Part shown: in pieces, positions 1 through 64,000 of the stretch
How the letters are laid out: each line of letters starts with the position of its first letter
How positions within the stretch are numbered: position 1 is the first letter of the stretch
Source: Myxococcales bacterium
GTDB taxonomy: Bacteria > Myxococcota_A > Bradymonadia > UBA7976 > UBA1532
Reading direction: 5' to 3'
DNA: 64,000 bases
Assembly (NCBI GenBank): GCA_020633435.1
Contig: JACKDP010000001.1
Location: forward strand, 517,359-581,358
Program-made: the position numbers and the translations under genes
Notes under the pieces: model-generated
What the model was told of the DNA's origin: nothing
Databases searched by the model: none
Seen by the model: only the letters and a program-made list of their open reading frames with translations

Positions 1-619
1 TGGGGATGCAGAAGCTGCCGCACGGCGAGCGCAGCGCGTGGCTGTACAGGCCGGTGCGCTCCCCGCGGATGTCGAAGGTGCGCACCTCGGTGAAGCCCAG
101 GACGTCCTGGTAGAAGCTCGACCACCGCGCCAGCGTGCCCTGGTAGACGTTGTTGGTCAGGTGGTCGACCGCCAGGAAGCCCGCGTCGGGCACCACCAGG
201 GGCGCCGGGTGCGCCGCCAGCTCGCCCCAGAAGCGCTCCGGCGTGACGAAGTACACGAGGCTGTCGCCCACGCCGAGGATGGCCGGCACGTCGTACGGCA
301 CCCCCGGACCCGCCCACGGCCGGGCCCCGCGCGCCACGGCCGCCTGGAAGGCCGCCTGCGGATCCTCGACCCAGAGGCCGAGCCCGCAGACCGACGCCCC
401 GTGCGCCGCGCCGAAGTCGGCGGCGAAGCCCCGCGGCTGCGCGTTCACCAGGAACCGGATGTCATGCTGCCGAAAGACCTCGACGGCGGCGCTGCGGTGC
501 TGGTGCGTGCGCGAGAAGCCGAACGCGGCGAAGAGCTCGCCCAGGCCCGCGGCGTCCAGCGCCCCGCCCGGGGCCCACTCAACGAACGCGATCCCCTTGA
601 TCCCACACGGGTTTTCCAT
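1..619 (-). CDS. hppD: 4-hydroxyphenylpyruvate dioxygenase, N-terminal part only (3' end runs off the window start)
   Basis: Minus-strand ATG at 619-617 reads MENPCGIKGIAFVEWAPGG..., matching HPPD N-termini as I recall them; the ATG overlaps the hmgA stop (TGATG). Confidence 0.7.
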   Translation of the reverse strand, partial: MENPCGIKGIAFVEWAPGGALDAAGLGELFAAFGFSRTHQHRSAAVEVFRQHDIRFLVNAQPRGFAADFGAAHGASVCGLGLWVEDPQAAFQAAVARGARPWAGPGVPYDVPAILGVGDSLVYFVTPERFWGELAAHPAPLVVPDAGFLAVDHLTNNVYQGTLARWSSFYQDVLGFTEVRTFDIRGERTGLYSHALRSPCGSFCIP

Positions 620-1731
620 CAGAGCGCCCCCTTCTCCATCCAGCTCTTCCAGTAGGTCGGATCACAGACCGCGCGGCCGGCGGTCGTCAGCTCAAGCGGC
701 TCGCGGGTGTCCACCATCACGGCCTTCTCGCTCGTCCGCTGCTTGTCGCGCGCGGCGGCGACGGCCCCGGGCTGCGGGCCGTGGTGGATGCCCTGCGGGT
801 GGAACGTCACCAGCCCCGGGCGGATGCCGGCCCGGCTGAAGAAGTCCCCGTCGTGGTAGAACAGCACCTCGTCGTAGTCGATGTTGGCGTGGAAGAACGG
901 CACCTTGAGGGCGCCCGGATCCCCCGTCTCCAGCGGCCGCGGCAGGAACGTGCAGATGACCGCGCCCGGCATCGTGAAGGTGCAGTGCGCCGTCGGCGGC
1001 AGGTGGTAGCGCTCGCTGCTCACCGGCCGGATGTCGTCGATGTTCAGCCGCCAGACCGACAGATCCCCCTTCCAGCCCACCGTCGTGATGGGGTGGTGGG
1101 GGTACTCGACGCGGGTCAGCCGGCCGCCGCGCTTGATCCAGAGGTTCCAGCGGGTGCGCCCGGGCTCCTCGGCCATGGGCCCCGGCGCGGGCACCTCGAT
1201 GACGTCGGGATCGAAGAGGGCGTGGCGGCCCAGCAGCCCACGGTCGGGCAGGCCCACCGGGCCCCGGCTCTCCACCGTGAACAGGTCGGTCACCTCCACC
1301 GGGCGCACGCGATAGACGGTGCCCCGCGGGATGACCAGGTAGTCGCCGCGGCGGTACGTGATGGGCCCGAAGTCGGTCTCCAGCGTGCCGGCGCCCTGGT
1401 GCACGAAGAGCACGTCGTCGCCATCGGCGTTGCGCACGCAGTCGGCCATCGGGGCCGCGATGCGCGCGTAGCCCAGGCTCACGCTGCTGTTCTGCAGGAA
1501 CTCCACCCGCCCGAGGGGGCCGTGCTCGGCGCGCTCCGGCAGGGTGTCCACCGCCAGGCACTCCGGCCGGCAGTCGCCCTCGATGGCCGTCCACCCCAGG
1601 GGGGATCGGCTGCGGTACAGGTGGCTCACGCGGCCGAAGAAGCCCTCCCGGCCGAACTCCTCCTCCACCGTCCCCTCGGGCAGATCCACATGGGCCTGCC
1701 GCGTCACGCGCCCGCGCTGCTGGTACATCAC
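619..1731 (-). CDS. hmgA: homogentisate 1,2-dioxygenase
   Basis: 370-aa ORF with HGD-like motifs (FHANIDYDEVLFYH, HPQGIHHGP); coupled to hppD downstream. Confidence 0.75.
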   Translation of the reverse strand: MMYQQRGRVTRQAHVDLPEGTVEEEFGREGFFGRVSHLYRSRSPLGWTAIEGDCRPECLAVDTLPERAEHGPLGRVEFLQNSSVSLGYARIAAPMADCVRNADGDDVLFVHQGAGTLETDFGPITYRRGDYLVIPRGTVYRVRPVEVTDLFTVESRGPVGLPDRGLLGRHALFDPDVIEVPAPGPMAEEPGRTRWNLWIKRGGRLTRVEYPHHPITTVGWKGDLSVWRLNIDDIRPVSSERYHLPPTAHCTFTMPGAVICTFLPRPLETGDPGALKVPFFHANIDYDEVLFYHDGDFFSRAGIRPGLVTFHPQGIHHGPQPGAVAAARDKQRTSEKAVMVDTREPLELTTAGRAVCDPTYWKSWMEKGAL

Positions 1732-1832
1732 GCCTCCTCCGGTCCACCCGCCTGGGCCCAGGTTCGCGCTGGCACACCATCGGCTGAAAGCATAAACTTC
1801 AGACGATCTTGAACAGAAAAACGGATGACTAC

Positions 1833-2726
1833 ATGGCCCTGACCCTCGACGCCCTGGAGGTCCTCGACGCCGTCGATCGAGCCGGCAGTTTCGGGAGCGC
1901 CGCCCGTGCCCTGCACCGCGCCCAGTCGGCCGTCTCCTACGCCATCCGCCAGCTCGAGGAGGCCCTGGGCGTCGCGCTCTTCGACCGCTCGGGGCACCGC
2001 GCCGTCCTCACGCCGGCGGGCCGGGCCACCCTCGACGAGGCCCGCGGCGTCCTGGCCCGCGTCCGCCGCCTGGAGCACCTGGCCCTCCGGTTTCAGGGGG
2101 GCTACGAGCCGCACCTGGCCGTGATCATCGACGGCATCCTGCCCATGGGCCCCATCATGGAGGTCCTGCGGCGGCTGGCGGACGAGCGGGTGCCGACCCG
2201 CATCCAGCTCAAGGTGGAGTTCCTCGGCGGCGTCCAGGACCGGTTCGAGGCGGACGCCGCCGACCTGATGCTCGTCAAGGACTACACCCGCGATCCCCGG
2301 CTGGTGGCGCGCCCCCTGCCCAGCGTGGCCTGCGCCCTCGTCGCCGCCGCCGACCACCCCCTCGCCGGCCGCCGCGACCTGGAGTTGCTCGACCTGCACG
2401 AGCACGTCGAGCTGACGGTGCACGACTCCAGCACCTCGCGCCGCCTCGTCGACCAGCGCCTGTTCGGCGGCCCGCGCGTCTTCTACCTGAGCGACTTCAA
2501 CACCAAGCGCGAGGCCCTGCGCCGCGGCCTCGGCTACGGCTGGATGCCCGGCTACCTCATCGACGACGATCTGGCGCGCGGCGCCCTCGTCGTCCTCGAC
2601 TACCGCCCGGGGGCGCGCTTCACGTTCACGCCGGCGCTGGTGCACCCCGTCGACCGCCCGCTCGGCCGCACGGGCCTGCGGTTCTTCGAGCTGCTCACGG
2701 CGCCAGGGCCAGCAGCCGCGCCGTGA
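1833..2726 (+). CDS. LysR-family transcriptional regulator
   Basis: N-terminal HTH (LDALEVLDAVDRAGSFGSAARALHRAQSAVSYAIRQLE) plus LysR substrate-binding-like C-terminus; divergent from hmgA. Start could be TTG 1809 or ATG 1833. Confidence 0.8.
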   Translation: MALTLDALEVLDAVDRAGSFGSAARALHRAQSAVSYAIRQLEEALGVALFDRSGHRAVLTPAGRATLDEARGVLARVRRLEHLALRFQGGYEPHLAVIIDGILPMGPIMEVLRRLADERVPTRIQLKVEFLGGVQDRFEADAADLMLVKDYTRDPRLVARPLPSVACALVAAADHPLAGRRDLELLDLHEHVELTVHDSSTSRRLVDQRLFGGPRVFYLSDFNTKREALRRGLGYGWMPGYLIDDDLARGALVVLDYRPGARFTFTPALVHPVDRPLGRTGLRFFELLTAPGPAAAP

Positions 2727-3741
2727 CGCGGTCGGCCAGGCCGGGCCGGCCGCAGCGCGCTCGCAGCGCCGCGACGTCCGCCGTCGGCGGCGCGTCGAGC
2801 AAGCCCGCCGCCGCCGCCGCCACCGCCGCGGCCGTGCAGCCCGCCTGGACGCACTCCGGGAAGGCGCCGCGCCCCAGCACCAGGTTCGGAAGGCCGACCC
2901 ACGGCACCCGCACGAGCCGCCGCGCCACCGCCGCCGAGGCCGGGTGCAGCGCCGCCAGCGTCACCGGCGGCCGGCCGGCCAGCGCGGCCTCCAGTGTCGC
3001 CGTCCCCGCCCCCGCGAGCGCGATCCGGGACGCCGCCAGCGCCGCCGGGGCCGAGGCGGCGAGGTGCACGGGCAGCCCGCTCGCCGCCACCGCCCGCTGG
3101 ATCCACCCCCGATCCACCGTCGACGCGATGGCCAGGTGGGCCTCCAGGTCGGGCCGCCCCCGACGCAGCCGCGCGAGGGCCGCCAGCATCACGGGCAGCA
3201 GGCGGCGCACCGCCGCGTCCCGGCTGCCCGGCAGCAGCGCGACGCCCGCCCCCAGGCCCGGCGCGGGGGCCTCGGCCAGCGGGTGACCCACCCACTCCGC
3301 GCTCACGCCCCTTGACCGAAACCACTCGACTTCAAAGGGAAAAAGGCAGCCCACCCAGGCCGCCCGCGCCACGTCCCGCGCCCGCCACGGGCGCCAGGCC
3401 CAGGCCTGCGGAGGGGCCAGCCAGGCCACGGGCACGGGGGCCTGGGCCAGCAGCCGGCGGTTCAGCTCCGGGAAGTCCACGAGGAGGGCGGCGTCCACGC
3501 CGGCCAGCGCGGCGCGCAGGCGACGCCAGACCCCCAGGAAGGCCGGCGCCGTGCCCACGGCCTCCACCAGCCCGTGCGCCGCGAGCTCGCGGGCGTGACC
3601 CAGCAGCCCGAGGCCCGCCGCCGCCGAGGCGTCGCCCCCGACGCCCACGACGTCGTGGCCAGCGGCGACGAGCCGGGCGACCACCGGGGCCAGCAGGGCG
3701 TCGCCGGAGGCCTCCCCCGCCACCACCAGGAAGCGGGCCAC
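2695..3741 (-). CDS. lpxB: lipid-A-disaccharide synthase
   Basis: In-frame part of ORF 2695..4122 from GTG at 3741: VARFLVVAGEASGD...LPGSRDAAV, LpxB-like. Confidence 0.7.
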   Translation of the reverse strand: MARFLVVAGEASGDALLAPVVARLVAAGHDVVGVGGDASAAAGLGLLGHARELAAHGLVEAVGTAPAFLGVWRRLRAALAGVDAALLVDFPELNRRLLAQAPVPVAWLAPPQAWAWRPWRARDVARAAWVGCLFPFEVEWFRSRGVSAEWVGHPLAEAPAPGLGAGVALLPGSRDAAVRRLLPVMLAALARLRRGRPDLEAHLAIASTVDRGWIQRAVAASGLPVHLAASAPAALAASRIALAGAGTATLEAALAGRPPVTLAALHPASAAVARRLVRVPWVGLPNLVLGRGAFPECVQAGCTAAAVAAAAAGLLDAPPTADVAALRARCGRPGLADRVTARLLALAP

Positions 3742-3742
3742 C

Positions 3743-4537
3743 TCAGGCCGCGCGCCGGCGCGCCCGGGCGGCGATGGCCTCGACGAGGGCCAGGGTCGCC
3801 ACGGCGTCGCGCCCGTCGGCCAGCGGGCCGGCGTCGTCGCCGCGGACCGCCCGGCAGAAGGCCGAGAGCTCCAGCGCCAGGGGATCCCCGCCCCCCGCGA
3901 GATCGAGGTGGCAGCCCGCCCCGCGCAGGCGGCGTCGCACCCCGGCGTGCTCCTCGGCCGCCCAGAGCCGCGCCTCGCCGCCGGGGCCGCGCAGGTGCAC
4001 GCCCACGAAGCCCGGGCCCTGGCGCGCGGCCGCCACCTCCAGCCCGGGCCCCAGGAGGTGCCGCGCCAGATCCAGATCGTGGACGAGCCAGTCCAGCGCC
4101 AGGGGGCCCGCCGCCCGCACACCGACGCGCCGGGCCACGACGACGCGGCCGCCGCGCCAGCCCGCCAGCGCCGGGTTGAAGCGCTCCAGGTAGCCGACGT
4201 GCAGGCGCAGGCCGCCGGCGTCGGCCAGGGCCACCAGGCGCGCCCCTTCCGCCGCCGAGAGCGCCAGGGGCTTCTCGGCGAGGACGTGCACCCCGCGCTG
4301 CAGCAGGCTCGCGGTCACCTCGGCGAGGGCCGGCAGCGGCACCACCACCGACGCGGCCTCCACCGCCGGCAGGCGGTCGAGGCCCGGCAGCGCGACGGCC
4401 CCCACGCCCTCGGCCACCCGCTGGGCCCGGGGCAGGTCGGGATCGACGACCGCGGCCACGCGCACGCCCGGCAGCGCCCCCAGCCGCGCCGCGTGCAGCG
4501 CCCCGAAGCGCCCCGCCCCCACCACCGCTACCTGCAT
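3743..4537 (-). CDS. Gfo/Idh/MocA-family NAD(P)-dependent oxidoreductase
   Basis: Rossmann motif MQVAVVGAGRFG; GAGGAG RBS before ATG at 4537; stop 1 nt before lpxB start. Confidence 0.65.
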   Translation of the reverse strand: MQVAVVGAGRFGALHAARLGALPGVRVAAVVDPDLPRAQRVAEGVGAVALPGLDRLPAVEAASVVVPLPALAEVTASLLQRGVHVLAEKPLALSAAEGARLVALADAGGLRLHVGYLERFNPALAGWRGGRVVVARRVGVRAAGPLALDWLVHDLDLARHLLGPGLEVAAARQGPGFVGVHLRGPGGEARLWAAEEHAGVRRRLRGAGCHLDLAGGGDPLALELSAFCRAVRGDDAGPLADGRDAVATLALVEAIAARARRRAA

Positions 4538-4744
4538 CGGGCTCCTCATGGCGGGGATGCATACGGCGCGCGGGCCGGCGGGTCAACGCCCGCTGGCACC
4601 CGAGCGACGCACCCGCGCCGCAGGTGCATAGCGGGCTTCGCACCCGCGCCGTCGCCAGACCGCATAACACCGTCATGACGCGCCGCGTCAGGGCTGGCAC
4701 ACGGCTTGCTCAATGGCGGCCCGCCGATTTCGCAGGAGGTCCCC

Positions 4745-5779
4745 ATGGCTCGCTCGCAGGCTCGCACCCAGGACGCCGATCGCTCGCCCGCCCGCGCGGC
4801 GCGTACCGCCGTCATCCTGAACAAGAACGCCAAGCGGGTCACCGAGCGCGTCCGCAAGCGCATCGTCGAGGTGGCACCCGACGCCGACGTCTTCTTCACC
4901 GAGACGCTCGAGCAGGCGAAGTTCGTGACGCGCCGCGTGGTGGACTCGGGCTACGGCACCGTCGTCACCGGCGGCGGCGACGGCACCGTCGTCAACACCA
5001 TCCAGGACGTGCTCGACCGCGTCGAGACGACCGGCCGGGAGCGGCCCCGCTTCGGCGTCCTGCGCCTCGGCACCGGCAACGCCGTCGCCGACTTCCTCGG
5101 CGCCCGCGACTACGCCGCCGACCTGCAGGACTTCGGCGCCGCCGCCACCCGCGACGTGCACCTGCTGAAGGTGGATGGCCACCAGCGCACGCCCTTCCTG
5201 GGCTTCGGCTGGGACGCCTACATCCTCAACAACTACATCCGCATGAAGGAGGCCGCCGAGCGGTTCGCCGTGACGCGCGCCCTCTTCAAGAGCGCCATGG
5301 GCTACGTCATCGCCGGCGTCGGCAAGTCGGTGCCCGAGCTGCTGGTGCGCCGCCCCCGCTGGCAGGTCCGCATCATCAACACCGGCGGCATCGGCTTCCG
5401 CCTGGACGCCGACGGCCAGGTCGTCGACCGCTTCGCGCCCGGCGCCGTGGTCTACGAGGGGGGCGCCCGCATGGTCTGCGCCGGCACGACCCCCTACTAC
5501 GGCTTCAAGTTCAAGATCATGCCCTTCGCCGATCGCACGCCGGGCATGTGCCACGTCCGCGTGGCGGATCTGCACCCCATCGCGGCCGTCAGCCGCCTGC
5601 CCTCGGCCTGGCGCGGCACCATGCGCCACCCGGGCATGCACGACTTCCAGCTCTCGTCCTTCCGCCTGGAGTTCGACGAGGAGGCCCCGTTCCAGATCGC
5701 CGGCGACGGCATGGGCACCCGCAGCGCCGTCGACGTGGCCGTCGACGCCCCCATCCGCTGCTGCCACTTCCCCGGCTGA
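4745..5779 (+). CDS. diacylglycerol-kinase catalytic-domain (YegS/LCB5-like) lipid kinase
   Basis: DAGK_cat-like motifs (VVTGGGDGTVVNTI, LRLGTGNAVADFLG); AGGAGG RBS before ATG 4745. Confidence 0.7.
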   Translation: MARSQARTQDADRSPARAARTAVILNKNAKRVTERVRKRIVEVAPDADVFFTETLEQAKFVTRRVVDSGYGTVVTGGGDGTVVNTIQDVLDRVETTGRERPRFGVLRLGTGNAVADFLGARDYAADLQDFGAAATRDVHLLKVDGHQRTPFLGFGWDAYILNNYIRMKEAAERFAVTRALFKSAMGYVIAGVGKSVPELLVRRPRWQVRIINTGGIGFRLDADGQVVDRFAPGAVVYEGGARMVCAGTTPYYGFKFKIMPFADRTPGMCHVRVADLHPIAAVSRLPSAWRGTMRHPGMHDFQLSSFRLEFDEEAPFQIAGDGMGTRSAVDVAVDAPIRCCHFPG

Positions 5780-5890
5780 GCCCCCCGGCGGCGCGCCCGC
5801 CACCCGCCTCGTGCACGTCTTCGCATCTTGCCCGTTGTTTGCAGCGGTCCGGCGGTGATAGACAGGCCCGCCACGCGTCCTGGAGGAACC

Positions 5891-6415
5891 ATGCGCCTCT
5901 ACGCCAGCCGCGTCCCGATGATCGCGCAGGAGGTGGTCCGCCACCTCGTCGACAAGCAGCTCATCGACGTGGCTCCGGAGAACATCAACGAAGTCGAGCT
6001 GGACGCCGAGTCGGTGCTCAAGGAGTACCTGCGCGCCGAGCGCCAGCTCACGGAGCAGGCCAAGGACCTGGCGCACGAGCGCGGCCTGGACTACTCGGCC
6101 CACCAGAAGATCAAGCGGCAGCTCGCCGAGCGGGCGAAGTTCGGGCTCTACGAGGACGCGGTCGGCTACATCGCCAACCAGCTCATCGAGACGTTCCTGC
6201 ACACCCGCCACGTCGACGAGATCTTCGCCGCCGACAACGAGCTGCGCAGCGCCATCGCGCCCCTCATCCGGCGCCAGATGAGCTCCGGCGACGAGCTGGA
6301 CGCCGAGGTCCGCAAGCGCATCAAGAACCTGCAGGAAGGCACCCAGGACTGGGAGATCCGCTACCAGCAGACGCTGGAGCGCCTCAAGGTCGCTCGGGGC
6401 CTCACCGACGAGTAG
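5891..6415 (+). CDS. conserved hypothetical protein (DUF507-like)
   Basis: ORF 5828..6415; GGAGGA RBS before internal ATG 5891; charged helical protein. Confidence 0.6.
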   Translation: MRLYASRVPMIAQEVVRHLVDKQLIDVAPENINEVELDAESVLKEYLRAERQLTEQAKDLAHERGLDYSAHQKIKRQLAERAKFGLYEDAVGYIANQLIETFLHTRHVDEIFAADNELRSAIAPLIRRQMSSGDELDAEVRKRIKNLQEGTQDWEIRYQQTLERLKVARGLTDE

Positions 6416-6418
6416 GCG

Positions 6419-7138
6419 CTACGCCTCCGCCGCGTCGGCGTCCTCCGCCAGCAGACGCTCCAGGGCCTGCTCGGCGGCCGCGCGCTGCGCGCGCTTCTTG
6501 GACGTCCCCGTCCCTCGGCCGTACTCGACGCCGGCCAGCGTGACCACCACGTCGAACTCCCGCGCGTGATCGGGGCCGCGCACGTCGGCCTGCGTGTAGA
6601 CCGGCGCCACGCCGCGCTGCCGCTGGGCGGCCTCCTGCAGGCGCGTCTTGTAGTCGCGGTAGCCCTCCTGGGGCGTCGTCAGCCGGATGCGCTCCCCGAA
6701 GTGCCCGACGACGAAGGCGCTCGCGGCCTCCAGCCCGCCGCTGAGGAAGAGGGCCGCCACCACGGCCTCGTAGGCGTCGGAGAGCACGGACGCCTTGTCC
6801 CGGCCCTCCGTCCGCTCCTCCCCCTTGCCCAGCCACATCAGGTCGCCCAGGCCCATGGCCCGGGCCTGATCGGCCAGGCTCGTCTCGTTGACGATGGCCG
6901 CGCGCAGGCGCGAGAGGCTGCCCTCGGACAGCCGCGGGTGCGCCCGGAAGAGCCCGTCGCCCACGATGACCCCGAGCACCGCGTCCCCCAGGAACTCCAG
7001 GCGCTCGTTGTGCCGCGTCCCCGGCCCCGCCTCGTTGGCGTAGGACGAGTGCGTCAGCGCCTCGCGCAGCAGATCCAGGTGCGCCTCCATGGCGATCTCG
7101 CGGGCGAAGCGCCGCAGGGACGCCTCGCGGCGGTTCAT
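6419..7138 (-). CDS. rnc: ribonuclease III
   Basis: RNase III signature ERLEFLGDAVLG and C-terminal dsRBD-like region; start chosen at second Met by comparison with E. coli Rnc. Confidence 0.85.
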   Translation of the reverse strand: MNRREASLRRFAREIAMEAHLDLLREALTHSSYANEAGPGTRHNERLEFLGDAVLGVIVGDGLFRAHPRLSEGSLSRLRAAIVNETSLADQARAMGLGDLMWLGKGEERTEGRDKASVLSDAYEAVVAALFLSGGLEAASAFVVGHFGERIRLTTPQEGYRDYKTRLQEAAQRQRGVAPVYTQADVRGPDHAREFDVVVTLAGVEYGRGTGTSKKRAQRAAAEQALERLLAEDADAAEA

Positions 7139-7148
7139 CAGCGCGTCG

Positions 7149-8255
7149 TCACCCAGCATGTCGGCCCTCCTCGGCGGCGAGCGCCCGGGTGATGACGCCG
7201 CCCCCCAGGACGCGCGTGCCGTCGTAGAGCACCAGCGACTGGCCCGGGGCCACCGCGCGCTCAGGCGCCGCGAACCGCACCCGCAGGGCGTCGGGCCCCA
7301 CCACCTCGACGTGGGCGTCGGCCCCGGGGTGGCGATAGCGGATGCGGGCCCGCGCGCCGAAGCGCATGGCGGGCGGCGCCCCCGCGATCCAGCGCAGCTG
7401 CGTGGCCTCCAGCCCCTCGGCCGCCAGCCGATCCGCCTGCCCCACCACGATGGTCCGCGTCGGGCCGTCCACCGACAGCACGTACAGGCGCTCCCCGGCG
7501 GCCACGCCCAGGCCCTTGCGCTGGCCCACGGTGAAGCGGTGCACCCCGCCGTGCTCCCCGAGCGTCGTGCCCGCCTCGTCCACGATGGGCCCCGGCCCCG
7601 GCAGCCGATCCGCGCCGGCGATGCGCTCCACCACCGGCACGTAGTCCCCCTCGGGCACGAAGCAGATGTCCTCGCTGTCCGCCTTGTCCCACGTCGGCAG
7701 CCCGAGCTGGCGAGCGCGCTCGCGCACCTCGGACTTGCTCAGGCCCCCGAGCGGGAACCGCGTCATGGCCAGCGCCGCGCCGGGGATGCCGAAGAGGAAG
7801 TACGACTGGTCCTTGTCGGCGTCGACGGCCTGGTGCAGCGCGTAGCCGTTTGGCCCCTCGAGCACCTGGGCGTAGTGCCCCGTCACCAGCCAGTCGGCCC
7901 CCAGGCCCCGGGCGCGCTCCAGCAGCGGCGCGAACTTCACGTGGTCGTTGCAGCGCACGCAGGGGTTGGGCGTGCGCCCCGCCAGGTAGTCCGCCGCGAA
8001 GGGCTCGATGACCTGCTGGCGGAAGACGTCGCGGTAGTCGACGACGTAGTGCGGGATGCCCAGGGTGTCGCAGACGTGGCGGGCGTCCATCAGGTCGTCC
8101 GGGGAACAGCACGAGCCCCCGCGGCGCTCCAGCTCGGCCGGCGAGGCGTCGCGCAGCTTCATCGTCAGGCCCACGACCTCGTGGCCCGCCTCCACCATCA
8201 GGGCCGCCGCGACGGAGGAGTCCACCCCGCCGCTCATGGCCACCATCACCCGCAT
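7149..8255 (-). CDS. mnmA: tRNA-specific 2-thiouridylase MnmA
   Basis: PP-loop [11 protein letters not shown], conserved Cys motifs; GGGAGG RBS upstream. Confidence 0.9.
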
Positions 8256-8268
8256 GATCGCACCTCCC

Positions 8269-9381
8269 TCAGCACGGGCCGGCCTGCCGGACGCGCGCCA
8301 CGAGCCGCGGCAGGACGGCGAGCAGCGCGTCCACCTCGGCCGCCGTGTTCTCCGGGCCCAGCGAGGCCCGCAGGCCCTGGCCCGCCGCCGCCGCGGGCAG
8401 CCCCAGCGCCGTCAGCACCGGCGAGGGCTCCACCGCCCCGGCCGCGCAGGCCGAGCCCGACGACAGGCAGAACCCCTCCAGATCCAGCGCCGCGAGGAGC
8501 ACGTCCCCGGGCACCCCATCGAACCGCCAGGCCACCGTGTTGGGCAGCCGAACCTCTTGATCTCCATGGAAGATCACCCCGGGCAGGGCCGAGAGCCCGG
8601 CCCGCAGGCGATCCCGCAGGGCCGCCACGGCGGGCATCCCTGCCAGCCGCGCCGGCACCGCCTCGGCCGCCGCGCCGAAGCCCACGAGGGCCAGCGTCGG
8701 CTCCGTCCCCCCCCGCCGCCCGCGCTCCTGGGGGCCGCCCGCGATCACCGGCCGCAGCCGGCGCCCCGGCGCGATCCACAGCGCGCCCGCGCCAGCGGGC
8801 CCGCCGATCTTGTGGGACGACACCGCCGCCACCGCCGCCCCCAGGGCGGGCAGGCGCAGCGGCACCCGCCCGAACGCCTGCACGGCGTCGCAGAGCAGGG
8901 GCGCGCCGACCCGGGCCGCGATGTCCGCCACCGGGTACACATTGCCCAGCTCGTTCTGGGCCGCCATCACCGCGACGAGGGCCGTGTCGGGCCGCACCGC
9001 CGCCGCCACCGCCGCCGGATCGAGGCGCCCCGCGGCGTCCACCGGCACCCGCGTCACCTCGGCCCCGGCCACCGCGCAGGCCCCGAAGACCGCCGGGTGC
9101 TCCACCGCCGAGGCGACGACGTGCCCGCCCGGCGGCACCAGCCCGCCGATGGCCAGGTGCAGCGCCTCCGTCGCCCCGCTCGTGAACACCAGCTCGCCGG
9201 GCGCCACCCCGAGCGCGCCCGCGACCTGACGCCGCGCCGCCTCGAGGGCCGCCCGCGCGCGGCGGCCAGCCTGGTGCACGCTCGAGGGGTTCCCCGGCGG
9301 CCCGGCCAGCCAGGCCGCGCAGGCCCGCGCGGCCGCGGGGGCCAGCGGGGCGGTGGCGTTGTGATCGAGGTAGATCGCCAT
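8269..9381 (-). CDS. cysteine desulfurase (NifS/IscS family, class V aminotransferase)
   Basis: N-terminal [12 protein letters not shown]-Lys region SSHKIGGP, active-site SSGSAC; directly upstream of mnmA. Confidence 0.85.
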
Positions 9382-9458
9382 GAAGGCGGGAAGCTACCGG
9401 ATGGCGGGGGGGAAGTCACGCCGCGACGCCCCGGGGGGCGTCGGCGAGAGCGCGCCGA

Positions 9459-10175
9459 TCAGTCGGGCTCGCAGGCGTTGAAGTCGGTGTCGCAGGAGAA
9501 GTCGGCGCCGCAGTCGGCGTCGGCGCGGCAGCCGAGCTGGCAGAAGCCGCCGGAGCAGATCTGGTGCAGCACGCCCGGGGTCTGGTCGCAGTCGCTGTCG
9601 TCGCCGCACTGGCCGTTGTTGCCGCCGCCACCCGCGCCGCCACCGCCGCCGCCGGTGATGCAGGCGCTGGCCTGGGCGCAGTCGGCGCCCGCGGTGCGGA
9701 CGCACGACGCGACGGGGCCGGTGGCCGGGTCGTTCTCGGTCTCGCAGGCGGTCTGGAGGGCGGCCTGCTGGTTGGCCGGGATCACGCCGCACTCGGCGGC
9801 CCGCTGGGCGATGAGGGCGCAGTCGCCGCCACCGCCGCCGCCGCCCGCGCCGGCGTCGGCGACGGACTGGGACTGGCAGCGGGCGCACACGCCCACGGCC
9901 TCGCCGCTGGCCTTGTCGCAGAACTCGTTGGCCGCGCAGTTCTGATCGCTGGTGCAGCCGGGCTCGCAGTTCAGATCGTCGACGCAGTACTGGCCGGCCT
10001 GGCACATGAGGAGCCCGCCGGAGCAGGGGGTGATGCCGTCGCGGCCCTGGAGGCCACAGCCGTTGCCGCCGCCGCCGCCGCCACCCGCGCCGCCGCCGTC
10101 ACCACCACCGCTGTCACAGGCGACCATGCCCACCGAGAGCAGCGCGCCCGCCGCCAGGATCTTCAACAAGTTCAT
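9459..10175 (-). CDS. Gly- and Cys-rich secreted lipoprotein
   Basis: Signal peptide MNLLKILAAGALLSVGMVAC, poly-Gly tracts and many Cys; start at internal ATG of ORF 9459..10247. Confidence 0.55.
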   Translation of the reverse strand: MNLLKILAAGALLSVGMVACDSGGGDGGGAGGGGGGGNGCGLQGRDGITPCSGGLLMCQAGQYCVDDLNCEPGCTSDQNCAANEFCDKASGEAVGVCARCQSQSVADAGAGGGGGGGDCALIAQRAAECGVIPANQQAALQTACETENDPATGPVASCVRTAGADCAQASACITGGGGGGAGGGGNNGQCGDDSDCDQTPGVLHQICSGGFCQLGCRADADCGADFSCDTDFNACEPD

Positions 10176-10334
10176 GGTTCTCTCCGACCATCGAGGCCCC
10201 GGGGGGGCGTGTGGCCGCGGAACATAGTGGAAGATGCCCGCCGTCACAAGGGAATGTCGGTCTGAGTCCTACCCCGGCCGACGGCCCGGACAGGGGCTTT
10301 ACGCCACGCGAGCGAACGCGCAGGATGCCGCCCC

Positions 10335-12959
10335 GTGAGACCCGAGCGCCCCGAAGTGCTGGCCCCGGCCGGCGACCTGACCGCCATCCGCGCCGCCCTC
10401 GCGGCGGGCGCCGACGCCGTGTACTTCGGCCTCGCCGATGGCTTCAACGCCCGCGCGCGGGCCACCGGCGTGACGCGCGCCGAGCTCCCGGCGGTCATGG
10501 CCGAGATCCACCGCGGCGGCGCCCGCGCCTACCTCACCCTCAACACGCTGCTCTTCGAGACGGAGCTGCAGCCGATGGAGGACCTGCTGCGCGACGTGGC
10601 CGCCGCCGGCGTGGACGCCCTGATCGTGCAGGATCCCGCCGTCGCCCTGCTCGCCCAGGCCATCTGCCCCGACCTGGAGCTGCACGCCAGCACCCAGATG
10701 ACCATCAGCAGCGCCGAGGGCGTCCGCTTCGCCCGCGCCCTGGGGGTGACGCGCGTCGTCCTGCCCCGCGAGCTCTCCGTCAAGGAAATCAAGCGGTTGC
10801 GCGCCGAGGCCGACGACATGGAGCTCGAGGTCTTCGTGCACGGCGCCCTCTGCGTGTCCTGGAGCGGCCAGTGCCTCACCAGCGAGGCGTGGGGCGGCCG
10901 GTCGGCCAACCGCGGCCAGTGCGCCCAGAGCTGCCGGATGCCCTACGACCTCTACGTCGACGGCGAGCACCGGCCCCTCGGCGACGTCCGCTACCTGCTC
11001 AGCCCGCGCGATCTGGCCGCCTTCCGCGCGGTGCCGGCCCTGGCCGAGCTGGGCGTGCACACCCTGAAGATCGAGGGGCGCTACAAGGGGCCCGCCTACG
11101 TCGTCGCCGCCGTGGAGGCCTACCGCCGCTGGACGGCGGCCGCCGCGCGGCCCGGTGGCCCCACCGAGGCCGACGAGGCCCGCGTCGCCGACGATCTGCG
11201 CGATCTCGGGGTCATCTACTCCCGCGGCTTCTCCGACGGCTTCCTCGGCGGGGCCGACCACCAGCACCTCGTCGAGGGCCGCTACCCCAAGCACCGCGGC
11301 GTCTGCCTCGGCGTCGTCCTGCAGGTGCTCGACGGCCGCCGGGTGCGGGTGAGCGCGGGCGCCGACCGGCCGCGCACCGGCGGCCTGGCGCTGGGCGAGG
11401 CCCGCGGCGAGGCCCCCGTCGGCAGCCGCTCGGAGCCCCTGCTGCTGCTGGGCGGCTCCCCCACCGACGGGACGGGCGCCGCCGGCACCCCCATCGAGCC
11501 CCGCCCGGGCCTGGGGGTCGTCTTCGACGCCGGCCACCCGGAGGACGCCGCCGAGCCCGGCGGCCCCATCTTCGCCGTCGACGCCGAGCCGGGGGCCTAC
11601 GTCCTCACCTTCGGCCAGCCCGGCCCCGACCTCGGCCGCGTCCGCCCCGGCGACTTCGTGTGGATCACCGGCGATCCAGCCCTGGAGCGCCGCGCCCGCA
11701 AGCTGCTGGAGGCCCCCGTGACGGGGCGGCTACCGCTGCACCTGCGCGTCTTCGGCGCCGAGGGCCAGCCCCTCGCCGTCGAGGCCCGCCTGGGCGCCCG
11801 CCGCGCGCACGCCCAGAGCGCTGGCCCCCTCACCCCCGCCCGCGATGGCGGCCTCGACGCCGCCCTGCTGGCCGACAAGCTCGGCGCCTTCGGCGGCACG
11901 GCCTACCACCTCGCCGATCTGGACGCCGCCGGCCTCGCCCCCGGGCTGCACCTGCCCGTCTCGGCGCTCAAGGCCCTGCGCCGCGCCCTCGTCGCCGCCC
12001 TCGACGCCCCGACCGCCCCCCGGATCGTCGACGCCCGCCCCGCGCGGCCCCGGCTGCCCGCCGCCGCCGCCCCGACGCGCCCCCTCTGGACGCCCGACGC
12101 CCCCCTGCTGCTCCCCGTCTGCCGCACCGACGAGCACGTCACCGCCGTCCTCGCCGCCGGCCTGCCCGTCATCGAGCTGGACTGGATGGAGCGCGCCGGC
12201 CTCGAGCGCGCCGTCGAGCGCGCCCGGGCCGCCGGCCTGCGCGTGCACATCGCCACGCCCCGCGTGCAGAAGCCGGGCGAGGAGGGCTTCGACCGCCGCA
12301 TCGCGCGCCTGGAGCCCGAGGGCGTCCTCGTCCGCCACTTCGGCGCCCTGGTCCACTTCGACGAGCACCCCGACGAGCGCCGCCCCGAGCTGCACGGCGA
12401 CTTCTCCCTGAACGTCACCAACTCGCTCACGGCCGGCCGGCTGCTGGCGCTGGGCCTCGACACCCTGACCGCCGCCCACGACCTCGACGCCGCCCAGCTC
12501 TTCGCCCTGCTGCCCGAGGTGCCCCGCGGCCGGCTGGCGGTGACGGTGCACCACCACATCCCGACGTTCCACACCGAGCACTGTGTCTACGCGCACCTGC
12601 TCAGCGACGGCCGCGACATCCGCTCGTGCGGCCAGCCCTGCCAGGACCACCTCATCGAGCTGGCCGACCACCAGGGCCTCCGCCACCCCGTCGTCGTCGA
12701 TCCGGCCTGCCGCAACACGGTCTACAACGCCCAGGCCCAGAGCGCCGCCAGCCTCGTGCCCCGGCTGCTCGACGCCGGCGTGCGGCGCTTCCGCGTGGAG
12801 TTCGTGCGCGAAGACACCGGCGAGGCGCTGCGCATCCTGGCCGGCTACCAGGCGCTCCTGCGCGGCGACCTGGCCCCCCGCGATCTGCTGGAGCGCCTGC
12901 GCGTCCAGGCGCGCTTCGGCGTCACCGCCGGCACCATGCGCACCCTGCGCCCGGCATGA
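10335..12959 (+). CDS. peptidase U32-family protein (RlhA/TrhP/UbiU-like)
   Basis: 874-aa ORF; N-terminal U32 domain with Cys cluster (HGALCVSWSGQCL...GQCAQSC). Confidence 0.8.
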   Translation: MRPERPEVLAPAGDLTAIRAALAAGADAVYFGLADGFNARARATGVTRAELPAVMAEIHRGGARAYLTLNTLLFETELQPMEDLLRDVAAAGVDALIVQDPAVALLAQAICPDLELHASTQMTISSAEGVRFARALGVTRVVLPRELSVKEIKRLRAEADDMELEVFVHGALCVSWSGQCLTSEAWGGRSANRGQCAQSCRMPYDLYVDGEHRPLGDVRYLLSPRDLAAFRAVPALAELGVHTLKIEGRYKGPAYVVAAVEAYRRWTAAAARPGGPTEADEARVADDLRDLGVIYSRGFSDGFLGGADHQHLVEGRYPKHRGVCLGVVLQVLDGRRVRVSAGADRPRTGGLALGEARGEAPVGSRSEPLLLLGGSPTDGTGAAGTPIEPRPGLGVVFDAGHPEDAAEPGGPIFAVDAEPGAYVLTFGQPGPDLGRVRPGDFVWITGDPALERRARKLLEAPVTGRLPLHLRVFGAEGQPLAVEARLGARRAHAQSAGPLTPARDGGLDAALLADKLGAFGGTAYHLADLDAAGLAPGLHLPVSALKALRRALVAALDAPTAPRIVDARPARPRLPAAAAPTRPLWTPDAPLLLPVCRTDEHVTAVLAAGLPVIELDWMERAGLERAVERARAAGLRVHIATPRVQKPGEEGFDRRIARLEPEGVLVRHFGALVHFDEHPDERRPELHGDFSLNVTNSLTAGRLLALGLDTLTAAHDLDAAQLFALLPEVPRGRLAVTVHHHIPTFHTEHCVYAHLLSDGRDIRSCGQPCQDHLIELADHQGLRHPVVVDPACRNTVYNAQAQSAASLVPRLLDAGVRRFRVEFVREDTGEALRILAGYQALLRGDLAPRDLLERLRVQARFGVTAGTMRTLRPA

Positions 12960-13213
12960 CGGATCCCGTCGCCGCCCTGCGCGCGCGCATCGACGCCGTG
13001 GATGACGCCGTGCTGGCGCTGCTCGGCGAGCGCCTGGCCATCGCCCGGGCCATCGGCCAGCACAAGCCCACCCTGGGTCGGGACGCCGAGCGCGAGGCCG
13101 CCGTCATCGCGCGCCTGCGCGCCCTGGACGCCACCCTCGCGGACGCGGTGCCGGACATCTGGGACGCGCTCTTCGCCACCAGCGACGCCTGGCAGCGCCG
13201 CGATCGGGGCTGA
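12956..13213 (+). CDS. chorismate mutase (AroQ-type, small)
   Basis: 85-aa MTDPVAALRARIDAVDDAVLALLGERLAIARAIGQHK...; ATG overlaps U32 stop (ATGA). Confidence 0.7.
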   Translation: MTDPVAALRARIDAVDDAVLALLGERLAIARAIGQHKPTLGRDAEREAAVIARLRALDATLADAVPDIWDALFATSDAWQRRDRG

Positions 13214-13227
13214 CCCCCCGGGCCGGA

Positions 13228-13392
13228 TCAGTCGCCGAGCGGCTCGAAGTCGGCCTTGGTGGCCCCGCAATCCGGGCAGGTCCACGTCTCCGGCAGCGAC
13301 TCGAACGGCGTCCCGGGCGGGATGCCCGCGTCGGGGTCGCCGATGGCGGGATCGTACACATGGCCGCAGATGACACAGATATAGGACTTCAC
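13228..13392 (-). CDS. rubredoxin
   Basis: [15 protein letters not shown]...WTCPDCG: two CxxCG knuckles; GTG start with GGAGAA RBS. Confidence 0.85.
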
Positions 13393-13652
13393 GGGGTCTT
13401 CTTCTCCGCACAGGTGTGGCGACAGTCGGCGACGATGGCCTCCCAGGCCCGCGCCTGCATCTGGGACTGCTCCAGGCAGTCTCGCACGCACGGGCTCTCC
13501 GCCGGATCCCCGGGCTGCGGCAGCGACGCGGTGACGGGCGCGGGCGGCGGCGCGGCGGGCGCCGCTTCCGTGGCGGGCGGCGCGCTCTGGCAGCCCGGCG
13601 AGGCCAGCAGGATCAGGGAAAAAGGCAGCGAAATCGGAGCGTTAGCGCGCAT
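13389..13652 (-). CDS. small Cys-containing secreted protein
   Basis: Signal-peptide-like N-terminus (LILLASPGC), four Cys; stop overlaps rubredoxin GTG (GTGA). Confidence 0.4.
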
Positions 13653-14627
13653 CGATCCGGAAGTCGGCCGGCACGTCGTCGAAGCCGGGTCGCTCCGTCC
13701 GCCGCTCCGGGACCGGCACCAGCGTGCCGGTCAGGCCGAGGGGCTCCGACAGGACCGACCGCAGCCACTCGCTCACGTCCCAGGTGACGAGCAGCTCGCG
13801 ATCGCCGGGCGTGACCTCGACGATGCCCGCGTAGAACTCGAAGGACCGCCGCGACCGCACGAAGAGGGCGTCGCCCTCCACCTCGGTCTCGCCGGGATCG
13901 AAGCCCACGGCGTCGGCCTTGCCGCGCGCGTCGTCGGGGCCGCCCTCGGAGGGGCTGGGCGCCGGCTCGGCGAAGGGCAGATCGGCCCCGCCCGCGCCGG
14001 GCAGCGGCAGGGCGGGCTCATCGGACGGGCTGGGCGCCGGCTCCGACGGGCTGGGCGCCGGCTCCGACGGGCTGGGCGCCGGCTCCGACGGGCTGGGCGC
14101 CGGCTCCGACGGGCTGGGCGCGGGCTCCGACGGGCTGGGCGCCGGCTCCAGCGGCAGATCGTCCGCCTTGCCGCGCTCGATGAGCTCGTCATCCTCGGGC
14201 GCTTGCAGCGCGCCGCCCACGGCGACGGAGACCCCGTCGGCGTCGGGCCGGATGCGCACGAGCACCTGGTAGGCCCCCGGGCCGGACAGCCGCAGCGCCC
14301 GCTCGGGCAGCTCCGTGCGATCCCCCTCCTCGTCGAAGACGTAGCGCACCGGCACGGCGTCGCCCGCCTGATCGAGGTCCTCCGGCAGCACGAAGATCTC
14401 GGCTTCGAAGGAGAGGCGCTCCACGTCGAGGGCGTCCGAGATCTCGCCGAGGCCCACGAGGCGCAGCCGGGGCCGCAGCTCCAGGGCGGTGGCGCTGCCC
14501 GCGCCGCCCGGTCCACCCACGGCGCCGACGCCCTCGCCACGCGGCGGCGCGTCGGCCTCTTCCCCGCAGGCTACGAGGGCCAGAGACGCGATCAGGATGG
14601 CCCCGAGGGCCTGCGTGAGGCTGCGCA

Positions 14628-14631
<4 letters not shown>
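13642..14631 (-). CDS. lipoprotein with PAPSPSE tandem repeats
   Basis: In-frame tail of ORF 13642..17130 from MMRSLTQALGAILIASLALVAC (lipobox); six PAPSPSE repeats; ATG overlaps stop of the sigma-54 activator. Confidence 0.6.
14020..14150. repeat. 21-bp tandem repeat (about 6 copies) encoding the PAPSPSE repeats
   Basis: cggctccgacgggctgggcgc repeated head-to-tail. Confidence 0.8.
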
Positions 14632-18482
<3,851 letters not shown>

Positions 18483-18590
18483 GGACTCGGTTCCAGGTCG
18501 GTGCTAGACCACAGATGCCGTCGGCGCGCCGGCGGCTGCGCAGGCCCGCGGGCCGGCGCCGTGGGTAACCTGGAACCGCCCGGGGGCGCA

Positions 18591-19409
18591 ATGATCTGGG
18601 TCGTCGTCGTCTGCGGCATCGCCGCGCTGGTCGTCGCGCCGGCCATCGCCGCCGTCGAGACGTGGCGCCTGCGCCGCGACCCCGATGACATCGGGTTCTG
18701 GGTCTTCGCCCGCCAGGTCGAGGGCCGCTGCCAGGTGCGCTGGGGCCGCGGCCAGTCCCCCATCGTGCGGCTGCCGCTGCCCGGCGCCGAGGGCCGCGCC
18801 CGCGTCGTCCCCCTGGGCCGCGGGCGCCAGGCCGTCGAGGTGCGCGCCTGGCTGGCGGCCTCCACCGGCTTCGCCGCGCGGGTGGCCTCGCCCCCCCAGG
18901 CGCCGAACCGCTGGCACGCCCCGGGCCTGGCCCCCGTCGAGCTGGAGGAGGCCCTGCCCCTCGACGCCTCCGTCGAGAGCACCGACCCCGATCGCATCGC
19001 CCGCGTCCTGGCCCGCCGGGCCGTGCGCGACGCCCTGGCCCACCTGGCCGACCGCGTCGCCGGCTTCGAGCTGCGCGTCAACGGCGGCCTCGTCGGCCTG
19101 CAGGTGCGGCCGGCCATCCCCTTGCGGCCCGGCGCGGCGATGGAGGCCCTGGGGGGCGTGGCGGTCGACGCCCTGCGCGTCCTCGCCGCCGAGGCCAGCG
19201 AGCTGGCGGGCTCCCTGCTCGACTCGGGCGAGGCGCCCCCCGAGAAGGCGTGCGCGGCCTGCGGCGTGCGCGCCGGGGACGACCCCTGGATCTGCCCCGC
19301 CTGCGCCGGCGCCATCCACCGCGGCTGCCGCGAGATGGTCGGCGGGTGCGCCCGCGCGGGCTGCCGGCTGACGGCCGACGCGGATCCGGGCCGCGGCGCC
19401 GAGGCCTGA
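18591..19409 (+). CDS. hypothetical membrane-anchored protein with C-terminal Cys cluster
   Basis: In-frame tail of ORF 14676..19409 from ATG 18591 (MIWVVVVCGIAALVVAPAIAAV); C-terminal CAACG...CPACAG...C. Confidence 0.5.
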   Translation: MIWVVVVCGIAALVVAPAIAAVETWRLRRDPDDIGFWVFARQVEGRCQVRWGRGQSPIVRLPLPGAEGRARVVPLGRGRQAVEVRAWLAASTGFAARVASPPQAPNRWHAPGLAPVELEEALPLDASVESTDPDRIARVLARRAVRDALAHLADRVAGFELRVNGGLVGLQVRPAIPLRPGAAMEALGGVAVDALRVLAAEASELAGSLLDSGEAPPEKACAACGVRAGDDPWICPACAGAIHRGCREMVGGCARAGCRLTADADPGRGAEA

Positions 19410-19413
19410 CCCG

Positions 19414-20178
19414 GTGGCCCTCGTCACCCTGCTCACCGACTTCGGCGACGCCGACGGCTTCGTGGGCGCGATGCGCGGGGTCCTCCTGAGCCACGCCCCG
19501 GGCGCCCGCCTCGTCGACGTCGCCCACCACGTCCCCCGCGGCGACGTGGCCAAGGCGGCCCGCGTCCTGGCCCGCGCGGCCCCCTGCTTCCCGGCCGGCA
19601 CCGTGCACCTGGTCGTCGTCGATCCGGGCGTCGGCTCCAGCCGCCGGCCCGTCGCCGTCGCCGCGGGCCACCACCTCTTCGTCGCCCCCGACAACGGCGT
19701 GCTCGGCCCCACCCTGGCTCGACTGGGGGGCCCGACGGCCGCCGTCGAGATCCGGGTCGACGCCGCAAGCGCCCGGATCAGCAGCACTTTTCACGGCCGC
19801 GACGTCTTCGCCCCCGCCGCGGCCGCCCTCGTCGCCGGGGCCTCGCTCGCGGCCCTCGGCGACGCCCTCGCCTCGCCGCTCGTGGCCCTGCCCGCCGCGC
19901 CGCCGGGCCGCGTCATCGAGGTGGACGCCTACGGCAACCTCATCACCGACGTGCCCGCGGACGGCCCCGTGGCGCTCCAGATCGCCGGCCACACGCTGCA
20001 CGGCCCCGCCACCTGCTACGCCGACGTCGCCCTCGGCGAGCTCGTCCTGGTGCGCGGCTCGGAGGGCACCCTCGAGGTCGCCGTGCGCGACGGCTCGGCC
20101 GCCGCCCGGCTCGGCGTGGGCGTCGGCGCGCCGGTGGCTTGCGTCGCCACCCCGGGCGAGCGAGGATTCGCGCCGTGA
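19414..20178 (+). CDS. SAM hydroxide adenosyltransferase (DUF62 family)
   Basis: LLTDFGDADGFVGAMRGV...VVVDPGVGS; GTG start. Confidence 0.65.
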   Translation: MALVTLLTDFGDADGFVGAMRGVLLSHAPGARLVDVAHHVPRGDVAKAARVLARAAPCFPAGTVHLVVVDPGVGSSRRPVAVAAGHHLFVAPDNGVLGPTLARLGGPTAAVEIRVDAASARISSTFHGRDVFAPAAAALVAGASLAALGDALASPLVALPAAPPGRVIEVDAYGNLITDVPADGPVALQIAGHTLHGPATCYADVALGELVLVRGSEGTLEVAVRDGSAAARLGVGVGAPVACVATPGERGFAP

Positions 20179-20759
20179 AGACGCTCACCCTGCTCGCCCT
20201 CGCCCTGGGCCTCGCCGCCTGCGCCGAAGACACGGGCGATGGCGCCGTGATCGGCAGCCTCTTCGTGCCCGCCTGCGAGGACGGCACCCCCCTCGACAAG
20301 ACGTGCCCCGAGACGACGGACCCGCGCCAGTGCGAGGCCTTCGACCTGGGGGCCGACTTCTTCGCCGTCGAGCCCTACGGCGATGGCGCCCTCCTGCGCA
20401 TCCAGCGGGGCGGCCGCATCCTGGCGCTGACCGACGCCCTGGTCCTCGAGATCAGCGACTACCGCCTGCTGCGCGGCCAGCTCGGCAACCGCCTGCCCGT
20501 CGGCTTCGACCGCAACATCCGCGGCGCCCTCGGCCTCTTCCACCTCTGCCCGGACTCGACGCAGAGCTACGACATCAGCGGGCAGGTCACCTTCTCGGCC
20601 TTCGGCGTGCACAAAGGCGACCGCGTGGCCGGCACCTTCGAGCTGGAGGTCCGCGACGGCCGCTCCGAGACGGGCGCCAGCCGCGTGCTCGGGGTGCTGC
20701 ACGGCGACTTCGACTTCATCGTGCGCAAAGGACCCCCCTATCAGCCCTTCGCCGACTAG
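20175..20759 (+). CDS. lipoprotein, function unknown
   Basis: Lipobox LLALALGLAAC; GTG overlaps previous stop (GTGA). Confidence 0.55.
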   Translation: MKTLTLLALALGLAACAEDTGDGAVIGSLFVPACEDGTPLDKTCPETTDPRQCEAFDLGADFFAVEPYGDGALLRIQRGGRILALTDALVLEISDYRLLRGQLGNRLPVGFDRNIRGALGLFHLCPDSTQSYDISGQVTFSAFGVHKGDRVAGTFELEVRDGRSETGASRVLGVLHGDFDFIVRKGPPYQPFAD

Positions 20760-20787
20760 CCCGCCCCTGGCCGCCGGCGCCCGCCTC

Positions 20788-22008
20788 GTGCTCGAGGTCG
20801 AGCGCCTGGCCGCCGACGGCGAGGCCATCGCCCGCGCCCCCGACGGCCGCGTGGTCTTCCTCTGGGGCGCCGCCCCGGGCGACCGCGTGGAGGTCCAGCT
20901 CGACCGCGTCCGCAAGCGCCACGCCCATGGCCACGTCGTCCGGCGCCTGGCCGACGGCCCCGATCGCGTGCCCGCCCCGTGCCCGCACGCCGAGGTCTGC
21001 GGCGGCTGCCCCTGGCAGGGCATCGACCGGGCCACCCAGCGCGCCGCCCTCGCCCGCCACGTCGGCCACCTGCTCCAGCGCGCCGTGGGCCACCCCGTCG
21101 AGGTGGACGTCGTGCCCACCGCCGCGGGCCTCGGCTGGCGCAGCACCGCGCGGCTGCACTGGCAGGATGGCCGCCTGGGCTACCACGGCCACCGGACGGC
21201 CACCGTGCTCGACGTCGACGCCTGCCCCGTCCTCGCGCCGCCGCTCGACACCCTGCTGGCGACCGTCCGGGCCACGCTCGGCCCCCACCTCCGGGGCACC
21301 GGCACCCTGCGCCTGTCGGCGGGCCCGGGCGCCGAGGCTGGCACCGTCCACCTGGCCGGCCCGCTGCCCCCGGCCCTGGCCGCCGCCGCCCGCACGCTGC
21401 CCGGCCTGCCCGGCTGCCAGGGCGTCGTCCTGGAGCTCTTCGGCAAGCGGCCGGAACGACTGGGGAAGACCGAGAACCTGATCGGCGGCGTCCCCCACCC
21501 CGCCGACGCCTTCCTGCAGGCCCACGGCCCCGGCGCCGCCGCCCTCGTCGCCGCCGTCCTCGACCGCCTGCCGACGCCCGGGCCCCTGCTCGAGCTCTAC
21601 GCCGGCTCCGGCGCCTTCACGGTGCCCCTCGCGCAGCGCGGCCACCGCGTCACCGCCGTCGAGTTCCAGGGCGCCGCCGCGCAGGCCCTGGCCGAGACGG
21701 CGCGGGCCACGGGGCTGCCCATCGACGCGCGCGCCGGCGACGCCGCCCAGCCGCCTCGCCAGGCCGACGGCCGCCCCTTCCCCATCGCCCTCCTCGATCC
21801 GCCACGGGCCGGCGCGGCCGACGCCGTCGCCGCCCTGCACGCCGCCGGCACCGAGCGCCTCATCTACGTCGCCTGCGACCCCGCTACCCTCGCGCGCGAC
21901 GTCGGCTGGCTCGCGGCCCGCGGCTGGCGGCTGCTGGAGGCGGAGATCCACGACCTCTTCCCGCACACCGGCCACGTCGAGACGCTGGCGGTCCTGGCGC
22001 GCGGCTGA
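20788..22008 (+). CDS. RNA (uracil-5)-methyltransferase, RlmD/RumA family
   Basis: TRAM-like N-terminus, Cys cluster (CPHAEVCGGCPWQ), SAM motif LELYAGSGAF. Confidence 0.7.
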   Translation: MLEVERLAADGEAIARAPDGRVVFLWGAAPGDRVEVQLDRVRKRHAHGHVVRRLADGPDRVPAPCPHAEVCGGCPWQGIDRATQRAALARHVGHLLQRAVGHPVEVDVVPTAAGLGWRSTARLHWQDGRLGYHGHRTATVLDVDACPVLAPPLDTLLATVRATLGPHLRGTGTLRLSAGPGAEAGTVHLAGPLPPALAAAARTLPGLPGCQGVVLELFGKRPERLGKTENLIGGVPHPADAFLQAHGPGAAALVAAVLDRLPTPGPLLELYAGSGAFTVPLAQRGHRVTAVEFQGAAAQALAETARATGLPIDARAGDAAQPPRQADGRPFPIALLDPPRAGAADAVAALHAAGTERLIYVACDPATLARDVGWLAARGWRLLEAEIHDLFPHTGHVETLAVLARG

Positions 22009-22088
22009 GGCGTCCCGCCCTGGTGGCCGCGTCGCCGCTGGGCTATGCTGCCGCCGGTACCCCGGCCCCGCCCGGGGGAGGAGGCAGC

Positions 22089-22619
22089 ATGGCGGAGCGC
22101 CGGTTCATCCCCGTCGTCGTGCGCGGCCTGGCCCTCGATCCCGAGAGCAACCAGCCGGTGTTGCTCCTCCAGGACGCCACCGCCCGCCTGTTGCTGCCCA
22201 TCTGGATCGGCGCCGCCGAGGCCGCCGGCATCGCCGCCCGCCTCTCCAACGAGCGCCCCGCCCGCCCACTGACGGCCGACCTCGTGCACAGCGTCCTCGG
22301 GCGCCTCGGGGCCCGCGTCGAGCGGCTGGACGTCCGCGCGGTGGAAGATGGCGTCTTCCTTGGGGATTTGCTGGTCCGTGACGCCAGCGGCCGCGTCCAC
22401 CGCATCGACTGCCGCCCCTCCGATGGCGTCGCCCTCGTCCTGCGCGACGCCGGCGTCATCCGCGTCGAGCGCGCCGTGATGGAGGAGGCCCGCCCCATGG
22501 ACCTGGCCGAGCTCGACCCCCCGCGCCACGCGATCAGCGCCGATGACGAGGCCGGCCGCGCCCGGCTGCTGGCCACGCTGGGCGACCTGGATCCGGCGGA
22601 GCTGGGCCTGGAGATGTAG
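22089..22619 (+). CDS. bifunctional-nuclease (DUF151-like) domain protein
   Basis: In-frame tail of ORF 20979..22619 from ATG 22089 with GGAGG RBS. Confidence 0.55.
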   Translation: MAERRFIPVVVRGLALDPESNQPVLLLQDATARLLLPIWIGAAEAAGIAARLSNERPARPLTADLVHSVLGRLGARVERLDVRAVEDGVFLGDLLVRDASGRVHRIDCRPSDGVALVLRDAGVIRVERAVMEEARPMDLAELDPPRHAISADDEAGRARLLATLGDLDPAELGLEM

Positions 22620-22721
22620 GCACCCCGACCCCCGATACGTAGATCTGCCCTGGCCTGCCCGTTGCGGACCGCGGCGGACCCCCCCTATCATTCGGCGGTT
22701 TTTCCTGGAGGCTCGCCAGGC

Positions 22722-23465
22722 ATGCTGCGCTGGGCATTTCGAGAGGCGCGCTGGCGCCTGGCTGCGGGGGGCGCCATCGCCCTGAGCGGCCCCCTCTGGC
22801 TGCCCGCCGAGCCCACCACTCGCATCTGGTCTCTGGCGTTCCTCGCCGTCCTGGCCCCCTGGCTCGTCCTGGGGCGCGACGCCCTCCGCGTCGAGCGCGA
22901 CATGCGCGGCCCCCTCGCCTCGGCCCGGGGCCTGGGCCGCTGGGTGGCGGCCGAGCTCGCGCCGGCCCTGGCCGTCGTCGCGCTGGGCGCCGCCGTCGGC
23001 GCCGGCTTCGAGCCCCTGGCCGCCCTGCCCCTCTTCGCGTGGGGCGCGTTCCTGGTCTGCCTGGCCGACGCCCTCGACCGCCGCAGCGCCCGCGCCGGCG
23101 CCGCCTGGGTCGGCGTCATCCTGGTGGCCGTCGTCGTCCTCACGGCCCCGCTCTGGGTGGCCGGCTGGCTCGGCGGCGCCTCGCACTGGCCGGGCACCCT
23201 GGCCGTGGGCCTGCACCCCGCCGCCGCCGCCCTCGCGGGCGGGGGCCACGCGACGCTGCAGGACCCGGTGCTCTATCGTTGGAGCCTGAGCGGCGTGGTG
23301 GAGGTCCGCCCGCTGCCCTGGTGGCCCGCCACCCTCACCTTCCTCGGCCTGGCCATGGTGATGGCGCGGGCCGCACTTCACAGCGCCCGGCGGCCGGTCG
23401 CCGCCTGGGCCGGGGGCGCCCGCGCCCGCTCGCGTGCACGCATGACCCTGGAGGCAGAGAGATGA
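22722..23465 (+). CDS. hypothetical integral membrane protein
   Basis: Several hydrophobic segments; stop overlaps next start (ATGA). Confidence 0.45.
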   Translation: MLRWAFREARWRLAAGGAIALSGPLWLPAEPTTRIWSLAFLAVLAPWLVLGRDALRVERDMRGPLASARGLGRWVAAELAPALAVVALGAAVGAGFEPLAALPLFAWGAFLVCLADALDRRSARAGAAWVGVILVAVVVLTAPLWVAGWLGGASHWPGTLAVGLHPAAAALAGGGHATLQDPVLYRWSLSGVVEVRPLPWWPATLTFLGLAMVMARAALHSARRPVAAWAGGARARSRARMTLEAER

Positions 23466-24550
23466 AGCGATTCCCCCGCCTGCTGGCCGCCCTGGTGACG
23501 CTCTGCGTCGCCAGCCCGGCCGCCTTCGCCGGCGAGCCCCTGGACGCCGCCCTCGTCGACACCGCCAAGAAGGCTGTCGACAACGGCATCCACTTCCTGC
23601 GCTACAAGCAGGAGGAGAACGGCTCCTACGGCAACCACCCCGGCCTCACCGCCATGGTCCTGCTCGCCTTCGCCGAGAGCCACCGCGCCTACCGCGCCGA
23701 CGAGGGCCCCTTCGTCAGCAAGGCGGCCGAGTGGCTGGCGGCCCAGGCCCGCGCCGACGGCGCCATCACCGGCGACGCCACCCCCACCTACAACACGGCC
23801 CTCGCCATCATGGCGCTGCACGTCATCGATCCGGTGAAGTACAAGAAGCAGGTCGAGGCGGGTCAGGCGTTTCTGGTGAAGTTCCAGAGCGATGAGGACC
23901 AGAAGTACGAGAAGACCGACAAGTTCTACGGCGGCATCGGCTACGGCGGCGACGAGCGCCCCGACCTGTCGAACCTGCAGTACGCCCTCGAGGCGCTGAA
24001 GAAGACGGACTACGACCCCCAGAGCGATGTGTGGGCGAAGGCCGAGATCTTCCTGAACCGCTGCCAGAACCGCAGCGAGTCCAATGACCAGGCGTGGGCC
24101 GGCAACGACGGCGGCTTCGTCTACGCCCCGGGCCAGAGCTCGGCCGGCGGCACCACCAGCTACGGCGCCATGAGCTTCGCGGGCCTCAAGAGCCTGATGT
24201 TCGCCAAGGCCGGCAAGGACGACCCCCGCGTGAAGGCGGCGTTCGACTGGATCCGGAAGAACTACGACTTCAACACCCACCCCGGCATGGGCACCACCAG
24301 CTACTACTACTACCTGCAGACCGCCGCCGGCGCCCTGGAGGCCTTCGGCGAGGACTTCGTGCCCGACGAGAAGGGCCGCAAGCGCCGCTGGGCCGCGGAT
24401 CTCATCACCAAGATCCTCAGCATGCAGCAGAAGGACGGCTCGTGGGTCAACGCCAACCCCAAGTACTGGGAGGGCAACCCCCTGCTCGTGACCGCCCGCT
24501 CCATCATCTCGGTCAACGACGCGCTGCGCTCCGCCGGCGCCAACAAGTAG
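23462..24550 (+). CDS. secreted prenyltransferase/squalene-oxidase-repeat (terpenoid-cyclase-fold) protein
   Basis: Signal peptide MKRFPRLLAALVTLCVASPAAFA; Trp/Gly/Tyr-rich repeat-like blocks. Confidence 0.55.
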   Translation: MKRFPRLLAALVTLCVASPAAFAGEPLDAALVDTAKKAVDNGIHFLRYKQEENGSYGNHPGLTAMVLLAFAESHRAYRADEGPFVSKAAEWLAAQARADGAITGDATPTYNTALAIMALHVIDPVKYKKQVEAGQAFLVKFQSDEDQKYEKTDKFYGGIGYGGDERPDLSNLQYALEALKKTDYDPQSDVWAKAEIFLNRCQNRSESNDQAWAGNDGGFVYAPGQSSAGGTTSYGAMSFAGLKSLMFAKAGKDDPRVKAAFDWIRKNYDFNTHPGMGTTSYYYYLQTAAGALEAFGEDFVPDEKGRKRRWAADLITKILSMQQKDGSWVNANPKYWEGNPLLVTARSIISVNDALRSAGANK

Positions 24551-24605
24551 CGCCCCCGCTGCCATGGGGATCGACACGCACCGTCGATCCCGGCATCTTG
24601 CCCCC

Positions 24606-26090
24606 ATGCTCGCTCGCCCCCTCCTCCCCCTCCTGACGCTGCTGCTGGGCGCAGGCGCCGCGCTCGCCGGCCCCGACATCACCCCGGTGGGGGACGGCGG
24701 CAGCTACGCCCTCACCTTCGAGAGCCGCAGCGTGCACCCGCAGAGCGCGCGGGTGGTGGCGGGCACGGCCGGCCTGGACGCCCCCGTCGAGCCCTTCCAG
24801 CGGCTCGTGGCCGTGGCCCAGTGCATCGGCACGCCGCCCCCGCTGCACGGCGGCCTGGGCGACGCCGACGATCCCCTCCCCGTCCCGGCGCTGGACTTCC
24901 CCGACGGCCCCCCGGCCCTGTGGATCCACCGCGAGCGCGCGGGGCGGGCGGCCCTGGAGAAGCGCATCCAGGAGGTGCGGGCCGGGCTGGCCCTGCGCCA
25001 CCTCACGCCGGCCGAGGTGCCCGTGCACTTCGCCGCCCTGCGCTTCGCGCCCCTGATCCTCATCGAGATCAACGACTGGGCCGAGCTGGCCGCCGGCCAG
25101 CGGGCCGCCCTGCGGGGCGCCGTGGCGGCCGGCAGCGTGCTCGTCGTCGGCGGGGGCGAGGGGCCCGTGGCGGCCGACGCCCTCGCCGCCGTGCTCCCCG
25201 TCCAGGCGGGCACCGCCGAGCGGGCCGGGCCCGCCCTGACGGCCGCCCTGCAGCACGCCTCCGGCCACCGCGTGCTCACCCCCGGCCCGGGCGCCCAGGC
25301 GCGCATCCTGGCCGACGGCGCCCCGGTCCTCGTGGACGGCCCCCACGGCCTCGGCCAGGTCCGCGTCGCCGCCGTCCGCCTCACCGAGCTGGACGCGGGC
25401 GCCGTGGCCCAGGCCCTCTTCGCCGAGGCCCCCGACGCCCTGGGCACCGTGCTGGCCTGGCTGCAGGCCGCGCCGCCCCTCGCCGAGGCCCGCTCGGCGC
25501 CGCTCGCGGCCTACGCCTGGTACCTGCTGGCGGGCCTGGCCTTCCTGGGCCTCCTCGCCCGCTTCGCGCCCCGGGTCGCCGTGGTGCTCGTCGTGCCCCT
25601 GGGCGTGACGGCCGCCGTCCTGCCGCCCACCAGCGCCGACTGGACGCCCCGCGCCGGCCGCGTGCTCTACATCCGCGCTGGCGCCGAGGCCCTGGCCATC
25701 GGCACCGTCGACGTCACCCTCCAGCGCGGCGGGGCCCACGCCCTGCCCGCCGGTGGCGCCGAGATCAGCCTGGAGGACGCCCGCCCGGGCGGCGCCTGCG
25801 CCCTGCTCGCCCCCGGTCAGGCCTTCTGGGCCGTCGCCGGCGAGCCCGGCGCCCGCCGCCGCCTGACGTTCTTCGCGCTGCAGGCCGCCCCGCAGGCCGG
25901 CCCCCCCGGCGCCGAGACGCTGCCGGCCTGGCCGGCCGGTCCCCTCGCGGCCGCCCCGCTGCAGCCCGTCGAGGGGGCCAGCGTCCCGCTCGCCGGCGGC
26001 CCCGTGCAGGTGGCCGGCTGGCTCACGGACGCCACGCCCCCGGCCGCGAAGCCCCCCGCCGTCCTCGCCGCGCCGCCCGAGCCCGAGTAG
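24606..26090 (+). CDS. hypothetical exported protein
   Basis: Signal peptide MLARPLLPLLTLLLGAGAALAG plus an internal hydrophobic segment. Confidence 0.45.
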   Translation: MLARPLLPLLTLLLGAGAALAGPDITPVGDGGSYALTFESRSVHPQSARVVAGTAGLDAPVEPFQRLVAVAQCIGTPPPLHGGLGDADDPLPVPALDFPDGPPALWIHRERAGRAALEKRIQEVRAGLALRHLTPAEVPVHFAALRFAPLILIEINDWAELAAGQRAALRGAVAAGSVLVVGGGEGPVAADALAAVLPVQAGTAERAGPALTAALQHASGHRVLTPGPGAQARILADGAPVLVDGPHGLGQVRVAAVRLTELDAGAVAQALFAEAPDALGTVLAWLQAAPPLAEARSAPLAAYAWYLLAGLAFLGLLARFAPRVAVVLVVPLGVTAAVLPPTSADWTPRAGRVLYIRAGAEALAIGTVDVTLQRGGAHALPAGGAEISLEDARPGGACALLAPGQAFWAVAGEPGARRRLTFFALQAAPQAGPPGAETLPAWPAGPLAAAPLQPVEGASVPLAGGPVQVAGWLTDATPPAAKPPAVLAAPPEPE

Positions 26091-26118
26091 GCCCCCCACC
26101 GAAATCAGGAACACGATC

Positions 26119-27507
26119 ATGGCCTTGCGTCCCCTCCACACCGAGACGGCCGCCTCGCTGGCCGACCTGACCCGCCGCGGCGACGTGACCTGCGTCGAGG
26201 TCATCGAGGCCCACCTGGCCCGCATCGAGGCCGTGAACCCGGCCGTGAACGCGGCCACCGTCGTCCTGGCCGAGCCCGCCCTCGCCGCGGCCCGGGCGGC
26301 CGACGCCCTGCCCGCCGACCGGCGCGGCCCCCTGCACGGCGTGCCCTTCACGGTGAAGGAGAACATCGACTGCCTGGGCTCGCCGACGACGCACGGCCTG
26401 CCCGCCCTGCGCGGCGCCCTGCCCTACGCCGACGCCCCGACGGTGGCCCGCCTGCGCGCCGCGGGCGCCATCCCCATTGCCCGCAGCAACCTGTCCGAGC
26501 TGGCCATGCGCCTCTGCACCGACAACCCGCTGCGCGGCGCCACCCGCAACCCCTGGGACGCGCGCCTCACGGCCGGCGGCTCCAGCGGCGGCGACGCCGT
26601 CGCCGTCGCGACGGGCATGGCGCCCCTGGGCCTGGGCAATGACATGGGGGGCTCCCTGCGCATCCCGGCCCACTGCGCCGGCGTGGCGAGCCTCAAGCCC
26701 ACGACCGGCCGCGTGCCCCACGCCGCCTCCCTGCCCCCGCAGGACTACGGCCTGGCCAGCCAGCTCATGCTCGCCCACGGCCCGATGGCCCGCAGCGTCG
26801 CCGATCTGCGCCTGGCCCTCGGCGTCCTCGCCGGCCGCGACGCCCGCGACCCGCGCTCCGTCGACGCCCCGCTGCGGGGGCCCGCCGCCCGCACCGCCGG
26901 CCTCGTCCGCCACCTGCCCGGCACGCCCCCCGCGACCGCCGCCGCCATCGCCCGCGCGGGCGACGCGCTGCGCGCCGCCGGCTGGGACGTCGAGGAGGTC
27001 GATCCCCCCGAGCTCGACCTGCTGGAGGCCGTCTGGATCGCCCTGGTAGCGGCCGACGTCGCCGCCGTCCTGCCGGCCATGCGGCCCTTCCTCTCGGCCC
27101 CGCTCATCGGCCACCTCGAGCGCCTCATGCGCCTCGATCCGGGCCTGCCCCCGCACCGCGTCCACGTCGAGCGCTCGCGCCTGGCCCGCCGCTGGTCGGG
27201 CCTGTTCGCCGACCACGCCGTCCTCGTCGGCCCCACCTGGACGCAGCCCGTCTGGCCCGTGGACGCCGACCTCGACCCCGCCACCGGCGTCGACCTGCTG
27301 CGCGCCACCACCCGCTTCATCTTCCCGGGCAGCGCCCTCGGCCTGCCCGTCGTCACCCTGCCCCTGGGCGTCGACGACGGCCTGCCCACCACCGTCCAGA
27401 TCTACGCCGACCTCTGGCGCGAGGACGCGGCCCTGGACGCCGCCGCCGCCCTCGAGGCCGCCCCCACCCTGCCCCTCGATCCGCGCGGCCTGCGCCGGTC
27501 CGGTTGA
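26119..27507 (+). CDS. amidase (amidase-signature family)
   Basis: GGSSGG motif and Ser-cisSer-Lys context. Confidence 0.85.
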   Translation: MALRPLHTETAASLADLTRRGDVTCVEVIEAHLARIEAVNPAVNAATVVLAEPALAAARAADALPADRRGPLHGVPFTVKENIDCLGSPTTHGLPALRGALPYADAPTVARLRAAGAIPIARSNLSELAMRLCTDNPLRGATRNPWDARLTAGGSSGGDAVAVATGMAPLGLGNDMGGSLRIPAHCAGVASLKPTTGRVPHAASLPPQDYGLASQLMLAHGPMARSVADLRLALGVLAGRDARDPRSVDAPLRGPAARTAGLVRHLPGTPPATAAAIARAGDALRAAGWDVEEVDPPELDLLEAVWIALVAADVAAVLPAMRPFLSAPLIGHLERLMRLDPGLPPHRVHVERSRLARRWSGLFADHAVLVGPTWTQPVWPVDADLDPATGVDLLRATTRFIFPGSALGLPVVTLPLGVDDGLPTTVQIYADLWREDAALDAAAALEAAPTLPLDPRGLRRSG

Positions 27508-27540
27508 AGTCCACGGCCGGGGCCGCTAGCCTCCCGCGCC

Positions 27541-28185
27541 GTGCGCCTCAAGATCACCGAGACCTTCTTCAGCATCCAGGGCGAGAGCACCTTCGCCGGC
27601 CGCCCGTCCGCCTTCGTGCGGCTGACCGGCTGCGACCTGCGCTGCACCTGGTGCGACTCCACCTACACCTTCACCGGCGGCGGCTGGCGGACGATCGACG
27701 AGATCATGAGCGAGATCGAGGCCTTCGGGGCCGATCTCGTCTGCGTGACTGGCGGCGAGCCCCTGCTGCAGAAGGCCGTGCACCCGCTGATGGAGCGCCT
27801 GCTCGACGCGGGCCTGACCGTCACGCTGGAGACGGGCGGCCACCGCGACGTGAGCGGCGTCGACCCCCGCGTGCACCGCATCGTGGACCTGAAGGCCCCG
27901 GCGTCGGGCGAGGTGGAGAAGAACCACTGGCCCAACCTGGCGGTCCTCGGCCGCCGCGACGAGGTCAAGTGCGTCCTGGCCGACCGCGCCGACTACGAGT
28001 GGGCCCGCGCCATCGTGCGCGAGCACGCCCTGGCCACCCGGGTGGCGGCCATCCTCTTCAGCCCCGTGCACGGACGGCTCGCGGGCGATACCCTGGCCGC
28101 CTGGGTGCTGGAGGATCGCCTGCCGGTCCGCCTCCAGCTCCAGCTGCACAAGTACCTGTGGGGAGCCGATGCGCGAGGGGTCTGA
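27541..28185 (+). CDS. queE: 7-carboxy-7-deazaguanine synthase (radical SAM)
   Basis: [15 protein letters not shown]...[11 protein letters not shown], QueE-like. Confidence 0.9.
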
Positions 28186-28873
28186 GAAGCGGGCGGTGGT
28201 GCTGCTGAGCGGCGGCCTGGACTCGGCCACCGTGCTGGCCGAGGCCGTGGCCACGGGCCGGCAGGTCACCGCCTTGTCATTCCGCTACGGGCAGCGCCAC
28301 GAGCACGAGCTGCAGGCGGCCGCCCGCGTCGCCGCGGCCTTCGGCGTCACCGACCATGTCATCGCCACCATCGACCTGGGCATCTTCGGGGGCTCAGCGC
28401 TGACGGACGCCGGCCTGGCCGTGCCCCACGGCCGCTCCGAGGCCGACATGGGCGAGGGCATCCCCATCACCTATGTGCCCGCCCGCAATACGATCTTCCT
28501 CTCGTTCGCCCTGGCCCTGGCCGAGGTGCGCGGCGCCGAGGAGATCCACCTGGGCATCAACGCGGTGGACTACTCGGGCTACCCCGACTGCCGCCCCGAG
28601 TACCTGGCCGCCTTCCAGGCCATGGCCGCCCTGGCCACGCGCCAGGGCGTCGAGGGCGCGCCCGTCCGCCTCGTGGCCCCGCTGGTGCTGCTGTCCAAGG
28701 CCGACATCGTCCGCCGCGGGGTGAGCCTGGGCGTCGACTACGCCCTCACCCACTCCTGCTACGACCCCGCCCCCGACGGCGGCGCCTGCGGCGACTGCGA
28801 CGCCTGCGTCCTGCGGCGCCGGGGCTTCGCGGAGGCGGGCGTCGACGATCCGACCCGCTACGCCGCCCGGTGA
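28169..28873 (+). CDS. queC: 7-cyano-7-deazaguanine synthase
   Basis: PP-loop [12 protein letters not shown]; C-terminal Zn Cys motif; overlaps queE. Confidence 0.9.
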
Positions 28874-29472
28874 GGCGCGCGGCGACCCTGGCGGTGGCGC
28901 TGCTGGCCGGCGCCTGCACCAACACCTCCCGCAAGACCGGGGACGCCCCGCCCGAGGGGCTGCCCTGGCTCGCCACCACCTACGCCGTCGAGCTCACCCT
29001 GGTGGGCAGCGACTGCCACCCCGGCGGCCAGGATCCCGAGGTCCGCCCGGCGACGGCCGAGATCTACCAGGACGGCGACTACGTGGAGTGGCGGCAGCTG
29101 AGCACCGCCGTCGACGGCGACTTCTGGTACCTGACGGGGGCCCTCTGCCCCCGCGATGGCGGCAGCGTCCTGCGCCTCGCCGGCGGCCGGCGCGACACCG
29201 TCAACGGCTGCCAGGCCCGCACCACCATCCCCGCGGTGGGCGAGCCGAACCTGGACGACCCCTGCGCGGGCGACGGCCGCCTGGAGCTGGTGCCCGATGA
29301 GGACGGCTGCGGCGGGCTGCACCTGGCCGAGGCCTCGGCCCAGGCGCGCATCAGCTTCCACCGCGACTGCTCCTGGAAGAGCGCCTGCACCCTCGAGCTG
29401 ACCCTGAAGGCCACGCCGCTGACGCGGGATCCCCGCGCGCCGGCGCCGCCGGAGGGCTGCGCCACGCCCTGA
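28870..29472 (+). CDS. lipoprotein, function unknown
   Basis: Lipobox LLAGAC; GTG overlaps queC stop. Confidence 0.5.
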
Positions 29473-29636
29473 CGGGCCGCTGGCTCGCCCCGGGGCATCC
29501 GCTTCGTCGAGTGGGTGCAAGCGCAGCGAGCGCGGCGCGCTCTGCGCGGCGACCAGGCGCGGGCGCGCCGGTCACCGGGCCGCGGCGGCCACCCCACCGG
29601 GGCGCCGCGCGGACAGACCTCCGCGACCTCCGGACG

Positions 29637-29843
29637 TCAGGCGCGCCGGTAGAAGATCACGATGGTCAGGCAGTGGAACTGACGGTCGCTGGACTGGCGC
29701 ACCACGGTGTCGACCACCTGGATGTCGCCCTGCTGCTCGAGCCAGGTGGTGATCACCTCGCCGAGGTCCGCGCGCTCCATGGCCTTGGTGGCCGTGAAGA
29801 CCTTGACCGCCGTATAGCCCGCCGAGGGCGGGCCGTCCGTCAA
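29637..29843 (-). CDS. small hypothetical protein downstream of rpsU
   Basis: 68-aa ORF overlapping the rpsU stop by 4 nt; no recognisable motif. Confidence 0.35.
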   Translation of the reverse strand: MTDGPPSAGYTAVKVFTATKAMERADLGEVITTWLEQQGDIQVVDTVVRQSSDRQFHCLTIVIFYRRA

Positions 29844-30079
29844 GTACGGACCCGCTGCGCCCGACGCCGCTCCTTGCGGCGGCGACGCTCGGCCTCGCGC
29901 TGCTTGCGCTTCCGCTTGACCGAGGGCTTCTCGTAGAAGCGGCGGCGCTTCAGCTCCTTGTAGATGCCCTCATGGGCCACCTTGCGCTTGAGGGCCTTGA
30001 TGGCGCGCTCGACATTGTCACCTTCGACGGCGACCTCGAGGGGCCGAAGCACGAGCTCGTTCTGGCTCAAGGACATCAC
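29840..30079 (-). CDS. rpsU: 30S ribosomal protein S21
   Basis: KRRRFYEKPSVKRKRKQRE, basic C-terminus; GGAAGG RBS; start GTG 30079 or ATG 30076. Confidence 0.8.
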   Translation of the reverse strand: MMSLSQNELVLRPLEVAVEGDNVERAIKALKRKVAHEGIYKELKRRRFYEKPSVKRKRKQREAERRRRKERRRAQRVRT

Positions 30080-30140
30080 CTTCCTTCAGAAACGGACACC
30101 AGCCGGGGCCCCACGGGCCACCGGGCGACGAAGCCGCGGC

Positions 30141-30170
30141 AGGATAGAGAGCCGGCCCTGAGGTGTCAAG
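30141..30170 (-). promoter_or_regulatory. sigma-70-like promoter for rpsU
   Basis: Minus strand reads CTTGACA-N17-TATCCT about 60 nt upstream of the rpsU start. Confidence 0.5.
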
Positions 30171-30264
30171 CCGGTTTGCGTCTCTGGGCTGCGAGAATAT
30201 CGCGCCCGCCACCGGCACGATAACCAGAGCCACACACCCATGAAATCATTGAGGAAAGCCCAGG

Positions 30265-31194
30265 CTAGCGGCAGGCGGCGTTGTCGGGGGTGCTGCGGTT
30301 GACGGCGCCCATCTCTTCGATCACCGCCAGGCTGCTGCGCAGCTCGTCGCACTCGACCTGCCCATCGCCGTCCAGATCGAGGTTCAGCGGGGCCCCGCCC
30401 CGGCCGTCGACGCGCAGCATCACGAAGTGCCCCGGCGTCGGGCTGGGCACGATGTCGGCCCCCGCGCGGCACAGCGGGCTGGTGGCGTCGAGCACGCTCT
30501 GGTCGACGCGCACCGCGGCCACCCCGGCGAAGCGCCCCGGCGCCTCGCGCACGCCCTCCACCCGCACCCGCGTCCGCTGGGCCACCCGCACCTCGCAGAC
30601 GGGCTCGCCCAGGCCGTTCGTGGTCACGAACGTCACCCCCGGCTCCCCGTCGCCGTCGGCGTCCGTCACCCGCGGATCGTCCACCGCCGTCGGCGGCACC
30701 GCGTCGGCCCCGATGGCCGCCATGCCCCAGTAGTCGACGAACTCGCTGCCCAGGTAGGGGGCGCCCACGTCGTCGCCCAGCACATAGGCCGAGGTGTCGC
30801 GGGGCTCCAGGGCGTCCGCCACGGTGTCGGGCACCGTCGAGCGCAGCCCCCCCACCAGCGGGCTCAGCTCCCCGCGGCAGATCTTGAGCCGCTCCCGCAG
30901 CGCGCGCGCCCCGTCGCCGGCGTCCCCCTCCTCCAGCACGTCCAGCAGGTAGAAGTTCCAGACCAGGTTCTCCACCTGCGTGCCGATGGCCGACATGCAC
31001 TGCGGCCCCTCGACGAAGAGCACCCAGCGGCCCACCAGCGACGTCGCGCCGGCGTCCGCCTCCCCCGCCCCCGCCTCCCGGCGGCCCCCGTCCGCCACGC
31101 CCCCGTCGATCTGATCGGGGAAGTGGGACGTGCCCGCCGTCAGCTCCTCGCAGCCCAGCAGCGCCAGGGCCAGGCCGATCGCGCGCGCGCTCAT
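30265..31194 (-). CDS. lipoprotein, function unknown
   Basis: In-frame tail of ORF 30265..31599 from ATG 31194 (lipobox ALALLGC); ATG overlaps the upstream OMP stop. Confidence 0.55.
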   Translation of the reverse strand: MSARAIGLALALLGCEELTAGTSHFPDQIDGGVADGGRREAGAGEADAGATSLVGRWVLFVEGPQCMSAIGTQVENLVWNFYLLDVLEEGDAGDGARALRERLKICRGELSPLVGGLRSTVPDTVADALEPRDTSAYVLGDDVGAPYLGSEFVDYWGMAAIGADAVPPTAVDDPRVTDADGDGEPGVTFVTTNGLGEPVCEVRVAQRTRVRVEGVREAPGRFAGVAAVRVDQSVLDATSPLCRAGADIVPSPTPGHFVMLRVDGRGGAPLNLDLDGDGQVECDELRSSLAVIEEMGAVNRSTPDNAACR

Positions 31195-32579
31195 CAGAAC
31201 CTCCACCGCAGATCCACGGACGCCGCCACCAGGTAGCCGCCGTGGGTGTAGCCCGGGAAGCCCGGGGAGCCCGTCTGCAGACCCCGCGTCTCGGCCGCCG
31301 AGAGCAGCGGCGTGTCCTCCGCCAGGTCCGGCGACTCGTCGCAGAGCGCCCGCACCCCGGGCGCGCAGTCGGGGTAGGCCCCGCGCGCCTTGCGCGTCTC
31401 CTCGGTGAGGAGCGCCTGCACCTGGAAGGCGATGTCGAGCGTCAGGTCCTGGCCGAACACCTGCAGATCCCGCCCGGCCCCGAAGCCGAAGCCCACGCGG
31501 TCGTTGTCCACGTAGCTCGTCCGCCCCGTCTGGGTGGGCACCGGGCTGGGCGTGAACGAGACCCCCGCGCGGGCGAACGTGCGCTCCCCCACCGGCCACT
31601 CCAGCGCCGCCTTGGCGTCCACCGTGTCGTCGAAGCCCCCGGATTCATTGTGGTTGTCGGTGTAGCGGCTCCACGCGCGGTAGGTGCCCTCCAGGCTCGC
31701 CGTGAAGCCCCCCTCGGCCACCCAGGCCACGCCGAGCGTCGCCCGCAGGGGCGAGAAGGCCGTCACCAGGTCCAGCTCCTGGAAGACGACGCCCTGCTCC
31801 TCGTCGCCGCGCACCTGCACCTCGCTGCGCCCGTGGATGCGGGTGCGCACCTCGTCCTGGAACGCCACCCCCACCCGCAGCTGCTCGAAGGGCTGCACCT
31901 GCAGGCCCGCCGTCAGCGCGCGGCTGAACTCCGTCCCCACGCGCGCGTTGATGTCCACCTGCGTCAGGTCGGTGGCCGAGCGCGCGTAGACGGGCGCCGT
32001 CACCTTGGCCCCCGGCAGGATCATCAGCCCCAGCCCCATGGACAGCCAGCTCCGCAGCCGCCACGCCAGCGCGAAGGTGATGACCTCGCTCTCCAGGCGC
32101 TCCCCCAGCAGCTCGTAGTGCAGCCGGTTGGAGAAGGCCTGCTCGCGCTCGTCGGCGAAGTGGGTGTTCAGCGAGGCGAAGCCCTCGAACGGCACGAAGG
32201 CCGCCACGCCGACGGCCAGATCCTCGGAGAACGGGTGGGCGCTCAGGCCCAGCAGCGCCCCCGCCGTGCCCGGCGGCTCCACCGTGTCGGCGCGCGCCGA
32301 GGGGTTCGCCCCGTAGCCCTTGGGATCGTAGCCCAGGGGCCGCGGCGTCAGCAGGATGGACGTGCGGTTGAACAGGCCGGTGACGCCCACGATGAACGCG
32401 GACGGCGACTCCGTGAGGCCCGCGGGGTTGTGGAACGCCGCCATGGCGTCCCCCGCGAGGGCCGCCACGGCGCCGGCCATGGCCTGGCTGCGCGCGCCGG
32501 CCCCGAAGACGTCGAAGAGGTTGGCGTGGGCCGGCCCGGCGAGGGCGGTGGCGGCCAGGGTGAGCGCGAGGCGACGCAT
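31194..32579 (-). CDS. outer-membrane beta-barrel protein, FadL/TodX-like
   Basis: Signal peptide MRRLALTLAATALAGPAHA; ends with aromatic terminus ...DLRWRF. Confidence 0.65.
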   Translation of the reverse strand: MRRLALTLAATALAGPAHANLFDVFGAGARSQAMAGAVAALAGDAMAAFHNPAGLTESPSAFIVGVTGLFNRTSILLTPRPLGYDPKGYGANPSARADTVEPPGTAGALLGLSAHPFSEDLAVGVAAFVPFEGFASLNTHFADEREQAFSNRLHYELLGERLESEVITFALAWRLRSWLSMGLGLMILPGAKVTAPVYARSATDLTQVDINARVGTEFSRALTAGLQVQPFEQLRVGVAFQDEVRTRIHGRSEVQVRGDEEQGVVFQELDLVTAFSPLRATLGVAWVAEGGFTASLEGTYRAWSRYTDNHNESGGFDDTVDAKAALEWPVGERTFARAGVSFTPSPVPTQTGRTSYVDNDRVGFGFGAGRDLQVFGQDLTLDIAFQVQALLTEETRKARGAYPDCAPGVRALCDESPDLAEDTPLLSAAETRGLQTGSPGFPGYTHGGYLVAASVDLRWRF

Positions 32580-32646
32580 GGGCCCTCCAGGCGACAAGGG
32601 GCCGCGAGGTAGCACAGGCGCGGCCGGGCCGGGAAGCCCCGCCGCC

Positions 32647-34812
32647 TCACTGGATGATGATGCACCGCCCGTTGAGGCACTCCCGCGAGATGGGACACCG
32701 CGGCCCGCCGCCGCAGAGGCACTGCCCCGCCACGCAGGTGTCCGACCGGAGGTCGCACCCCAGCTCGAAGCCGTCGCCCTCGTCGACCGTGCCGTCGCAG
32801 TCGTCATCGGCGTTGTTGCAGTCCTCGCCCGAGGGCCCCCGCCCGGAGCACGCGCCGTAGACGCCATCCCGGCACACCTGCTCGCCTACCGTGCACACGC
32901 CGACGTCCGTCCCGCAGGGCCGCACCAGCGCCTCGTCGGTGCTGCCGTCGCAGTCGTCGTCCACGCCGTTGCAGGTCTCGGCGGGTACCGCGCCGCACTG
33001 CCCGCAGGCGTTCAGCGTGCCCTCGTCGGTCTGCCCGTCGCAGTCGTCATCGGCCCCGTTGCAGATCTCGTCTGGCACCCGGCCACAGGCGCCGCAGGCG
33101 TTCTGCACGCCCTCGTCCGTGCGCCCGTCGCAGTCGTCGTCGTCTCCGTTGCAGGTCTCCTCCGGCACCGCCCCGCAGTCGCCGCAGGCGTTCTGGACGC
33201 CCTCGTCCGTGCGCCCGTCGCAGTCGTCATCGACGCCGTTGCACGCCTCCGCGACGGGCCCCGTCTCGCCCTGGCACGCCCCCCAGCCGCCGCCATCGCA
33301 GGCCTCCTGGCCCTGCCGGCACCGCCCGACGCTGCTCCCGCACGCCCGCACGAGCCCCTCGTCCGTCCGCCCGTCGCAGTCGTCATCAACCCCGTTGCAG
33401 GCCTCCTGCCGCCCCGTCACCTCGCCCTCGCAGGCGCCGTAGCCCCCGCCGACGCAGCGCTGCACGCCCTGCCGGCACCGGCCCACGTCGCTGCCGCACG
33501 CGCGGTCCAGCCCCTCGTCCACGGCGCCGTCGCAGTCCTGGTCGCGCGCGTCGCAGGTCTCGGGCATCGGCCCCACCTGCCGCGCGCAGGCCCCGAACTG
33601 GTGATCCTGGCCGCAAGTCCGCGTTCCGGCTCGACAAATCCCCACGTCGGGCGCCCCCGGCCCCTCGTAGCAGGCCACCGTGTCGCCCGGGGTGCACCGG
33701 CACTGGCCGCCCTCGTCCACCGCGCCGTCGCAGTCGTCATCCTCGCCGTTGCACGCCTCCGGCCCCGGCACCACCGCGCCCTCGCAGCCGGCGCCGCACA
33801 CGGCCAGGCCGGGCCGGCACGCCCCCACCCCCGACGTCCCGTCGGGCCCCGGGTAGCACGGCACCGGCTCATCCACGACGCCGTCGCAGTCGTCGTCCTC
33901 GCCGTTGCACACCTCCACGGCCGCCTCCCCAGCCGCCGCCGTGCAGGCCACCTCGCCCTCCACGCACGCCGTCTCGCCCGCCACCGCGCAGGCCCCGACG
34001 CCGACCTCGCAGGGCTGCCCCACGCCGAAGTCCTCGTCCACCCGGCCATCGCAGTCGTCGTCCAGCCCGTTGCACGCCTCGTCCGTCGGCGCCCCCGGCT
34101 CGCCGTCGCACACGAGCCCGTCCGGCGTGCACCGCGGCCGCCCCTCCCGAGCGCAGGCCCCCACCCCCACCGGGCAGAGCGCCTCCGGATCCAGCACCGC
34201 CTCGTCCGTCCGCCCGTCGCAGTCGTCATCGGCGCCGTTGCAGCGCTCGTCCGCCGGCGGCACCTCCCCCTCGCAGGCCCCGAAGCGCATGGACGGCCCG
34301 CACCGCTGCTCGCCGGCCTGGCAGACGCCCACGCCGGCCTCCCCCGGCGCCCCCGAGAAGCAGGCCTGCCGGGTGCCGGGCTCGCAGGGCGCGCAGTCCA
34401 CCTCGTCCACCCGCCCGTCGCAGTCGTTGTCCACCTCGTCGCAGATCTCGGTGAGCGGCCGCTGGGCCCCCGCGCAGTCCCCCAGCCGGGCGTCCACGCA
34501 GGCGCGGATCCCCGCCCGGCAGATGCCGGTGCCCGCCTCGCTCGGCCCGCACCGCTGGTCGGCGTCCTCGTCCACCTCGCCGTCGCAGTCGTCGTCGAGC
34601 CCGTTGCAGGCCTCGGGCGGGCAGGCCGCCGCGTCGGGCCCCTGGTCCACCGGCGCCGCGTCGGCCACCGCGCCCTGGTCGGCCGGCGCCGGATCGCGCA
34701 CATGCCCCCCGAGCCCGCTGCGGAGCGCGTCGCCATCCGCCGTGCAGCCCGCGACCCAGACCGCCAGCAGGCAAAGCGCCCACCCCCTCCCGCCCCTGCG
34801 CACATCCGTCAC
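32647..34812 (-). CDS. MopE-like Cys-rich repeat lipoprotein
   Basis: Lipobox LLAVWVAGC; at least 14 repeats of CNGxDDDCDGxxDE. GTG start chosen at 34812 (GGGAG 7 nt upstream); 34803 is also possible. Confidence 0.7.
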   Translation of the reverse strand: MTDVRRGGRGWALCLLAVWVAGCTADGDALRSGLGGHVRDPAPADQGAVADAAPVDQGPDAAACPPEACNGLDDDCDGEVDEDADQRCGPSEAGTGICRAGIRACVDARLGDCAGAQRPLTEICDEVDNDCDGRVDEVDCAPCEPGTRQACFSGAPGEAGVGVCQAGEQRCGPSMRFGACEGEVPPADERCNGADDDCDGRTDEAVLDPEALCPVGVGACAREGRPRCTPDGLVCDGEPGAPTDEACNGLDDDCDGRVDEDFGVGQPCEVGVGACAVAGETACVEGEVACTAAAGEAAVEVCNGEDDDCDGVVDEPVPCYPGPDGTSGVGACRPGLAVCGAGCEGAVVPGPEACNGEDDDCDGAVDEGGQCRCTPGDTVACYEGPGAPDVGICRAGTRTCGQDHQFGACARQVGPMPETCDARDQDCDGAVDEGLDRACGSDVGRCRQGVQRCVGGGYGACEGEVTGRQEACNGVDDDCDGRTDEGLVRACGSSVGRCRQGQEACDGGGWGACQGETGPVAEACNGVDDDCDGRTDEGVQNACGDCGAVPEETCNGDDDDCDGRTDEGVQNACGACGRVPDEICNGADDDCDGQTDEGTLNACGQCGAVPAETCNGVDDDCDGSTDEALVRPCGTDVGVCTVGEQVCRDGVYGACSGRGPSGEDCNNADDDCDGTVDEGDGFELGCDLRSDTCVAGQCLCGGGPRCPISRECLNGRCIIIQ

Positions 34813-34924
34813 GACAGCACTCCCAAGCCTCCGCGCCCCATGGTATCGCTCGCCCGACTCTTTGCCACGGGTCGCGGGTCCGGTACCTTGGGCCCCCACC
34901 CCCAGGCCCCATGGAGGCGAGCAC

Positions 34925-36016
34925 GTGCAGCTCGGGGACGTCTTCGAGCAGGCCGAGGCGGCCGCCGCCCCCGCGGCCCCCCGCCGCCCCCGGCGCTGGC
35001 GCCGCTGGCTGGCCGCCGCCGCCGCGCTCGCCCTGGGCGGCGCCCTCTGGCGCCACGGCCCCGGCGTCGCCCTCGCCGAGCCCGGCGACCTGCTCGTGCT
35101 GACGAACGACACCGGCCTCGACCTCTTCGGCCCGCCCGTCGAGGTGGTCGTGGGCGGCGACACCCCGGTCTTCTACGTGCCCGTGGCCCGCCACGCCTAC
35201 GTGCTCAGCCCGCGCCCCCGCGTGCCCGACCCCGTCCGCCTCACCGCCCTCTCGGCGGAGGGCGTGCCCGTCACGCTGGTGGACACCGCCGTCACGTACC
35301 GCGTCGACCGCGAGGACGCCGGCCTCGTCTTCACCACCCTCGGCGTCGACGCCGCCACCTGGGACGCCCACGCCCGGGCCGCCCTCGCCGCCTGCTGGAG
35401 CGAGGCCATCGCCGCCCGCGGCGCCGGCTGGCTGGCCCGCGAGACGCCCGTGAGCCTGCTGCCCAGCGTGCAGGAGGCCCTGCGCACCCGGCTCAAGCCG
35501 TTGACTTTGCAGGAGATTCGCCCGCCCACCTGGTCCATCGCCCCCGAGCTGCGCGCCGCCCTCGAGGCCGAGGCCGAGGCCGACGCCGCCGAGGCCGCCG
35601 ACGAGAAGGCCCGCACCGAGGCCGAGGCCCAGCGCGCCCTGCGCCGCCAGGCCACCGAGCAGCAGGCCGGCCGGCCTCGGCGCCGCCGGGCCGACGGCCG
35701 CGCCGCCATCGAGGCCGCCCGCACCCGGGCCGCCGAGCGCCTCGCCTGGCCCGCCAGACCATCGCCGACGCCGCCGCCGTGGCCGAAGTCGAGCGCGAGG
35801 GCCTGCTGCGCCGCGCCGAGGCCATCCAGGCCCGCGCCCCCCTCGAGGCCGAGGCCATGAAGGCCCGCGTCGACGCCCTGCGCCAGGACGGCCCGGCCTT
35901 GCTGGACCACCTCATCGCCACCCGCATCCTGCCCCAGCTCGCCCGCGTGCGGGCCGGCCGCCCGGCGCCGCCCGCCGCCCCGCGTCCGCCCCGTCCGCCG
36001 CCCCGGAGAGCGCGCC
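34925..36016 (+). pseudogene. HflK-like SPFH/band-7 gene with apparent frameshift(s)
   Basis: GTG 34925 with GGAGG RBS; SPFH-like sequence in one frame, then the sensible reading continues in another frame from about 35750; 3' end uncertain. Confidence 0.4.
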
Positions 36017-36923
36017 ATGAGGATCCTCGGCCCCCTCCTGGGCGTCACCGTCCTCGGCGGCAGCCTCTTCGCCCTGGCCCTGGCCCCCGTCCCCCCGGGC
36101 CACACCGGCACCCGGGACGCCGAGCGCCTGGCGCCGGGCCTGCACCTGCACGCCCCGCAGCTCTTTGAGGTCGTGGCCACCCCCGAGGGCGCCCCCACCC
36201 TGCTCGGCCGCCCCGGCACCGAGCCCCCGGTGCGCGTCGAGACGGCCAGCGGCGCCGTCTTCCTGGACGTCGCCGCCCGCGGCCCGTGGACGCCGACGCC
36301 CTGCGCGCCGCACTGGCGAAGGGCCTCGCCGACGCCGACGCCGCCACCCTGCGCGACCCCCGGGCCCTGCGCGCCCGCGTCCGCAAGGCCGCCGCCCCCG
36401 TCGCCGCCGACCTGCTGGGCGTCTCGCGCCCCCCGGCCCTCGCCGCCCGCGACCTCGACGGCCACCTGCAGCACCTCATCGCCGACGCCGCCGAGCGCCA
36501 GACGCGCCTGGGCGCCCGCGCCGAGGCCCGCCGCCAGGCCGCCGAAGCCGAGGAGGCCGACCTGGCCGCCCGCGCCGCCACCGAAGAGCGCACCCGCGCC
36601 GCCCTCCGCGCCGAAGCCGAGGCCGAGGCCGCCCGCCCGTCGCCGAGGCTGACGCCGAGGCCGCCCGCCTGCTCGCCCAGGCCGAGGCCGACCGCGCCCG
36701 CGCCGCCGCCGACGCCGAGCTCGCCCTCGCCCGCGCCGAAGCCGACCGCGACGCCCGCCTGGCCGCCGCCCTCAGCGGCGAAGGCGCCCGCTACCACGCC
36801 GCCATCGAAGCCGCCCGCCGCTTCGAGCTCGGCGACACCCAGCTCGAGACCCAGGATCCAGAATTCTTGAGGAAGTTCGGCAGCATGGAAGCCTGGCGCC
36901 GCTTCTTCCTCGGCGACCGCTGA
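36017..36923 (+). pseudogene. HflC-like gene with two apparent frameshifts
   Basis: N-terminus MRILGPLLGVTVLGG in one frame, middle and HflC-like C-terminus (QDPEFLRKFGSMEAWRRFFLGDR) in two other frames; switches near 36290 and 36640. Confidence 0.4.
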
Positions 36924-36933
36924 CGGAGCACCC

Positions 36934-37512
36934 ATGGCCCGCACCCCCTCGACCATGATCGCCCTGGGCACCCCCTGCCCCGACTTCGCCCTCCCCGACA
37001 CCGACGGCCGCACCGTCCGCCGCGACGACTTCGCCGACGCCCCGGCCCTGCTCGTCATGGTCCTCTGCAACCACTGCCCCTTCGTCGTGCACCTGCGCAG
37101 CGCCCTCGCCGCCTTCGGCCGCGAGTACCAGGCCCGCGGCCTCGCCATCGTGGCCCTCAACGCCAACGACGCCGACGCCTACCCCGCCGACGCCCCCGCC
37201 CAGATGCCCGCCGAGAAGGCCAGCGCCGGCTACACCTTCCCCTACCTGCACGACGCCACCCAGACCACCGCCCGCGCCCTCGGCGCCGCCTGCACCCCTG
37301 ACTTCTTCCTCTACGGCCCTGACCGCACGCTCATCTACCGCGGCCAGTTCGACGCCAGCCGCCCCGGCAACAGCGAGCCCATCACCGGCCAGGACCTGCG
37401 CGCCGCCTGCGACGCGGCGCTGGCGGGGGTGGAAGTGAGCGCCGAGCAGTGGCCGAGCCTGGGCTGCAACATCAAGTGGAAGCCGGGGAACGAGCCCTCA
37501 TATTTCGGGTAG
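36934..37512 (+). CDS. thioredoxin-fold (redoxin-family) protein; 3' end is the element insertion site
   Basis: CxxC motif LCNHCPF; last codons ...NIKWKPGNEPSYFG overlap the left att repeat. Confidence 0.7.
   Translation: MARTPSTMIALGTPCPDFALPDTDGRTVRRDDFADAPALLVMVLCNHCPFVVHLRSALAAFGREYQARGLAIVALNANDADAYPADAPAQMPAEKASAGYTFPYLHDATQTTARALGAACTPDFFLYGPDRTLIYRGQFDASRPGNSEPITGQDLRAACDAALAGVEVSAEQWPSLGCNIKWKPGNEPSYFG
37467..37496. repeat. attL: 30-bp direct repeat, left copy
   Basis: caacatcaagtggaagccggggaacgagcc, 29/30 identical to 53289-53318. Confidence 0.8.
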
Positions 37513-37643
37513 TTACGGGCCCATGGCAGGCGTCTGTACAGCCAAATCGGGCCATTTCCAGCCCGAAACCTGTACAACCTGTACAGCGAGATCGTGGTCG
37601 CTCCTCAACTCGTGCCAGGGCGGGATCACCTTCCTTGGGCTCC

Positions 37644-38348
37644 TCACGCCAGCTTCCCGGCCAGGGCGACCAACCAGTCCAGATAGAGGTCGAGGCGGGA
37701 TGTGCCGTTGACCTTGGTTCGCAGGAACTTCCCGAGGCTGTTCACCCCGCGCTCGCTCCGGCCCATGTCCCTGATCGTTGCGTCTCCTCCGACGGCGATG
37801 AGCCCGTCGTTCATCGTCGCCTTCGAGGCAGGACTGCGATGAGCCATGAAGTTCCGCATGGCCTTCACCGCATCAAAGGCGAGTCCGTCCGATGCTGTCA
37901 GCGCCGCGATCTTCGCCCGGTACGTCGGCGCCAGGCGTTGATCCGCTCGCTGCTTGAACGTCTCGAAGTCCTTGAACGAGAGGTTCCACCCATCGGGGTC
38001 GAGGATGCTCCTGAGATCGGTGAGCTTGACGTGCTTGCCGGGCTCGAACTCCACGGCGCCCGCGTGCCAGGCACCGAACTTGTCTGTGATCGAGGTGCGG
38101 ATGCGGTTCTTCTCGTGGGCGATGAAGCCGCTTGCATCCTTGTTGATGGCGGCGAGAACCCAGTCAGACAGGAACGTCTCCAACCCTACCGCTGCTGCCA
38201 GCAACGTGTTCTCGGCCAACGTCGCGATGTCCGTCTTCTCGTGGGCCGTGCCGCTCAAGGACGTGCTGACGCGGTTGTAGTACACCTTCAAGTCCCCGAG
38301 ATCCGCGGCGTAGCCCTGAGCCACCTCCGTCGGGTTCGCCTTGTTCAT
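37644..38348 (-). CDS. HEPN-like (Abi2-type) protein, candidate abortive-infection RNase
   Basis: 234 aa from internal ATG with GGAGGG RBS; RNxxxH motif (MRNFMAHR). Confidence 0.5.
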   Translation of the reverse strand: MNKANPTEVAQGYAADLGDLKVYYNRVSTSLSGTAHEKTDIATLAENTLLAAAVGLETFLSDWVLAAINKDASGFIAHEKNRIRTSITDKFGAWHAGAVEFEPGKHVKLTDLRSILDPDGWNLSFKDFETFKQRADQRLAPTYRAKIAALTASDGLAFDAVKAMRNFMAHRSPASKATMNDGLIAVGGDATIRDMGRSERGVNSLGKFLRTKVNGTSRLDLYLDWLVALAGKLA

Positions 38349-38423
38349 CAGCCCTCCATCCGTCCCCGTCCGCGCACATGCTGCCGTTGGCGAGCCTATA
38401 GCAGTCGGTCTGTGGAGGTCCAA

Positions 38424-38762
38424 GTGCCCACAGCTTCTCAAGTCGAACTCGATGAGCCCGACCGCCGGATCGACGCGCTGATCGACTACTTCGCCGACGA
38501 CGGCGACGACGCCCTCCGGGCATGGGCCGTAGAGGCCCTCGCTGGCGGCCTGGGCGTAGATGCAGTTGTCGTCGAGGGGGAGAGTGCGGCCCGGCGCCTT
38601 CGGGCGCTAGGGGACGCCCTGGGGGGCCGCCTGGCGCTCGCCATCTACCAGACGCCCGAGCAAGGCCCGAGGCTGGTCGAGGCCGTGCTGGAAGGGCTGC
38701 TGGTGGGCCTGCGGGACGGCCCGCCCGAGCCGGTCAGTGAGGTCGTGCGGCGCGGCCTGTGA
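38424..38762 (+). CDS. small hypothetical protein
   Basis: GTG with GGAGG RBS 5 nt upstream; 3' end overlaps the convergent gene by about 28 nt. Confidence 0.3.
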   Translation: MPTASQVELDEPDRRIDALIDYFADDGDDALRAWAVEALAGGLGVDAVVVEGESAARRLRALGDALGGRLALAIYQTPEQGPRLVEAVLEGLLVGLRDGPPEPVSEVVRRGL

Positions 38763-39357
38763 TGGCGTCGAACGCGGCGCCCTGCAAGTAGACGCCGCTG
38801 ATCCAGAAGTCGGCCAGCTTGTCGCCGTCCCAGTCGGACTCCACGAGCCGCGCCTTGACCAGGGTGCCGTCCTCCGCGAGCCGGTCGCGCAGCGCAACGC
38901 GACCCGCGAGGTCGAGTTCCGAGAACGTCGCCGACATCTCGGGGCTGACCGACATCAGACCGAACGAGAACTGCCCGATCTCGCCCATGACCGTGTAGAG
39001 ATCGAGGCCCATCGCGGGGACGGCGGCCAGCACCAGCAGGTCGGCTTCGACGGGATCGAGGCCATGCTCCTCACGCAGGTTGACCAGCGGCAGCGCAACC
39101 CCCGCCGCGGCGCTCGCCGCGATCCGGCGGTCGATCATGGTGCGCAGGTTGCCCTCCGCGGTGGCGAGGCGGGCGACCTTCTGCTTCGTCCGGCAGCACA
39201 CGCCGTCGGACTCCGCCGCGGCGTCGATCAGCCCCACGGCCTCGTCGGCTTCCTTGTCCGCCTCGATGCGGGCGCCAAGGTGGCGGCACCTGGCCTTCAC
39301 CCACCGGATCTCGTCCGCGAGGTGGTCGAGGGGGGTCGAGTACGCGAGGGTGTGCAT
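38734..39357 (-). CDS. hypothetical protein
   Basis: 207 aa from ATG 39357 with AAGGAG RBS; no recognisable motif. Confidence 0.45.
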   Translation of the reverse strand: MHTLAYSTPLDHLADEIRWVKARCRHLGARIEADKEADEAVGLIDAAAESDGVCCRTKQKVARLATAEGNLRTMIDRRIAASAAAGVALPLVNLREEHGLDPVEADLLVLAAVPAMGLDLYTVMGEIGQFSFGLMSVSPEMSATFSELDLAGRVALRDRLAEDGTLVKARLVESDWDGDKLADFWISGVYLQGAAFDAITGRAARPH

Positions 39358-39545
39358 GGCGGTGCTCCTTGCTCTCTGGGCCATGCCATCTACTACGCCT
39401 TCGGCCCCAGTCCTGAGCCCCTCCCCCGGCCCCCGGCGGCACCATCACGTCCCGATTTTTCGGGCTTTGACCCCGTTGCGGCGCGTGTCACCGCGCAGTA
39501 CAACCGCTGTGGCAACTTGCGGCAAACAACGGCGAGGACTGCACG

Positions 39546-39749
39546 GTGCCCGAGTACCTGACCATCGACGAGGTTTGCGAGCTTCTCCAGTTGGGCAAGC
39601 GCACCGTGTACGAGCTTGCCCGGACGGGCCGCTTGCCGGGCGCCGCGAAGATCGGCGGCCAGTGGAGGGTCAACCGGGCCAAGCTCGCCGCCTGGCTGGA
39701 GGCCGGGGGCGAGTTCGCCGCGGTCGAGGGGGGCGAGCGCGACGAATGA
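39546..39749 (+). CDS. excisionase/AlpA-family HTH DNA-binding protein
   Basis: LTIDEVCELLQLGKRTVYELARTGRLPGAAKIGGQWRV; stop overlaps the SNF2 start (ATGA). Confidence 0.65.
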   Translation: MPEYLTIDEVCELLQLGKRTVYELARTGRLPGAAKIGGQWRVNRAKLAAWLEAGGEFAAVEGGERDE

Positions 39750-42595
39750 CGACCCCCTACCATGCGCAGTTCTGGGCCTACACGTTGACCGTACAGGGGT
39801 CGCCGGACTCGGTGGACGGCCTGTCGCGGGCCATCTCGAACGCCCGCGTAGACCTGAACCCGCACCAGGTAGACGCAGCCCTGTTCGCCCTCAAGTCGCC
39901 GCTGTCGAAGGGCGTCATCCTCGCCGACGAGGTGGGCCTCGGGAAGACCATCGAGGCCGCCCTGGTGATCTCGCAGCGATGGGCGGAGCGCCGCAGGCAC
40001 ATCCTCGTCGTGGTGCCCGCCTCGCTGCGGAAGCAGTGGCAGCAGGAGTTGTGGGAGAAGTTCTTCATCCCCTCGGTGGTGCTGGAGCGCAAGTCGTGGA
40101 CGCGGCTCCAGGCCGAGGGCAAGCCCAACCCCTTCGACCTCGGCGATCAGGTCGTCATCTGCTCCTACTACTTCGCCGCCAAGCACCGGGAGGCCGTGGC
40201 CCACGTCCCGTGGGATCTGGCCGTCATCGACGAGGCCCACCGGCTGCGAAACGTCTACAAGAAGGGCAACAAGACGGCGAAGGCCCTGTCCGCGGGCCTG
40301 GCCCACGCCACGAAGCTCCTGCTGACCGCGACGCCGCTCCAGAACTCGCTGATGGAGTTGTACGGCCTCGCCAGCGTCATCGACCCGCACCTGTTCGGTG
40401 ACCCCATCTCCTTCCGCGAGCAGTTCGTCCGCGAGGCGGACGAGGGCGTGCGGAACCGGCTGTTGAAGCAGCGCATCGCCGAGGTCTGCCAGCGCACCCT
40501 GCGGCAGCAGGTGCTGGAGTACGTCCGGTTCACGGAGCGCATCCCGGTGACGCAGGAGTTCTTCGCCAGCGACGCCGAGCAGCGGCTCTACGACGAGGTG
40601 TCCGAGTACCTCCGCCGCGACACCCTGTACGGCCTCCCGTCGGCCCAGCGGACGCTGATGACGATGGTGCTGCGGAAGCTGCTGGCCTCGTCGTCCTTCG
40701 CCATCGGCGGCACCCTCGACGGCCTGTTGTACCGCCTCCGGCAAGTGCAAGAGGACGTGCGCAAGGGCACCGCGGTCGCCCTGCACGATGCCGTGGAGGA
40801 CGACTTCGAGACGGTGGACGAGATCGAGGACGACTGGGAGGAGGACGAGGCCACCGACGCCAACGGCGACGACATCGACCCCGCCCTGCTGGCCGACGAG
40901 ATCGCCATCATCGAGGCGTGCTCCAAGCTCGCCGCGGGCATCCATTCCAACGCCAAGGGCGACGCCCTCCTGCGGGCACTCGCGCAGGCGTTCGAGCAGG
41001 CCGAGGCCGTGGGCGCCGCGAAGAAGGCGGTGGTGTTCACGGAGTCCCGGCGCACGCAGGACTACCTGTACCGGCTGCTGACCGCGAACGGCTACGAGGG
41101 CCGCGTCGTGATGATCAACGGCAGCAACAACGACGAGGCCGCCAAGGCCGTCTACGCGGAGTGGATGACCCGGCACGCGGACGACGGGGTGCCCACCGGC
41201 GCCCGCGCCGTCGATGTCCGGGCCGCCATCACCGAAGCGTTCAAGACCGACGCCACCATCCTGCTGGCGACCGAGGCCGCCGCGGAAGGCGTCAACCTCC
41301 AGTTCTGCTCCCTGGTCTTCAACTACGACTTGCCCTGGAACCCCCAGCGGGTCGAGCAGCGGATCGGGCGCTGCCACCGCTACGGCCAGACCCATGACGT
41401 GGTGGTCGTCAACTTCGTCAACGAGCGCAACGCCGCCGACCGCCGCGTCCTCGACCTGCTGTCCGAGAAGTTCAGGCTGTTCGAGGGGGTCTTCGGCGCC
41501 TCCGACGAGGTGCTCGGCGCCATCGAGTCCGGCGTGGACATCGAGCGGCGCATCGCGGCCATCTACCAGGGCTGCCGCACCGCCGAGGACATCGCCGCCG
41601 CCTTCGACGACCTGCGGGCCGACCTCGACGAGCAGATCACCGCGCAGATGAGCGAGACGCGGCAGCGCCTGCTCGACCACTTCGACGAGGACGTGCAGGC
41701 CCGCCTCCGCGTCCACCGCGACCTGGCCCAGGCGTCGCTCGACGAGAGGGGCCGGATGCTGTTGAACCTCACCCGGCACGAGCTTGGGGACGACGCCTCC
41801 TTCGCACCTGACCGGCCCCGGTTCGAGTACCACGGCACCGCGGCTCGTCGCGGGTGGTACAGCCTCGACTGGAAGGCGGCGGACGCCGAGGGCCTGGTCT
41901 TCTACCGCATCGACCACCCCCTCGCGCAGGGCATCGTCGAGCAGGCCCGCCAGCGACAGCTTCCCGTGCAGCACCTGGCCTTCGACTACGGCGCCTACGG
42001 CACGTCGGTCGCGGTGCTGGAGCCGTACATCGGTCGCCGGGGCTGGCTGGCGTGCAGCCTGCTGACGGTGAACTCGGTGGCCGACGAGCAGTTCGTCGTC
42101 CTGGCCGCGGTGACCGACGACGGCGAGGTGCTCGACGCCGAGTGGTGCCGACGCCTCATGCGCATCGGAGCCGCCGCCGAGGGAACGCCCGAGGCGCCCG
42201 CGGATCTGGAGCCCGCGGTCACCGGCCAGGTCGAAGGCCACCTGCGCGACGTGGAGGCCCGCAACGGGCGCTACTTCGACGCCGAGGTGTCGAAACTCGA
42301 CCGCTGGTCAGACGACCTCAAGCTCGGCCTGGAGCGGGAGTTGAAGGACTTGGACGCCGAGATCCGGGCGAAGCGCAAGGAGTCCGCGGTCGCCATCTCA
42401 CTGGCGGACAAGCTCACGGCGCAGCGGGACATCAAGGCGCTGGAGCAGCGCCGGAACCGCAAGCGGCGGGATCTGTACGAGGAACAGGACAAGATCGACG
42501 AGCAACGGGCAGCACTCATCGACGGGATCGAGCGGCAGCTTCGCACCACACATGCGGTGCAGCGCCTGTTCACCGTCCGGTGGAGCATCCGATAG
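39746..42595 (+). CDS. SNF2-family helicase
   Basis: 949 aa: LADEVGLGKTIEA (motif I), VIDEAHRLRN (DEAH), LLLTATPLQNSL, C-terminal helicase motifs and coiled-coil tail. Confidence 0.85.
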   Translation: MTTPYHAQFWAYTLTVQGSPDSVDGLSRAISNARVDLNPHQVDAALFALKSPLSKGVILADEVGLGKTIEAALVISQRWAERRRHILVVVPASLRKQWQQELWEKFFIPSVVLERKSWTRLQAEGKPNPFDLGDQVVICSYYFAAKHREAVAHVPWDLAVIDEAHRLRNVYKKGNKTAKALSAGLAHATKLLLTATPLQNSLMELYGLASVIDPHLFGDPISFREQFVREADEGVRNRLLKQRIAEVCQRTLRQQVLEYVRFTERIPVTQEFFASDAEQRLYDEVSEYLRRDTLYGLPSAQRTLMTMVLRKLLASSSFAIGGTLDGLLYRLRQVQEDVRKGTAVALHDAVEDDFETVDEIEDDWEEDEATDANGDDIDPALLADEIAIIEACSKLAAGIHSNAKGDALLRALAQAFEQAEAVGAAKKAVVFTESRRTQDYLYRLLTANGYEGRVVMINGSNNDEAAKAVYAEWMTRHADDGVPTGARAVDVRAAITEAFKTDATILLATEAAAEGVNLQFCSLVFNYDLPWNPQRVEQRIGRCHRYGQTHDVVVVNFVNERNAADRRVLDLLSEKFRLFEGVFGASDEVLGAIESGVDIERRIAAIYQGCRTAEDIAAAFDDLRADLDEQITAQMSETRQRLLDHFDEDVQARLRVHRDLAQASLDERGRMLLNLTRHELGDDASFAPDRPRFEYHGTAARRGWYSLDWKAADAEGLVFYRIDHPLAQGIVEQARQRQLPVQHLAFDYGAYGTSVAVLEPYIGRRGWLACSLLTVNSVADEQFVVLAAVTDDGEVLDAEWCRRLMRIGAAAEGTPEAPADLEPAVTGQVEGHLRDVEARNGRYFDAEVSKLDRWSDDLKLGLERELKDLDAEIRAKRKESAVAISLADKLTAQRDIKALEQRRNRKRRDLYEEQDKIDEQRAALIDGIERQLRTTHAVQRLFTVRWSIR

Positions 42596-42603
42596 GAGCG
42601 GGG

Positions 42604-44427
42604 ATGTCGAAGAAGACGAAGCTGGAACTGACCTGGATCGGCAAGGACAAGCGGCCCCGCCTGGAGCCGCGCATCCTGCTCGAAGATCCCGAACTGAGCT
42701 ACGCCGCCGACCATCGGGTTCGGCAGGGCGACATCTTCGACAACATGCTGATCCACGGAGACAACCTGCTGGCTTTGAAGGCGCTGGAGCAGGACTTCAC
42801 CGGCGCCTTCAAGTGCGTCTACATCGACCCTCCGTTCAACACCCAGCAGGCGTTTGAGCACTACGACGATGGCGTGGAGCACTCGGTCTGGCTGTCACTC
42901 ATGCGCGAGCGCCTCTCCATCGTCCACCGGCTCATGCACCCCGAGGGGACGCTGTTCGTCCACATCGACGACAACGAGCTTGGCTACCTGATCGTCCTCC
43001 TCGACGAGGTGTTCGGGCGCACCAACCGCGTGTCCATCGTCACATTCAAGCAGGGCTCGGCGACCGGCCACAAGGCCATCAACCCCGGCTGCGTGACGAC
43101 CACGAACTTCGTGCTGATGTACGCCAAGGACAAGGCAGCCTGGAAGCCGCGGAGGGTCTTCACGGCTAGGGAGCGAGACAATCGCTACAACCAGTTCATT
43201 CCGAACATCGGCGACCACCACTCCAAGTGGCGAATCGTGACGCTGATGACCGCCTTCGCCGCCAGCCAGGGGGTCACGGAGACACAGGCCAGGGGTCTGG
43301 CTCGCAAGCAGCCCGACCAACTGGACGAGTTCGTGAAGGACAACGGGCCGAGCGTGGTGCGTCTCGCAAGGCCGTCCTACGACGCCGTCAGCAAGGCTGC
43401 CCAGGCGCTCATCGACGAGTCGAACGCGAACCCCGAAGTGGTGTTCCACCTCCCGCGGGAGGGGCACAAGGACTTCTACTTCATCCGGGGCGAACGAATC
43501 CTGTTCTACAAGGACAAGCTCAGGGAGATCGACGGGCAGTACGTTGCGGGTGAGCCGCTCACGACGCTCTGGGACGACCTCCTCTCCAACAACTTGCACA
43601 ACGAAGGTGGGGTCAGCTTCCCCAAGGGGAAGAAGCCCGAAGCCCTGATCAAGAGGGTCATCGACCTGTCCACCGAGCCCGGTGACTGGGTGCTCGACTC
43701 GTTCGCAGGCTCGGGCACGACGGGGGCGGTGGCCCACAAGGCCGGTCGAAGGTGGGTGATGGTCGAACTCGGTGACCACTGCCATACCCATGTCCTTCCC
43801 CGGCTCCGAGCGGTTATTGACGGGGCCGATTCCAGCGGGAGCACGCAGGCAACCCGATGGAAAGGCGGCGGCGGCTTCCGCTTCTGCCGCCTCGCGCCCT
43901 CCCTACTGGAGGAGGACAAGTGGGGCAACTGGGTCATCAACCGGGCCTACAACAAGGAGATGCTGGCGGAGGCCATGTGCAAGATCGAGGGCTTCCGCTA
44001 CGAGCCGAGCCCGACCATCTTCTGGATGCACGGCCAGTCCACCGAGACGGACTACCTCTACGTCACCACGCAGACCCTGACCCACGAGCAGTTGCAGGTC
44101 ATCAGCGCGGAGGTCGGTGACGAGCGCACGTTGCTCATCTGCTGCTCGGCCTTCCGAGCGCGGCTCGACCAGTTCCCGAACCTCACGGTGAAGAAGATCC
44201 CCGCAGCGGTGCTCGAACGCTGCGAGTGGGGCAAGGACGACTACTCGCTGAACGTCCAGACGGTCATGGGAGAGGAGCCCGAGGCGCCCGAGCCTGAACC
44301 CGACCAGTCCGCGGGCGCCACCGTGCCGCCGCCATCGTCGAAGAAGCGCAAGGGCCGCAAGCCGAAGATGCAGGAGTTGCCGCTGTTCGCCGCGGCCCAC
44401 CATGGCAAGTCGGGAGGTGACCAGTGA
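42604..44427 (+). CDS. Type III R-M Mod-like N6-adenine DNA methyltransferase
   Basis: DPPF motif (CVYIDPPFNT) precedes the SAM motif (VLDSFAGSGTTG). Confidence 0.85.
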   Translation: MSKKTKLELTWIGKDKRPRLEPRILLEDPELSYAADHRVRQGDIFDNMLIHGDNLLALKALEQDFTGAFKCVYIDPPFNTQQAFEHYDDGVEHSVWLSLMRERLSIVHRLMHPEGTLFVHIDDNELGYLIVLLDEVFGRTNRVSIVTFKQGSATGHKAINPGCVTTTNFVLMYAKDKAAWKPRRVFTARERDNRYNQFIPNIGDHHSKWRIVTLMTAFAASQGVTETQARGLARKQPDQLDEFVKDNGPSVVRLARPSYDAVSKAAQALIDESNANPEVVFHLPREGHKDFYFIRGERILFYKDKLREIDGQYVAGEPLTTLWDDLLSNNLHNEGGVSFPKGKKPEALIKRVIDLSTEPGDWVLDSFAGSGTTGAVAHKAGRRWVMVELGDHCHTHVLPRLRAVIDGADSSGSTQATRWKGGGGFRFCRLAPSLLEEDKWGNWVINRAYNKEMLAEAMCKIEGFRYEPSPTIFWMHGQSTETDYLYVTTQTLTHEQLQVISAEVGDERTLLICCSAFRARLDQFPNLTVKKIPAAVLERCEWGKDDYSLNVQTVMGEEPEAPEPEPDQSAGATVPPPSSKKRKGRKPKMQELPLFAAAHHGKSGGDQ

Positions 44428-47400
44428 ACCGCCTCGTCAACACCATCTCGGGTCGTCTGAGCCTCCGGCCCCCGCAGCGCCAGTCGCTGGAGATCCTCGA
44501 CCGCATCTGCGAGATCGCTGACCCGACCAAGGCGACCGATCTCGCAACCGCGCTCGGGATCATCAAGTCCGAGTACCCGTCGGTCACCGACTTCGAGCGG
44601 GACTTCCCCTCGCTGTGCTTCGCCCTCGCCACCGGCGTCGGCAAGACCCGGCTCATGGGCGCCTTCATCAGCTACCTCTACCTGACCAAGCGAAGCCGCC
44701 ACTTCTTCGTGCTGGCGCCCAACCTGACCATCTACAACAAGCTGATCGCCGACTTCACCCCCGGCACGCCCAAGTACGTCTTCCAGGGGATCTCGGAGTT
44801 CGTGACCGCCCCGCCGGTCATCATCACCGGCGACAACTACGAGAGCGGCGTCGGCGTCCGAGAGGAGGCCCGGCGCCAGATGGGCCTGTTCCGGCCCGGC
44901 GGCGAGGATGCCGTCCACATCAACGTCTTCAACATCAGCAAGTTCAACAAGGACACGGGGGGCAGGAAGGGCTCGCCCAGGATGCGGCGCCTGTCGGAGT
45001 ACATCGGTGAGAGCTACTTCGACTACCTGGCCGGGCTCGACGACCTGGTGGTGCTCATGGACGAGGCCCACCGCTACCGCGCCGACGCGGGTATGAAGGC
45101 CATCAACGAGTTGAAGCCCATCTTGGGCCTGGAGTTGACGGCGACCCCCTTCACCGAGTCGGCGAAGGGGCCGGTGGCCTTCGGCAACGCCATCTACGCC
45201 TACTCGCTGGCCGAGGCCATCGTGGACGGGTTCGTGAAGGAGCCCGCGGTCGCCACCCGCAAGGACTTCGACGCCAGCCAACTCGACGACGCGAAGTTGG
45301 AACGCATCAAGCTGGAGGACGGCGTGCGCTTGCACGAGCAGGTCAAGGCCGACCTCCAAGCCTACGCCGCCAACACCGGGCGCCCCTACGTCAAGCCGTT
45401 CATGCTGGTCATCGCCCGCGACACGACGCACGCCTCGGCCCTGATCGACCTGTTCAAGTCCGAGACGTTCTTCGAGGGGCGCTACGCCGACCGCGTGATC
45501 GAGGTTCACTCGGCCCTCAAGGGCGAGGAGAAGGAGGAGACGGTTGAGCGGCTGCTGGCCGTGGAAGACCCCGCCGAGCAGACGGAGATCGTCATCCACG
45601 TCAACATGCTCAAGGAGGGGTGGGACGTAACGAACCTCTACACCATCGTCCCGCTGCGGGCCGCCAACGCCCGCACCCTCATCGAGCAGTCCATCGGTCG
45701 CGGCCTGCGGCTGCCCTACGGCAAGCGTGTCCGCAAGTACGGCCTGCCCCCCACCCACCCTGCCGACCGGCTCACCATCGTCGCCCACGACAAGTTCCAA
45801 GAGATCGTGGACGAGGCCAACCGCGGTGACTCCATCATCCGCCGCATCGACACCATCTACATCGACCCGGAGGAGGCCGCCGACGCTCCGAAGCCGGTCG
45901 AGGTGCCCCCGCTGGTCGAGCAGATTCTTGGCGGAGCCGACCGGCCTACGGTGCCGGGCCTCGGCCCCGCCCCCGCGGGTGACCCGGCCCAGGGCACCGC
46001 CCCCACCCTGCCGACCAAGAAGACGCCGACGTTCCTGACGCCCACGGCGAAGGCGGTGGCGAAGGCGACGCTGACGGCGATCACCAAGAAGACCACGTTG
46101 CCGTCGGCGAAGACGCTTCTGCAACCGGAGCAGCAGAAGAAGCTGGTCGAGGAGGTGAAGGCGCAACTTCCCGACCAGCAGGAGCTACCGGGCATCGAGT
46201 CGGAGATCGAGGAGGTCGTCAAGCAGGCCACCGAAGCCTACGTTGACCTCTCCATCGACATCCCCGAGGTGACCGTCGTGCCCACCGGCGAGGTCACCAT
46301 CGTCTACGCCGACTTCGACCTCGACACGTCCAAGCTGCCTGCGCTCCAGCCCGTCGAGCGGGACATCTACATCCAACACCTGGCGAGCCACGAGCAGCAG
46401 CAGTTGTCTTCCGGCGGTGGTGGTGTCGGCTACGAGCGGCGCCTGGAAGATCACGTTGTCCGGGCGCTCATCGACTTCGACGACGTGGACTACGACGGCA
46501 ACGCCGACCTGCTCTACAAGCTCGCGGGCCAGATGGTCGCCCACCTCCAGGGCTACCTGCCCGACGAGGAGGCCGTGAAGAACGTGCTGGTCTACTACCA
46601 GTCGCGGATCGGCAACCTCGTCCACGGCCAGATGCTGGCCCACCGGCACGAGTTGACGACCGGCTACGAGGTGAAGGTGCTGTCCGGGCACCGTCCGCTC
46701 CAGCCCTCGGTGATCAAGCTCAAGCCGAGCGAGTCCCCCCGGAACTTCCGGGCGCCGGTGGACGACAAGCGCCGCATCCCGCAGATGGTGTTCGGCGGCT
46801 TCTCGAAGTGCTTGTACCCGCTCCAGAAGTTCCACTCGGACTCGGAGCGCCGGTTCGCGGTGCTGCTGGAGATGGACAAGGCCGTGCAGAAGTGGGTGAA
46901 GCCTGCGCGGGCGAACTTCCAGATCGTCCTCAAGGGCGGCTCGCTCTACGAGCCGGACTTCGTGGTCGAGGCCGACGACGCCTTCTACATCGCCGAGGTC
47001 AAGGCCGAGGGCATGGTGCAGGAGGCCGACGTGCTGGCGAAGGCCGAGGCCGCCGCGGTGTGGTGCAGGTCGGCGACGCAGGAGGGGGCGGGCGCCAAGC
47101 CCTGGCACTACCTGCTCATCCCCGCGGACAAGATCGCCGAGAACGCCTCGTTGGCGTGGCTGGCGAAGCAGTACGAGCACAAGGCCAGCGCCCCCGCCGA
47201 GGTCGTGTCCGAGGACGCGGGCGCCAAGGTGCTGCCGTTCAAGAAGCTGGAGGGCACGGAGATCAGGCCCTTCGAGAACTGCGTGCCGCTCTACGCCGAC
47301 CTCAGGATCGCCGCGGGCCGCTTCGGCGAGGAGCTGGCCGTGGACGCGGTGCCCCAGCAGGGCGAGGTGGAGAACCCCGAGGACTACGAGTGGGTCGCCT

Positions 47401-47744
47401 ACCGGGGGAGTTCCCGGCCCCGTCGCGGCCTGTTCGTAGCCCAGGTGGTCGGCGAGTCCATGAACAAGCGCATCCCCAACGGCGCCTGGTGCGTGTTCAA
47501 CCTCGAACACGGGGCCGATGGCGAAGGTGAGATCGTCCTCGCCCGGCACGACGAGATCCACGACGGCGACCTCGGCCAGTTCACCGTGAAGTTCTACCAG
47601 CGCGAGGTGCTCGACGACGACGGCGTGCGGATCACGCTGCGGCCCTCGTCCAGCGACCCGCAGTTCAAGAAGCCCATCGTGCTGGAGAACCTGGCCGAGG
47701 GCGACCTGCGGATCGTGGCCGAGTTCGTCGAGGTGCTGCGGTAG
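44424..47744 (+). CDS. Type III Res-like helicase-endonuclease fused to a LexA/UmuD-like S24 domain
   Basis: 1106 aa: Walker A (ATGVGKTRL), DEAH (VLMDEAHRY), PD-(D/E)xK-like nuclease motif (EPDFVVEADDAFYIAEVKAEG), then about 150 aa resembling an S24 peptidase (GESM, TVKF); GTG overlaps Mod stop. Confidence 0.8.
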   Translation: MNRLVNTISGRLSLRPPQRQSLEILDRICEIADPTKATDLATALGIIKSEYPSVTDFERDFPSLCFALATGVGKTRLMGAFISYLYLTKRSRHFFVLAPNLTIYNKLIADFTPGTPKYVFQGISEFVTAPPVIITGDNYESGVGVREEARRQMGLFRPGGEDAVHINVFNISKFNKDTGGRKGSPRMRRLSEYIGESYFDYLAGLDDLVVLMDEAHRYRADAGMKAINELKPILGLELTATPFTESAKGPVAFGNAIYAYSLAEAIVDGFVKEPAVATRKDFDASQLDDAKLERIKLEDGVRLHEQVKADLQAYAANTGRPYVKPFMLVIARDTTHASALIDLFKSETFFEGRYADRVIEVHSALKGEEKEETVERLLAVEDPAEQTEIVIHVNMLKEGWDVTNLYTIVPLRAANARTLIEQSIGRGLRLPYGKRVRKYGLPPTHPADRLTIVAHDKFQEIVDEANRGDSIIRRIDTIYIDPEEAADAPKPVEVPPLVEQILGGADRPTVPGLGPAPAGDPAQGTAPTLPTKKTPTFLTPTAKAVAKATLTAITKKTTLPSAKTLLQPEQQKKLVEEVKAQLPDQQELPGIESEIEEVVKQATEAYVDLSIDIPEVTVVPTGEVTIVYADFDLDTSKLPALQPVERDIYIQHLASHEQQQLSSGGGGVGYERRLEDHVVRALIDFDDVDYDGNADLLYKLAGQMVAHLQGYLPDEEAVKNVLVYYQSRIGNLVHGQMLAHRHELTTGYEVKVLSGHRPLQPSVIKLKPSESPRNFRAPVDDKRRIPQMVFGGFSKCLYPLQKFHSDSERRFAVLLEMDKAVQKWVKPARANFQIVLKGGSLYEPDFVVEADDAFYIAEVKAEGMVQEADVLAKAEAAAVWCRSATQEGAGAKPWHYLLIPADKIAENASLAWLAKQYEHKASAPAEVVSEDAGAKVLPFKKLEGTEIRPFENCVPLYADLRIAAGRFGEELAVDAVPQQGEVENPEDYEWVAYRGSSRPRRGLFVAQVVGESMNKRIPNGAWCVFNLEHGADGEGEIVLARHDEIHDGDLGQFTVKFYQREVLDDDGVRITLRPSSSDPQFKKPIVLENLAEGDLRIVAEFVEVLR

Positions 47745-47766
47745 ACCGGCATGTAGGAGAAAGGAC

Positions 47767-48168
47767 GTGAAGCAAGAGAACCTTGACGACCTCGTCGCCG
47801 CGGTGCTGGCCGTCAACAGCTACTCCATCGAGAAGGCGTGGGCGCTTCTCCCAAAGCTGCGTGAGGCAGGGCTGACGACGCCTGTGACCTTCCCTACGGA
47901 TCTCGGACCGGCGACCGTCAAGCTCGCGTCGGCGGGGTACGACCGCGGGTTGCTCACGGAGATGTTCGCCAAGCGCCTGCTCGGCCTCATGCAGGAGGCC
48001 GGGTCCGGGGCGCTGGACGAACTGGACGCCTTCGTCGAGGCCGACCGCAAGGACGACGCGGTGGCTCTGCTGGTGACCGTGCCGGGGATCGGCCCGAAGG
48101 TGGCCCGGACCGCCTGGGAGTTGCTCCGTTCGGGACGGGGCGCAGCGGGCGCAGCGAGCAAATCCTGA
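47767..48168 (+). CDS. small hypothetical protein with helix-hairpin-helix-like motif
   Basis: GTG with AGGAGA RBS; VTVPGIGPKVA resembles an HhH. Confidence 0.45.
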   Translation: MKQENLDDLVAAVLAVNSYSIEKAWALLPKLREAGLTTPVTFPTDLGPATVKLASAGYDRGLLTEMFAKRLLGLMQEAGSGALDELDAFVEADRKDDAVALLVTVPGIGPKVARTAWELLRSGRGAAGAASKS

Positions 48169-48245
48169 TCCCTTAGTTTCGAGCATTACTTGGGGTGAGG
48201 GATTTGCTCGCTTGCCTGGGTAGCGTGCCTCGCAGGAGGTGCAAC

Positions 48246-49553
48246 ATGCCCAACTTCCCGAGCCGCATCGACATCGCCAACTCGCCCGAGTATTTCCCGA
48301 TCACGGCGCTCATCGCCGCGGGCCTGTGGCCCGACCTGACTCCGCCCGCCAAGGCCCTGCTGCCCGTCCTGTGGGACTTCCACCGGGAGTACCCCGACGC
48401 CTGCCACCCGAACCGGAAGACCCTCGCCCGGCTGTCGGGCATCAGCCCGCCCTCCGTGTCGAACGCCCTGACGGTGCTGGAGGACATCGGCATCGTGCAG
48501 ACGATCCAGACGCCGGGGCCGAGGCCGAACACCTACAAGCTCAAGTGGACGAATCTCCGGGCGCCGAAGAAGGCTGCCGCCGACACCGGATCGCCCTACC
48601 GGCGTCCGAGTGCGGACTGGGAACTGCACATGGGGACTGACGCCGAGGGCCATGCGGTCGCCAAGTACGAGCGCAAGGGGGGTGGGCTCCACCGCATGTC
48701 CGACGGCTGCTTCATCCGGGGCCAGGTCGAGATGGTGATCCACGACCTGCTCGTGGCCTGGGGCGTTCCCCACTGGTCGGAGGTCGGGTACTGCGACCTC
48801 GGCATCAAGCTCCGGCACGCGAAGTCCGGCGACCTCAACCGGCAGGCCACCGTGGACTTCGTGGTGGCGCCGGGCTTGCTCGTCGAGCGCCTCGGCCTGC
48901 CAGCGACCCAGGGGTCGGCGAAGAAGTACCGGGCCAAGTCCGCCGCGAAGATGAAGGCCGCCCGGAAGGCCGGGTGGACGGTGCTGACCATCGAGCCTGA
49001 CCAGCGGCCCGGCGACTGGCTGCTGGAGCCCATCAGGAAGGCGTGGGCCGACGCGACCATCGACGAGGCGACCCGCCTCCGGCGGCTCCTCCAAGGCGCT
49101 GGGAAGCACGAGGAGTCGCACGGTCCGAGCCGGAAGCTCGACGCCCACATCGAAGATGCGAAGGCCCGGCTGGCGGGCAAGAAGGAGCCCCGCAAGAGCC
49201 GCGGCCTGACCATGCAGAAGCGCGGCGAACATGGGTTCCCCGTGACGTACCGCTGCGACCCCATCATCGTGCTGATGGAGCAGGCCCGCCCCGCACCCGA
49301 GCCCGAGGATGACCTCGACGACTGGTTCGACGAGGTGCCGAGCGCCTACGAGCCGCAGCGCCCGCCCGACCTGCCCGCTCCCGACGAGAGGATGCTCGGG
49401 CGGCTCCGCGACCTGGACGACGAGATCGCCGACCTCGACGACCAGATGGCGGCCCTCGACGATGACAGCGACGACTACCAGGCCCTGCTGACGCAGAAGT
49501 GGGAACTCGAAGGGAAGAAGGGCGACCTGGAGGCCCAGTGCTACATGCGGTGA
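48246..49553 (+). CDS. hypothetical protein with N-terminal winged-helix-like region (possible replication/maintenance function)
   Basis: AGGAGG RBS before ATG 48246; HTH-like NRKTLARLSGISPPSVSNALTVLEDIGIV; acidic C-terminal tail. Confidence 0.45.
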   Translation: MPNFPSRIDIANSPEYFPITALIAAGLWPDLTPPAKALLPVLWDFHREYPDACHPNRKTLARLSGISPPSVSNALTVLEDIGIVQTIQTPGPRPNTYKLKWTNLRAPKKAAADTGSPYRRPSADWELHMGTDAEGHAVAKYERKGGGLHRMSDGCFIRGQVEMVIHDLLVAWGVPHWSEVGYCDLGIKLRHAKSGDLNRQATVDFVVAPGLLVERLGLPATQGSAKKYRAKSAAKMKAARKAGWTVLTIEPDQRPGDWLLEPIRKAWADATIDEATRLRRLLQGAGKHEESHGPSRKLDAHIEDAKARLAGKKEPRKSRGLTMQKRGEHGFPVTYRCDPIIVLMEQARPAPEPEDDLDDWFDEVPSAYEPQRPPDLPAPDERMLGRLRDLDDEIADLDDQMAALDDDSDDYQALLTQKWELEGKKGDLEAQCYMR

Positions 49554-49744
49554 GGGTGCCTCGACGCGGTGCCCGCTTCGGCCTCCCGCTCGCGCACGAC
49601 CGCTTCGAGGTCGTACCGGACGGCGCCGCGGAGCCTCACCACGGGGATCTGCCCGTCCCGAGTCATGCGGCGGACCGTCGAGAGGCTCACGCCGAGGGCG
49701 TCTGCAAGCTCCGTGGCGGTGAGCAGGCGGTGCATGTTGCTCAT
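49541..49744 (-). CDS. excisionase-family HTH protein
   Basis: 67 aa from ATG with GGGGAGG RBS; LLTATELADALGVSLSTVRRMTRDGQIPVVRLRGAVRY. Confidence 0.6.
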   Translation of the reverse strand: MSNMHRLLTATELADALGVSLSTVRRMTRDGQIPVVRLRGAVRYDLEAVVREREAEAGTASRHPHRM

Positions 49745-49990
49745 GTTGGCCTCCCCGGAAGTCGAGTCCATGCACAGATCGCGGCCCATAGGACGACCAA
49801 CCGGGTCGAAACGGTCAGCGACGGTCACACAGTCGCCGCCGCGGCCTCGGGGCGTCCAGAACCGTCGCTGCGGATGGTTCTCGCCGGGCCAACCGTGGGG
49901 GTTGGGACGCCGAACGGTGGGGGTTGGCCGAAGGTAGGTGGATTCGGCCCGGTGCGGCCCGCGGGGTTGTGGCCCGCGGACATGCGCGGT

Positions 49991-50629
49991 TCAGCGGGCT
50001 TCGGCGACGGCGACTTCTGGCCCACCCACCGGACGGGCCTCGGCGAGCCTGCGTCGCAGGGTCGTCCGCGGGAGGCCGAGCATGTCGGCGACCTCGCGGA
50101 CGCTGTGCCCTTGGGCGATGAGGGCCTGGGCTGCACGAAGGTCGAGGCCACGCCGCGGGCGCCCGAACTTCACGCCACGCTCGCGGGCGCGAGCGACGCC
50201 TGCCTGGACGCGCTCTTGGATCAGGGCGTGCTCAAGTTCGGCGACCACCGCGGCGAGCGTGAACAGCGCCTTCCCGAGGGCGGTGGTCGTCTCGATGTTC
50301 TCCCTGACGGACACGAACTCGACCCTGCAACGGCGGAACTCGTCGAGGGCCTCCAGCAGGTGCTGGGTCGAGCGGGCGAACCTGTCGAACCGCCACACCA
50401 TCACCACGTCCACCTCGGCGCCGCGGACGGCGGCCATGAGGCCGTCCAGGCCGGGCCGGGCCTCGGTGGTGCCGGACACGCCGTCGTCGATGAACTCGTG
50501 AACGACCTGCCAGCCGCGCTGCGCGGCCACTCGGCGAAGGTCATCAAGCTGGAGCCCCACGTCCTGCCCGTGCCCGGCGGTGCTCACCCTGGCGTACAAC
50601 GCCGCCCGCGTCTTCCGGCTCGTCGCCAT
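49991..50629 (-). CDS. serine recombinase (resolvase/invertase family)
   Basis: AALYARVSTAGHGQD (catalytic Ser region), C-terminal HTH. Confidence 0.85.
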   Translation of the reverse strand: MATSRKTRAALYARVSTAGHGQDVGLQLDDLRRVAAQRGWQVVHEFIDDGVSGTTEARPGLDGLMAAVRGAEVDVVMVWRFDRFARSTQHLLEALDEFRRCRVEFVSVRENIETTTALGKALFTLAAVVAELEHALIQERVQAGVARARERGVKFGRPRRGLDLRAAQALIAQGHSVREVADMLGLPRTTLRRRLAEARPVGGPEVAVAEAR

Positions 50630-50690
50630 CCCGTCCTCCGCGTCGTCTCCCCCAACTACGGAGTGGGCCGGAAGTCTGAGCCCCGCGGGC

Positions 50691-50785
50691 TTCTGGCCCG
50701 GAGATTCTCGGGGGCGGGCGAGATTCTCCCTGATCGGGTTCTCGGCGTCTTGGCAGGCACCTTCCGCCGCGGGAAACGTCGCCAG
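50691..50785. repeat. three direct copies of GAGATTCTC, followed at about 50848-50882 by a palindrome CCGATC-N8-GATCGG
   Basis: Copies near 50691, 50710 and 50776, upstream of the serine recombinase gene. Confidence 0.5.
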
Positions 50786-51016
50786 CGAGATTCTCGACCG
50801 TCAGGATCGGTTCTTCGGCGAGAAGTTCCCTCTCCGGCGTGTCAGAACCGATTGAAAACCGATCTGGGTTCGGATCGGGGGGCGCGATCCGGGGACTCCG
50901 GGTCACGGACATTTTGCGACCGAGCGGGCCAACGGTCTGCGGCAGGGGGTTGACTCGGGCACACCCTCGGGCCAAGATGTATCCATTGGATACAGGGCGC
51001 CTGATGGCGCAGGGAG

Positions 51017-51298
51017 ATGGTGGTGAGAGAGTACACGGAGCCGGAAGGGGATGCGGCCCAGAACCTCGGCCAGTGGAGACGTGAGTGGGAAGAAATCCCC
51101 CCCTTCCCGTTCAGCGAGTATGACGCATCGGATCGAGCCGTTGACCGCCTCGTGGTGAACTTGCACCTGGCCCTCGACGAGGAGGACGAGATTCGAGAGG
51201 TGCTGGAGCACCTGCGATGCCTCGCTACCGACTACCACAAGTGGTCGGTTCGGGCGGGCAAGCTGCTGGAACACGTCGAAGCTCAGGCCCAACGGTAG
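51017..51298 (+). CDS. small hypothetical protein
   Basis: 93-aa acidic ORF, RBS-like GGGAG at the start. Confidence 0.35.
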   Translation: MVVREYTEPEGDAAQNLGQWRREWEEIPPFPFSEYDASDRAVDRLVVNLHLALDEEDEIREVLEHLRCLATDYHKWSVRAGKLLEHVEAQAQR

Positions 51299-51302
51299 AC
51301 TC

Positions 51303-51587
51303 GTGGCTACGTCCTCTCGGTCCAAGGAACTGCCGACCGGCGCCGAGCAAGTTCGCCTGATCTTGGCGGAACTCGGCTGGACGCATGAGGTGGCGGCGGA
51401 GCACCTCGGCGTGGGCCGCGTGACCGTCAGCCGGTGGGCGAGCGGCGCCCGCGACCCCGGCGAGCAGGTACTCCGGCACCTGCGGATGATCCATCACCTC
51501 CGGGGCCTGCTCGGCGACGACCTCTGGCAGCAGGCGATGGCCGACCTGGCGAGCAGTCAGGGCTCGGAGCGGGGAGCCGCCAAATGA
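51303..51587 (+). CDS. HTH DNA-binding protein
   Basis: AEQVRLILAELGWTHEVAAEHLGVGRVTVSRWASG, HTH-like. Confidence 0.5.
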   Translation: MATSSRSKELPTGAEQVRLILAELGWTHEVAAEHLGVGRVTVSRWASGARDPGEQVLRHLRMIHHLRGLLGDDLWQQAMADLASSQGSERGAAK

Positions 51588-52072
51588 CCGAACATGCGCA
51601 GCTCGACATCCCCGCCTTGGTGGAGGAGATCAACGCCGCCGAGGACGACCCGATGTGGAAGGCGTGGACGAAGGATCGCCTGCGGCTCCAAGACCAACTT
51701 CACGAGCTTCGCGCCGTCCGAGATGCTCTCGCCCGCAAGCTCCGGGCATTGGCGCCCACGACGCCGGGCGGGGACAAGAGGCCCATGACCCGGCGGGAGC
51801 AGCGGATGGCGATGGGCGGCGGCGGCCTGTGGCCGCTGGCCCAGGCTGCGGAGATGCTGCCCATGAAGGACAACGAGGCGAGGGGCTGGCTGCGCAACGA
51901 AGGGCTCGTCGGCGACCTGGCCGGGCGTGAGGTCGTGCATTGGGGCCGCGTGCTCGACGCGCCCTACGCCACGAAGGATGAGGCGCCGTCGGTGCCTGCG
52001 AAGCAGGAGACACGGCGCCGGAAGCCGCTCCCGCGGGTGCGCCTCGGTGGCTCGTCGGGGGCGTCACGATGA
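51584..52072 (+). CDS. hypothetical protein
   Basis: ATG overlaps the previous stop; stop overlaps the integrase start. Confidence 0.4.
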   Translation: MTEHAQLDIPALVEEINAAEDDPMWKAWTKDRLRLQDQLHELRAVRDALARKLRALAPTTPGGDKRPMTRREQRMAMGGGGLWPLAQAAEMLPMKDNEARGWLRNEGLVGDLAGREVVHWGRVLDAPYATKDEAPSVPAKQETRRRKPLPRVRLGGSSGASR

Positions 52073-53202
52073 GCCCTCCAAGGAGTGCGCGACCCAAGCC
52101 CTTCTCGCTCGACATGATCAAGTGCCGGATCGTCCGCGGGCCGCACCCGGACGACCCGAACCGTTGGTACTGGCAGGCGGTCACCTACGGAGACGGTGAG
52201 CAGCGCACCATCTGGACGGGTTGGGGGTCGGTCGAGGAGGTGAAGGCCGCGCTGGCGCCGTTGCTGATGGGGATGCAGGCGGCCCCGTCGCGCCGTGAAG
52301 ACCGGGTGTCCACTGTGCAGGATCTCCTTGAGGTCTGGTTGGCGTGGCAACTCGGCCAACCGAACCTGAGCGAAGGGCGCAAGCTCAACTCGAAGAAGGA
52401 GGCAGAGCACGTCGCCGCCGTGATCGGTGATGTGCTCATCCTGCGGCTCGACACGACGACCCTGACGGAGTACCAGCGCGTGCGGCTGCGCGAGGGGGCC
52501 TCGACCGGCGTGATCCGCAACGAGATCAGCACCGTGATCCAGGCGTGGAACTGGGGCGGGGAGCGTGGGCTCGCACCGGAGCGGCGGCTGCGACGCCCCC
52601 GTTTGCAGCACAAGTCTGTGCGGAACGACTACGTTCCCGACCTGGTGGAGTTCTGGAAGGCCGTGGACGCGCTGCCCGACTCCAGACCCTGGGCTCGCAC
52701 CATGCTCCTCCTGCTGGGTGCGACGGGGGCGAGGCCAAGCGAGATCGCCGCCCTGACCTGGGAGGACATCCACTGGCGACGCCGTACCGTCCGTCTGGAC
52801 GGCAAGACCGGGAAGCGCCTGGCAGTCGTGAGCCAAGAGGTCTTGGACGAGTTGGCGCCGCACCGCCCCGACCCCGCGACTGGCCGCGTCCTCTCCGTGA
52901 GCTTGACCACGGCACGGGTGGACATCCGCAAGATCCTGCGGGACGCCTGCGTTGCGGCCAACGTGACGCCGTTCCTCCCGATGTCCATCCGCAAGATGGT
53001 CGAGAACGCGATGTTCGACGCTGGGGCCGACCCCGGCGTCGTCTCCCGGCAGCTTGGGCACACGCCGGAGGTGTCCTTGAGGCACTACCGCAGGGCGAAG
53101 TCGGCTCGCGTGGACGAGGTTCTCGCTCGTGCGGGCATCGGCACCAGGCCGGACGGCAACGTCGTGTCGCTGGCCGAGCACCGCAAGGCCAAGGACTCGT
53201 GA
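52069..53202 (+). CDS. tyrosine-type site-specific integrase
   Basis: Catalytic-domain motifs (LLGATGARPSEIAALTWEDI; LGHT...SLRHY) with the Tyr near the C-terminus. Confidence 0.85.
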   Translation: MSPPRSARPKPFSLDMIKCRIVRGPHPDDPNRWYWQAVTYGDGEQRTIWTGWGSVEEVKAALAPLLMGMQAAPSRREDRVSTVQDLLEVWLAWQLGQPNLSEGRKLNSKKEAEHVAAVIGDVLILRLDTTTLTEYQRVRLREGASTGVIRNEISTVIQAWNWGGERGLAPERRLRRPRLQHKSVRNDYVPDLVEFWKAVDALPDSRPWARTMLLLLGATGARPSEIAALTWEDIHWRRRTVRLDGKTGKRLAVVSQEVLDELAPHRPDPATGRVLSVSLTTARVDIRKILRDACVAANVTPFLPMSIRKMVENAMFDAGADPGVVSRQLGHTPEVSLRHYRRAKSARVDEVLARAGIGTRPDGNVVSLAEHRKAKDS

Positions 53203-53288
53203 CCTGTACAGCCCGACCTGTACAGCCGCAGGAGCGGCTGTCGTAACATGCTGAAACCATGCGACAAGCTGGCACAGGTGGCGGCGTT

Positions 53289-53318
53289 CAACATCAAGTG
53301 GAAGCCGGGCAACGAGCC
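53289..53318. repeat. attR: 30-bp direct repeat, right copy
   Basis: caacatcaagtggaagccgggcaacgagcc, followed in frame by the likely original gene tail (...NEPTTNLYA, stop). Confidence 0.8.
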
Positions 53319-53406
53319 GACGACGAACCTGTACGCGTGAGCGGTTCGGCAAGGGTTTGATTTGATTGCAAATCTCGCCCGCAGCGTGCTGGCGGGGGCC
53401 GGCCGC

Positions 53407-55497
53407 TCAGGACGTGAGGCGGTCGAAAGCCTGCTGGCGGGCCAGGAGCGTAGGCGACGGGGGCTCGCCCGCGAGGCGGTCGAAGCGGTCAGTGAGCAAC
53501 TTCTGCATCAGCTCGGTATGCGCCGCCGGCAGGCGCTCGAAGTGGGGCCAGAGGAGGTCCAGCGCCTCGTCCGCGGCGGCGCGGGCCTCGGCGGCCCGGC
53601 CGAGGGCAGCGAGGACGTCGCCGCTGCTGTCCATCGCGTTTGCAAGGTCAGGCTCGAACGCGTCCGGACGCGACGACGCAAGACGGCGATAGATACCCAC
53701 CGCCTCCGCCGTCGCTGACAACGCCTCCTCAAGACGACCCAACGATGAGATGTCACCGCCCAGGTTGTTGAGGCTCATGGCAAGGTCAGGCTCGAACGCG
53801 TCCGGACGCGACGACGCAAGACGTCGATACACGTCCACCGCCTCCGCCGTCGCTGACAACGCCTCCTCAAGACGACCCAACGATGAGAGCCGATTGCCCA
53901 GGTTGACCAGGCTCATGGCAAGGTCAGGCTCGAACGCGTCCGGTCGCGACGACGCAAGATGCCGATACACGTCCACCGCCTCCGCCGTCGCTGACAACGC
54001 CTCCTCAAGACGACCCAACGATGAGAGCCGATTGCCCAGGTTGACCAGGCTCATGGCAAGGTCAGGCTCGAACGCGTCCGGACGCGACGACGCAAGATAC
54101 CGATACACCTCCACCGCCTCCGCCGTCGCTGACAACGCCTCCTCTCGACGACCCAACGACGAGAGGTCAACGCCCAGGTTGTTCAGGCCACCCGCAAGGT
54201 TCGGCTCGAACGCTTCAAGACGCGACGACGCAAGACGGCGATAGATACCCACCGCCTCCATCGTCGCTGACAATGCCTCCTCAAGACGACCCAACGATGA
54301 GAGTCGATTGCCCAGGTTGTTCAGGCTCATGGCAAGGTCTGGCTCGAACGCGTCCGGACGCGACGACGCAAGACGGCGATCGAGACCCACCGCCTCCGTC
54401 GTCGCTGACAACGCCTCCTCAAGACGACCCAAAGATGAGAGCCGATTGCCCAGGTTGTTCAGGCTCGTGGCGAGGTCAGGCTCAAACGCGTCTGGACGCG
54501 ACAGTGCAAGACGGCGATAGATACCCACCGCCTCTGTCGTCGCTGACAACGCCTCCTCTCGACGACCCAACGAGGAGAGCCCAATGCCCAGGTCGGTCAG
54601 GCTCATGGCAAGATCGGGTTCGAACGCGTCCGGACGCGACGACGCAAGACGGCGATAGATACCCACCGCCTCCGCCGTCGCTGACAACGCCTCCTCTCGA
54701 CGACCCAACGACGCAAGGTCACGGCCCAGGCTGGTCAGCGCCCTCGCAACGTCTGCGTCCGGGCGTGCCGACGCGAGGCCTCTGTAGGACCCCACGGCTT
54801 CCGTTGACGCCGATAACGCTTCTGCGACCTCGTTCGCCAGGCCCATGTGCCCACTCCGCACCAAGGCCGCCAGCGCGCCAACCATCGCGTCGAAGCGCGC
54901 CGGATCCTCGGGAGCAAGCGCGAGCGCCGCTCGCGCCCGTCGCTCGGCGAGCTCCACCTCGGCAGGCGAGGCCCCATCTGACCGTTGCACGGGCGAAGTA
55001 ACATCGGGCTGCGAGACAGGAACCGGCGCGACCATCGGCTCAACAAGCAGGGTGTTGATAGACCAGAGATCGGGCGCAGCCAGCCGCACTACCGGCCGGG
55101 CCCACGCGGGCATGGCCACGACCAGGGCGTGCAGCCCGGATCGGCGCAGCGGCTCTCGGTGCTCGTTCCAGCGTTGTGCCGCGTTGAACCATGCGGTTCG
55201 CCAATCCTGCTCCGGACCAAAGGCCTCGCACCAGACCACGCCCCCTCTGGGCGCCGCCAGGATGCGACCGAGTGCGTCGCTCAGGTCCCCCGGATGCTCG
55301 CAGAGAACGGTCTCGATCGGCCAGCCACGGGCACCCGCCAGCGCCATCGTTCGGGCCCGAAGAATTCGAGCTGGAAAGCGGTCTGCCGCGACCACCGTCG
55401 CGATGACGAACCGATCTGCGAAATCCAGGAGATCACTGAGCAATTCCCAGGGCCGCTCCTCCAGGAGCGGCTGCGCTGCGAGGTGGTCTTCGGCCAC
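53407..55497 (-). CDS. TPR-like repeat protein (about nine 46-aa repeats), partner of the upstream NTPase
   Basis: Repeat unit RPDAFEPDLAMSLNNLGNRLSSLGRLEEALSATAEAV.VYRRLASS; GTG start 4 nt after the NTPase stop (ORF extends to 55554). Confidence 0.65.
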   Translation of the reverse strand: MAEDHLAAQPLLEERPWELLSDLLDFADRFVIATVVAADRFPARILRARTMALAGARGWPIETVLCEHPGDLSDALGRILAAPRGGVVWCEAFGPEQDWRTAWFNAAQRWNEHREPLRRSGLHALVVAMPAWARPVVRLAAPDLWSINTLLVEPMVAPVPVSQPDVTSPVQRSDGASPAEVELAERRARAALALAPEDPARFDAMVGALAALVRSGHMGLANEVAEALSASTEAVGSYRGLASARPDADVARALTSLGRDLASLGRREEALSATAEAVGIYRRLASSRPDAFEPDLAMSLTDLGIGLSSLGRREEALSATTEAVGIYRRLALSRPDAFEPDLATSLNNLGNRLSSLGRLEEALSATTEAVGLDRRLASSRPDAFEPDLAMSLNNLGNRLSSLGRLEEALSATMEAVGIYRRLASSRLEAFEPNLAGGLNNLGVDLSSLGRREEALSATAEAVEVYRYLASSRPDAFEPDLAMSLVNLGNRLSSLGRLEEALSATAEAVDVYRHLASSRPDAFEPDLAMSLVNLGNRLSSLGRLEEALSATAEAVDVYRRLASSRPDAFEPDLAMSLNNLGGDISSLGRLEEALSATAEAVGIYRRLASSRPDAFEPDLANAMDSSGDVLAALGRAAEARAAADEALDLLWPHFERLPAAHTELMQKLLTDRFDRLAGEPPSPTLLARQQAFDRLTS
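53510..54890. repeat. 138-bp tandem repeats (about 9 copies), coding
   Basis: The motif gtcaggctcgaacgcg recurs at 138-bp spacing; central copies nearly identical. Confidence 0.8.
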
Positions 55498-55501
55498 CGG
55501 G

Positions 55502-56800
55502 CTAGCTCGCGGCCTGTGATTCCAGACGGTCTGCGAGATCGAGAACGACGTCACGAACGATGGGGTGGACGTCGTACCACTCCGACCCGTTCTGGTAGCA
55601 GAGCACCAGGTGGCTGTCGAAGTACCGCGCCAGGCTGCCCAGGCCCTCCAGGTCCCTCAACTCGGCCTCGTGGGAGCGAGCGATCCGAGCCAGCCACCGA
55701 ACGTCCTCATGAGGAATCGGGGTGAACTGGGCCCGCAAGCGCTCCAGGGCAGCCCGGCGCGCGTCGGCCGATGCCGGCAGCGTGCGAGCCTCCAGGGCGA
55801 CGGTCTGCAGGACGCGGACGAGGTCGCGCAGGTGCCCGCCCGTCGCCAGAATCAGCTCCTCGAGAGCGTCGCGATCGCCCAGAACCACCGACCAGTCCGT
55901 GCGCTTGCCGACGAGCTGGACGAGACGCTCGATCCCAGGCGCGTAGGGCTGGCCGTCGCCATCGTCGACATAGGCCCGGACCTTCTGAGCGGGCAACGTC
56001 AGCAGGCCCGCTCCCGAATACGGGCTGCCGATGTTCGGCCGGCGGATGCGGAGCCAGGGCGGGACCGTATAGATGACATGGGTGGATGGCAGCTTGAGCT
56101 TGTCATCGTGGTCGGCGAACAAGCGTTCGAGTGACTCATGCACCCGCGCCTCGGTCTCATTGGTCCCACGGGCATGCTCGACCGAGTCGACGAGGACGAC
56201 GAGTGCCGTGCCCGGTCGGGCTGCCTCCAGCGCGAGTACACACTCCGCGACAAACCCACGCACCTCCCTGGCGAACGCGCCCAGGCTGGTCCCGAGCGCC
56301 TTCTGCACTTCCTGGCGAAAGAGCGGGTTGCTCTTGAGCTCTACCTTCATCCCCGCGAGGCTCACGTCCTTCAACGTGACGATGGTCCCGGTGACGAAGC
56401 CCCAGAGGCGCTGGCCGAGCGCGGCTCGCGCCGGGCTCTCCGGCAGGAGCGCTTCGTCGGTGAGCTTCTCGGCCAGGGCACCACAGAGGGCCAGCAGGAA
56501 GTCGGTGATGTCGATGGGGGTGTGGAGATCCAGGTAGTCCTCCACGTCGATGAGAACGACCGTGTAGTCCTCAGCGCCCAACTCACTGCGCAGACGCCTC
56601 AGCTCGGTGCTCTTGCCTGCGCCGCGGTAGCCGGACAGCAGCTGAGCACTCTCGCCCTCGGAGAACAGGATGGTCTCTTTGAGGCGAAGCACGACGTCGG
56701 ACTGGTCCTCGTACAGCGGGTAGTAGCGGGGGTCCTCCGGGTTCAACGGCACGTCAGCCATCTCTCGGAAGAAGCGCTGCCGCCGGTCGCGATCGGTCAT
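55502..56800 (-). CDS. P-loop NTPase (AAA/STAND-like)
   Basis: Walker A LLSGYRGAGKSTEL; Walker-B-like ALVVLVDSVEH; helical C-terminus. Confidence 0.65.
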   Translation of the reverse strand: MTDRDRRQRFFREMADVPLNPEDPRYYPLYEDQSDVVLRLKETILFSEGESAQLLSGYRGAGKSTELRRLRSELGAEDYTVVLIDVEDYLDLHTPIDITDFLLALCGALAEKLTDEALLPESPARAALGQRLWGFVTGTIVTLKDVSLAGMKVELKSNPLFRQEVQKALGTSLGAFAREVRGFVAECVLALEAARPGTALVVLVDSVEHARGTNETEARVHESLERLFADHDDKLKLPSTHVIYTVPPWLRIRRPNIGSPYSGAGLLTLPAQKVRAYVDDGDGQPYAPGIERLVQLVGKRTDWSVVLGDRDALEELILATGGHLRDLVRVLQTVALEARTLPASADARRAALERLRAQFTPIPHEDVRWLARIARSHEAELRDLEGLGSLARYFDSHLVLCYQNGSEWYDVHPIVRDVVLDLADRLESQAAS

Positions 56801-57447
56801 CGGGCCTCCGTCGTCCTCAGGTGCCGCGCAGTATAGGAGCCACGGTCGTCGGACACCACGGCATCGCGCACAGCCGTCATCGACCCTGGAACGCCGCCCA
56901 CGGGCTCATCGGGGCCCCCGAGGGCTCGTGGTACTGACGCGAACCCACCAGGGGGCAACTCCGGGACTCCCCTGAGGGCGTGGCCATCGAAGTGGCGGCC
57001 CGCAGGAACTGGCCACTCGATGGGCGGACCCGGGGGAAGGGGTACGCCGCCACCGGATCGGTGACGGCCGCTCGACAGCCTCCCCAGGCCCACTGCGAAA
57101 GGCAACGGCCTTCCTTTTTGTTTCGTCGACCGCTAGGAAAGGTTCCTCCGCAGCAGTAGGCAGCATGGACCTGGGCAGGACTTCTTCCGAGTGGCTCACC
57201 ACGAGCACGACAGCCGAGTAGGTCCAGGCGTTTCTGCCCGACCCCCCTGGAGCCGGCCCTCAGCCTGACGGCCGAGGACTCGCGGAGCGCGCCAACCGGG
57301 CACTCGGTGCCATCCTGTTTGGCGACTGCACCTGCCGCCTCACGCCTCCGCCTTCCGGCCAGCAGGGCCCAGGTGATAGCGTCGTCCCGCAGACCCCCGC
57401 CAGCAGGCGCGAGGTGTGCCCCCCTTGCCTGGTCCCAAGGAGGCGCC

Positions 57448-58032
57448 ATGAGCACGGTCCTCGTCCTGGCCAACGCCGTGGTCGACCAGCTTCCAGAGAC
57501 CCACAGCCCGGTTCCCTTCGTCGAAGCCTGGGCCGCGGTGGCGAAGGTCGAGGTCGTGCGCCAGGTCTTCGACGATCAGAACGATCTCAGCCAGCTGTTG
57601 AGGCGGTTCGCCACCGGGGGTCCCGCCCGGGTGGTCTGTCTCGCCGGCCATGGCGAGGGTGGCCACCCCGGCAGCCTCGGCCCGGGCATCGACCTGCCAG
57701 CCGCCCTGACAAGCGCCTTCCCGCGCGGAGCGCACCGGCCGCGCCGCCGAGGCCTGCTGACCGTGGGCTGCGAAGTCGACGCGGCGGCGGTCCTGGCCGG
57801 CACGGGCAGTGGCCTGGACTGGATCGCCGGCTGCCGCCGGCGGGTACCGTGGCTCGTCGCGGTCCACCAGGGCCTGCTGTTCCTTCACTCCCTCCTCGTG
57901 GGGCGCCCGACCGGAGACCCCGACCAGGTCCTGTCCACCATCTCCGCCGAGACGGCCGCCAGCTGGGTCTCCGCGGACCACCGGTCGCTGGTGGAGTTCG
58001 GCGTGACCGCGCGCCCGGTCGTCGAGCCGTGA
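57448..58032 (+). CDS. hypothetical protein with possible caspase-like His/Cys dyad
   Basis: GGAGG RBS before ATG; VVCLAGHGEGG and LLTVGCEVDA are spaced like a protease dyad (speculative). Confidence 0.4.
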   Translation: MSTVLVLANAVVDQLPETHSPVPFVEAWAAVAKVEVVRQVFDDQNDLSQLLRRFATGGPARVVCLAGHGEGGHPGSLGPGIDLPAALTSAFPRGAHRPRRRGLLTVGCEVDAAAVLAGTGSGLDWIAGCRRRVPWLVAVHQGLLFLHSLLVGRPTGDPDQVLSTISAETAASWVSADHRSLVEFGVTARPVVEP

Positions 58033-58081
58033 CCGCACTGGTCGCCCTCTCGGAGCCCGTTGATGTTTGCCTCCGGGCTCC

Positions 58082-58095
58082 CTACAGTTCTGTAG
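58082..58095. promoter_or_regulatory. perfect palindrome CTACAGttCTGTAG overlapping the antitoxin RBS (candidate operator)
   Basis: 6-bp arms with 2-bp spacer, about 15 nt upstream of the antitoxin ATG. Confidence 0.45.
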
Positions 58096-58109
58096 AAGGA
58101 GGTGCCCCC

Positions 58110-58400
58110 ATGTCCCGCAGCCAGATCTCCGCTTTCGTCTCCGACGAGACGCGCGCTCGCCTGGAGCGCTACGTCGCCGCGCACGGGATGAAGAAGGCCG
58201 CGGTCGTCGAGCGGGCGCTGCTGCACCACCTCCAGGCGCTCGAGGAGCTTCCCGCTGACATCGTGCTCCCGCCTCGCTTGCTCCTGGAACCCGATGGCTT
58301 CCGTCGCCTGGTCGAACGCGTGGAGGAGGCCGGTGAGCCGACCGCGGCGATGAAGGTGCTCTTCGGTGAGGTGGTTGACCCCGCGAACGATCCGACGTGA
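58110..58400 (+). CDS. ribbon-helix-helix antitoxin (DUF1778/TacA-like)
   Basis: MSRSQISAFVSDETRARLERYVAAHGMKKAAVVERALLHHL, RHH-like; stop overlaps toxin start. Confidence 0.65.
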   Translation: MSRSQISAFVSDETRARLERYVAAHGMKKAAVVERALLHHLQALEELPADIVLPPRLLLEPDGFRRLVERVEEAGEPTAAMKVLFGEVVDPANDPT

Positions 58401-58930
58401 TCGAGGTCCGTCAGCTCCGGGCTGCCGACGACCGGGCGGTGTTCTCGTGCGGCCAGCCCGACCTGGACCGCTTCTTTCTACGCTACGCCGGGCAGAACCA
58501 GTTCAAGCACCACCTCGGCGTCACCTGGGTCGCCGTCGACGGTGACCAGGGGGATCGCATCCTCGGCTTCGCGACAGTGAGCGCGTCGCAGATCGAAGCC
58601 ACCGGGCTGCCACCCGAGCTGCGCCGGCGCCTGCCCCGCTATCCCCTGCCCGTCCTCCGGCTCGCCCGCCTGGGCGTCGACCAGTCGGCGCAGGGGCGTG
58701 GCGTGGGACTGCTGCTCCTGAAGTCCGTGTTCGTCCTGGCTCGGCAGATGGCCCGGGACGTCGGGTGCGTTGGTGTCGTCGTGGACGCGAAGGCGGAGGC
58801 CATGGCCTTCTACGGGCGGTTCGGGTTCGAGGTCATCGACGGGCTGGTTGAAGGCGAGCTGGGCGACCGGCCGGTGGCGACCCCGATGTTTCTGCCGCTC
58901 GGCCTGATTCCAGCCATCGAGCCCGACTGA
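58397..58930 (+). CDS. GNAT-family acetyltransferase toxin (TacT/KacT-like)
   Basis: GNAT core LARLGVDQSAQGRGVGLLLL...AFYGRFGF; GTG overlaps antitoxin stop (GTGA). Confidence 0.7.
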   Translation: MIEVRQLRAADDRAVFSCGQPDLDRFFLRYAGQNQFKHHLGVTWVAVDGDQGDRILGFATVSASQIEATGLPPELRRRLPRYPLPVLRLARLGVDQSAQGRGVGLLLLKSVFVLARQMARDVGCVGVVVDAKAEAMAFYGRFGFEVIDGLVEGELGDRPVATPMFLPLGLIPAIEPD

Positions 58931-58972
58931 GACCAACGCGGGCGCCCCGCAAACCAGCCTACGAGGGTCCCC

Positions 58973-59659
58973 ATGGCCTTTGATCTGCGCCTGTCCGTTG
59001 ACCTCGCCGCTTGCCGCTCGGCCCTGGAGGCCCTTGCGGCATCGACCGGCTGCACCGTGGTGGTCTCTCCCGCCGGTGCCAGCTTCGGCCTGCCCCACGA
59101 CAATGATGCCGCGCGCGTGGCCTTCGCCGGCCTCGTCGCCCTCGTTCGGGCCCATGGCGGGCAGCTCCATGACCCCCAGGCAGGCGCCACCATCGACCTC
59201 GCCAACCCCGGGAGCTGGCCCCCGGCCTGGGTGGACCCCGCCGACGGCCTGCCGCCCCCACCCCGGGTGGTGGCGCAGGTGCAGGTCCGGCTGCGCACCG
59301 ACAACCTCGCGTATGCAAAGCACTTCTGGTGCGAGCGGCTGGGCGGGCGGGTGCTCTTCGCGGGTGACGCGCGGCTGGAGGTGGACCTGTACGGGGTGCG
59401 CGTGGTGCTGCACCTGGGCCCAAAGGCGCGGCCGAAGCCTGCCCTGGTGGGGCCCGGGGGGCAGGATCAGCTGCCCGCCACCTGCCTGACGCTCACGCTG
59501 CCCGCGGGGGACTACGACGCGCTGCTGCGGCGGCTGCGGGCGATGGCGCAGTACTTCTCGTTTCAGCCGCGGCCACGGCAGATCGACGGGGGCGCGCAGG
59601 CCGAGTCGTTCGTGGTGGCCGACTCCAACGTGAACTTCGTCGAGGTGCGGCGCGGCTAG
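58973..59659 (+). CDS. hypothetical protein, possibly VOC/glyoxalase-fold
   Basis: Weak resemblance only. Confidence 0.4.
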   Translation: MAFDLRLSVDLAACRSALEALAASTGCTVVVSPAGASFGLPHDNDAARVAFAGLVALVRAHGGQLHDPQAGATIDLANPGSWPPAWVDPADGLPPPPRVVAQVQVRLRTDNLAYAKHFWCERLGGRVLFAGDARLEVDLYGVRVVLHLGPKARPKPALVGPGGQDQLPATCLTLTLPAGDYDALLRRLRAMAQYFSFQPRPRQIDGGAQAESFVVADSNVNFVEVRRG

Positions 59660-59734
59660 CCGGCGCCCCGCGGCTTGCACCGACCCCCCTCCCCGGTCCA
59701 CCCTCCGGCCGATTTTCGACCGAGAGGAGTCCCC

Positions 59735-60286
59735 ATGGCCCACCCCTGGCACGACCTGCCCAACAACCCCGACACCTGCCACGAGTCGTTCAACGTCGTC
59801 ATCGAGATCCCGCGCGGGTCGAAGGTGAAGTATGAGATCGACAAGCCCACCGGCCTGCTGCGGGTGGATCGCATCTTGTACTCTTCGGTGATGTATCCGG
59901 CCAACTATGGCTTCATCCCCCGCTCGTACTGCGAGGATGGCGATCCGCTGGACGTGCTGGTGCTGGGATCGGAGGCCGTGCACCCGCTGTCCATCATGGA
60001 GGCGCGGGCCATCGGGGTGATGCACATGGAGGATCGCGGCGAGGCGGATGACAAGATCATCGCCGTGCATGTGCATGATCCGGCCTTCGCCGACTACACG
60101 GATGTGTCTCAGATCCCGAGTCATATCGGGCGCGAGATCAAGCGGTTCTTCCTCGACTACACCATCCTGGAGGGCAAGGTGGTGCAGGTGGATGACATTC
60201 AGGGGCGCGACGCCGCCATCGAGGTCATCCGGGAGGCGTTCGCCTTCTACCGCGCCGAGGAGACGAAGCTGCGCGGCTGGCGGTAG
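59735..60286 (+). CDS. ppa: inorganic pyrophosphatase
   Basis: FNVVIEIPRGSKVKYEIDK...DGDPLDVLVL, family I PPase; start at internal ATG with GAGGAG RBS. Confidence 0.9.
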   Translation: MAHPWHDLPNNPDTCHESFNVVIEIPRGSKVKYEIDKPTGLLRVDRILYSSVMYPANYGFIPRSYCEDGDPLDVLVLGSEAVHPLSIMEARAIGVMHMEDRGEADDKIIAVHVHDPAFADYTDVSQIPSHIGREIKRFFLDYTILEGKVVQVDDIQGRDAAIEVIREAFAFYRAEETKLRGWR

Positions 60287-60345
60287 CAGCGTTGATCCCC
60301 GGCGCATCTCGGTAGAGAGTGCCGCCAGGACGCGGAGGTGGTGCG

Positions 60346-62304
60346 ATGCGCGGCGGACTGCTGGGGCTGGCCCTCATGGTGGGCTGTGGGGGCGCGGGGA
60401 CGCGCGGCGGGGCGGCCGAGGACGCCGAGCAGGCGGCCTTCCTGGGGGCCGACGCCCAGGGCGGGCTGGACGCCGCCGGGGCCTGCGCGGTGCGCAAGCA
60501 GGCGCGCGAGGCGACGCCGGCGGCCCTCGCGGCGGCGGGCGTGGGGCCGAAGGCGGTGGCCGCGCTGCTGGCCCACCGCGCCGGGCCCGATGGCCAGCCG
60601 GGCACGCCCGACGACGGCGGCTTCGACACCCTGGCCGAGCTGGACGCGGTGCCGTTCGTGGGCCCCGAGGCCTTCAAGTGGCTGCAGGCCAGCGCCCCGC
60701 CCTGCGGCGACATCGCCGTGCAAGTGCTCGGGATCAATGACTTTCATGGCAACCTGCTGCCACCGTCCGGGTCGGGCGGGCGCATCCAGACGGGGCCGGA
60801 TCGCGAGAAGGACGCCGTCGAGGCCGGCGGCGTCGAGTACCTGGCGACGCACCTGGCGCGCCTGGCGGCGACGTCCCCCAACACCGTCATCGTGGCGGCC
60901 GGCGACCTGGTGGGGGCGAGCCCGCTCATCTCGGCGCTCTTCCACGACGAGCCCGCCATCGAGGCGCTGAGCCTGGCCGGGCTCGACGCCGCCGCCGTGG
61001 GCAACCACGAGTTCGACGAGGGCTGGGCCGAGCTGCTGCGGCTGCAGCGCGGGGGCTGCCACCCCAAGGATGGCTGCCGCACGGCGGTCCCGTTCGCGGG
61101 CGCCGACTTCCAGTACCTGGGAGCCAACGTCATCGTCGAGGCGACGGGCGAGACGCTCTTCCCGCCCACCCTGGTGCGGCGCTTCGGCGGCGTGCGCGTG
61201 GGCTTCATCGGGTTGACGCTGGAGGGCACCCCGTCGGTGACGGTGGCGTCGGGCGTCAAGGGCCTGCGCTTCGGCGACGAGATCGCCACCATCAACGCCC
61301 AGGCCGCGGCGCTCAAGGCGCAGGGCATCGAGACCATCGTCGTGCTCATCCACGAGGGCGGCAAGACGACGGGGCTCTACAACGGCTGCGAGGGGCTCAG
61401 CGGGCCCATCATCGACATCGTGGCCGGCCTCGACGCCGCCGTGGACGTGGTGCTCACCGGCCACAGCCACCAGGCGTACCTGTGCCGCCTCGGGGGCCGC
61501 ATCGTGGCCTCGGGGGCCCACGCCGGGCGGCTGGTGACGGACGTCGACCTGACCATCTCCGAGGTCACCGGCGACGTGGTGTCCATGCAGGCCGAGAACG
61601 TCATCGTCACGCGGGACGTGCCGAAGGCGCCGGCCCTGACGGCCCTCATCGAGCGCTACCAGGCGGTGGCCGCCCCCCTGGCCAACCGCGTCGTCGGCGT
61701 CGTCGAGGGGGATCTGACGCGGGCCTTGTCGCCGGCGGGCGAGAGCAGCCTGGGCAACGTCATCGCCGACGCGCAGCTCGCCGCCACCCGCGCCGAGGGG
61801 GCGGTCATCGCCTTCATGAACCCCGGCGGCCTGCGGGCCGACATCGGCGCGGCGCAGGTCGCGGGCGGCGAGGCGCCGGGCCAGGTGACGTACGGCGAGG
61901 CCTTCACGGCCCAGCCCTTCAACAACCTGCTCGTGAGCATGGACCTCACGGGGGCCCAGCTCGACACCCTGCTGGAGCAGCAGTGGAAGGGCGACCGCGC
62001 CCGCATCCTCTCGGTTTCACAGGGGTTTCGGTATCGCTACGACGCCCGCAAGCCCCTCGGCGATCGCGTCGACGCCCTGACGCTGGACGGCAAGCCCATC
62101 GATCCGGCCGCCACCTACCGCATCACCGTGAACAGCTTCCTGGCCGACGGGGGCGACACCTTCGCCATCCTGGGCGAGGGCCAGCGGCGGGTGACGGGCG
62201 CGGTGGACGTGGACGCGCTGGCCGACTGGCTGGCGGCCCACCAGCCCCTGCCCGTGCCGACCCTCGACCGCATCACCCGCGTGGACGCGCCGAAGCAGCC
62301 CTGA
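60346..62304 (+). CDS. bifunctional metallophosphatase/5'-nucleotidase lipoprotein with N-terminal HhH-like segment
   Basis: Lipobox LALMVGC; NDFHG, GNHEFD, GHSH motifs; N-terminal AAGVGPKAVAALLAHR resembles a ComEA-type HhH. Confidence 0.8.
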   Translation: MRGGLLGLALMVGCGGAGTRGGAAEDAEQAAFLGADAQGGLDAAGACAVRKQAREATPAALAAAGVGPKAVAALLAHRAGPDGQPGTPDDGGFDTLAELDAVPFVGPEAFKWLQASAPPCGDIAVQVLGINDFHGNLLPPSGSGGRIQTGPDREKDAVEAGGVEYLATHLARLAATSPNTVIVAAGDLVGASPLISALFHDEPAIEALSLAGLDAAAVGNHEFDEGWAELLRLQRGGCHPKDGCRTAVPFAGADFQYLGANVIVEATGETLFPPTLVRRFGGVRVGFIGLTLEGTPSVTVASGVKGLRFGDEIATINAQAAALKAQGIETIVVLIHEGGKTTGLYNGCEGLSGPIIDIVAGLDAAVDVVLTGHSHQAYLCRLGGRIVASGAHAGRLVTDVDLTISEVTGDVVSMQAENVIVTRDVPKAPALTALIERYQAVAAPLANRVVGVVEGDLTRALSPAGESSLGNVIADAQLAATRAEGAVIAFMNPGGLRADIGAAQVAGGEAPGQVTYGEAFTAQPFNNLLVSMDLTGAQLDTLLEQQWKGDRARILSVSQGFRYRYDARKPLGDRVDALTLDGKPIDPAATYRITVNSFLADGGDTFAILGEGQRRVTGAVDVDALADWLAAHQPLPVPTLDRITRVDAPKQP

Positions 62305-62316
62305 CGGGCCGGCGGG

Positions 62317-62646
62317 TCAGAGGACCAGCCAGGGGTCGTCGGCGTGCAGGAAGTCGAACCGGCCGTCCGCCGGCGCGGCGGCGACCAGGCGGTCGTGCTC
62401 CACGAAGACGTAGAAGGGCCAGTCCGGCGGATCGGCGCCGCAGGCCGGGCACGTCTCGCCCTCCCCGTCGACGACGACGCGGGCCAGGCCCGGTCGGCCC
62501 TGGTCGTTGCCCCCCCAGGCCAGCGTGTCGCCCAGGCGGTAGTCGAACTGCCAGCAGTCACCGAACTTGAACTGGACGTAGACCTGGACCTGCGCGCTGC
62601 ACCACGGGCAGCACAGGTCGACCGCGACCCGGTTGAACGCCCCCAT
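62317..62646 (-). CDS. small zinc-ribbon-like protein
   Basis: 109 aa from ATG with AGGAGG RBS; CPWC...CPAC. Confidence 0.5.
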   Translation of the reverse strand: MGAFNRVAVDLCCPWCSAQVQVYVQFKFGDCWQFDYRLGDTLAWGGNDQGRPGLARVVVDGEGETCPACGADPPDWPFYVFVEHDRLVAAAPADGRFDFLHADDPWLVL

Positions 62647-62669
62647 CGACCCCTCCTGACGCCTTGCCC

Positions 62670-63002
62670 TCAGTCGAACAGGAACTCCACCGCCATCCCG
62701 TCGGGATCCCGGGTGTAGAGGCGGCCGCGGACGTCCTCCCACGGGGCGCCGAGGGCCGCGAGCCGGGCCTCCAGCGCGGGCCGCTCGCTGGCGGGCAGCG
62801 CGAGGGCGAGGTGGTGGCCGTGGGCCACGCCCACCGGATCGGCCGGCCCCCGCGGCACGATGGCCAGGTGCACGCCGCCCGCGCTCACGAGGGTGTGGCC
62901 GGCCCGCGTGGTGGCCTCCCCGGCCAGCAGCGCGGTGTAGAAGGCGCGGCTGGCGGCCACGTCCGCCGCCGCCACGCCCACATGGTCGACCCGCAGGCTC
63001 AC
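62670..63002 (-). CDS. VOC/glyoxalase-family protein
   Basis: VSLRVDHVGVAAADVAASRAFYTALLAG...MAVEFLFD; GTG overlaps upstream stop (GTGA). Confidence 0.55.
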   Translation of the reverse strand: MSLRVDHVGVAAADVAASRAFYTALLAGEATTRAGHTLVSAGGVHLAIVPRGPADPVGVAHGHHLALALPASERPALEARLAALGAPWEDVRGRLYTRDPDGMAVEFLFD

Positions 63003-64000
63003 CGGTCCAGCCCCAGGGCGATCTCGAGGTTCTCGATCTGGCTCTTCAGGCGCTGCACGTCGTACTCCCGCGTCCACACCTCTTGCTGGGCCAGGTCGCG
63101 CCCGGCCTCGGCCTCGCGCAGGGCGGCCAGGGTGGCGTCCCGGGCCTCCTCGGCGTCGCGCCGGCGCGTCCGCGCCGCGGCCACCAGCACCTCCAGCTCG
63201 CGCAGGCGGCGATCGCCCCCGCTGACCTCGCCGTCGCGCTCCGCCTGCTCGGCCAGGACGCTGGCCAGCTCGCGCTCGGCGGCCAGGGCGCGGCGGCGGG
63301 CCTCGGCCACCTCCAGGCGGACGGCCTCGCGCTGCTCCTCCCGGCGGCGGCGCTCGGCCTCGGCCCCTCCACCCTCCGCCACCCGGGCGGCCAGGCCGGC
63401 GACCTCGGCCTCCAGGGCGGCCCGGCGCACGGCCTCAGGGGTGGCCTCCTCGGCGGCGGCCCGCGCGGCGGCGGCCTGCAGGGCGGCCCGCGAGAACTCG
63501 CCCGTCGGCAGATCATCAAGGGGATCAAGCGCTTGCGGGCGCGCGGCCGGGGCGATAGGGCCCGTGGGGCGGCGTGGCAGCGGGCGCACGACCACCGGCA
63601 CCAGCTCGGCCGGCGGGCGCGACATGACGGTGGGCGGGGGCGGCGGGGCGGCCGGCCGGGACGGCGGCGGCACCGAGACCCGCGGGATGAGGATGGGCCC
63701 GGGCGGGTCGCTCGGCGGCGGCACCGGGATGGCCGCCGGGGCGGGCGCTTCTCGCGGCCGGCGGGCGCAGCAGGCGCGGATCGGCCAGGCAGGTGGCGCC
63801 GGCCGGGCGACCGGTGACGGGGCGCTCGACCACGGGGGGCCTCGTCGGCCTCGCCCAGCAGGCGGGGGTCGATGACGCGGGTCGCGCCCCGGCGGCCCGC
63901 GGGCTCCGGCCGCGGGGCGGCGGCGCGCGGCGCCCGGCCGGGCATGACCCGCACGCGCTGGTCGCCGATCTGGATGACGTCCCCCGCCATCAGCGGGAAC
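62999..64000 (-). CDS. FHA-domain / Pro-rich / coiled-coil protein, 5' end beyond the window, possibly frameshifted
   Basis: FHA-like C-terminal strand GDVIQIGDQRVRV at the window edge in one frame; Pro-rich linker and coiled-coil C-terminus in another. Confidence 0.35.
   Translation of the reverse strand, partial: VPADGGGRHPDRRPARAGHARPGAARRRPAAGARGPPGRDPRHRPPPAGRGRRGPPWSSAPSPVARPAPPAWPIRACCARRPREAPAPAAIPVPPPSDPPGPILIPRVSVPPPSRPAAPPPPPTVMSRPPAELVPVVVRPLPRRPTGPIAPAARPQALDPLDDLPTGEFSRAALQAAAARAAAEEATPEAVRRAALEAEVAGLAARVAEGGGAEAERRRREEQREAVRLEVAEARRRALAAERELASVLAEQAERDGEVSGGDRRLRELEVLVAAARTRRRDAEEARDATLAALREAEAGRDLAQQEVWTREYDVQRLKSQIENLEIALGLDR

Follow-up and report, generated by a model that had tools for sequence, protein, structure and literature searches.

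The stretch between attR and the gene VOC228 is probably accessory DNA in two layers, lying at a variable chromosomal spot, and neither one island nor the tail of the integrated element on its left (Table 1). The older layer carries an NTPase–TPR gene pair and is shared with a sister species, while the younger layer, which carries a small His-Cys protein and a toxin–antitoxin module, appears only in the lineage of the window (the whole stretch of 64,000 nucleotides analysed here). The region is ordinary biology, a routine variable chromosomal spot in an uncultured myxobacterium. The genes found match those listed in an earlier note made from the letters of this DNA (the NTPase–TPR pair, a His/Cys protein, a toxin–antitoxin module, a VOC-like gene and ppa). 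The same note took about 5.6 kb beyond attR to be accessory; the low G+C fits this claim, but the first positions, 53319-53340, belong to the native Tlp gene and the rest is composite.

Table 1. Features at and beyond the att site, with window coordinates
Feature	Position	Strand	GC3	Description
Tlp as interrupted	36934-37512			AhpC/TSA thioredoxin-like gene; 3' end holds the att repeat
attL core	37468-37497	+		30-bp direct repeat in the 3' end of Tlp, read directly
Integrase gene	52069-53202			only integrase; part of the element left of attR
attR core	53289-53318	+		second 30-bp copy, one mismatch to attL
Native Tlp 3' end	53319-53340	+		...GNEPTTNLYA*, from translation; backbone, not accessory
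Older layer	53341-56871			shared with the sister species, same place between Tlp and VOC228
TPR partner	53407-55497 (or start GTG 55554)	-	0.74	Pfam TPR_10 5.7e-38, TPR_12 3.3e-30
Tandem repeats in TPR gene	53558-54823			eight 138-bp (46-aa) units
P-loop NTPase	55502-56800	-	0.85	432 aa; AAA+/STAND-like; first gene of two-gene operon
Non-coding spacer	56801-57447			648 bp; A/T-rich patch and terminator-like hairpin
Younger layer	56872-58968			2.1-kb lineage-specific cassette
p194	57448-58032	+	0.90	194-aa stand-alone caspase/CHAT-like His-Cys protein
RHH-like putative antitoxin	58110-58400	+	0.86	96 aa; AGGAGG upstream of start; 4-nt overlap with GNAT
GNAT acetyltransferase	58397-58930	+	0.88	177 aa; Pfam Acetyltransf_7, Acetyltransf_1
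VOC228	58973-59659	+	0.90	weak glyoxalase/VOC-like (Pfam Glyoxalase 1.7e-3); shared backbone resumes
ppa	59735-60286	+	0.90	inorganic pyrophosphatase (Pfam 1.9e-57); backbone
5'-nucleotidase	from 60319		0.96	

The att site and the composition of the DNA beyond it

The last step at this locus would have been the integration of the 15.8-kb element into the 3' end of Tlp by its tyrosine integrase, which generated the 30-bp repeat. An uninterrupted Tlp is found in two metagenome contigs of the same species (L087 and L088) and in two loci of the sister species (L091 and L092), and in all four the DNA right of attR adjoins it directly, which bears out the earlier suggestion that the repeat marks the most recent insertion only. 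The two same-species contigs come from different samples and both show an empty att site: they are 99.3–99.5% identical to 36741-37496, where their homology to the left side ends, and pick up again at attR (53289), as the sister locus L091 does, with 94–95% identity to 53289-53456, so that Tlp runs directly into the end of the TPR gene. With its native end restored, the 194-aa Tlp protein is 99% identical to P0001, which is encoded on the empty-site contigs. For annotation, attR is the correct island boundary for the integrase-borne element, and the DNA beyond it is still accessory, probably in two layers.

As had been claimed, this DNA is less G+C-rich than the left-hand core: G+C is 0.681 across 53319-58930 vs 0.761 in the left core and 0.677 in the integrated island, and the left core, cut into 5.6-kb windows, averages 0.760 (sd 0.011) with a minimum of 0.736. 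Codon usage deviates as well. GC3 of the 19 left-core genes is 0.963 ± 0.014 with a minimum of 0.927, a value that none of the genes from TPR to GNAT reaches. The codon-choice score, a log-likelihood ratio on synonymous codons between core and island, is negative for all genes from TPR through VOC228 (-0.29 to -0.03), most weakly so for VOC228, GNAT and p194 (-0.03 to -0.05; the lowest left-core gene scores -0.01), and core-like for ppa (+0.03) and the 5'-nucleotidase (+0.06). The atypical GC3 extends rightward through VOC228, and core-like GC3 is regained at the 5'-nucleotidase gene.

Low G+C by itself is misleading at this locus, for two reasons. The low total G+C of ppa results from the amino-acid composition of its product (GC1 0.64, GC2 0.36, GC3 0.90). 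A GC3 deficit of the same kind accompanies the NTPase–TPR pair at three different loci in four genomes (including L091, L093 and L095), so low G+C is characteristic of this gene family and does not prove that the pair was imported recently.

The composition of the region deviates as that of an island would (in G+C and GC3, the codon score being marginal for GNAT and p194), but the region is not absent as a unit from relatives, since 53341-56871 is retained in the sister species and 56872-58968 alone is missing there. No direct repeats bounding the 5.6 kb and no integrase of its own were found, and the window holds no tRNA gene. The earlier reading of an older island or hotspot survives in part: the composition is foreign-looking and the locus is variable, but there is no single island and the two parts have separate histories.

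An NTPase–TPR pair shared with the sister species

The sister species is represented by two MAGs, L091 (GCA_041389985.1) and L092 (GCA_041390005.1), which are 96% identical to each other. Both contain, in this order, Tlp, TPR–NTPase, VOC228, an additional 761-aa gene, ppa and the 5'-nucleotidase gene, and both are devoid of the integrated element and of the younger layer. The older layer (G+C 0.668) is 90.8% identical by blastn to L091 2145-5708 and 89.9% identical to L092. The shared backbone restarts at VOC228 (58969), which is 87.5% identical at the nucleotide level to L091 5815-6509. Conserved synteny across related genomes had been named beforehand as an outcome that would speak against accessory DNA; it holds for the first 3.5 kb with the NTPase–TPR pair, while the last 2.1 kb are lineage-specific. 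A more distant locus (L101) has a 5'-nucleotidase homologue (63% identical) that lies near neither ppa nor VOC228, so gene order outside the sister species does not help to locate the core. The contigs retrieved by an exact look-up of ppa were all short and about 99.5% identical to the window.

The NTPase has a Walker A motif, GYRGAGKST, and weak Pfam matches to AAA_16 and nSTAND_NTPase5. In structural comparison its top hits are TnsC and AAA+ proteins of the Orc1/Cdc6 type instead of STAND proteins. PADLOC models, the PDB sequence search and a viral contig scan with the NTPase family yielded no match. The TPR partner consists of a conserved N-terminal domain of about 170 residues, which belongs to no known family and aligns with the partners in L093 and L095, followed by a TPR array encoded by 138-bp units that are 62–80% identical to the reference unit (repeat family D1). 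If translation of the partner starts at the alternative GTG, the two genes overlap by 53 nt.

Judged by sequence conservation, the pair is a genuine two-gene module. Of 58 metagenome loci with some 0.5 kb or more of sequence downstream of the NTPase, 45 carry the N-terminal domain of the partner there; in the remaining 13 the NTPase is <35% identical, the room is too little, or only the NTPase 3' end is present (L151). TPR_12 is carried by 28 of 30 partners. In the window, as in L093, L095 and the 45 metagenome loci, the TPR array belongs to a protein of its own encoded downstream.

The pair may function as a split STAND-type ATP switch, in which the fast-evolving TPR array would be the sensor. 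It resembles STAND NTPases with TPR sensors (MalT, NLR-like/Avs, nSTAND), but here the ATPase and the TPR array sit on two different polypeptides, Pfam, NCBIfam and PADLOC recognise ATPase and TPR domains but no effector domain in the pair, and the neighbourhoods are not defence islands. The literature searched on 'nSTAND' contained nothing specific to this NTPase family. The pair would have been placed beside Tlp before the split from the sister species, or swapped later by homologous recombination.

A lineage-specific cassette with p194 and a putative toxin–antitoxin pair

The cassette contains 576 bp of non-coding DNA, p194 and the RHH–GNAT pair, and appears to be present only in the lineage of the window. 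At the same site, the sister species has about 107 bp of unrelated DNA that the window lacks, which makes the difference a replacement instead of a clean insertion. Each indel at the locus may just as well be a loss from the other lineage, since no outgroup shares the locus. No copies of the cassette were found in the window or in the fetched loci, apart from near-identical contigs of the same strain. The cassette shows no target-site duplication, inverted repeats, terminal repeats or recombinase, and the repeats around it are short matches at chance level.

The spacer has no codon-position signal in G+C, and Rfam finds nothing in 53.2–60.4 kb. An A/T-rich patch pointed out earlier at 57090-57250 is real but modest: its G+C is 0.615, within the bottom 2.4% for 161-nt windows, and the window drops below this value at several places. 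A terminator-like hairpin (57099-57112) has a T run after it; sites of this kind number 3 in the region against 2.1 expected from shuffled sequence, which is no enrichment, and a promoter scan gave no sigma-70-like sites.

In p194, His68 (in AGHG) and Cys108 (in GxC) are invariant across 23 sequences, and the protein has the features of the Clan CD caspase–haemoglobinase fold. It matches neither CHAT (PF12770) nor Peptidase_C14; five of the 23 family members have a weak match to DUF6642, which is not mentioned in the literature searched. A PDB sequence search with the p194 profile, the viral contig scan and a plasmid tblastn returned no match. p194 is a putative minimal caspase/CHAT-like cysteine protease gene of a rare family. 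Two homologues have usable flanks: one lies beside AbiEi/AbiEii (L099) and the other between an integrase and an rve transposase (L100).

All 16 PDB matches of the GNAT protein (phmmer) are GNAT acetyltransferases of about 165–195 residues. The best are 6g96 (1.1e-20) and KacT (5zgn, 1.5e-14), with 5fvj, 6ajm and 7byy also among them; KacT is named in its entry, and we take 6g96, 5fvj, 6ajm and 7byy to be toxins of toxin–antitoxin systems as well. The RHH protein has a weak RelB-like NCBIfam match (4.4e-4, below the model cut-off), no Pfam match at E <= 0.01, including DUF1778 (the TacA antitoxin family), and no PDB sequence match. The pair is 65% identical at the nucleotide level to a pair on plasmid pTs417 that adjoins AbiEi/AbiEii. 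For the region, PADLOC reports nothing beyond a TPR model of generic type and, for GNAT, a weak match to PDC-M11A.

These features suggest a putative type II toxin–antitoxin pair with a toxin of the TacT/KacT/AtaT type. The GNAT–RHH type II systems (TacAT, KacAT, AtaRT, ItaRT) supply the best PDB matches of the toxin, and the likeness extends to the small upstream gene, its RHH-like N-terminus, the 4-nt overlap and the retention of the pair on a plasmid. Unlike in those systems, the antitoxin lies outside the DUF1778/TacA family and is weakly RelB-like. The toxin would acetylate charged tRNA and the RHH protein would neutralise it, which may help the cassette to persist. With its toxin–antitoxin pair found also on a plasmid and p194 homologues near AbiE or an integrase, the cassette appears to be built of accessory- or mobile-type genes.

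It is improbable that the region houses two uncharacterised systems, namely (a) a split STAND-type NTPase with an N-domain–TPR sensor and (b) a CHAT-like protease trigger. If (a) were true, the pair would be a widespread self-contained sensor with a fast-diversifying TPR array, and the N-terminal domain could give an immune or regulatory output. If (b) were true, a stand-alone CHAT-like protease of 200 aa, found beside toxin–antitoxin modules here and in L099, would act on their antitoxins. Two leads for follow-up are the NTPase/TPR module, conserved and split over two proteins, and the minimal caspase-like family, which is rare.

Inheritance, recombination and turnover of the site

It is unlikely that the whole 5.6 kb is vertically inherited chromosome, with gene-specific low G+C due to a repeat-rich TPR gene, weakly expressed regulators and a long spacer, from which the sister species lost the 2.1-kb segment. 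The NTPase–TPR pair does occupy the same position in the sister, its GC3 deficit accompanies it wherever it occurs and would also fit a weakly expressed, vertically inherited gene pair, and mobility genes and bounding repeats are absent. Furthermore, the neighbours of the module at 17 metagenome loci are ordinary housekeeping genes, with no integrase, transposase or defence family among the 25 most frequent neighbour families. Against vertical inheritance, GC3 from TPR to GNAT stays below the core minimum and the codon score is negative (marginally for GNAT and p194), and the cassette genes belong to mobile-type families. Distant relatives hold the pair in unrelated neighbourhoods (L093, from the same metagenome, 67% aa identity; L095, 55%; L097), and the nearest relative outside the sister species (L089, Tlp 80% aa identical) keeps the left synteny (window 30.2–37.5 kb) and has unrelated genes after Tlp.

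Still less probable is a decayed remnant of an older element that used the same Tlp att site in a tandem array and would since have lost its integrase and its far boundary. The region adjoins a proven integration site, its G+C is close to that of the resident island, and it combines defence- or addiction-like content with a non-coding stretch that contains an orphan terminator-like hairpin. However, no third or degenerate 30-bp core or bounding repeat is seen in or around 56.7–59.1 kb, and the 20 largest repeat families of 30–64 kb include no copy of the core. All four arm-type sites (CCTGTACAR) are confined to the current element, no integrase fragment is present, the spacer lacks a coding signal and the two halves differ in their history in the sister species.

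The two-layer reading is consistent with the pattern of identity to the sister species, which is a mosaic. The backbone is 72–89% identical at the nucleotide level, with a synonymous-codon identity of 0.66–0.79, while Tlp (95–100%) and the N-terminal part of TPR together with the NTPase (93–100%) reach synonymous-codon identities of 0.92–0.97. The mosaic is present in both MAGs, and on its right side the high-identity tract stops at the cassette edge (56871). Since high-identity patches also occur in other genes (p141, 29.6–30.1 kb), recombination is not specific to the 53341-56871 block. The TPR gene is frame-shifted in both MAGs, where assembly errors are possible. That synteny and near-identical patches arise from chimeric MAG contigs mixing co-occurring populations is very improbable, because, although the relatives all come from MAGs or short metagenome contigs, L092 has many indels and the frame shifts and some divergent contig ends (L081, L085) would fit such artefacts, two independently assembled MAGs (372-kb and 25.7-kb contigs) share the same order and mosaic, the empty att site recurs in two further contigs from different samples, and the breakpoints are sharp and lie at gene boundaries.

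The locus differs among close relatives by at least three independent indels. In a scan of GTDB genomes with the widely conserved Tlp, in which the source genus has no representative, the best match reaches 69% identity, and the right-hand genes are missing from all 80 loci. Homologous recombination in the conserved genes on either side, and not site-specific insertion, may drive the turnover of content at the site. Hotspots are sites where flanking core genes recombine to exchange accessory cassettes, and the region resembles such hotspots, or regions of genome plasticity, in its independent indels, atypical composition, addiction- or defence-like cargo and adjacent integrative element, in the absence of a mobility gene from most of its length, and in an identity mosaic that reaches into the flanking Tlp. 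It differs in that the sister species retains the older layer, the comparison comprising one sister species and a few metagenome contigs.

Genes of 141 aa stand next to Tlp in L089, next to the NTPase in L095 and at 62317-62742 in the window; they were considered as possible relatives of one another and proved to be unrelated. Two contigs, L081 and L085, have divergent ends and are possibly chimeras or the product of a palindrome artefact.

Base composition and gene content to the right of attR

The 5.6 kb to the right of attR (53319–58930) was singled out in the earlier note as accessory-looking DNA with a lower G+C content than the left-hand core, and G+C, GC3 and codon choice all bear this out. 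The source genome is very G+C-rich: the left 37 kb of the window has a G+C content of 0.72–0.82, which falls to 0.64–0.71 from 37.5 kb to ~59 kb. The region has a G+C content of 0.681, versus 0.761 in the left core; it is on a level with the integrated element (0.677) and lies below every 5.6-kb window of the core, none of which drops under 0.736 (sd 0.011). In the left core, 19 genes have a GC3 of 0.963 ± 0.014, none of them below 0.927 (see the table for genes right of attR). The log-likelihood ratio of codon choice (core versus island) is negative in all genes from TPR (−0.29) through the weak glyoxalase/VOC-like gene VOC228 (−0.03). VOC228, GNAT and p194 have the three weakest scores, just below that of the lowest left-core gene (−0.01), and the scores of ppa (+0.03) and the 5'-nucleotidase (+0.06) are core-like. 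The ppa gene, which encodes an inorganic pyrophosphatase, has the lowest G+C among the right-hand genes (0.632; GC1 0.64, GC2 0.36) because of its amino-acid composition, its GC3 being 0.90, and would be wrongly flagged as foreign if judged by total G+C alone. The supposedly A/T-rich patch at 57090–57250 is indeed low in G+C (0.615, within the lowest 2.4% of 161-nt windows), but the window has lower ones; a terminator-like hairpin (57099–57112) lies inside it.

The genes listed earlier between attR and VOC228 are correct as given. No Rfam family matches anywhere in 53.2–60.4 kb, and no tRNA, repeats or integrase of its own bound the 5.6 kb as a unit.

Features of the window around the att site, with their state in the sister species (L091, L092) and synonymous-codon identity to L091 among conserved residues
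Feature	Position	Strand	GC3	Synonymous-codon identity	Sister species	Remarks
Left core	up to 37496				present	
Tlp				0.97		holds att site
attL	37468–37497					
Integrated element	37497–53288				absent	
SNF2 helicase	39080–42595					integrated element
ResIII/SWI2-SNF2 protein fused to S24 peptidase domain	44424–47744					integrated element
Resolvase	49991–50629					integrated element
HTH proteins						integrated element
Tyrosine integrase	52069–53202					integrated element
attR	53289–53318					
TPR + NTPase segment	53289–56871				directly after Tlp, 90–91% identity	
TPR protein	53407–55497 or 55554	−	0.74	0.92 (N-terminal domain)		eight tandem 138-bp (46-aa) units, 53558–54823
P-loop NTPase, 432 aa	55502–56800	−	0.85	0.93		
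Non-coding spacer, 648 bp	between NTPase and p194					no coding signal
Cassette	56872–58968				~107 unrelated bp instead	
p194, 194-aa His/Cys protein	57448–58032	+	0.90			
RHH-like gene	58110–58400		0.86			overlaps GNAT gene by 4 nt
GNAT gene	58397–58930		0.88			
VOC228	58973–59659 (aligned segment 58969–59663)		0.90	0.79	present, 86–87.5%	
VOC228–ppa interval	59664–59715				2.4-kb stretch with 761-aa gene	gene missing from window
ppa	59735–60286		0.90	0.75	present, 87%	
Right-hand segment	60363–64000				present, 84%	
5'-nucleotidase			0.96	0.73		
p141	62317–62742		0.86	0.93		
VOC135				0.66		
Coiled-coil gene	62999–63724			0.68		

The att site and the integrated element

The two copies of the 30-bp repeat differ by one mismatch and lie within the 3' end of Tlp, an AhpC/TSA thioredoxin-like gene, whose native end (...GNEPTTNLYA-stop) reaches 53340, to the right of attR. 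A 194-aa Tlp with this native C-terminus is found at 99% identity (P0001) on two same-species metagenome contigs, L087 and L088, which match the window at 99.3–99.5% over 36741–37496 and then pass into 53289–53456 at 94–95% without the 15.8-kb element. The repeat therefore delimits this element alone; what naturally adjoins Tlp is the end of the TPR gene. Between these contigs, divergence is highest in the 3' part of that gene, where identity is 94–95%, versus 99.4% across the att site.

A scan of eight ORFs of the element between the repeats (37498–53288) found no virion genes. The element has the look of an integrative island that may carry defence cargo, rather than of a classic prophage. 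The motif CCTGTACAR occurs five times in the whole window, versus 0.25 expected by chance, and four of the copies are paired just inside attL (37569–37586) and attR (53203–53225). These pairs probably serve as arm-type sites bound by the integrase.

A shared block and a lineage-specific cassette

Two sister-species loci were compared with the window: L091 (GCA_041389985.1, a 372-kb contig), reached via a 5'-nucleotidase homologue (89% identity), and L092 (GCA_041390005.1), reached via an NTPase homologue (89%) and 96% identical to L091. All comparators are of MAG quality, which is a main uncertainty. This alignment divides the 5.6 kb into two parts, an older block (53341–56871) that the sister species also has and a lineage-specific cassette (56872–58968); half of the stretch is syntenic in the nearest relative. 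Junction alignments place the left break of the cassette 71 bp upstream of the NTPase start codon and the right break 4 bp before the start codon of VOC228.

Close relatives thus differ by at least three independent indels in ~7 kb of backbone, counting the element, the cassette and the additional gene of the sister species. Which lineage gained or lost DNA at each of them is another main uncertainty, since no outgroup shares the locus. The suggestion that the repeat marks only the latest insertion into an older island or hotspot holds for the element, the most recent arrival at a variable site. Beyond the repeat, however, the DNA consists of two layers with separate histories and does not form one older island; the region is a routine variable stretch of chromosome. 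The extra gene (L091 6659–8944, GC3 0.92) shows a faint Cytochrome_C7 and a weak TPR_CcmH_CycH match; the window has only 75 bp between VOC228 and ppa.

Beyond the sister species, synteny is lost fast. At a locus with a Tlp of 80% amino-acid identity (L089), left-hand synteny is kept and the genes after Tlp are unrelated. NTPase–TPR pairs occupy unrelated neighbourhoods in L093 (67%, same metagenome) and in another Myxococcales locus (L095, 55%), a 43% homologue (L097) adjoins genes for a DNA methyltransferase and a Fic protein, and neither ppa nor VOC228 is found beside a 63% 5'-nucleotidase homologue. Two short metagenome contigs carry ppa ~99.3–99.5% identical to that of the window and diverge completely, L085 upstream of ppa (L085 1–100) and L081 downstream of 60371 (L081 1858–2035); such ends reflect either chimeric assembly or additional rearranged variants of the locus. 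In the left-hand alignment to L092, the segment with most indels is 32647–35163, a gene for a large Cys/Asp-rich repeat protein with 81–156-nt repeat families and CDGxxDCxDxSDE-like units.

Divergence from the sister species is a mosaic. In sliding windows against L091, nucleotide identity is 95–100% over 36740–37496 and 93–100% over 54850–56800, versus 72–89% in the flanks of these tracts, and the independent MAG L092 gives the same pattern. One of the high-identity tracts ends exactly at the cassette edge (56871). The exception is the C-terminal/repeat part of the TPR gene, again its most divergent segment (81–90% to the sister species). We read Tlp and the NTPase operon as having probably been exchanged recently between the two lineages by homologous recombination, and the TPR array as apparently fast-evolving. 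Further 93–100% patches against both loci, at 62283–62731 (p141) and 29633–30082, mean that exchange is not confined to the NTPase-operon block, and the patches together suggest frequent recent recombination between the window and sister lineages. The small protein p141 contains two CxxC pairs, matches no Pfam model and is 94% identical in amino acids to its sister copy; the VOC/glyoxalase gene that overlaps it (62670–63077, GC3 0.85) is only 68% identical. The stretch 62317–63077 is one more spot with atypical composition and a mosaic pattern, lying on the right-hand side of the region studied.

The NTPase–TPR pair and the cassette genes

The NTPase matches NCBI protein H6706_02250, from a 1.74-Mb contig of a Myxococcales MAG, at 100% identity and has 236 detectable relatives. 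Source names are attached to seven of the 120 relatives listed, five being 'hypothetical protein' and one 'AAA family ATPase'. Weak matches to AAA_16 occur in all 42 members sampled and to nSTAND_NTPase5 in 22; no PADLOC model matches the NTPase, and no relatives were found on viral contigs. Its partner consists of a conserved N-terminal domain of ~170 aa, which matches no known family and has invariant residues N130, R133 and D162-L163-W164, followed by a TPR array of varying length (28 of the 30 complete partners match TPR_12). In 58 of 80 metagenome loci the sequence runs on for about 0.5 kb or more past the NTPase, and 45 of these have the partner domain immediately after it in the same orientation; the remaining 13 have an NTPase <35% identical, too little room, or only the NTPase 3' end (L151). 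The GC3 deficit of the pair is seen again in L091, L093 and L095, versus 0.92–0.98 in neighbours. Around the pair, 17 loci show unrelated housekeeping genes, and the 25 commonest families there include no integrase, transposase or defence family. The pair is best read as a putative split STAND-like ATP switch in which the TPR array would act as the sensor. Frame shifts interrupt the TPR gene in L091 and L092, as a possible result of pseudogenisation or assembly error.

The p194 family is rare: at E <= 1e-3, a set of 1.84 billion proteins yields 25 representatives. His68 (AGHG) and Cys108 (GxC) are invariant; the Pfam CHAT and C14 models do not match p194, and five of 23 members match DUF6642 weakly. 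Two homologue loci had usable flanks: in one (L099) the gene adjoins AbiEi/AbiEii, and in the other (L100) it is flanked by an integrase and an rve transposase.

The putative RHH antitoxin has no DUF1778 match. All matches of the GNAT protein among PDB sequences are small GNAT acetyltransferases, the best being 6g96 (1.1e-20), KacT, 5fvj, 6ajm and 7byy; KacT was identified by its entry name, and the other four we take to be toxins of toxin–antitoxin pairs. At the nucleotide level, the RHH–GNAT unit shares 65% identity with a pair carried by plasmid pTs417 (Candidatus Thiodictyon syntrophicum). The plasmid pair, like the p194 homologue in L099, adjoins AbiEi/AbiEii, and it also has an Rpn transposase-like gene beside it.

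What the first reader, a model, noticed from the sequence alone, without database searches (positions are those of the whole stretch)
57448..58032. Small divergent protein with possible caspase-like His/Cys dyad next to the NTPase-TPR pair
The 194-aa protein has a hydrophobic strand followed by HG (VVCLAGHGEGG) and later a strand followed by Cys (LLTVGCEVDA), an arrangement like the caspase/CHAT catalytic dyad. Being divergently transcribed from the NTPase-TPR pair, it could be an effector. This is a weak, motif-only inference.
Basis: inference. Interest (0 to 1): 0.4.

Follow-up and report, generated by a model that had tools for sequence, protein, structure and literature searches.

The report
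Stand-alone mini caspase-like protein
The small gene encodes a divergent member of a rare, unstudied family of about 200-residue proteins with a caspase/CHAT-like fold and an invariant His/Cys pair, but it entered this genome on a small cassette with a toxin-antitoxin pair and is not part of the neighbouring NTPase-TPR system.

Summary
The ORF at 57448-58032 (+) is real. It has ATG preceded by AAGGAGG, and the coding GC3 signal lies in this frame. Both motifs are present. No sequence library names the protein (Pfam, NCBIfam, PADLOC, PDB), but an exhaustive HMMER scan found about 25 clusters of proteins about 200 aa long. An AlphaFold model built on the family alignment (pLDDT 82, pTM 0.82) best matches SAVED-CHAT, caspase-3/7, CED-3 and MALT1. 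hhalign places His68 and Cys108 on caspase-3 His121 and Cys163.

The "effector of the NTPase-TPR pair" part is not supported. None of about 30 family loci has an NTPase or TPR neighbour, and none of five NTPase-TPR loci has a family member. In a sister Myxococcales MAG (NTPase region 90% identical), the 2.1 kb holding this gene and an RHH-GNAT pair is replaced by about 115 bp.

Outside one Bacteroidales lineage, family members sit next to BREX/AIPR, type I R-M, Mrr, WYL regulators or transposases, or on plasmids. The window copy alone lacks the family's near-invariant E8, W11 and Y129, so its activity is uncertain.

The parts
57448..58032 (+). Gene for the 194-aa stand-alone caspase/CHAT-like (clan CD-like fold) protein, a divergent member of a rare uncharacterised family.
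   Evidence: ORF and codon-position GC signal; family of about 25 clusters at 50% identity; alignments A1 and A4; AF2 model; Foldseek.
57437..57443 (+). Shine-Dalgarno-like AAGGAGG, 4 nt upstream of the ATG.
   Evidence: Read directly from the sequence.
57649..57651 (+). Codon CAT for His68, the predicted catalytic His in 'CLAGHGEGG', just after strand b3.
   Evidence: Invariant in 37/37; aligned to caspase-3 His121; follows model strand 62-66.
57769..57771 (+). Codon TGC for Cys108, the predicted catalytic nucleophile in 'LLTVGCEVD', at the end of strand b4.
   Evidence: Invariant in 37/37; aligned to caspase-3 Cys163; lies in model strand 102-109.
56861..58968 (.). 2.1-kb segment present here but replaced by about 115 bp in the sister Myxococcales MAG (L039). 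It holds about 590 nt of non-coding DNA, the caspase-like gene and the RHH-GNAT pair.
   Evidence: blastn colinearity: window 53289-56860 and 58969-59663 match L039, and the stretch between does not; junction alignment. No target-site duplication or terminal inverted repeat was found.
58110..58400 (+). 96-aa ORF with a weak, sub-threshold RelB-like RHH antitoxin match. It travels on the same indel; it is context, not shown to be a functional partner.
   Evidence: NCBIfam NF048017 E 4.4e-4, 20.4 bits against a cut-off of 50; its stop overlaps the GNAT start by 4 nt.
58397..58930 (+). GNAT acetyltransferase (177 aa), probably a TacT-like toxin. It travels on the same indel; context only.
   Evidence: Pfam Acetyltransf_7 38.3 bits (GA 27) and Acetyltransf_1 32.6 bits (GA 20.7).
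55502..56800 (-). P-loop NTPase (432 aa, weak AAA_16/nSTAND-like match), a neighbour and half of a conserved NTPase-TPR module. It is NOT part of the caspase-like feature.
   Evidence: Pfam; more than 236 homologues; the TPR partner is conserved in L039-L043 without any caspase-like gene.
53407..55554 (-). TPR_10/TPR_12 protein (715 aa), partner of the NTPase and a neighbour only.
   Evidence: Pfam; 138-nt x 7.8 tandem array at 53642-54711.

Best explanation
The gene encodes a stand-alone, minimal (194 aa) protein with the caspase-hemoglobinase (clan CD: caspase/CHAT-like) fold. It keeps the catalytic His (His68, after strand b3) and Cys (Cys108, end of strand b4). It is a divergent member of a rare, unnamed family of proteins about 200 aa long that is distantly and sub-threshold related to Pfam DUF6642. 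The family has no fixed gene partner and is scattered through accessory DNA, including defence islands, IS-flanked sites and plasmids. In this Myxococcales genome the gene sits on a 2.1-kb indel together with an RHH-GNAT toxin-antitoxin pair, between a conserved NTPase-TPR module and core genes. It is therefore a passenger of the variable region, not a component of the NTPase-TPR system. The most likely mechanism is inferred, not shown: a cysteine endopeptidase that uses the His68/Cys108 dyad. In the family consensus, acidic Glu8 (end of b1) and Glu137 (after b5) occupy the loops that in caspases carry the two S1-pocket arginines. This suggests cleavage after basic residues, as in metacaspases and the type IV Thoeris caspase. 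The window copy alone has Ala8, Val11, Cys129 and Val137 at these positions, so it has either a changed specificity or weakened or lost activity. SHOWN: the ORF, the family, the invariant His and Cys, the caspase/CHAT-like predicted fold, the lack of co-occurrence with NTPase-TPR, and the indel. INFERRED: protease activity, P1 preference, and any role in defence or inter-element conflict.
For: The ORF is real and in the coding frame. The exhaustive phmmer scan gave 25 representative clusters with E<=1e-3 and 8 with E<=1e-10, all about 200 aa. A 26-sequence alignment has invariant A66, H68, G102 and C108. A 37-sequence alignment has invariant A66, H68, C108 and W135 at 23% mean column identity. 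The AF2 model built on the alignment has pLDDT 82.3 and pTM 0.82 with a caspase-type order of secondary-structure elements. Foldseek against the PDB ranks SAVED-CHAT 8tl0 first (E 6.7e-5, TMq 0.58), followed by caspase-3/7, CED-3 and MALT1. Foldseek against BFVD returns caspase-domain and clostripain proteins as the named hits. hhalign of the family against caspase-3 gives E 0.003 and aligns H68 with H121 and C108 with C163. One distant relative (P0035) is named 'CHAT domain-containing protein' by UniRef. Family members lie next to BrxL plus AIPR (L021), type I R-M plus an integrase (L009), Mrr_cat (L032), a WYL-WCX regulator (L036), IS3 or IS200-type transposases (L028, L020, Vibrio plasmid), or on plasmids. 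Independence from NTPase-TPR rests.
Against: No sequence-level match reaches significance for CHAT, Peptidase_C14 or any PDB chain. The fold assignment rests on a predicted model with moderate TM-scores (0.5-0.58), and generic flavodoxin-like hits (type II dehydroquinase) appear with similar E-values. Model coordinates could not be inspected, so dyad geometry is unverified. The window protein is the only one of 37 that lacks E8, W11 and Y129, and it also lacks the common G106 and E137. Comparison with its 98%-identical twin gives only 4 synonymous and 4 non-synonymous codon changes, too few to show purifying selection. In the largest lineage (Bacteroidales) the gene lies among T9SS-cargo and MatE genes, not defence genes. 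No experiment exists for any member, and there is no literature on DUF6642.
Confidence: 0.6

Rival explanations
1. One reading: the protein is the caspase-like effector of the divergently transcribed NTPase-TPR pair, a three-gene STAND-like conflict system.
For: The genes are adjacent and divergent, with 647 nt between their starts. Caspase/CHAT effectors are known partners of sensors in bacterial immunity. The NTPase shows faint nSTAND-like matches.
Against: None of about 30 family loci has an NTPase or TPR homologue nearby. None of the NTPase-TPR loci L039-L043 has a family member, even at profile sensitivity. The sister MAG keeps NTPase-TPR at 90% DNA identity directly beside orf228, without this gene. 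The NTPase-TPR module is conserved as a two-gene unit with overlapping genes.
Confidence: 0.06
2. The protein is a third component of the adjacent RHH-GNAT toxin-antitoxin cassette, for example a protease that degrades the antitoxin. The three genes would move together as one unit.
For: All three genes lie on the same 2.1-kb indel and the same strand, with a 77-nt gap between the caspase-like gene and the RHH ORF. Antitoxin degradation by proteases is a general feature of type II TA systems (established knowledge).
Against: No RHH or GNAT homologue lies next to any other family member. The TA pair has its own strong RBS, and TA pairs usually rely on host Lon or Clp proteases. The contig of the 98%-identical twin is too short to test linkage.
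Confidence: 0.1
3. The window copy is a decaying or non-catalytic caspase-fold protein (a pseudo-protease or remnant) with no enzymatic role, even if the family at large is active.
For: It is the single outlier at E8 (36/37 Glu), W11 (36/37 Trp) and Y129 (36/37 Tyr), and it also departs at Y64, G106 and E137. It lacks the roughly 20-aa C-terminal insert that most members have. The ratio of 4 synonymous to 4 non-synonymous codon changes against its twin does not show constraint. It lies in a recently rearranged region.
Against: The ORF is intact with a strong RBS and a normal GC3 signal. His68, Cys108, A66, G69, G102, W125 and W135 are retained. An intact, near-identical copy occurs in a second metagenome sample.
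Confidence: 0.2
4. The fold is not caspase-like but another three-layer alpha/beta fold (flavodoxin-like). On this reading the conserved His and Cys serve different chemistry, such as metal or cofactor binding or a non-peptidase hydrolase or transferase.
For: Type II dehydroquinase chains appear among the Foldseek hits at E about 1e-3. No sequence profile reaches CHAT or C14.
Against: The top hits in two independent libraries are clan CD peptidases with higher query TM-scores (0.5-0.64, against 0.32-0.41 for dehydroquinases). The His-after-b3 and Cys-after-b4 spacing and the local motifs (hydrophobic strand then HG; hydrophobic strand then small residue then C) align in register with caspase-3.
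Confidence: 0.08

Closest known systems
CHAT-domain proteases of bacterial immunity (SAVED-CHAT of Haliangium ochraceum, PDB 8tl0; Pfam CHAT PF12770)
   Same: It is the best structural match to the model (E 6.7e-5, TMq 0.58). It has the same His/Cys dyad arrangement on a caspase-like fold. A distant family relative carries the UniRef name 'CHAT domain-containing protein'. SAVED-CHAT comes from a myxobacterium and acts in defence.
   Different: No member scores significantly against Pfam CHAT; the best is E 0.32 for P0039. This protein is 194 aa with no sensor domain (SAVED, TPR), whereas SAVED-CHAT chains are about 475 aa and are activated by cA3-induced filament formation. There is no cyclase, CRISPR or CBASS neighbour here.
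Caspases, metacaspases and orthocaspases (Peptidase_C14), including PCaspase and the type IV Thoeris caspase
   Same: The order of secondary-structure elements is the same. hhalign aligns His68 and Cys108 with caspase-3 His121 and Cys163. The local motifs resemble caspase-3 'VCVLLSHGEEG' and 'IIQACRG'. Caspase-3/7, CED-3 and MALT1 are among the Foldseek hits. The acidic residues predicted in the family's S1 loops parallel the Arg specificity reported for the Thoeris IV caspase.
   Different: There is no Peptidase_C14 Pfam hit at E<=1. No p20/p10 linker or prodomain is present. No TIR partner (Thoeris IV) or SAVED-CHAT activator is nearby. The family has its own conserved residues (E8, W11, W125, Y129, W135), which are not caspase signatures.
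Pfam DUF6642 (PF20347), a family of unknown function
   Same: Five of 26 family members give colinear, nearly full-length but sub-threshold matches. The best is P0023, residues 3-151 against profile positions 3-152 of 182, 20.7 bits. The proteins are of similar size.
   Different: All scores fall below the gathering cut-off of 27 bits, and the window protein has no hit at all. No function, structure or literature exists for DUF6642.

Membership tests
Clan CD cysteine peptidases (caspase-hemoglobinase fold: caspase, CHAT, legumain, gingipain, clostripain) | An alpha/beta/alpha sandwich with six strands in caspase order. Predicted-structure similarity to solved members is the test. | tested here: met
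   The AF2 model has pLDDT 82.3. The top Foldseek PDB hits are SAVED-CHAT, caspase-3/7, CED-3 and MALT1, with probability 1.00 and TMq 0.47-0.58. BFVD returns caspase and clostripain proteins. Strand order in 3D could not be inspected directly.
Clan CD cysteine peptidases | A catalytic His (followed by Gly) after strand b3 and a catalytic Cys at the end of b4, both conserved across homologues. | tested here: met
   His68 and Cys108 are invariant in 37/37 and Gly69 is present in 36/37. They follow model strands 62-66 and 102-109. They align with caspase-3 His121 and Cys163.
Clan CD cysteine peptidases | Peptidase activity that depends on the dyad. | not testable with these tools
   This needs biochemistry. 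No member of the family has been studied.
Pfam CHAT (PF12770) | A score at or above the gathering threshold of 24 bits against the CHAT profile. | tested here: not met
   The window protein has no hit at E<=1. The best score in the wider family is P0039 at 10.8 bits, E 0.32.
Pfam Peptidase_C14 (caspase domain) | A significant profile match to Peptidase_C14. | tested here: not met
   None of the 26 members hits it at E<=1. A PDB profile search finds no caspase chain. Only pairwise hhalign against caspase-3 gives a marginal E of 0.003.
Pfam DUF6642 (PF20347) | A score at or above the gathering threshold of 27 bits. | tested here: not met
   The window protein has no hit. Five members score 12-21 bits, and the match is colinear over most of the profile. 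The family is probably homologous but lies outside the curated family.
STAND/NTPase-TPR conflict system with a caspase-like effector | The effector gene co-occurs with the NTPase and TPR genes across genomes. | tested here: not met
   No family locus carries an NTPase or TPR homologue next to the gene. None of five NTPase-TPR loci has a family member. The sister genome lacks the gene but keeps the pair.
Known anti-phage defence systems (PADLOC-DB v2) | A match to a defence-protein model. | tested here: not met
   The candidate matches no PADLOC family at E<=1.

The most novel reading that the evidence does not exclude
The family is a previously unrecognised class of minimal, single-domain, single-gene 'mini-caspases' of about 200 aa. 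They circulate in defence islands, IS-flanked sites and plasmids, and act on their own as proteolytic immunity or counter-immunity factors. For example, they might cleave an invader or host protein after Arg/Lys without any dedicated sensor partner. The window copy would be a specificity-switched variant.
Probability: 0.2. Interest if true: 0.6.

Novelty: new variant of a known kind. Interest (0 to 1): 0.38.

Why it matters
Caspase-like proteases are emerging as executioners in bacterial immunity (Craspase, SAVED-CHAT/PCaspase, type IV Thoeris), but the known ones are fused to or encoded beside a sensor. A family consisting of only the roughly 200-residue catalytic fold, with an invariant His/Cys dyad, its own conserved pocket residues and a patchy distribution in accessory DNA, would be the smallest such module. 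It raises the question of how an unregulated caspase fold is kept in check. For this window specifically, the result corrects the gene-neighbourhood inference: the NTPase-TPR pair is a self-contained two-gene module whose own effector is still unknown. It also flags the local copy as an atypical, possibly inactive member.

Tried and rejected
- **Sequence libraries:** Direct searches of the window protein against Pfam, NCBIfam, PADLOC and PDB found nothing.
- **Word-indexed homologue search:** It found only a 98%-identical twin.
- **Single-sequence AF2:** The model was useless, with pLDDT 37.
- **PDB profile searches:** Searches with A1 and A4, and phmmer of the distant relatives P0037 and P0039, gave only chance hits.
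- **Exact-sequence look-up:** The window protein is not on record in the contig collection, and the twin's contig is only 831 bp.
- **First locus scan:** The search for related loci with A1 failed because the alignment has no sufficiently conserved stretch. It worked with the sub-alignment A2.
- **Indel boundaries:** No target-site duplication or terminal repeat bounds the 2.1-kb indel.
- **Expression signals and RNA:** No sigma-70-type promoter was found upstream of the gene, and the two terminator-like matches do not exceed the number expected from shuffles. The 590-nt upstream spacer has no Rfam match.
- **Mobile collections:** The window protein has no phage or plasmid match. The consensus-like member P0003 found four plasmid copies.
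- **Literature:** Searches for DUF6642 and PF20347 returned nothing.
- **Selection test:** dN/dS against the twin is uninformative, with only 8 codon differences.
- **Rejected readings:** I rejected the longer GTG start at 57307 because homologues start at the ATG. I rejected the antisense ORF at 57340-58038 because its GC by codon position is wrong. I rejected membership of CHAT, C14 or DUF6642 as curated families because all scores are below threshold.

Full report
**Observation.** The ORF at 57448-58032 on the + strand is real. It starts at an ATG, with AAGGAGG 4 nt upstream, and encodes 194 aa. GC by codon position (about 0.75/0.58/0.86) fits this frame and not the antisense ORF at 57340-58038. 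Homologues begin at the same Met, so the longer GTG start at 57307 is not needed. His68 is codon 57649-57651 and Cys108 is codon 57769-57771. The gene is divergent from a P-loop NTPase (55502-56800, -) and a TPR gene (53407-55554, -), with 647 nt between the start codons.

**Homologues.** No curated library recognises the protein. Pfam, NCBIfam, PADLOC and PDB sequence searches returned nothing. The word-indexed search found only a 98%-identical twin on an 831-bp metagenome contig. The exhaustive HMMER scan of 1.84 billion cluster representatives found 25 proteins with E<=1e-3 and 8 with E<=1e-10, nearly all 176-239 aa. The family is therefore real but rare. A profile search added further members and more distant relatives of 233-348 aa. 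One of these (P0035, Aquitalea) is named 'CHAT domain-containing protein' by UniRef. Two others (P0037, P0038) carry a signal peptide and an N-terminal extension.

**Conservation.** In the 26-sequence alignment the invariant columns are A66, H68, G102 and C108. In the 37-sequence alignment, at 23% mean column identity, they are A66, H68, C108 and W135. L7, E8, W11, G69, G102, W125 and Y129 are conserved at 90% or more. The family motifs are 'CYIAGHGxGG' and 'KGILLGACEVG'.

**Fold.**
- The single-sequence AF2 model was uninformative, with pLDDT 37.
- With the family alignment the model reaches pLDDT 82.3 and pTM 0.82.
- Its element order is b1(3-9), a, b2(35-41), a, b3(62-66), then His68, a, b4(102-109, carrying Cys108), a, b5(125-129), a, a, b6(184-188).
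- This is the order of the caspase-hemoglobinase fold, with His after b3 and Cys at the end of b4 (established knowledge of clan CD).
- Foldseek against the PDB ranks SAVED-CHAT (8tl0) first, at E 6.7e-5 and query TM 0.58. Caspase-3, CED-3, caspase-7, caspase-6 and MALT1 follow.
- Type II dehydroquinases also appear, but with lower query TM (0.32-0.41), and they look like generic alpha/beta background.
- Foldseek against BFVD gives caspase-domain and clostripain proteins of giant viruses as its named hits.
- hhalign of the family against human caspase-3, whose sequence I supplied from memory, gives a marginal E of 0.003. It aligns His68 with His121 and Cys108 with Cys163 in one ungapped-core register.
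- At sequence level the curated tests fail. There is no CHAT or Peptidase_C14 hit, and only sub-threshold, colinear DUF6642 hits for five members, the best at 20.7 bits against a GA of 27.
- I therefore file the protein as a fold-level relative of caspase/CHAT enzymes that forms its own family, not as a member of CHAT, C14 or DUF6642.

**Link to the NTPase-TPR pair.**
- tblastn of the window's NTPase, TPR, RHH, GNAT and orf228 proteins against 38 family-derived loci found no NTPase near any family member. The only TPR signal was a weak repeat match in one Bacteroidales genome.
- The NTPase has more than 236 homologues. In loci L039-L043 it is always followed by an overlapping TPR gene, so NTPase-TPR is a conserved two-gene module. 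None of these loci holds a family member by tblastn or by an HMM of A4 at E<=0.01.
- A sister Myxococcales MAG (L039) is colinear with the window over 53289-56860 (90% DNA identity; TPR and NTPase). Colinearity resumes at 58969-59663 (orf228), 59716-60282 (pyrophosphatase) and 60363-62036 (5'-nucleotidase). The window's 56861-58968 corresponds to only about 115 bp there.
- That 2.1-kb indel holds about 590 nt without coding signal or Rfam match, the caspase-like gene, a small ORF with a weak RelB-like RHH match, and an overlapping GNAT gene that is probably a TacAT-like TA pair.
- No terminal repeats mark the indel.

**Genomic context of the family.** In a set of related Bacteroidales MAGs the gene lies in a conserved, apparently vertical neighbourhood of T9SS-cargo proteins and MatE transporters. 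Elsewhere the neighbours are accessory genes:
- BrxL and an AIPR abortive-infection protein (L021);
- a type I R-M system, an EMARD_N protein and an integrase (L009);
- an Mrr-type endonuclease (L032);
- a WYL-WCX regulator immediately upstream (L036);
- IS3 or IS200-type transposases (L028, L020);
- plasmids of Pseudomonas veronii, Vibrio cyclitrophicus (between two IS3 copies), Rhizobium phaseoli and Pseudoalteromonas, all annotated as hypothetical.

In this window the wider setting is a lower-GC island carrying an SNF2 helicase, a DNA methylase, a ResIII helicase-S24 fusion, a resolvase and an integrase. No partner gene recurs across these loci.

**Mechanism (inferred).** The most likely activity is cysteine endopeptidase catalysis by His68 and Cys108. 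In caspases the S1 pocket is built by residues after b1 and after b5 (Arg64 and Arg207 in caspase-3; established knowledge). In this family those loops carry near-invariant Glu8 and common Glu137, with Trp11, Tyr129 and Trp135 nearby. This suggests a preference for basic P1 residues, as in metacaspases and the Arg-specific type IV Thoeris caspase. The positional equivalence comes from the order of secondary-structure elements, not from a computed superposition. The window protein is the single outlier at E8 (Ala), W11 (Val) and Y129 (Cys), and it also differs at Y64, G106 and E137. Against its twin it shows 4 synonymous and 4 non-synonymous codon changes. It may therefore be a specificity-shifted or decaying copy.

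**Comparison with known systems.** SAVED-CHAT and PCaspase of Haliangium form a cOA-triggered proteolytic cascade. In type IV Thoeris a TIR-made nucleotide activates a promiscuous caspase-like protease. This protein shares their fold and dyad but has no sensor domain, no signalling partner and no significant sequence match to their families.

**Verdict.** The caspase-like inference is supported at fold and conserved-residue level. The proposed functional link to the NTPase-TPR pair is not supported. The feature is a divergent member of an uncharacterised minimal caspase-fold family, carried on a small indel in a variable region. Interest is moderate. The family deserves an activity test, but there is no functional evidence, and this particular copy is atypical.

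Noticed in passing
window 38000-53300: A lower-GC island (0.65-0.70 against about 0.75). It carries a WHD protein (38734-39384, -), an SNF2 helicase (39080-42595), an N6_N4 DNA methylase (41854-44427), a ResIII helicase with a C-terminal Peptidase_S24 domain (44424-47744), an HTH_36 protein, a resolvase (49991-50629, -) and a tyrosine integrase (52069-53202). It looks like an integrated defence or mobile element. The DNA to the left of 53289 is not shared with the sister MAG L039.
   Followed up: partly
window 53407-56800 (- strand): The NTPase (432 aa) and TPR (715 aa) genes form a conserved, overlapping two-gene module with more than 236 NTPase homologues across phyla and no assigned function. 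The first ~230 residues of the TPR protein, which precede the TPR repeats, were not examined further and could be its effector.
   Followed up: partly
window 53642-54711: A 138-nt tandem array (7.8 copies, 89% matches) lies inside the TPR gene, giving near-identical 46-aa TPR units. This suggests recent repeat expansion or homogenisation.
   Followed up: no
window 58110-58930: A small ORF (96 aa, weak RelB-like RHH match) overlaps by 4 nt a GNAT acetyltransferase gene (177 aa). This is probably a TacA/TacT-type toxin-antitoxin pair on the same 2.1-kb indel as the caspase-like gene.
   Followed up: partly
window 56861-57447: About 590 nt upstream of the gene has no coding codon-position GC signal, no Rfam match and no sigma-70-type promoter match. 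It is unusually long for this dense genome and is absent from the sister MAG.
   Followed up: partly
window 58973-59659: A 228-aa conserved hypothetical protein with no Pfam or NCBIfam hit. In the sister MAG its homologue lies directly beside the NTPase and matches in two reading frames, a possible frameshift.
   Followed up: no
P0037, P0038; L044 5662-6672 (P. veronii plasmid): Some distant relatives carry a signal peptide and an N-terminal extension of about 130 aa, or are 336 aa long. Part of the wider family may therefore be secreted or fused to another domain.
   Followed up: no

Follow-up and report, generated by a model that had tools for sequence, protein, structure and literature searches.

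Two overlapping genes in the 64-kb stretch of DNA analysed here, which we call the window, most probably form a type II toxin-antitoxin operon that is complete in itself and moves horizontally. From its sequence features we place it in the class that pairs a GNAT toxin with a ribbon-helix-helix (RHH) antitoxin, as in TacAT, KacAT and AtaRT, with a probability of about 0.83. On this reading, the pair is an ordinary two-gene cassette of the TacAT/KacAT/AtaRT kind whose subfamily is unannotated in the databases. Its toxicity, target and DNA binding we infer by analogy with the characterised systems. The features are the following.

58060..58065, + strand: candidate -35 hexamer TTGATG; its TTG is conserved in relatives
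58082..58095, no strand assigned: candidate operator palindrome CTACAGTTCTGTAG; single match in the window, conserved in relatives
58083..58088, + strand: candidate -10 hexamer TACAGT, within the left operator half-site, at a 17-nt spacing
58096..58102, + strand: Shine-Dalgarno sequence AAGGAGG, 7 nt 5' of the ATG, read directly from the sequence
58110..58400, + strand: putative antitoxin gene, 96 aa, from the ATG at 58110 to the TGA at 58398-58400; open reading frame and codon bias
58397..58930, + strand: putative toxin gene, 177 aa, GNAT of the TacT/KacT/AtaT family, from the GTG at 58397 to the TGA at 58928-58930

The two genes and their products

The earlier note had described a 96-aa and a 177-aa reading frame overlapping by GTGA, and this was borne out by the sequence and the list of open reading frames. 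The nucleotides 58397-58400 are common to the stop of the antitoxin gene and the GTG start of the toxin gene, and the two genes are probably translationally coupled via this overlap. Position 58082, given there as the start, is the first base of the palindrome and not a gene start. The GC content at the three codon positions was 0.77/0.42/0.86 for the antitoxin and 0.78/0.44/0.88 for the toxin, which is the coding signature of a high-GC genome. Since the in-frame extension 5' of the antitoxin ATG (57414-58109) has a GC3 of only 0.55, the start was placed at 58110 and a longer antitoxin frame from 57414 was ruled out. A 609-aa antisense frame at 58478-60307 was also ruled out because it shows the GC pattern of the strand opposite to real genes. 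Identical copies were present in six independent metagenome contigs, and independent gene calls on metagenome contigs with the identical protein gave the same 96-aa, 177-aa and 228-aa frames.

The toxin was compared with Pfam, where Acetyltransf_7, _1 and _10 were all matched over threshold, and with NCBIfam, where the RimI and AAC families matched weakly. A phmmer search of the PDB returned TacT3 (6g96, E 1.1e-20), KacT (5zgn, 1.5e-14) and AtaT (6ajm, 3e-10). TacT3, matched over residues 11-143, was the nearest solved toxin. Ranks 1-16 (E 1e-20 to 6e-8) held every named GNAT toxin listed, among them TacT3, KacT and AtaT, with further ones recognised via their antitoxin-complex entries; generic GNATs first appeared at E of at least 0.018. 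The catalytic tyrosine Y139 aligns with TacT3 Y143 and KacT Y145, R91 aligns with TacT3 R94, an arginine required for TacT3 toxicity, and the acetyl-CoA loop at residues 98-103 is QGRGVG, which follows the pattern QGxGxG. In 26 homologues R88, R91, G100, G102 and G104 were invariant and Y139 was conserved to at least 90%. By sequence comparison the product of the downstream gene is a TacT-family GNAT whose active site is intact, and the assignment to a toxin of the TacT/KacT type made in the earlier note was supported by the PDB matches and by the aligned and conserved tyrosine and toxicity-essential arginine.

The antitoxin matched no Pfam or NCBIfam family over threshold. RHH_1 (PF01402) was not found, DUF1778/TacA1 (PF08681, COG4453) gave no match even at E<0.1, and what lay below the threshold was noise (DNA_pol_A_exoN, E 0.017; RelB-like, 20 bits). 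In the PDB, phmmer matched the antitoxin to nothing but designed proteins and ribosomal protein S4, all of them meaningless matches. Among 35 relatives, 14 matched RHH_1 (best E 3e-8) and 20 matched TacA1 weakly (best E 3e-4). The family alignment has A8, G26, E34, A36-L38, H40, L47, P48 and R56 invariant. When the family profile was aligned to AtaR/DUF1778 with hhalign, a probability of 81% was obtained (E 1.2e-5, 72 columns), and against the PDB the same profile reached AtaR and KacA at E 0.07-0.18 with its C-terminal part only. In AtaR and KacA, the segment that binds the toxin aligns with residues 55-86 of this antitoxin. These alignments suggest that the C-terminal half is distantly homologous to that segment and that the antitoxin is a distant relative of DUF1778, below the threshold for membership.

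The AlphaFold2 model of the antitoxin (pLDDT 76.6) begins with a short N-terminal segment, followed by the two RHH helices at 12-25 and 29-46 and by two C-terminal helices. In the monomer model residues 6-9 form a short helix and not a strand, so that the beta-ribbon is absent from it; the ribbon could form in the dimer only. On CopG the model superposed with 1.3-1.5 A over 31-37 columns, at a non-significant E of 5.7-8.8, and the N-terminal part was modelled as the pair of helices of a CopG-like RHH domain. Foldseek placed antitoxins of GNAT toxins at all of ranks 1-9, including AtaR, TacA2, TacA3 and KacA; these matches are not individually significant (E 0.06-0.7, TM 0.3-0.4) and are informative by their ranking only. 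The RHH DNA-binding domain would comprise about residues 4-46 and the predicted C-terminal toxin-binding region about residues 55-86. The earlier claim of an RHH antitoxin is supported by the modelled helices, the CopG superposition, the Foldseek ranking and the 81% alignment to the AtaR family.

Candidate operator and promoter

The sequence CTACAGTTCTGTAG is a perfect 6+2+6 palindrome. It was the only match in the 64 kb when one mismatch was allowed, where 0.04 were expected and 4 of 100 shuffles gave a match. It lies 50 nt 3' of the stop of the upstream reading frame (58032), and a second inverted repeat, GGAGCCCG/CGGGCTCC, stands immediately 5' of it. In the family the consensus is TCTACA-N4-TGTAGA, with the centres of the half-sites 10 bp apart. 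The core CTAC-N6-GTAG, with at most one mismatch, was found 5' of the antitoxin gene in 68 of 79 loci with an upstream window, where 0.017 are expected per 90-nt window. The core bases were conserved to 93-100% across phyla, whereas the flanking intergenic positions were not conserved. This points to a phylogenetic footprint of 14-16 bp at a fixed promoter position and agrees with the earlier proposal that the palindrome serves autoregulation. We infer that it is bound by the antitoxin. It had also been said to overlap the ribosome binding region. The palindrome is indeed perfect, but it ends at 58095 and adjoins the Shine-Dalgarno sequence, which starts at 58096; what it overlaps instead is the likely -10 hexamer TACAGT. 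It would lie over the -10 and transcription-start region, the start being predicted at about 58094-58096.

The promoter assignment draws on the relatives. In 62-74% of the 68 related loci the bases TTG occur at -22 to -20 from the C of CTAC, and the full TTGACA is present in many relatives at the -35 position. The fixed offset from the conserved TTG leaves a 17-nt spacer to a TACANT hexamer, as in TTGACA-N17-TACAAT at locus L008 and TTGACA-N17-TACATT at locus L091. A promoter scanner reported no promoter at 57-60 kb, since the candidate matches the consensus at 8 of 12 positions and the threshold is 9 of 12. The Rfam search of the same 57-60 kb found nothing, and a search of the literature for this motif brought up no publication.

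At eight loci the half-sites are kept but stand in direct orientation. This sub-lineage, TCTACA-N4-TCTACATG, comes from Acidobacteriota, Polyangiaceae and unidentified metagenome bacteria. There the start codon comes directly after this site, which would make the mRNA leaderless.

Conservation of the pair and rival explanations

The antitoxin family has about 230 loci in the GTDB species genomes and more in metagenomes. The comparison covered 80 related loci, collected with the antitoxin as seed and spread over at least seven phyla. Co-conservation had been set beforehand as the refutation test, and the pair was kept: a GNAT match lay directly 3' of the antitoxin gene in 76 of the 80 loci, the other four had remnants of the toxin 5' end, and in the reciprocal check the toxin-seeded loci had this antitoxin in 3 of 3 cases. 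The downstream GNAT gene was apparently intact in 72 loci. In the remaining eight it was either truncated or frameshifted (L004, L011, L013, L072) or present as remnants only (L031, L059, L060, L074). Toxin decay beside an intact antitoxin is expected if an unopposed GNAT is harmful, although an antitoxin-seeded set could not show the reverse case of an intact toxin beside a decayed antitoxin.

When six neighbouring proteins were searched against the 80 loci with tblastn, no match was obtained. No flanking gene is common to the window and these loci, from which it follows that the two genes travel together. The 228-aa reading frame is missing from all distant loci, and a three-gene module with it was therefore ruled out. 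The upstream 194-aa and the downstream 228-aa proteins had no relatives in the PDB and no Pfam, NCBIfam or PADLOC family over threshold; the 228-aa protein had a sub-threshold Glyoxalase match (E 0.0017). For the pair itself PADLOC gave nothing beyond a weak partial match. The neighbouring genes look like defence genes. No tRNA gene was found in the 64-kb window. The earlier note had argued that the accessory region extends past attR. The GC content of 0.65-0.71 over 53-60 kb, against about 0.72-0.82 in the flanks, and the defence-like neighbours support this in part only, and to that extent the locus would indicate that accessory DNA continues to the right of attR of the integrative element.

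A very unlikely alternative to a toxin-antitoxin operon is a regulator-enzyme operon, in which a non-toxic housekeeping or resistance acetyltransferase under a CopG-type repressor would modify, for example, an antibiotic, a metabolite or a protein. It would account for Pfam matches that are to generic GNAT families only, for the weak NCBIfam matches and for an antitoxin under the DUF1778 threshold. RefSeq, too, labels a homologous pair as 'hypothetical protein', with a shortened reading frame, and 'GNAT family N-acetyltransferase'. However, the named GNAT toxins of toxin-antitoxin systems all lie within the first 16 PDB ranks, ahead of any generic GNAT, and R91, the counterpart of the tRNA-groove arginine R94 of TacT3, is invariant. 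A pure repressor would not need a C-terminal half that can be aligned with the segment by which AtaR and KacA bind their toxins; the decay of the toxin, but not of the antitoxin, in 8 of 80 loci and the movement of the cassette without its neighbours speak against this alternative as well. The same mechanism might also hold with the window copy being a decayed or domesticated remnant, for instance one in which the toxin is inactive and the antitoxin survives only as a transcription factor. Decay is frequent in chromosomal toxin-antitoxin loci and toxins are broken in 10% of the related loci, but here both reading frames are full length, the toxin keeps every invariant residue of the family including Y139, R88, R91 and G100/G102/G104, the operator is a perfect palindrome and the Shine-Dalgarno sequence is strong. 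With the identical copies in six independent metagenome contigs added, we regard a remnant as highly improbable.

We consider it just as improbable that the palindrome is no protein operator but a mere -10 box, or an RNA or DNA hairpin that would terminate transcription of the upstream gene or affect mRNA stability. Its position 50 nt past the upstream stop, the inverted repeat just before it and the coincidence of its left arm with a -10-like hexamer would suit this explanation. The loop, however, has only 2 nt in the window and no T-run follows downstream. The core is conserved as sequence and not as pairing, and no covariation is seen between the inner positions 4 and 9 (AT 37, AC 9, GT 7, GC 7). 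In the eight loci with half-sites in direct orientation any hairpin is destroyed, and Rfam had no match. As for a mere -10 box, the right arm GTAG(A) lies outside it, yet is as conserved as the left.

Proposed mechanism and comparison with known systems

For the toxin-antitoxin operon we propose a mechanism by analogy with the characterised members of the class. A toxin dimer would transfer an acetyl group from acetyl-CoA to the alpha-amino group of charged tRNA, and this acetylation would block translation. The C-terminal helices of the antitoxin would wrap the toxin and thereby block acetyl-CoA binding. In a T-A2-A2-T heterohexamer the toxin would bridge two antitoxin dimers, whose beta-ribbons would enter successive major grooves at CTAC and GTAG, 10 bp apart. 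Subsites separated by one helical turn are suited to paired RHH dimers, and the 10-bp spacing of the half-sites is at most compatible with two of them. Since the left half-site contains the candidate -10 hexamer, binding to the operator would exclude RNA polymerase and repress the operon. Excess toxin or degradation of the antitoxin would lift the repression. Stabilisation of the accessory region and abortive infection in a defence neighbourhood are possibilities for the biological role.

The loci may further belong to an unrecognised GNAT/RHH clade that crosses phyla, with an antitoxin beyond DUF1778 detection, a near-universal TCTACA-N4-TGTAGA within its own -10 region and a sub-lineage with a flipped right half-site; we hold this tentatively, at somewhat less than even odds. 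If it is true, the two genes would be fully portable as a unit, since they carry the operator inside their own -10 box, and the antitoxin tetramer would tolerate inverted and direct subsites, like the omega repressor. An uncharacterised toxin clade may have its own substrate specificity, even a non-tRNA target as reported for PacT. Annotation pipelines miss the subfamily, and the alignment together with the operator motif would let about 230 GTDB loci be annotated as toxin-antitoxin pairs. The strictly conserved 16-bp operator and the predicted, equally strictly conserved beta-strand Q5-I6-S7-A8 would provide a clean natural case for RHH-DNA recognition, and the pair offers a case for how half-site orientation can change.

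The system with the nearest solved toxin is TacAT3 of Salmonella enterica (PDB 6g96, 7ak9, 7zg5). The order of antitoxin then toxin is shared, the catalytic tyrosine, the arginine and the QGxGxG loop are conserved, and TacA3 is among the best Foldseek matches of the antitoxin model. The antitoxins differ in that TacA3 belongs canonically to DUF1778, while the protein from the window scores under the threshold of that family. TacT3 is specific for Gly-tRNA (PMC9177977); the same specificity for the window toxin would be a guess.

KacAT of Klebsiella pneumoniae and AtaRT of E. coli O157 (PDB 5zgn, 6ajm, 6gts) are GNAT and RHH pairs that form a T-A2-A2-T heterohexamer, have a palindromic operator spanning the transcription start and are autorepressed by conditional cooperativity (PMC6698736). 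Their antitoxins align with residues 55-86 of the window antitoxin. The operators differ, with TGTACGGTTA-T-TAACCGTACA (TGTACGG...CCGTACA) in KacAT and TCTACA-N4-TGTAGA in the window family. In the DNA-reading beta-strand the hhalign alignment sets Q5/S7/F9 in place of KacA R8/D10/R12, which fits the differing operator sequence. Unlike KacAT and AtaRT, the N-terminal domain scores as a CopG-type RHH_1 in 14 of the 35 relatives.

VcaAT combines a DUF4065 antitoxin with a GNAT toxin of clade C (Ovchinnikov et al. 2022; PMC9177977). As in the window, a TacT-family toxin is partnered by an antitoxin that is not detected as DUF1778. The VcaAT antitoxin, however, has an unrelated fold and may act through proteolysis. 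Since the window antitoxin is still an RHH protein and probably a distant DUF1778 relative, it would represent divergence and not partner swapping. The likeness to RHH repressors of the CopG, Arc and omega type concerns the N-terminal domain, which superposes on CopG at a non-significant E as given above; these repressors have neither a toxin-binding tail nor a toxin partner.

Gene pair and its two proteins

The features of the locus are as follows.

58030-58032, plus strand, stop codon of the upstream ORF (sequence), followed by a 77-nt spacer to the antitoxin ATG (sequence)
58060-58065, plus strand, candidate -35 TTGATG, the equivalent of the conserved TTG of relatives
58082-58095, perfect palindrome CTACAG-TT-CTGTAG (sequence)
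58083-58088, plus strand, candidate -10 TACAGT, within the left half-site
58096-58102, plus strand, Shine-Dalgarno (SD) sequence AAGGAGG, 7 nt before the antitoxin ATG
58110 (ATG) to 58398-58400 (TGA), plus strand, antitoxin ORF of 96 aa (sequence, ORF list)
58397 (GTG) to 58928-58930 (TGA), plus strand, toxin ORF of 177 aa (sequence, ORF list)

The earlier note had the two ORFs overlapping by GTGA, and this tetranucleotide (58397-58400) is common to both. It had also placed the palindrome over the ribosome-binding region; the palindrome abuts the SD instead, the sole correction to what had been observed. With one mismatch permitted, the palindrome was unique in the 64-kb window (expected 0.04; a match in 4 of 100 shuffles). 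The codon-position GC was 0.77/0.42/0.86 in the antitoxin ORF and 0.78/0.44/0.88 in the toxin ORF, the signature of real genes in a genome of roughly 70-75% GC. An in-frame extension 5' of the antitoxin ATG (GC3 0.55) and a long antisense ORF lacked this signature and were rejected. In metagenome contigs with an identical antitoxin, the gene calls were again 96, 177 and 228 aa.

Pfam assigned the toxin to generic GNAT families only. When it was compared with the PDB, the 16 best matches took in every named TA-system GNAT toxin listed, and generic GNATs appeared only from E 0.018 onward.

PDB matches of the toxin
TacT3 (6g96, 7ak9, 7zg5), E 1.1e-20
KacT (5zgn), E 1.5e-14
7ak7 chain (7ak7 is the TacT2-TacA2 complex), E 1.9e-12
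AtaT (6ajm, 6gtq and related entries), E about 1e-10
5fvj chain, E 2.8e-10
7f36 and 7f37 chains (7f37 is the AtaT2-AtaR2 complex), E 2.9e-10 and 1.1e-9

Toxin Y139 aligned with KacT Y145, the very site at which the two KacT entries differ (AFY versus AFF), and with the mutant Phe in the crystal structure of TacT3 Y143F; R91 aligned with TacT3 R94. Y143F and R94E each alone abolish TacT3 toxicity (Rycroft et al. 2018, PMC5959882). Since R88, R91, G100, G102 and G104 were invariant and Y139 was at least 90% conserved among 26 toxin homologues of 61-80% identity, the enzyme looks active.

The antitoxin alone had no family above threshold in Pfam or NCBIfam and no meaningful match in the PDB. Its own family is well defined, with 196 clusters at E ≤ 1e-3, nearly all without Pfam annotation, and the consensus QISAFVS-ETK-RLERY--AHG-KKA-LVE-ALLHHLQALEELPADVIIPPRL----SFE-------P-EPT-AMK-LF. 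Weak matches to TacA1/DUF1778 were found for 20 of 35 members and to the CopG-type RHH_1 for 14 of 35. Against the PDB, the family profile recovered AtaR and KacA through the C-terminal segment (E 0.07-0.18), antitoxin residues 55-86 being aligned with AtaR 51-81. In KacA, residues 61-88 interact with KacT, and KacA blocks its binding of acetyl-CoA (PMC6698736). The AF2 model (pLDDT 76.6) has helices at 12-25 and 29-46, an extended linker and helices at 61-72 and 79-84. The nine best Foldseek matches of the model were antitoxins of GNAT toxins (AtaR, TacA2, TacA3, KacA, AtaR2), none individually significant, and CopG superposed on the N-terminal domain at 1.3-1.5 A with non-significant E-values. 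Profile-profile comparison (hhalign) with 17 DUF1778 proteins of the AtaR family gave a probability of 81% and E 1.2e-5 over 72 columns, beta-strand included. Because the weak family matches, the C-terminal profile match, the structural comparisons and hhalign concur, we conclude that the 96-aa protein is an antitoxin of the RHH type and a distant relative of DUF1778, below threshold-level membership. In the hhalign alignment Q5, S7 and F9 take the positions of R8, D10 and R12, with which KacA reads the KacAT operator (PMC6698736); such a difference in DNA-reading residues would be in keeping with the differing operator sequence.

Putative operator and promoter

The motif TCTACA-N4-TGTAGA lies about 25-35 nt before the start codon in nearly every related locus. 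Of the 79 upstream windows of 90 nt that could be used, 68 had CTAC-N6-GTAG with at most one mismatch, against 0.017 predicted per window from the background density of the motif elsewhere in the same loci. The core bases were 93-100% conserved and most intergenic positions around them had no consensus. The pattern is that of a phylogenetic footprint rather than of residual homology. A literature search for the motif found no paper containing it.

In related loci a TTG was conserved (62-74%) 20-22 nt upstream of the C of CTAC, followed after a 17-nt spacer by the hexamer TACANT, which is the left half-site. Many relatives have textbook promoters here, such as TTGACA-N17-TACAAT in the related locus L008 and TTGACA-N17-TACATT in L091. 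The candidate hexamers of the window are weak, and the promoter scanner did not report them because they match the consensus at only 8 of 12 positions. Transcription is predicted to start near 58095, with a leader of about 15 nt bearing the SD. An 8-bp GC-rich inverted repeat, GGAGCCCG / CGGGCTCC (58052-58059 and 58074-58081), surrounds the candidate -35 with a 14-nt loop and no T-run. The closest relatives, L001 and L002, show no such repeat in the 45 nt that precede their start codons; it could have arisen by chance or could terminate the upstream ORF weakly.

From centre to centre the half-sites are separated by 10 bp, a spacing that, judging from the KacAT-DNA and AtaRT-DNA structures (PMC6698736), would suit two RHH dimers on one helix face. 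That the palindrome is instead a hairpin is unlikely, as its inner positions 4 and 9 showed no covariation (AT 37, AC 9, GT 7, GC 7), the half-site sequence was kept in direct orientation in eight loci and Rfam gave no match.

The right half-site is flipped in L022, L025, L031, L037, L047, L048, L051 and L089, and L059 has a 1-nt shorter form. This sub-lineage comprises Thermoanaerobaculia and Polyangiaceae, plus L089 from a metagenome bacterium. Its operator, TCTACA-TTTT-TCTACATG, is preceded by a perfect TTGACA -35 at a spacer of about 17-18 nt and directly followed by the ATG, which suggests that the mRNA is leaderless and the operator a direct repeat.

Co-conservation and accessory DNA

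With each GTDB species represented by one genome, a scan turned up 234 loci with an antitoxin relative, of which 80 were fetched. They came from Myxococcota, Alphaproteobacteria, Acidobacteriota, Planctomycetota, Desulfobacterota, Nitrospirota and others, including purple sulfur Gammaproteobacteria (Thiocapsa, Thiodictyon, Lamprocystis and others). By tblastn, 76 of the 80 had a GNAT gene immediately after the antitoxin gene and on its strand, truncated or frameshifted in four of these (L004, L011, L013, L072). The other four (L031, L059, L060, L074) had a 5' remnant of the toxin just past the antitoxin stop; the pair was therefore once present in 80 of 80. Conversely, three toxin homologues on long contigs were each preceded by a small gene whose product, without a match in Pfam, shares about 50% identity with the antitoxin. 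Co-conservation, the lack of which the earlier note had given among the grounds for refutation, was found in both directions. No homologue of the window's six flanking proteins was found in any of the 80 loci. The antitoxin and toxin genes move together as a unit.

In 8 of the 80 loci an intact antitoxin stood beside a decayed toxin, the pattern that would be expected of a true toxin, in a set seeded with the antitoxin, where the reverse decay is not observable. In L060, and less clearly in L074, the operator is degenerate too, which suggests that the whole module is decaying after toxin loss.

A 228-aa ORF on the same strand (58973-59659) starts 43 nt past the toxin stop and has a sub-threshold Glyoxalase/VOC match (E 0.0017) in its C-terminal half only. 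Same-species metagenome contigs have it beside the pair but none of the 80 distant loci does, so it was rejected as a part of the module.

Between 37 and 60 kb the GC content drops from about 0.72-0.82 to 0.64-0.71. A 30-nt direct repeat (29/30 identical), CAACATCAAGTGGAAGCCGGG(G/C)AACGAGCC, at 37467-37496 and 53289-53318 flanks a lower-GC element of 15.8 kb, the cargo of which is a defence set. The genes of the element and of the DNA up to the TA pair are listed here.

39080-42595, DrmD-like SNF2 helicase (PADLOC E 7e-203)
41854-44427, type III methyltransferase (E 9e-186)
44424-47744, type III restriction enzyme (E 7e-221)
52069-53202, tyrosine integrase, beside the right repeat copy
53407-55554, minus strand, TPR protein of 715 aa with eight 138-nt (46-aa) tandem repeats
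55502-56800, minus strand, AAA/STAND-like ATPase of 432 aa (weak AAA_16 and nSTAND_NTPase5 matches)
57307-58032, orphan ORF of 194-241 aa, immediately before the TA pair

Residues 981-1099 at the C-terminus of the restriction enzyme match Peptidase_S24 (LexA-like), an unusual fusion. Since the helicase and methyltransferase ORFs as listed overlap by about 740 nt, at least one of the two starts is probably miscalled. A peroxiredoxin (AhpC/TSA) gene (36934-37512) has the left repeat copy in its 3' end, and the short tail and stop codon after the repeat differ between the two copies; the element has therefore integrated into a protein gene, at its 3' end, rather than into a tRNA.

Just right of attR, the right repeat copy, the ATPase gene precedes the TPR gene within their operon, and the two could be a conflict or defence pair; the TPR repeats (53558-54823) are 62-80% identical at the DNA level. 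The orphan ORF, which follows before the TA pair, probably starts at ATG 57448 and had no relatives in Pfam, NCBIfam, PADLOC or the PDB. Its motifs 'CLAGHGEGG' and 'LLTVGCEVD' are reminiscent of a caspase/CHAT-type His-Cys dyad. 3' of the pair, the 228-aa orphan ORF is followed by an inorganic pyrophosphatase at 59675. Judged by its low GC and its gene content, the DNA beyond attR is plausibly still accessory up to about 59.6 kb; the earlier proposal of such an extension is supported in part, by these two features.

Proposed mechanism and relation to known systems

Sequence comparison established the homology and showed that the active site is intact, that the two genes are coupled and co-conserved, and that a conserved palindrome sits on the promoter. 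The steps of the mechanism follow the characterised relatives (PMC5959882, PMC6698736, PMC9177977). The toxin would use acetyl-CoA to acetylate the amino group of aminoacyl-tRNA; Gly-tRNA is a possible target, weakly indicated since TacT3 is the nearest solved relative. The C-terminal helices of the antitoxin would neutralise the toxin, and the complex would occlude the -10 hexamer and the transcription start, giving autorepression that toxin in excess of antitoxin would relieve. Candidate roles are addiction or stabilisation of accessory DNA, or abortive infection.

In RefSeq, the antitoxin of L092, a locus on the 417-kb plasmid pTs417 of Ca. Thiodictyon syntrophicum (NZ_CP020371.1, 2501-3306), is a 71-aa 'hypothetical protein', its start annotated about 70 nt too far downstream and the ORF thereby shortened, beside a 'GNAT family N-acetyltransferase'. 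This pair adjoins an AbiEi/AbiEii module. The kind of TA system is already known; the subfamily is unrecognised by public annotation, and its conserved operator is newly described.

Every feature of GNAT/RHH systems that can be looked for in sequence was found, except that the antitoxin is a distant homologue of DUF1778 and not a threshold-level member. The TacAT/KacAT-type reading of the earlier note is supported. The locus would work like TacAT, KacAT and AtaRT. Its operator differs from that of KacAT, which has TGTACGGTTA-T-TAACCGTACA in place of TCTACA-N4-TGTAGA.
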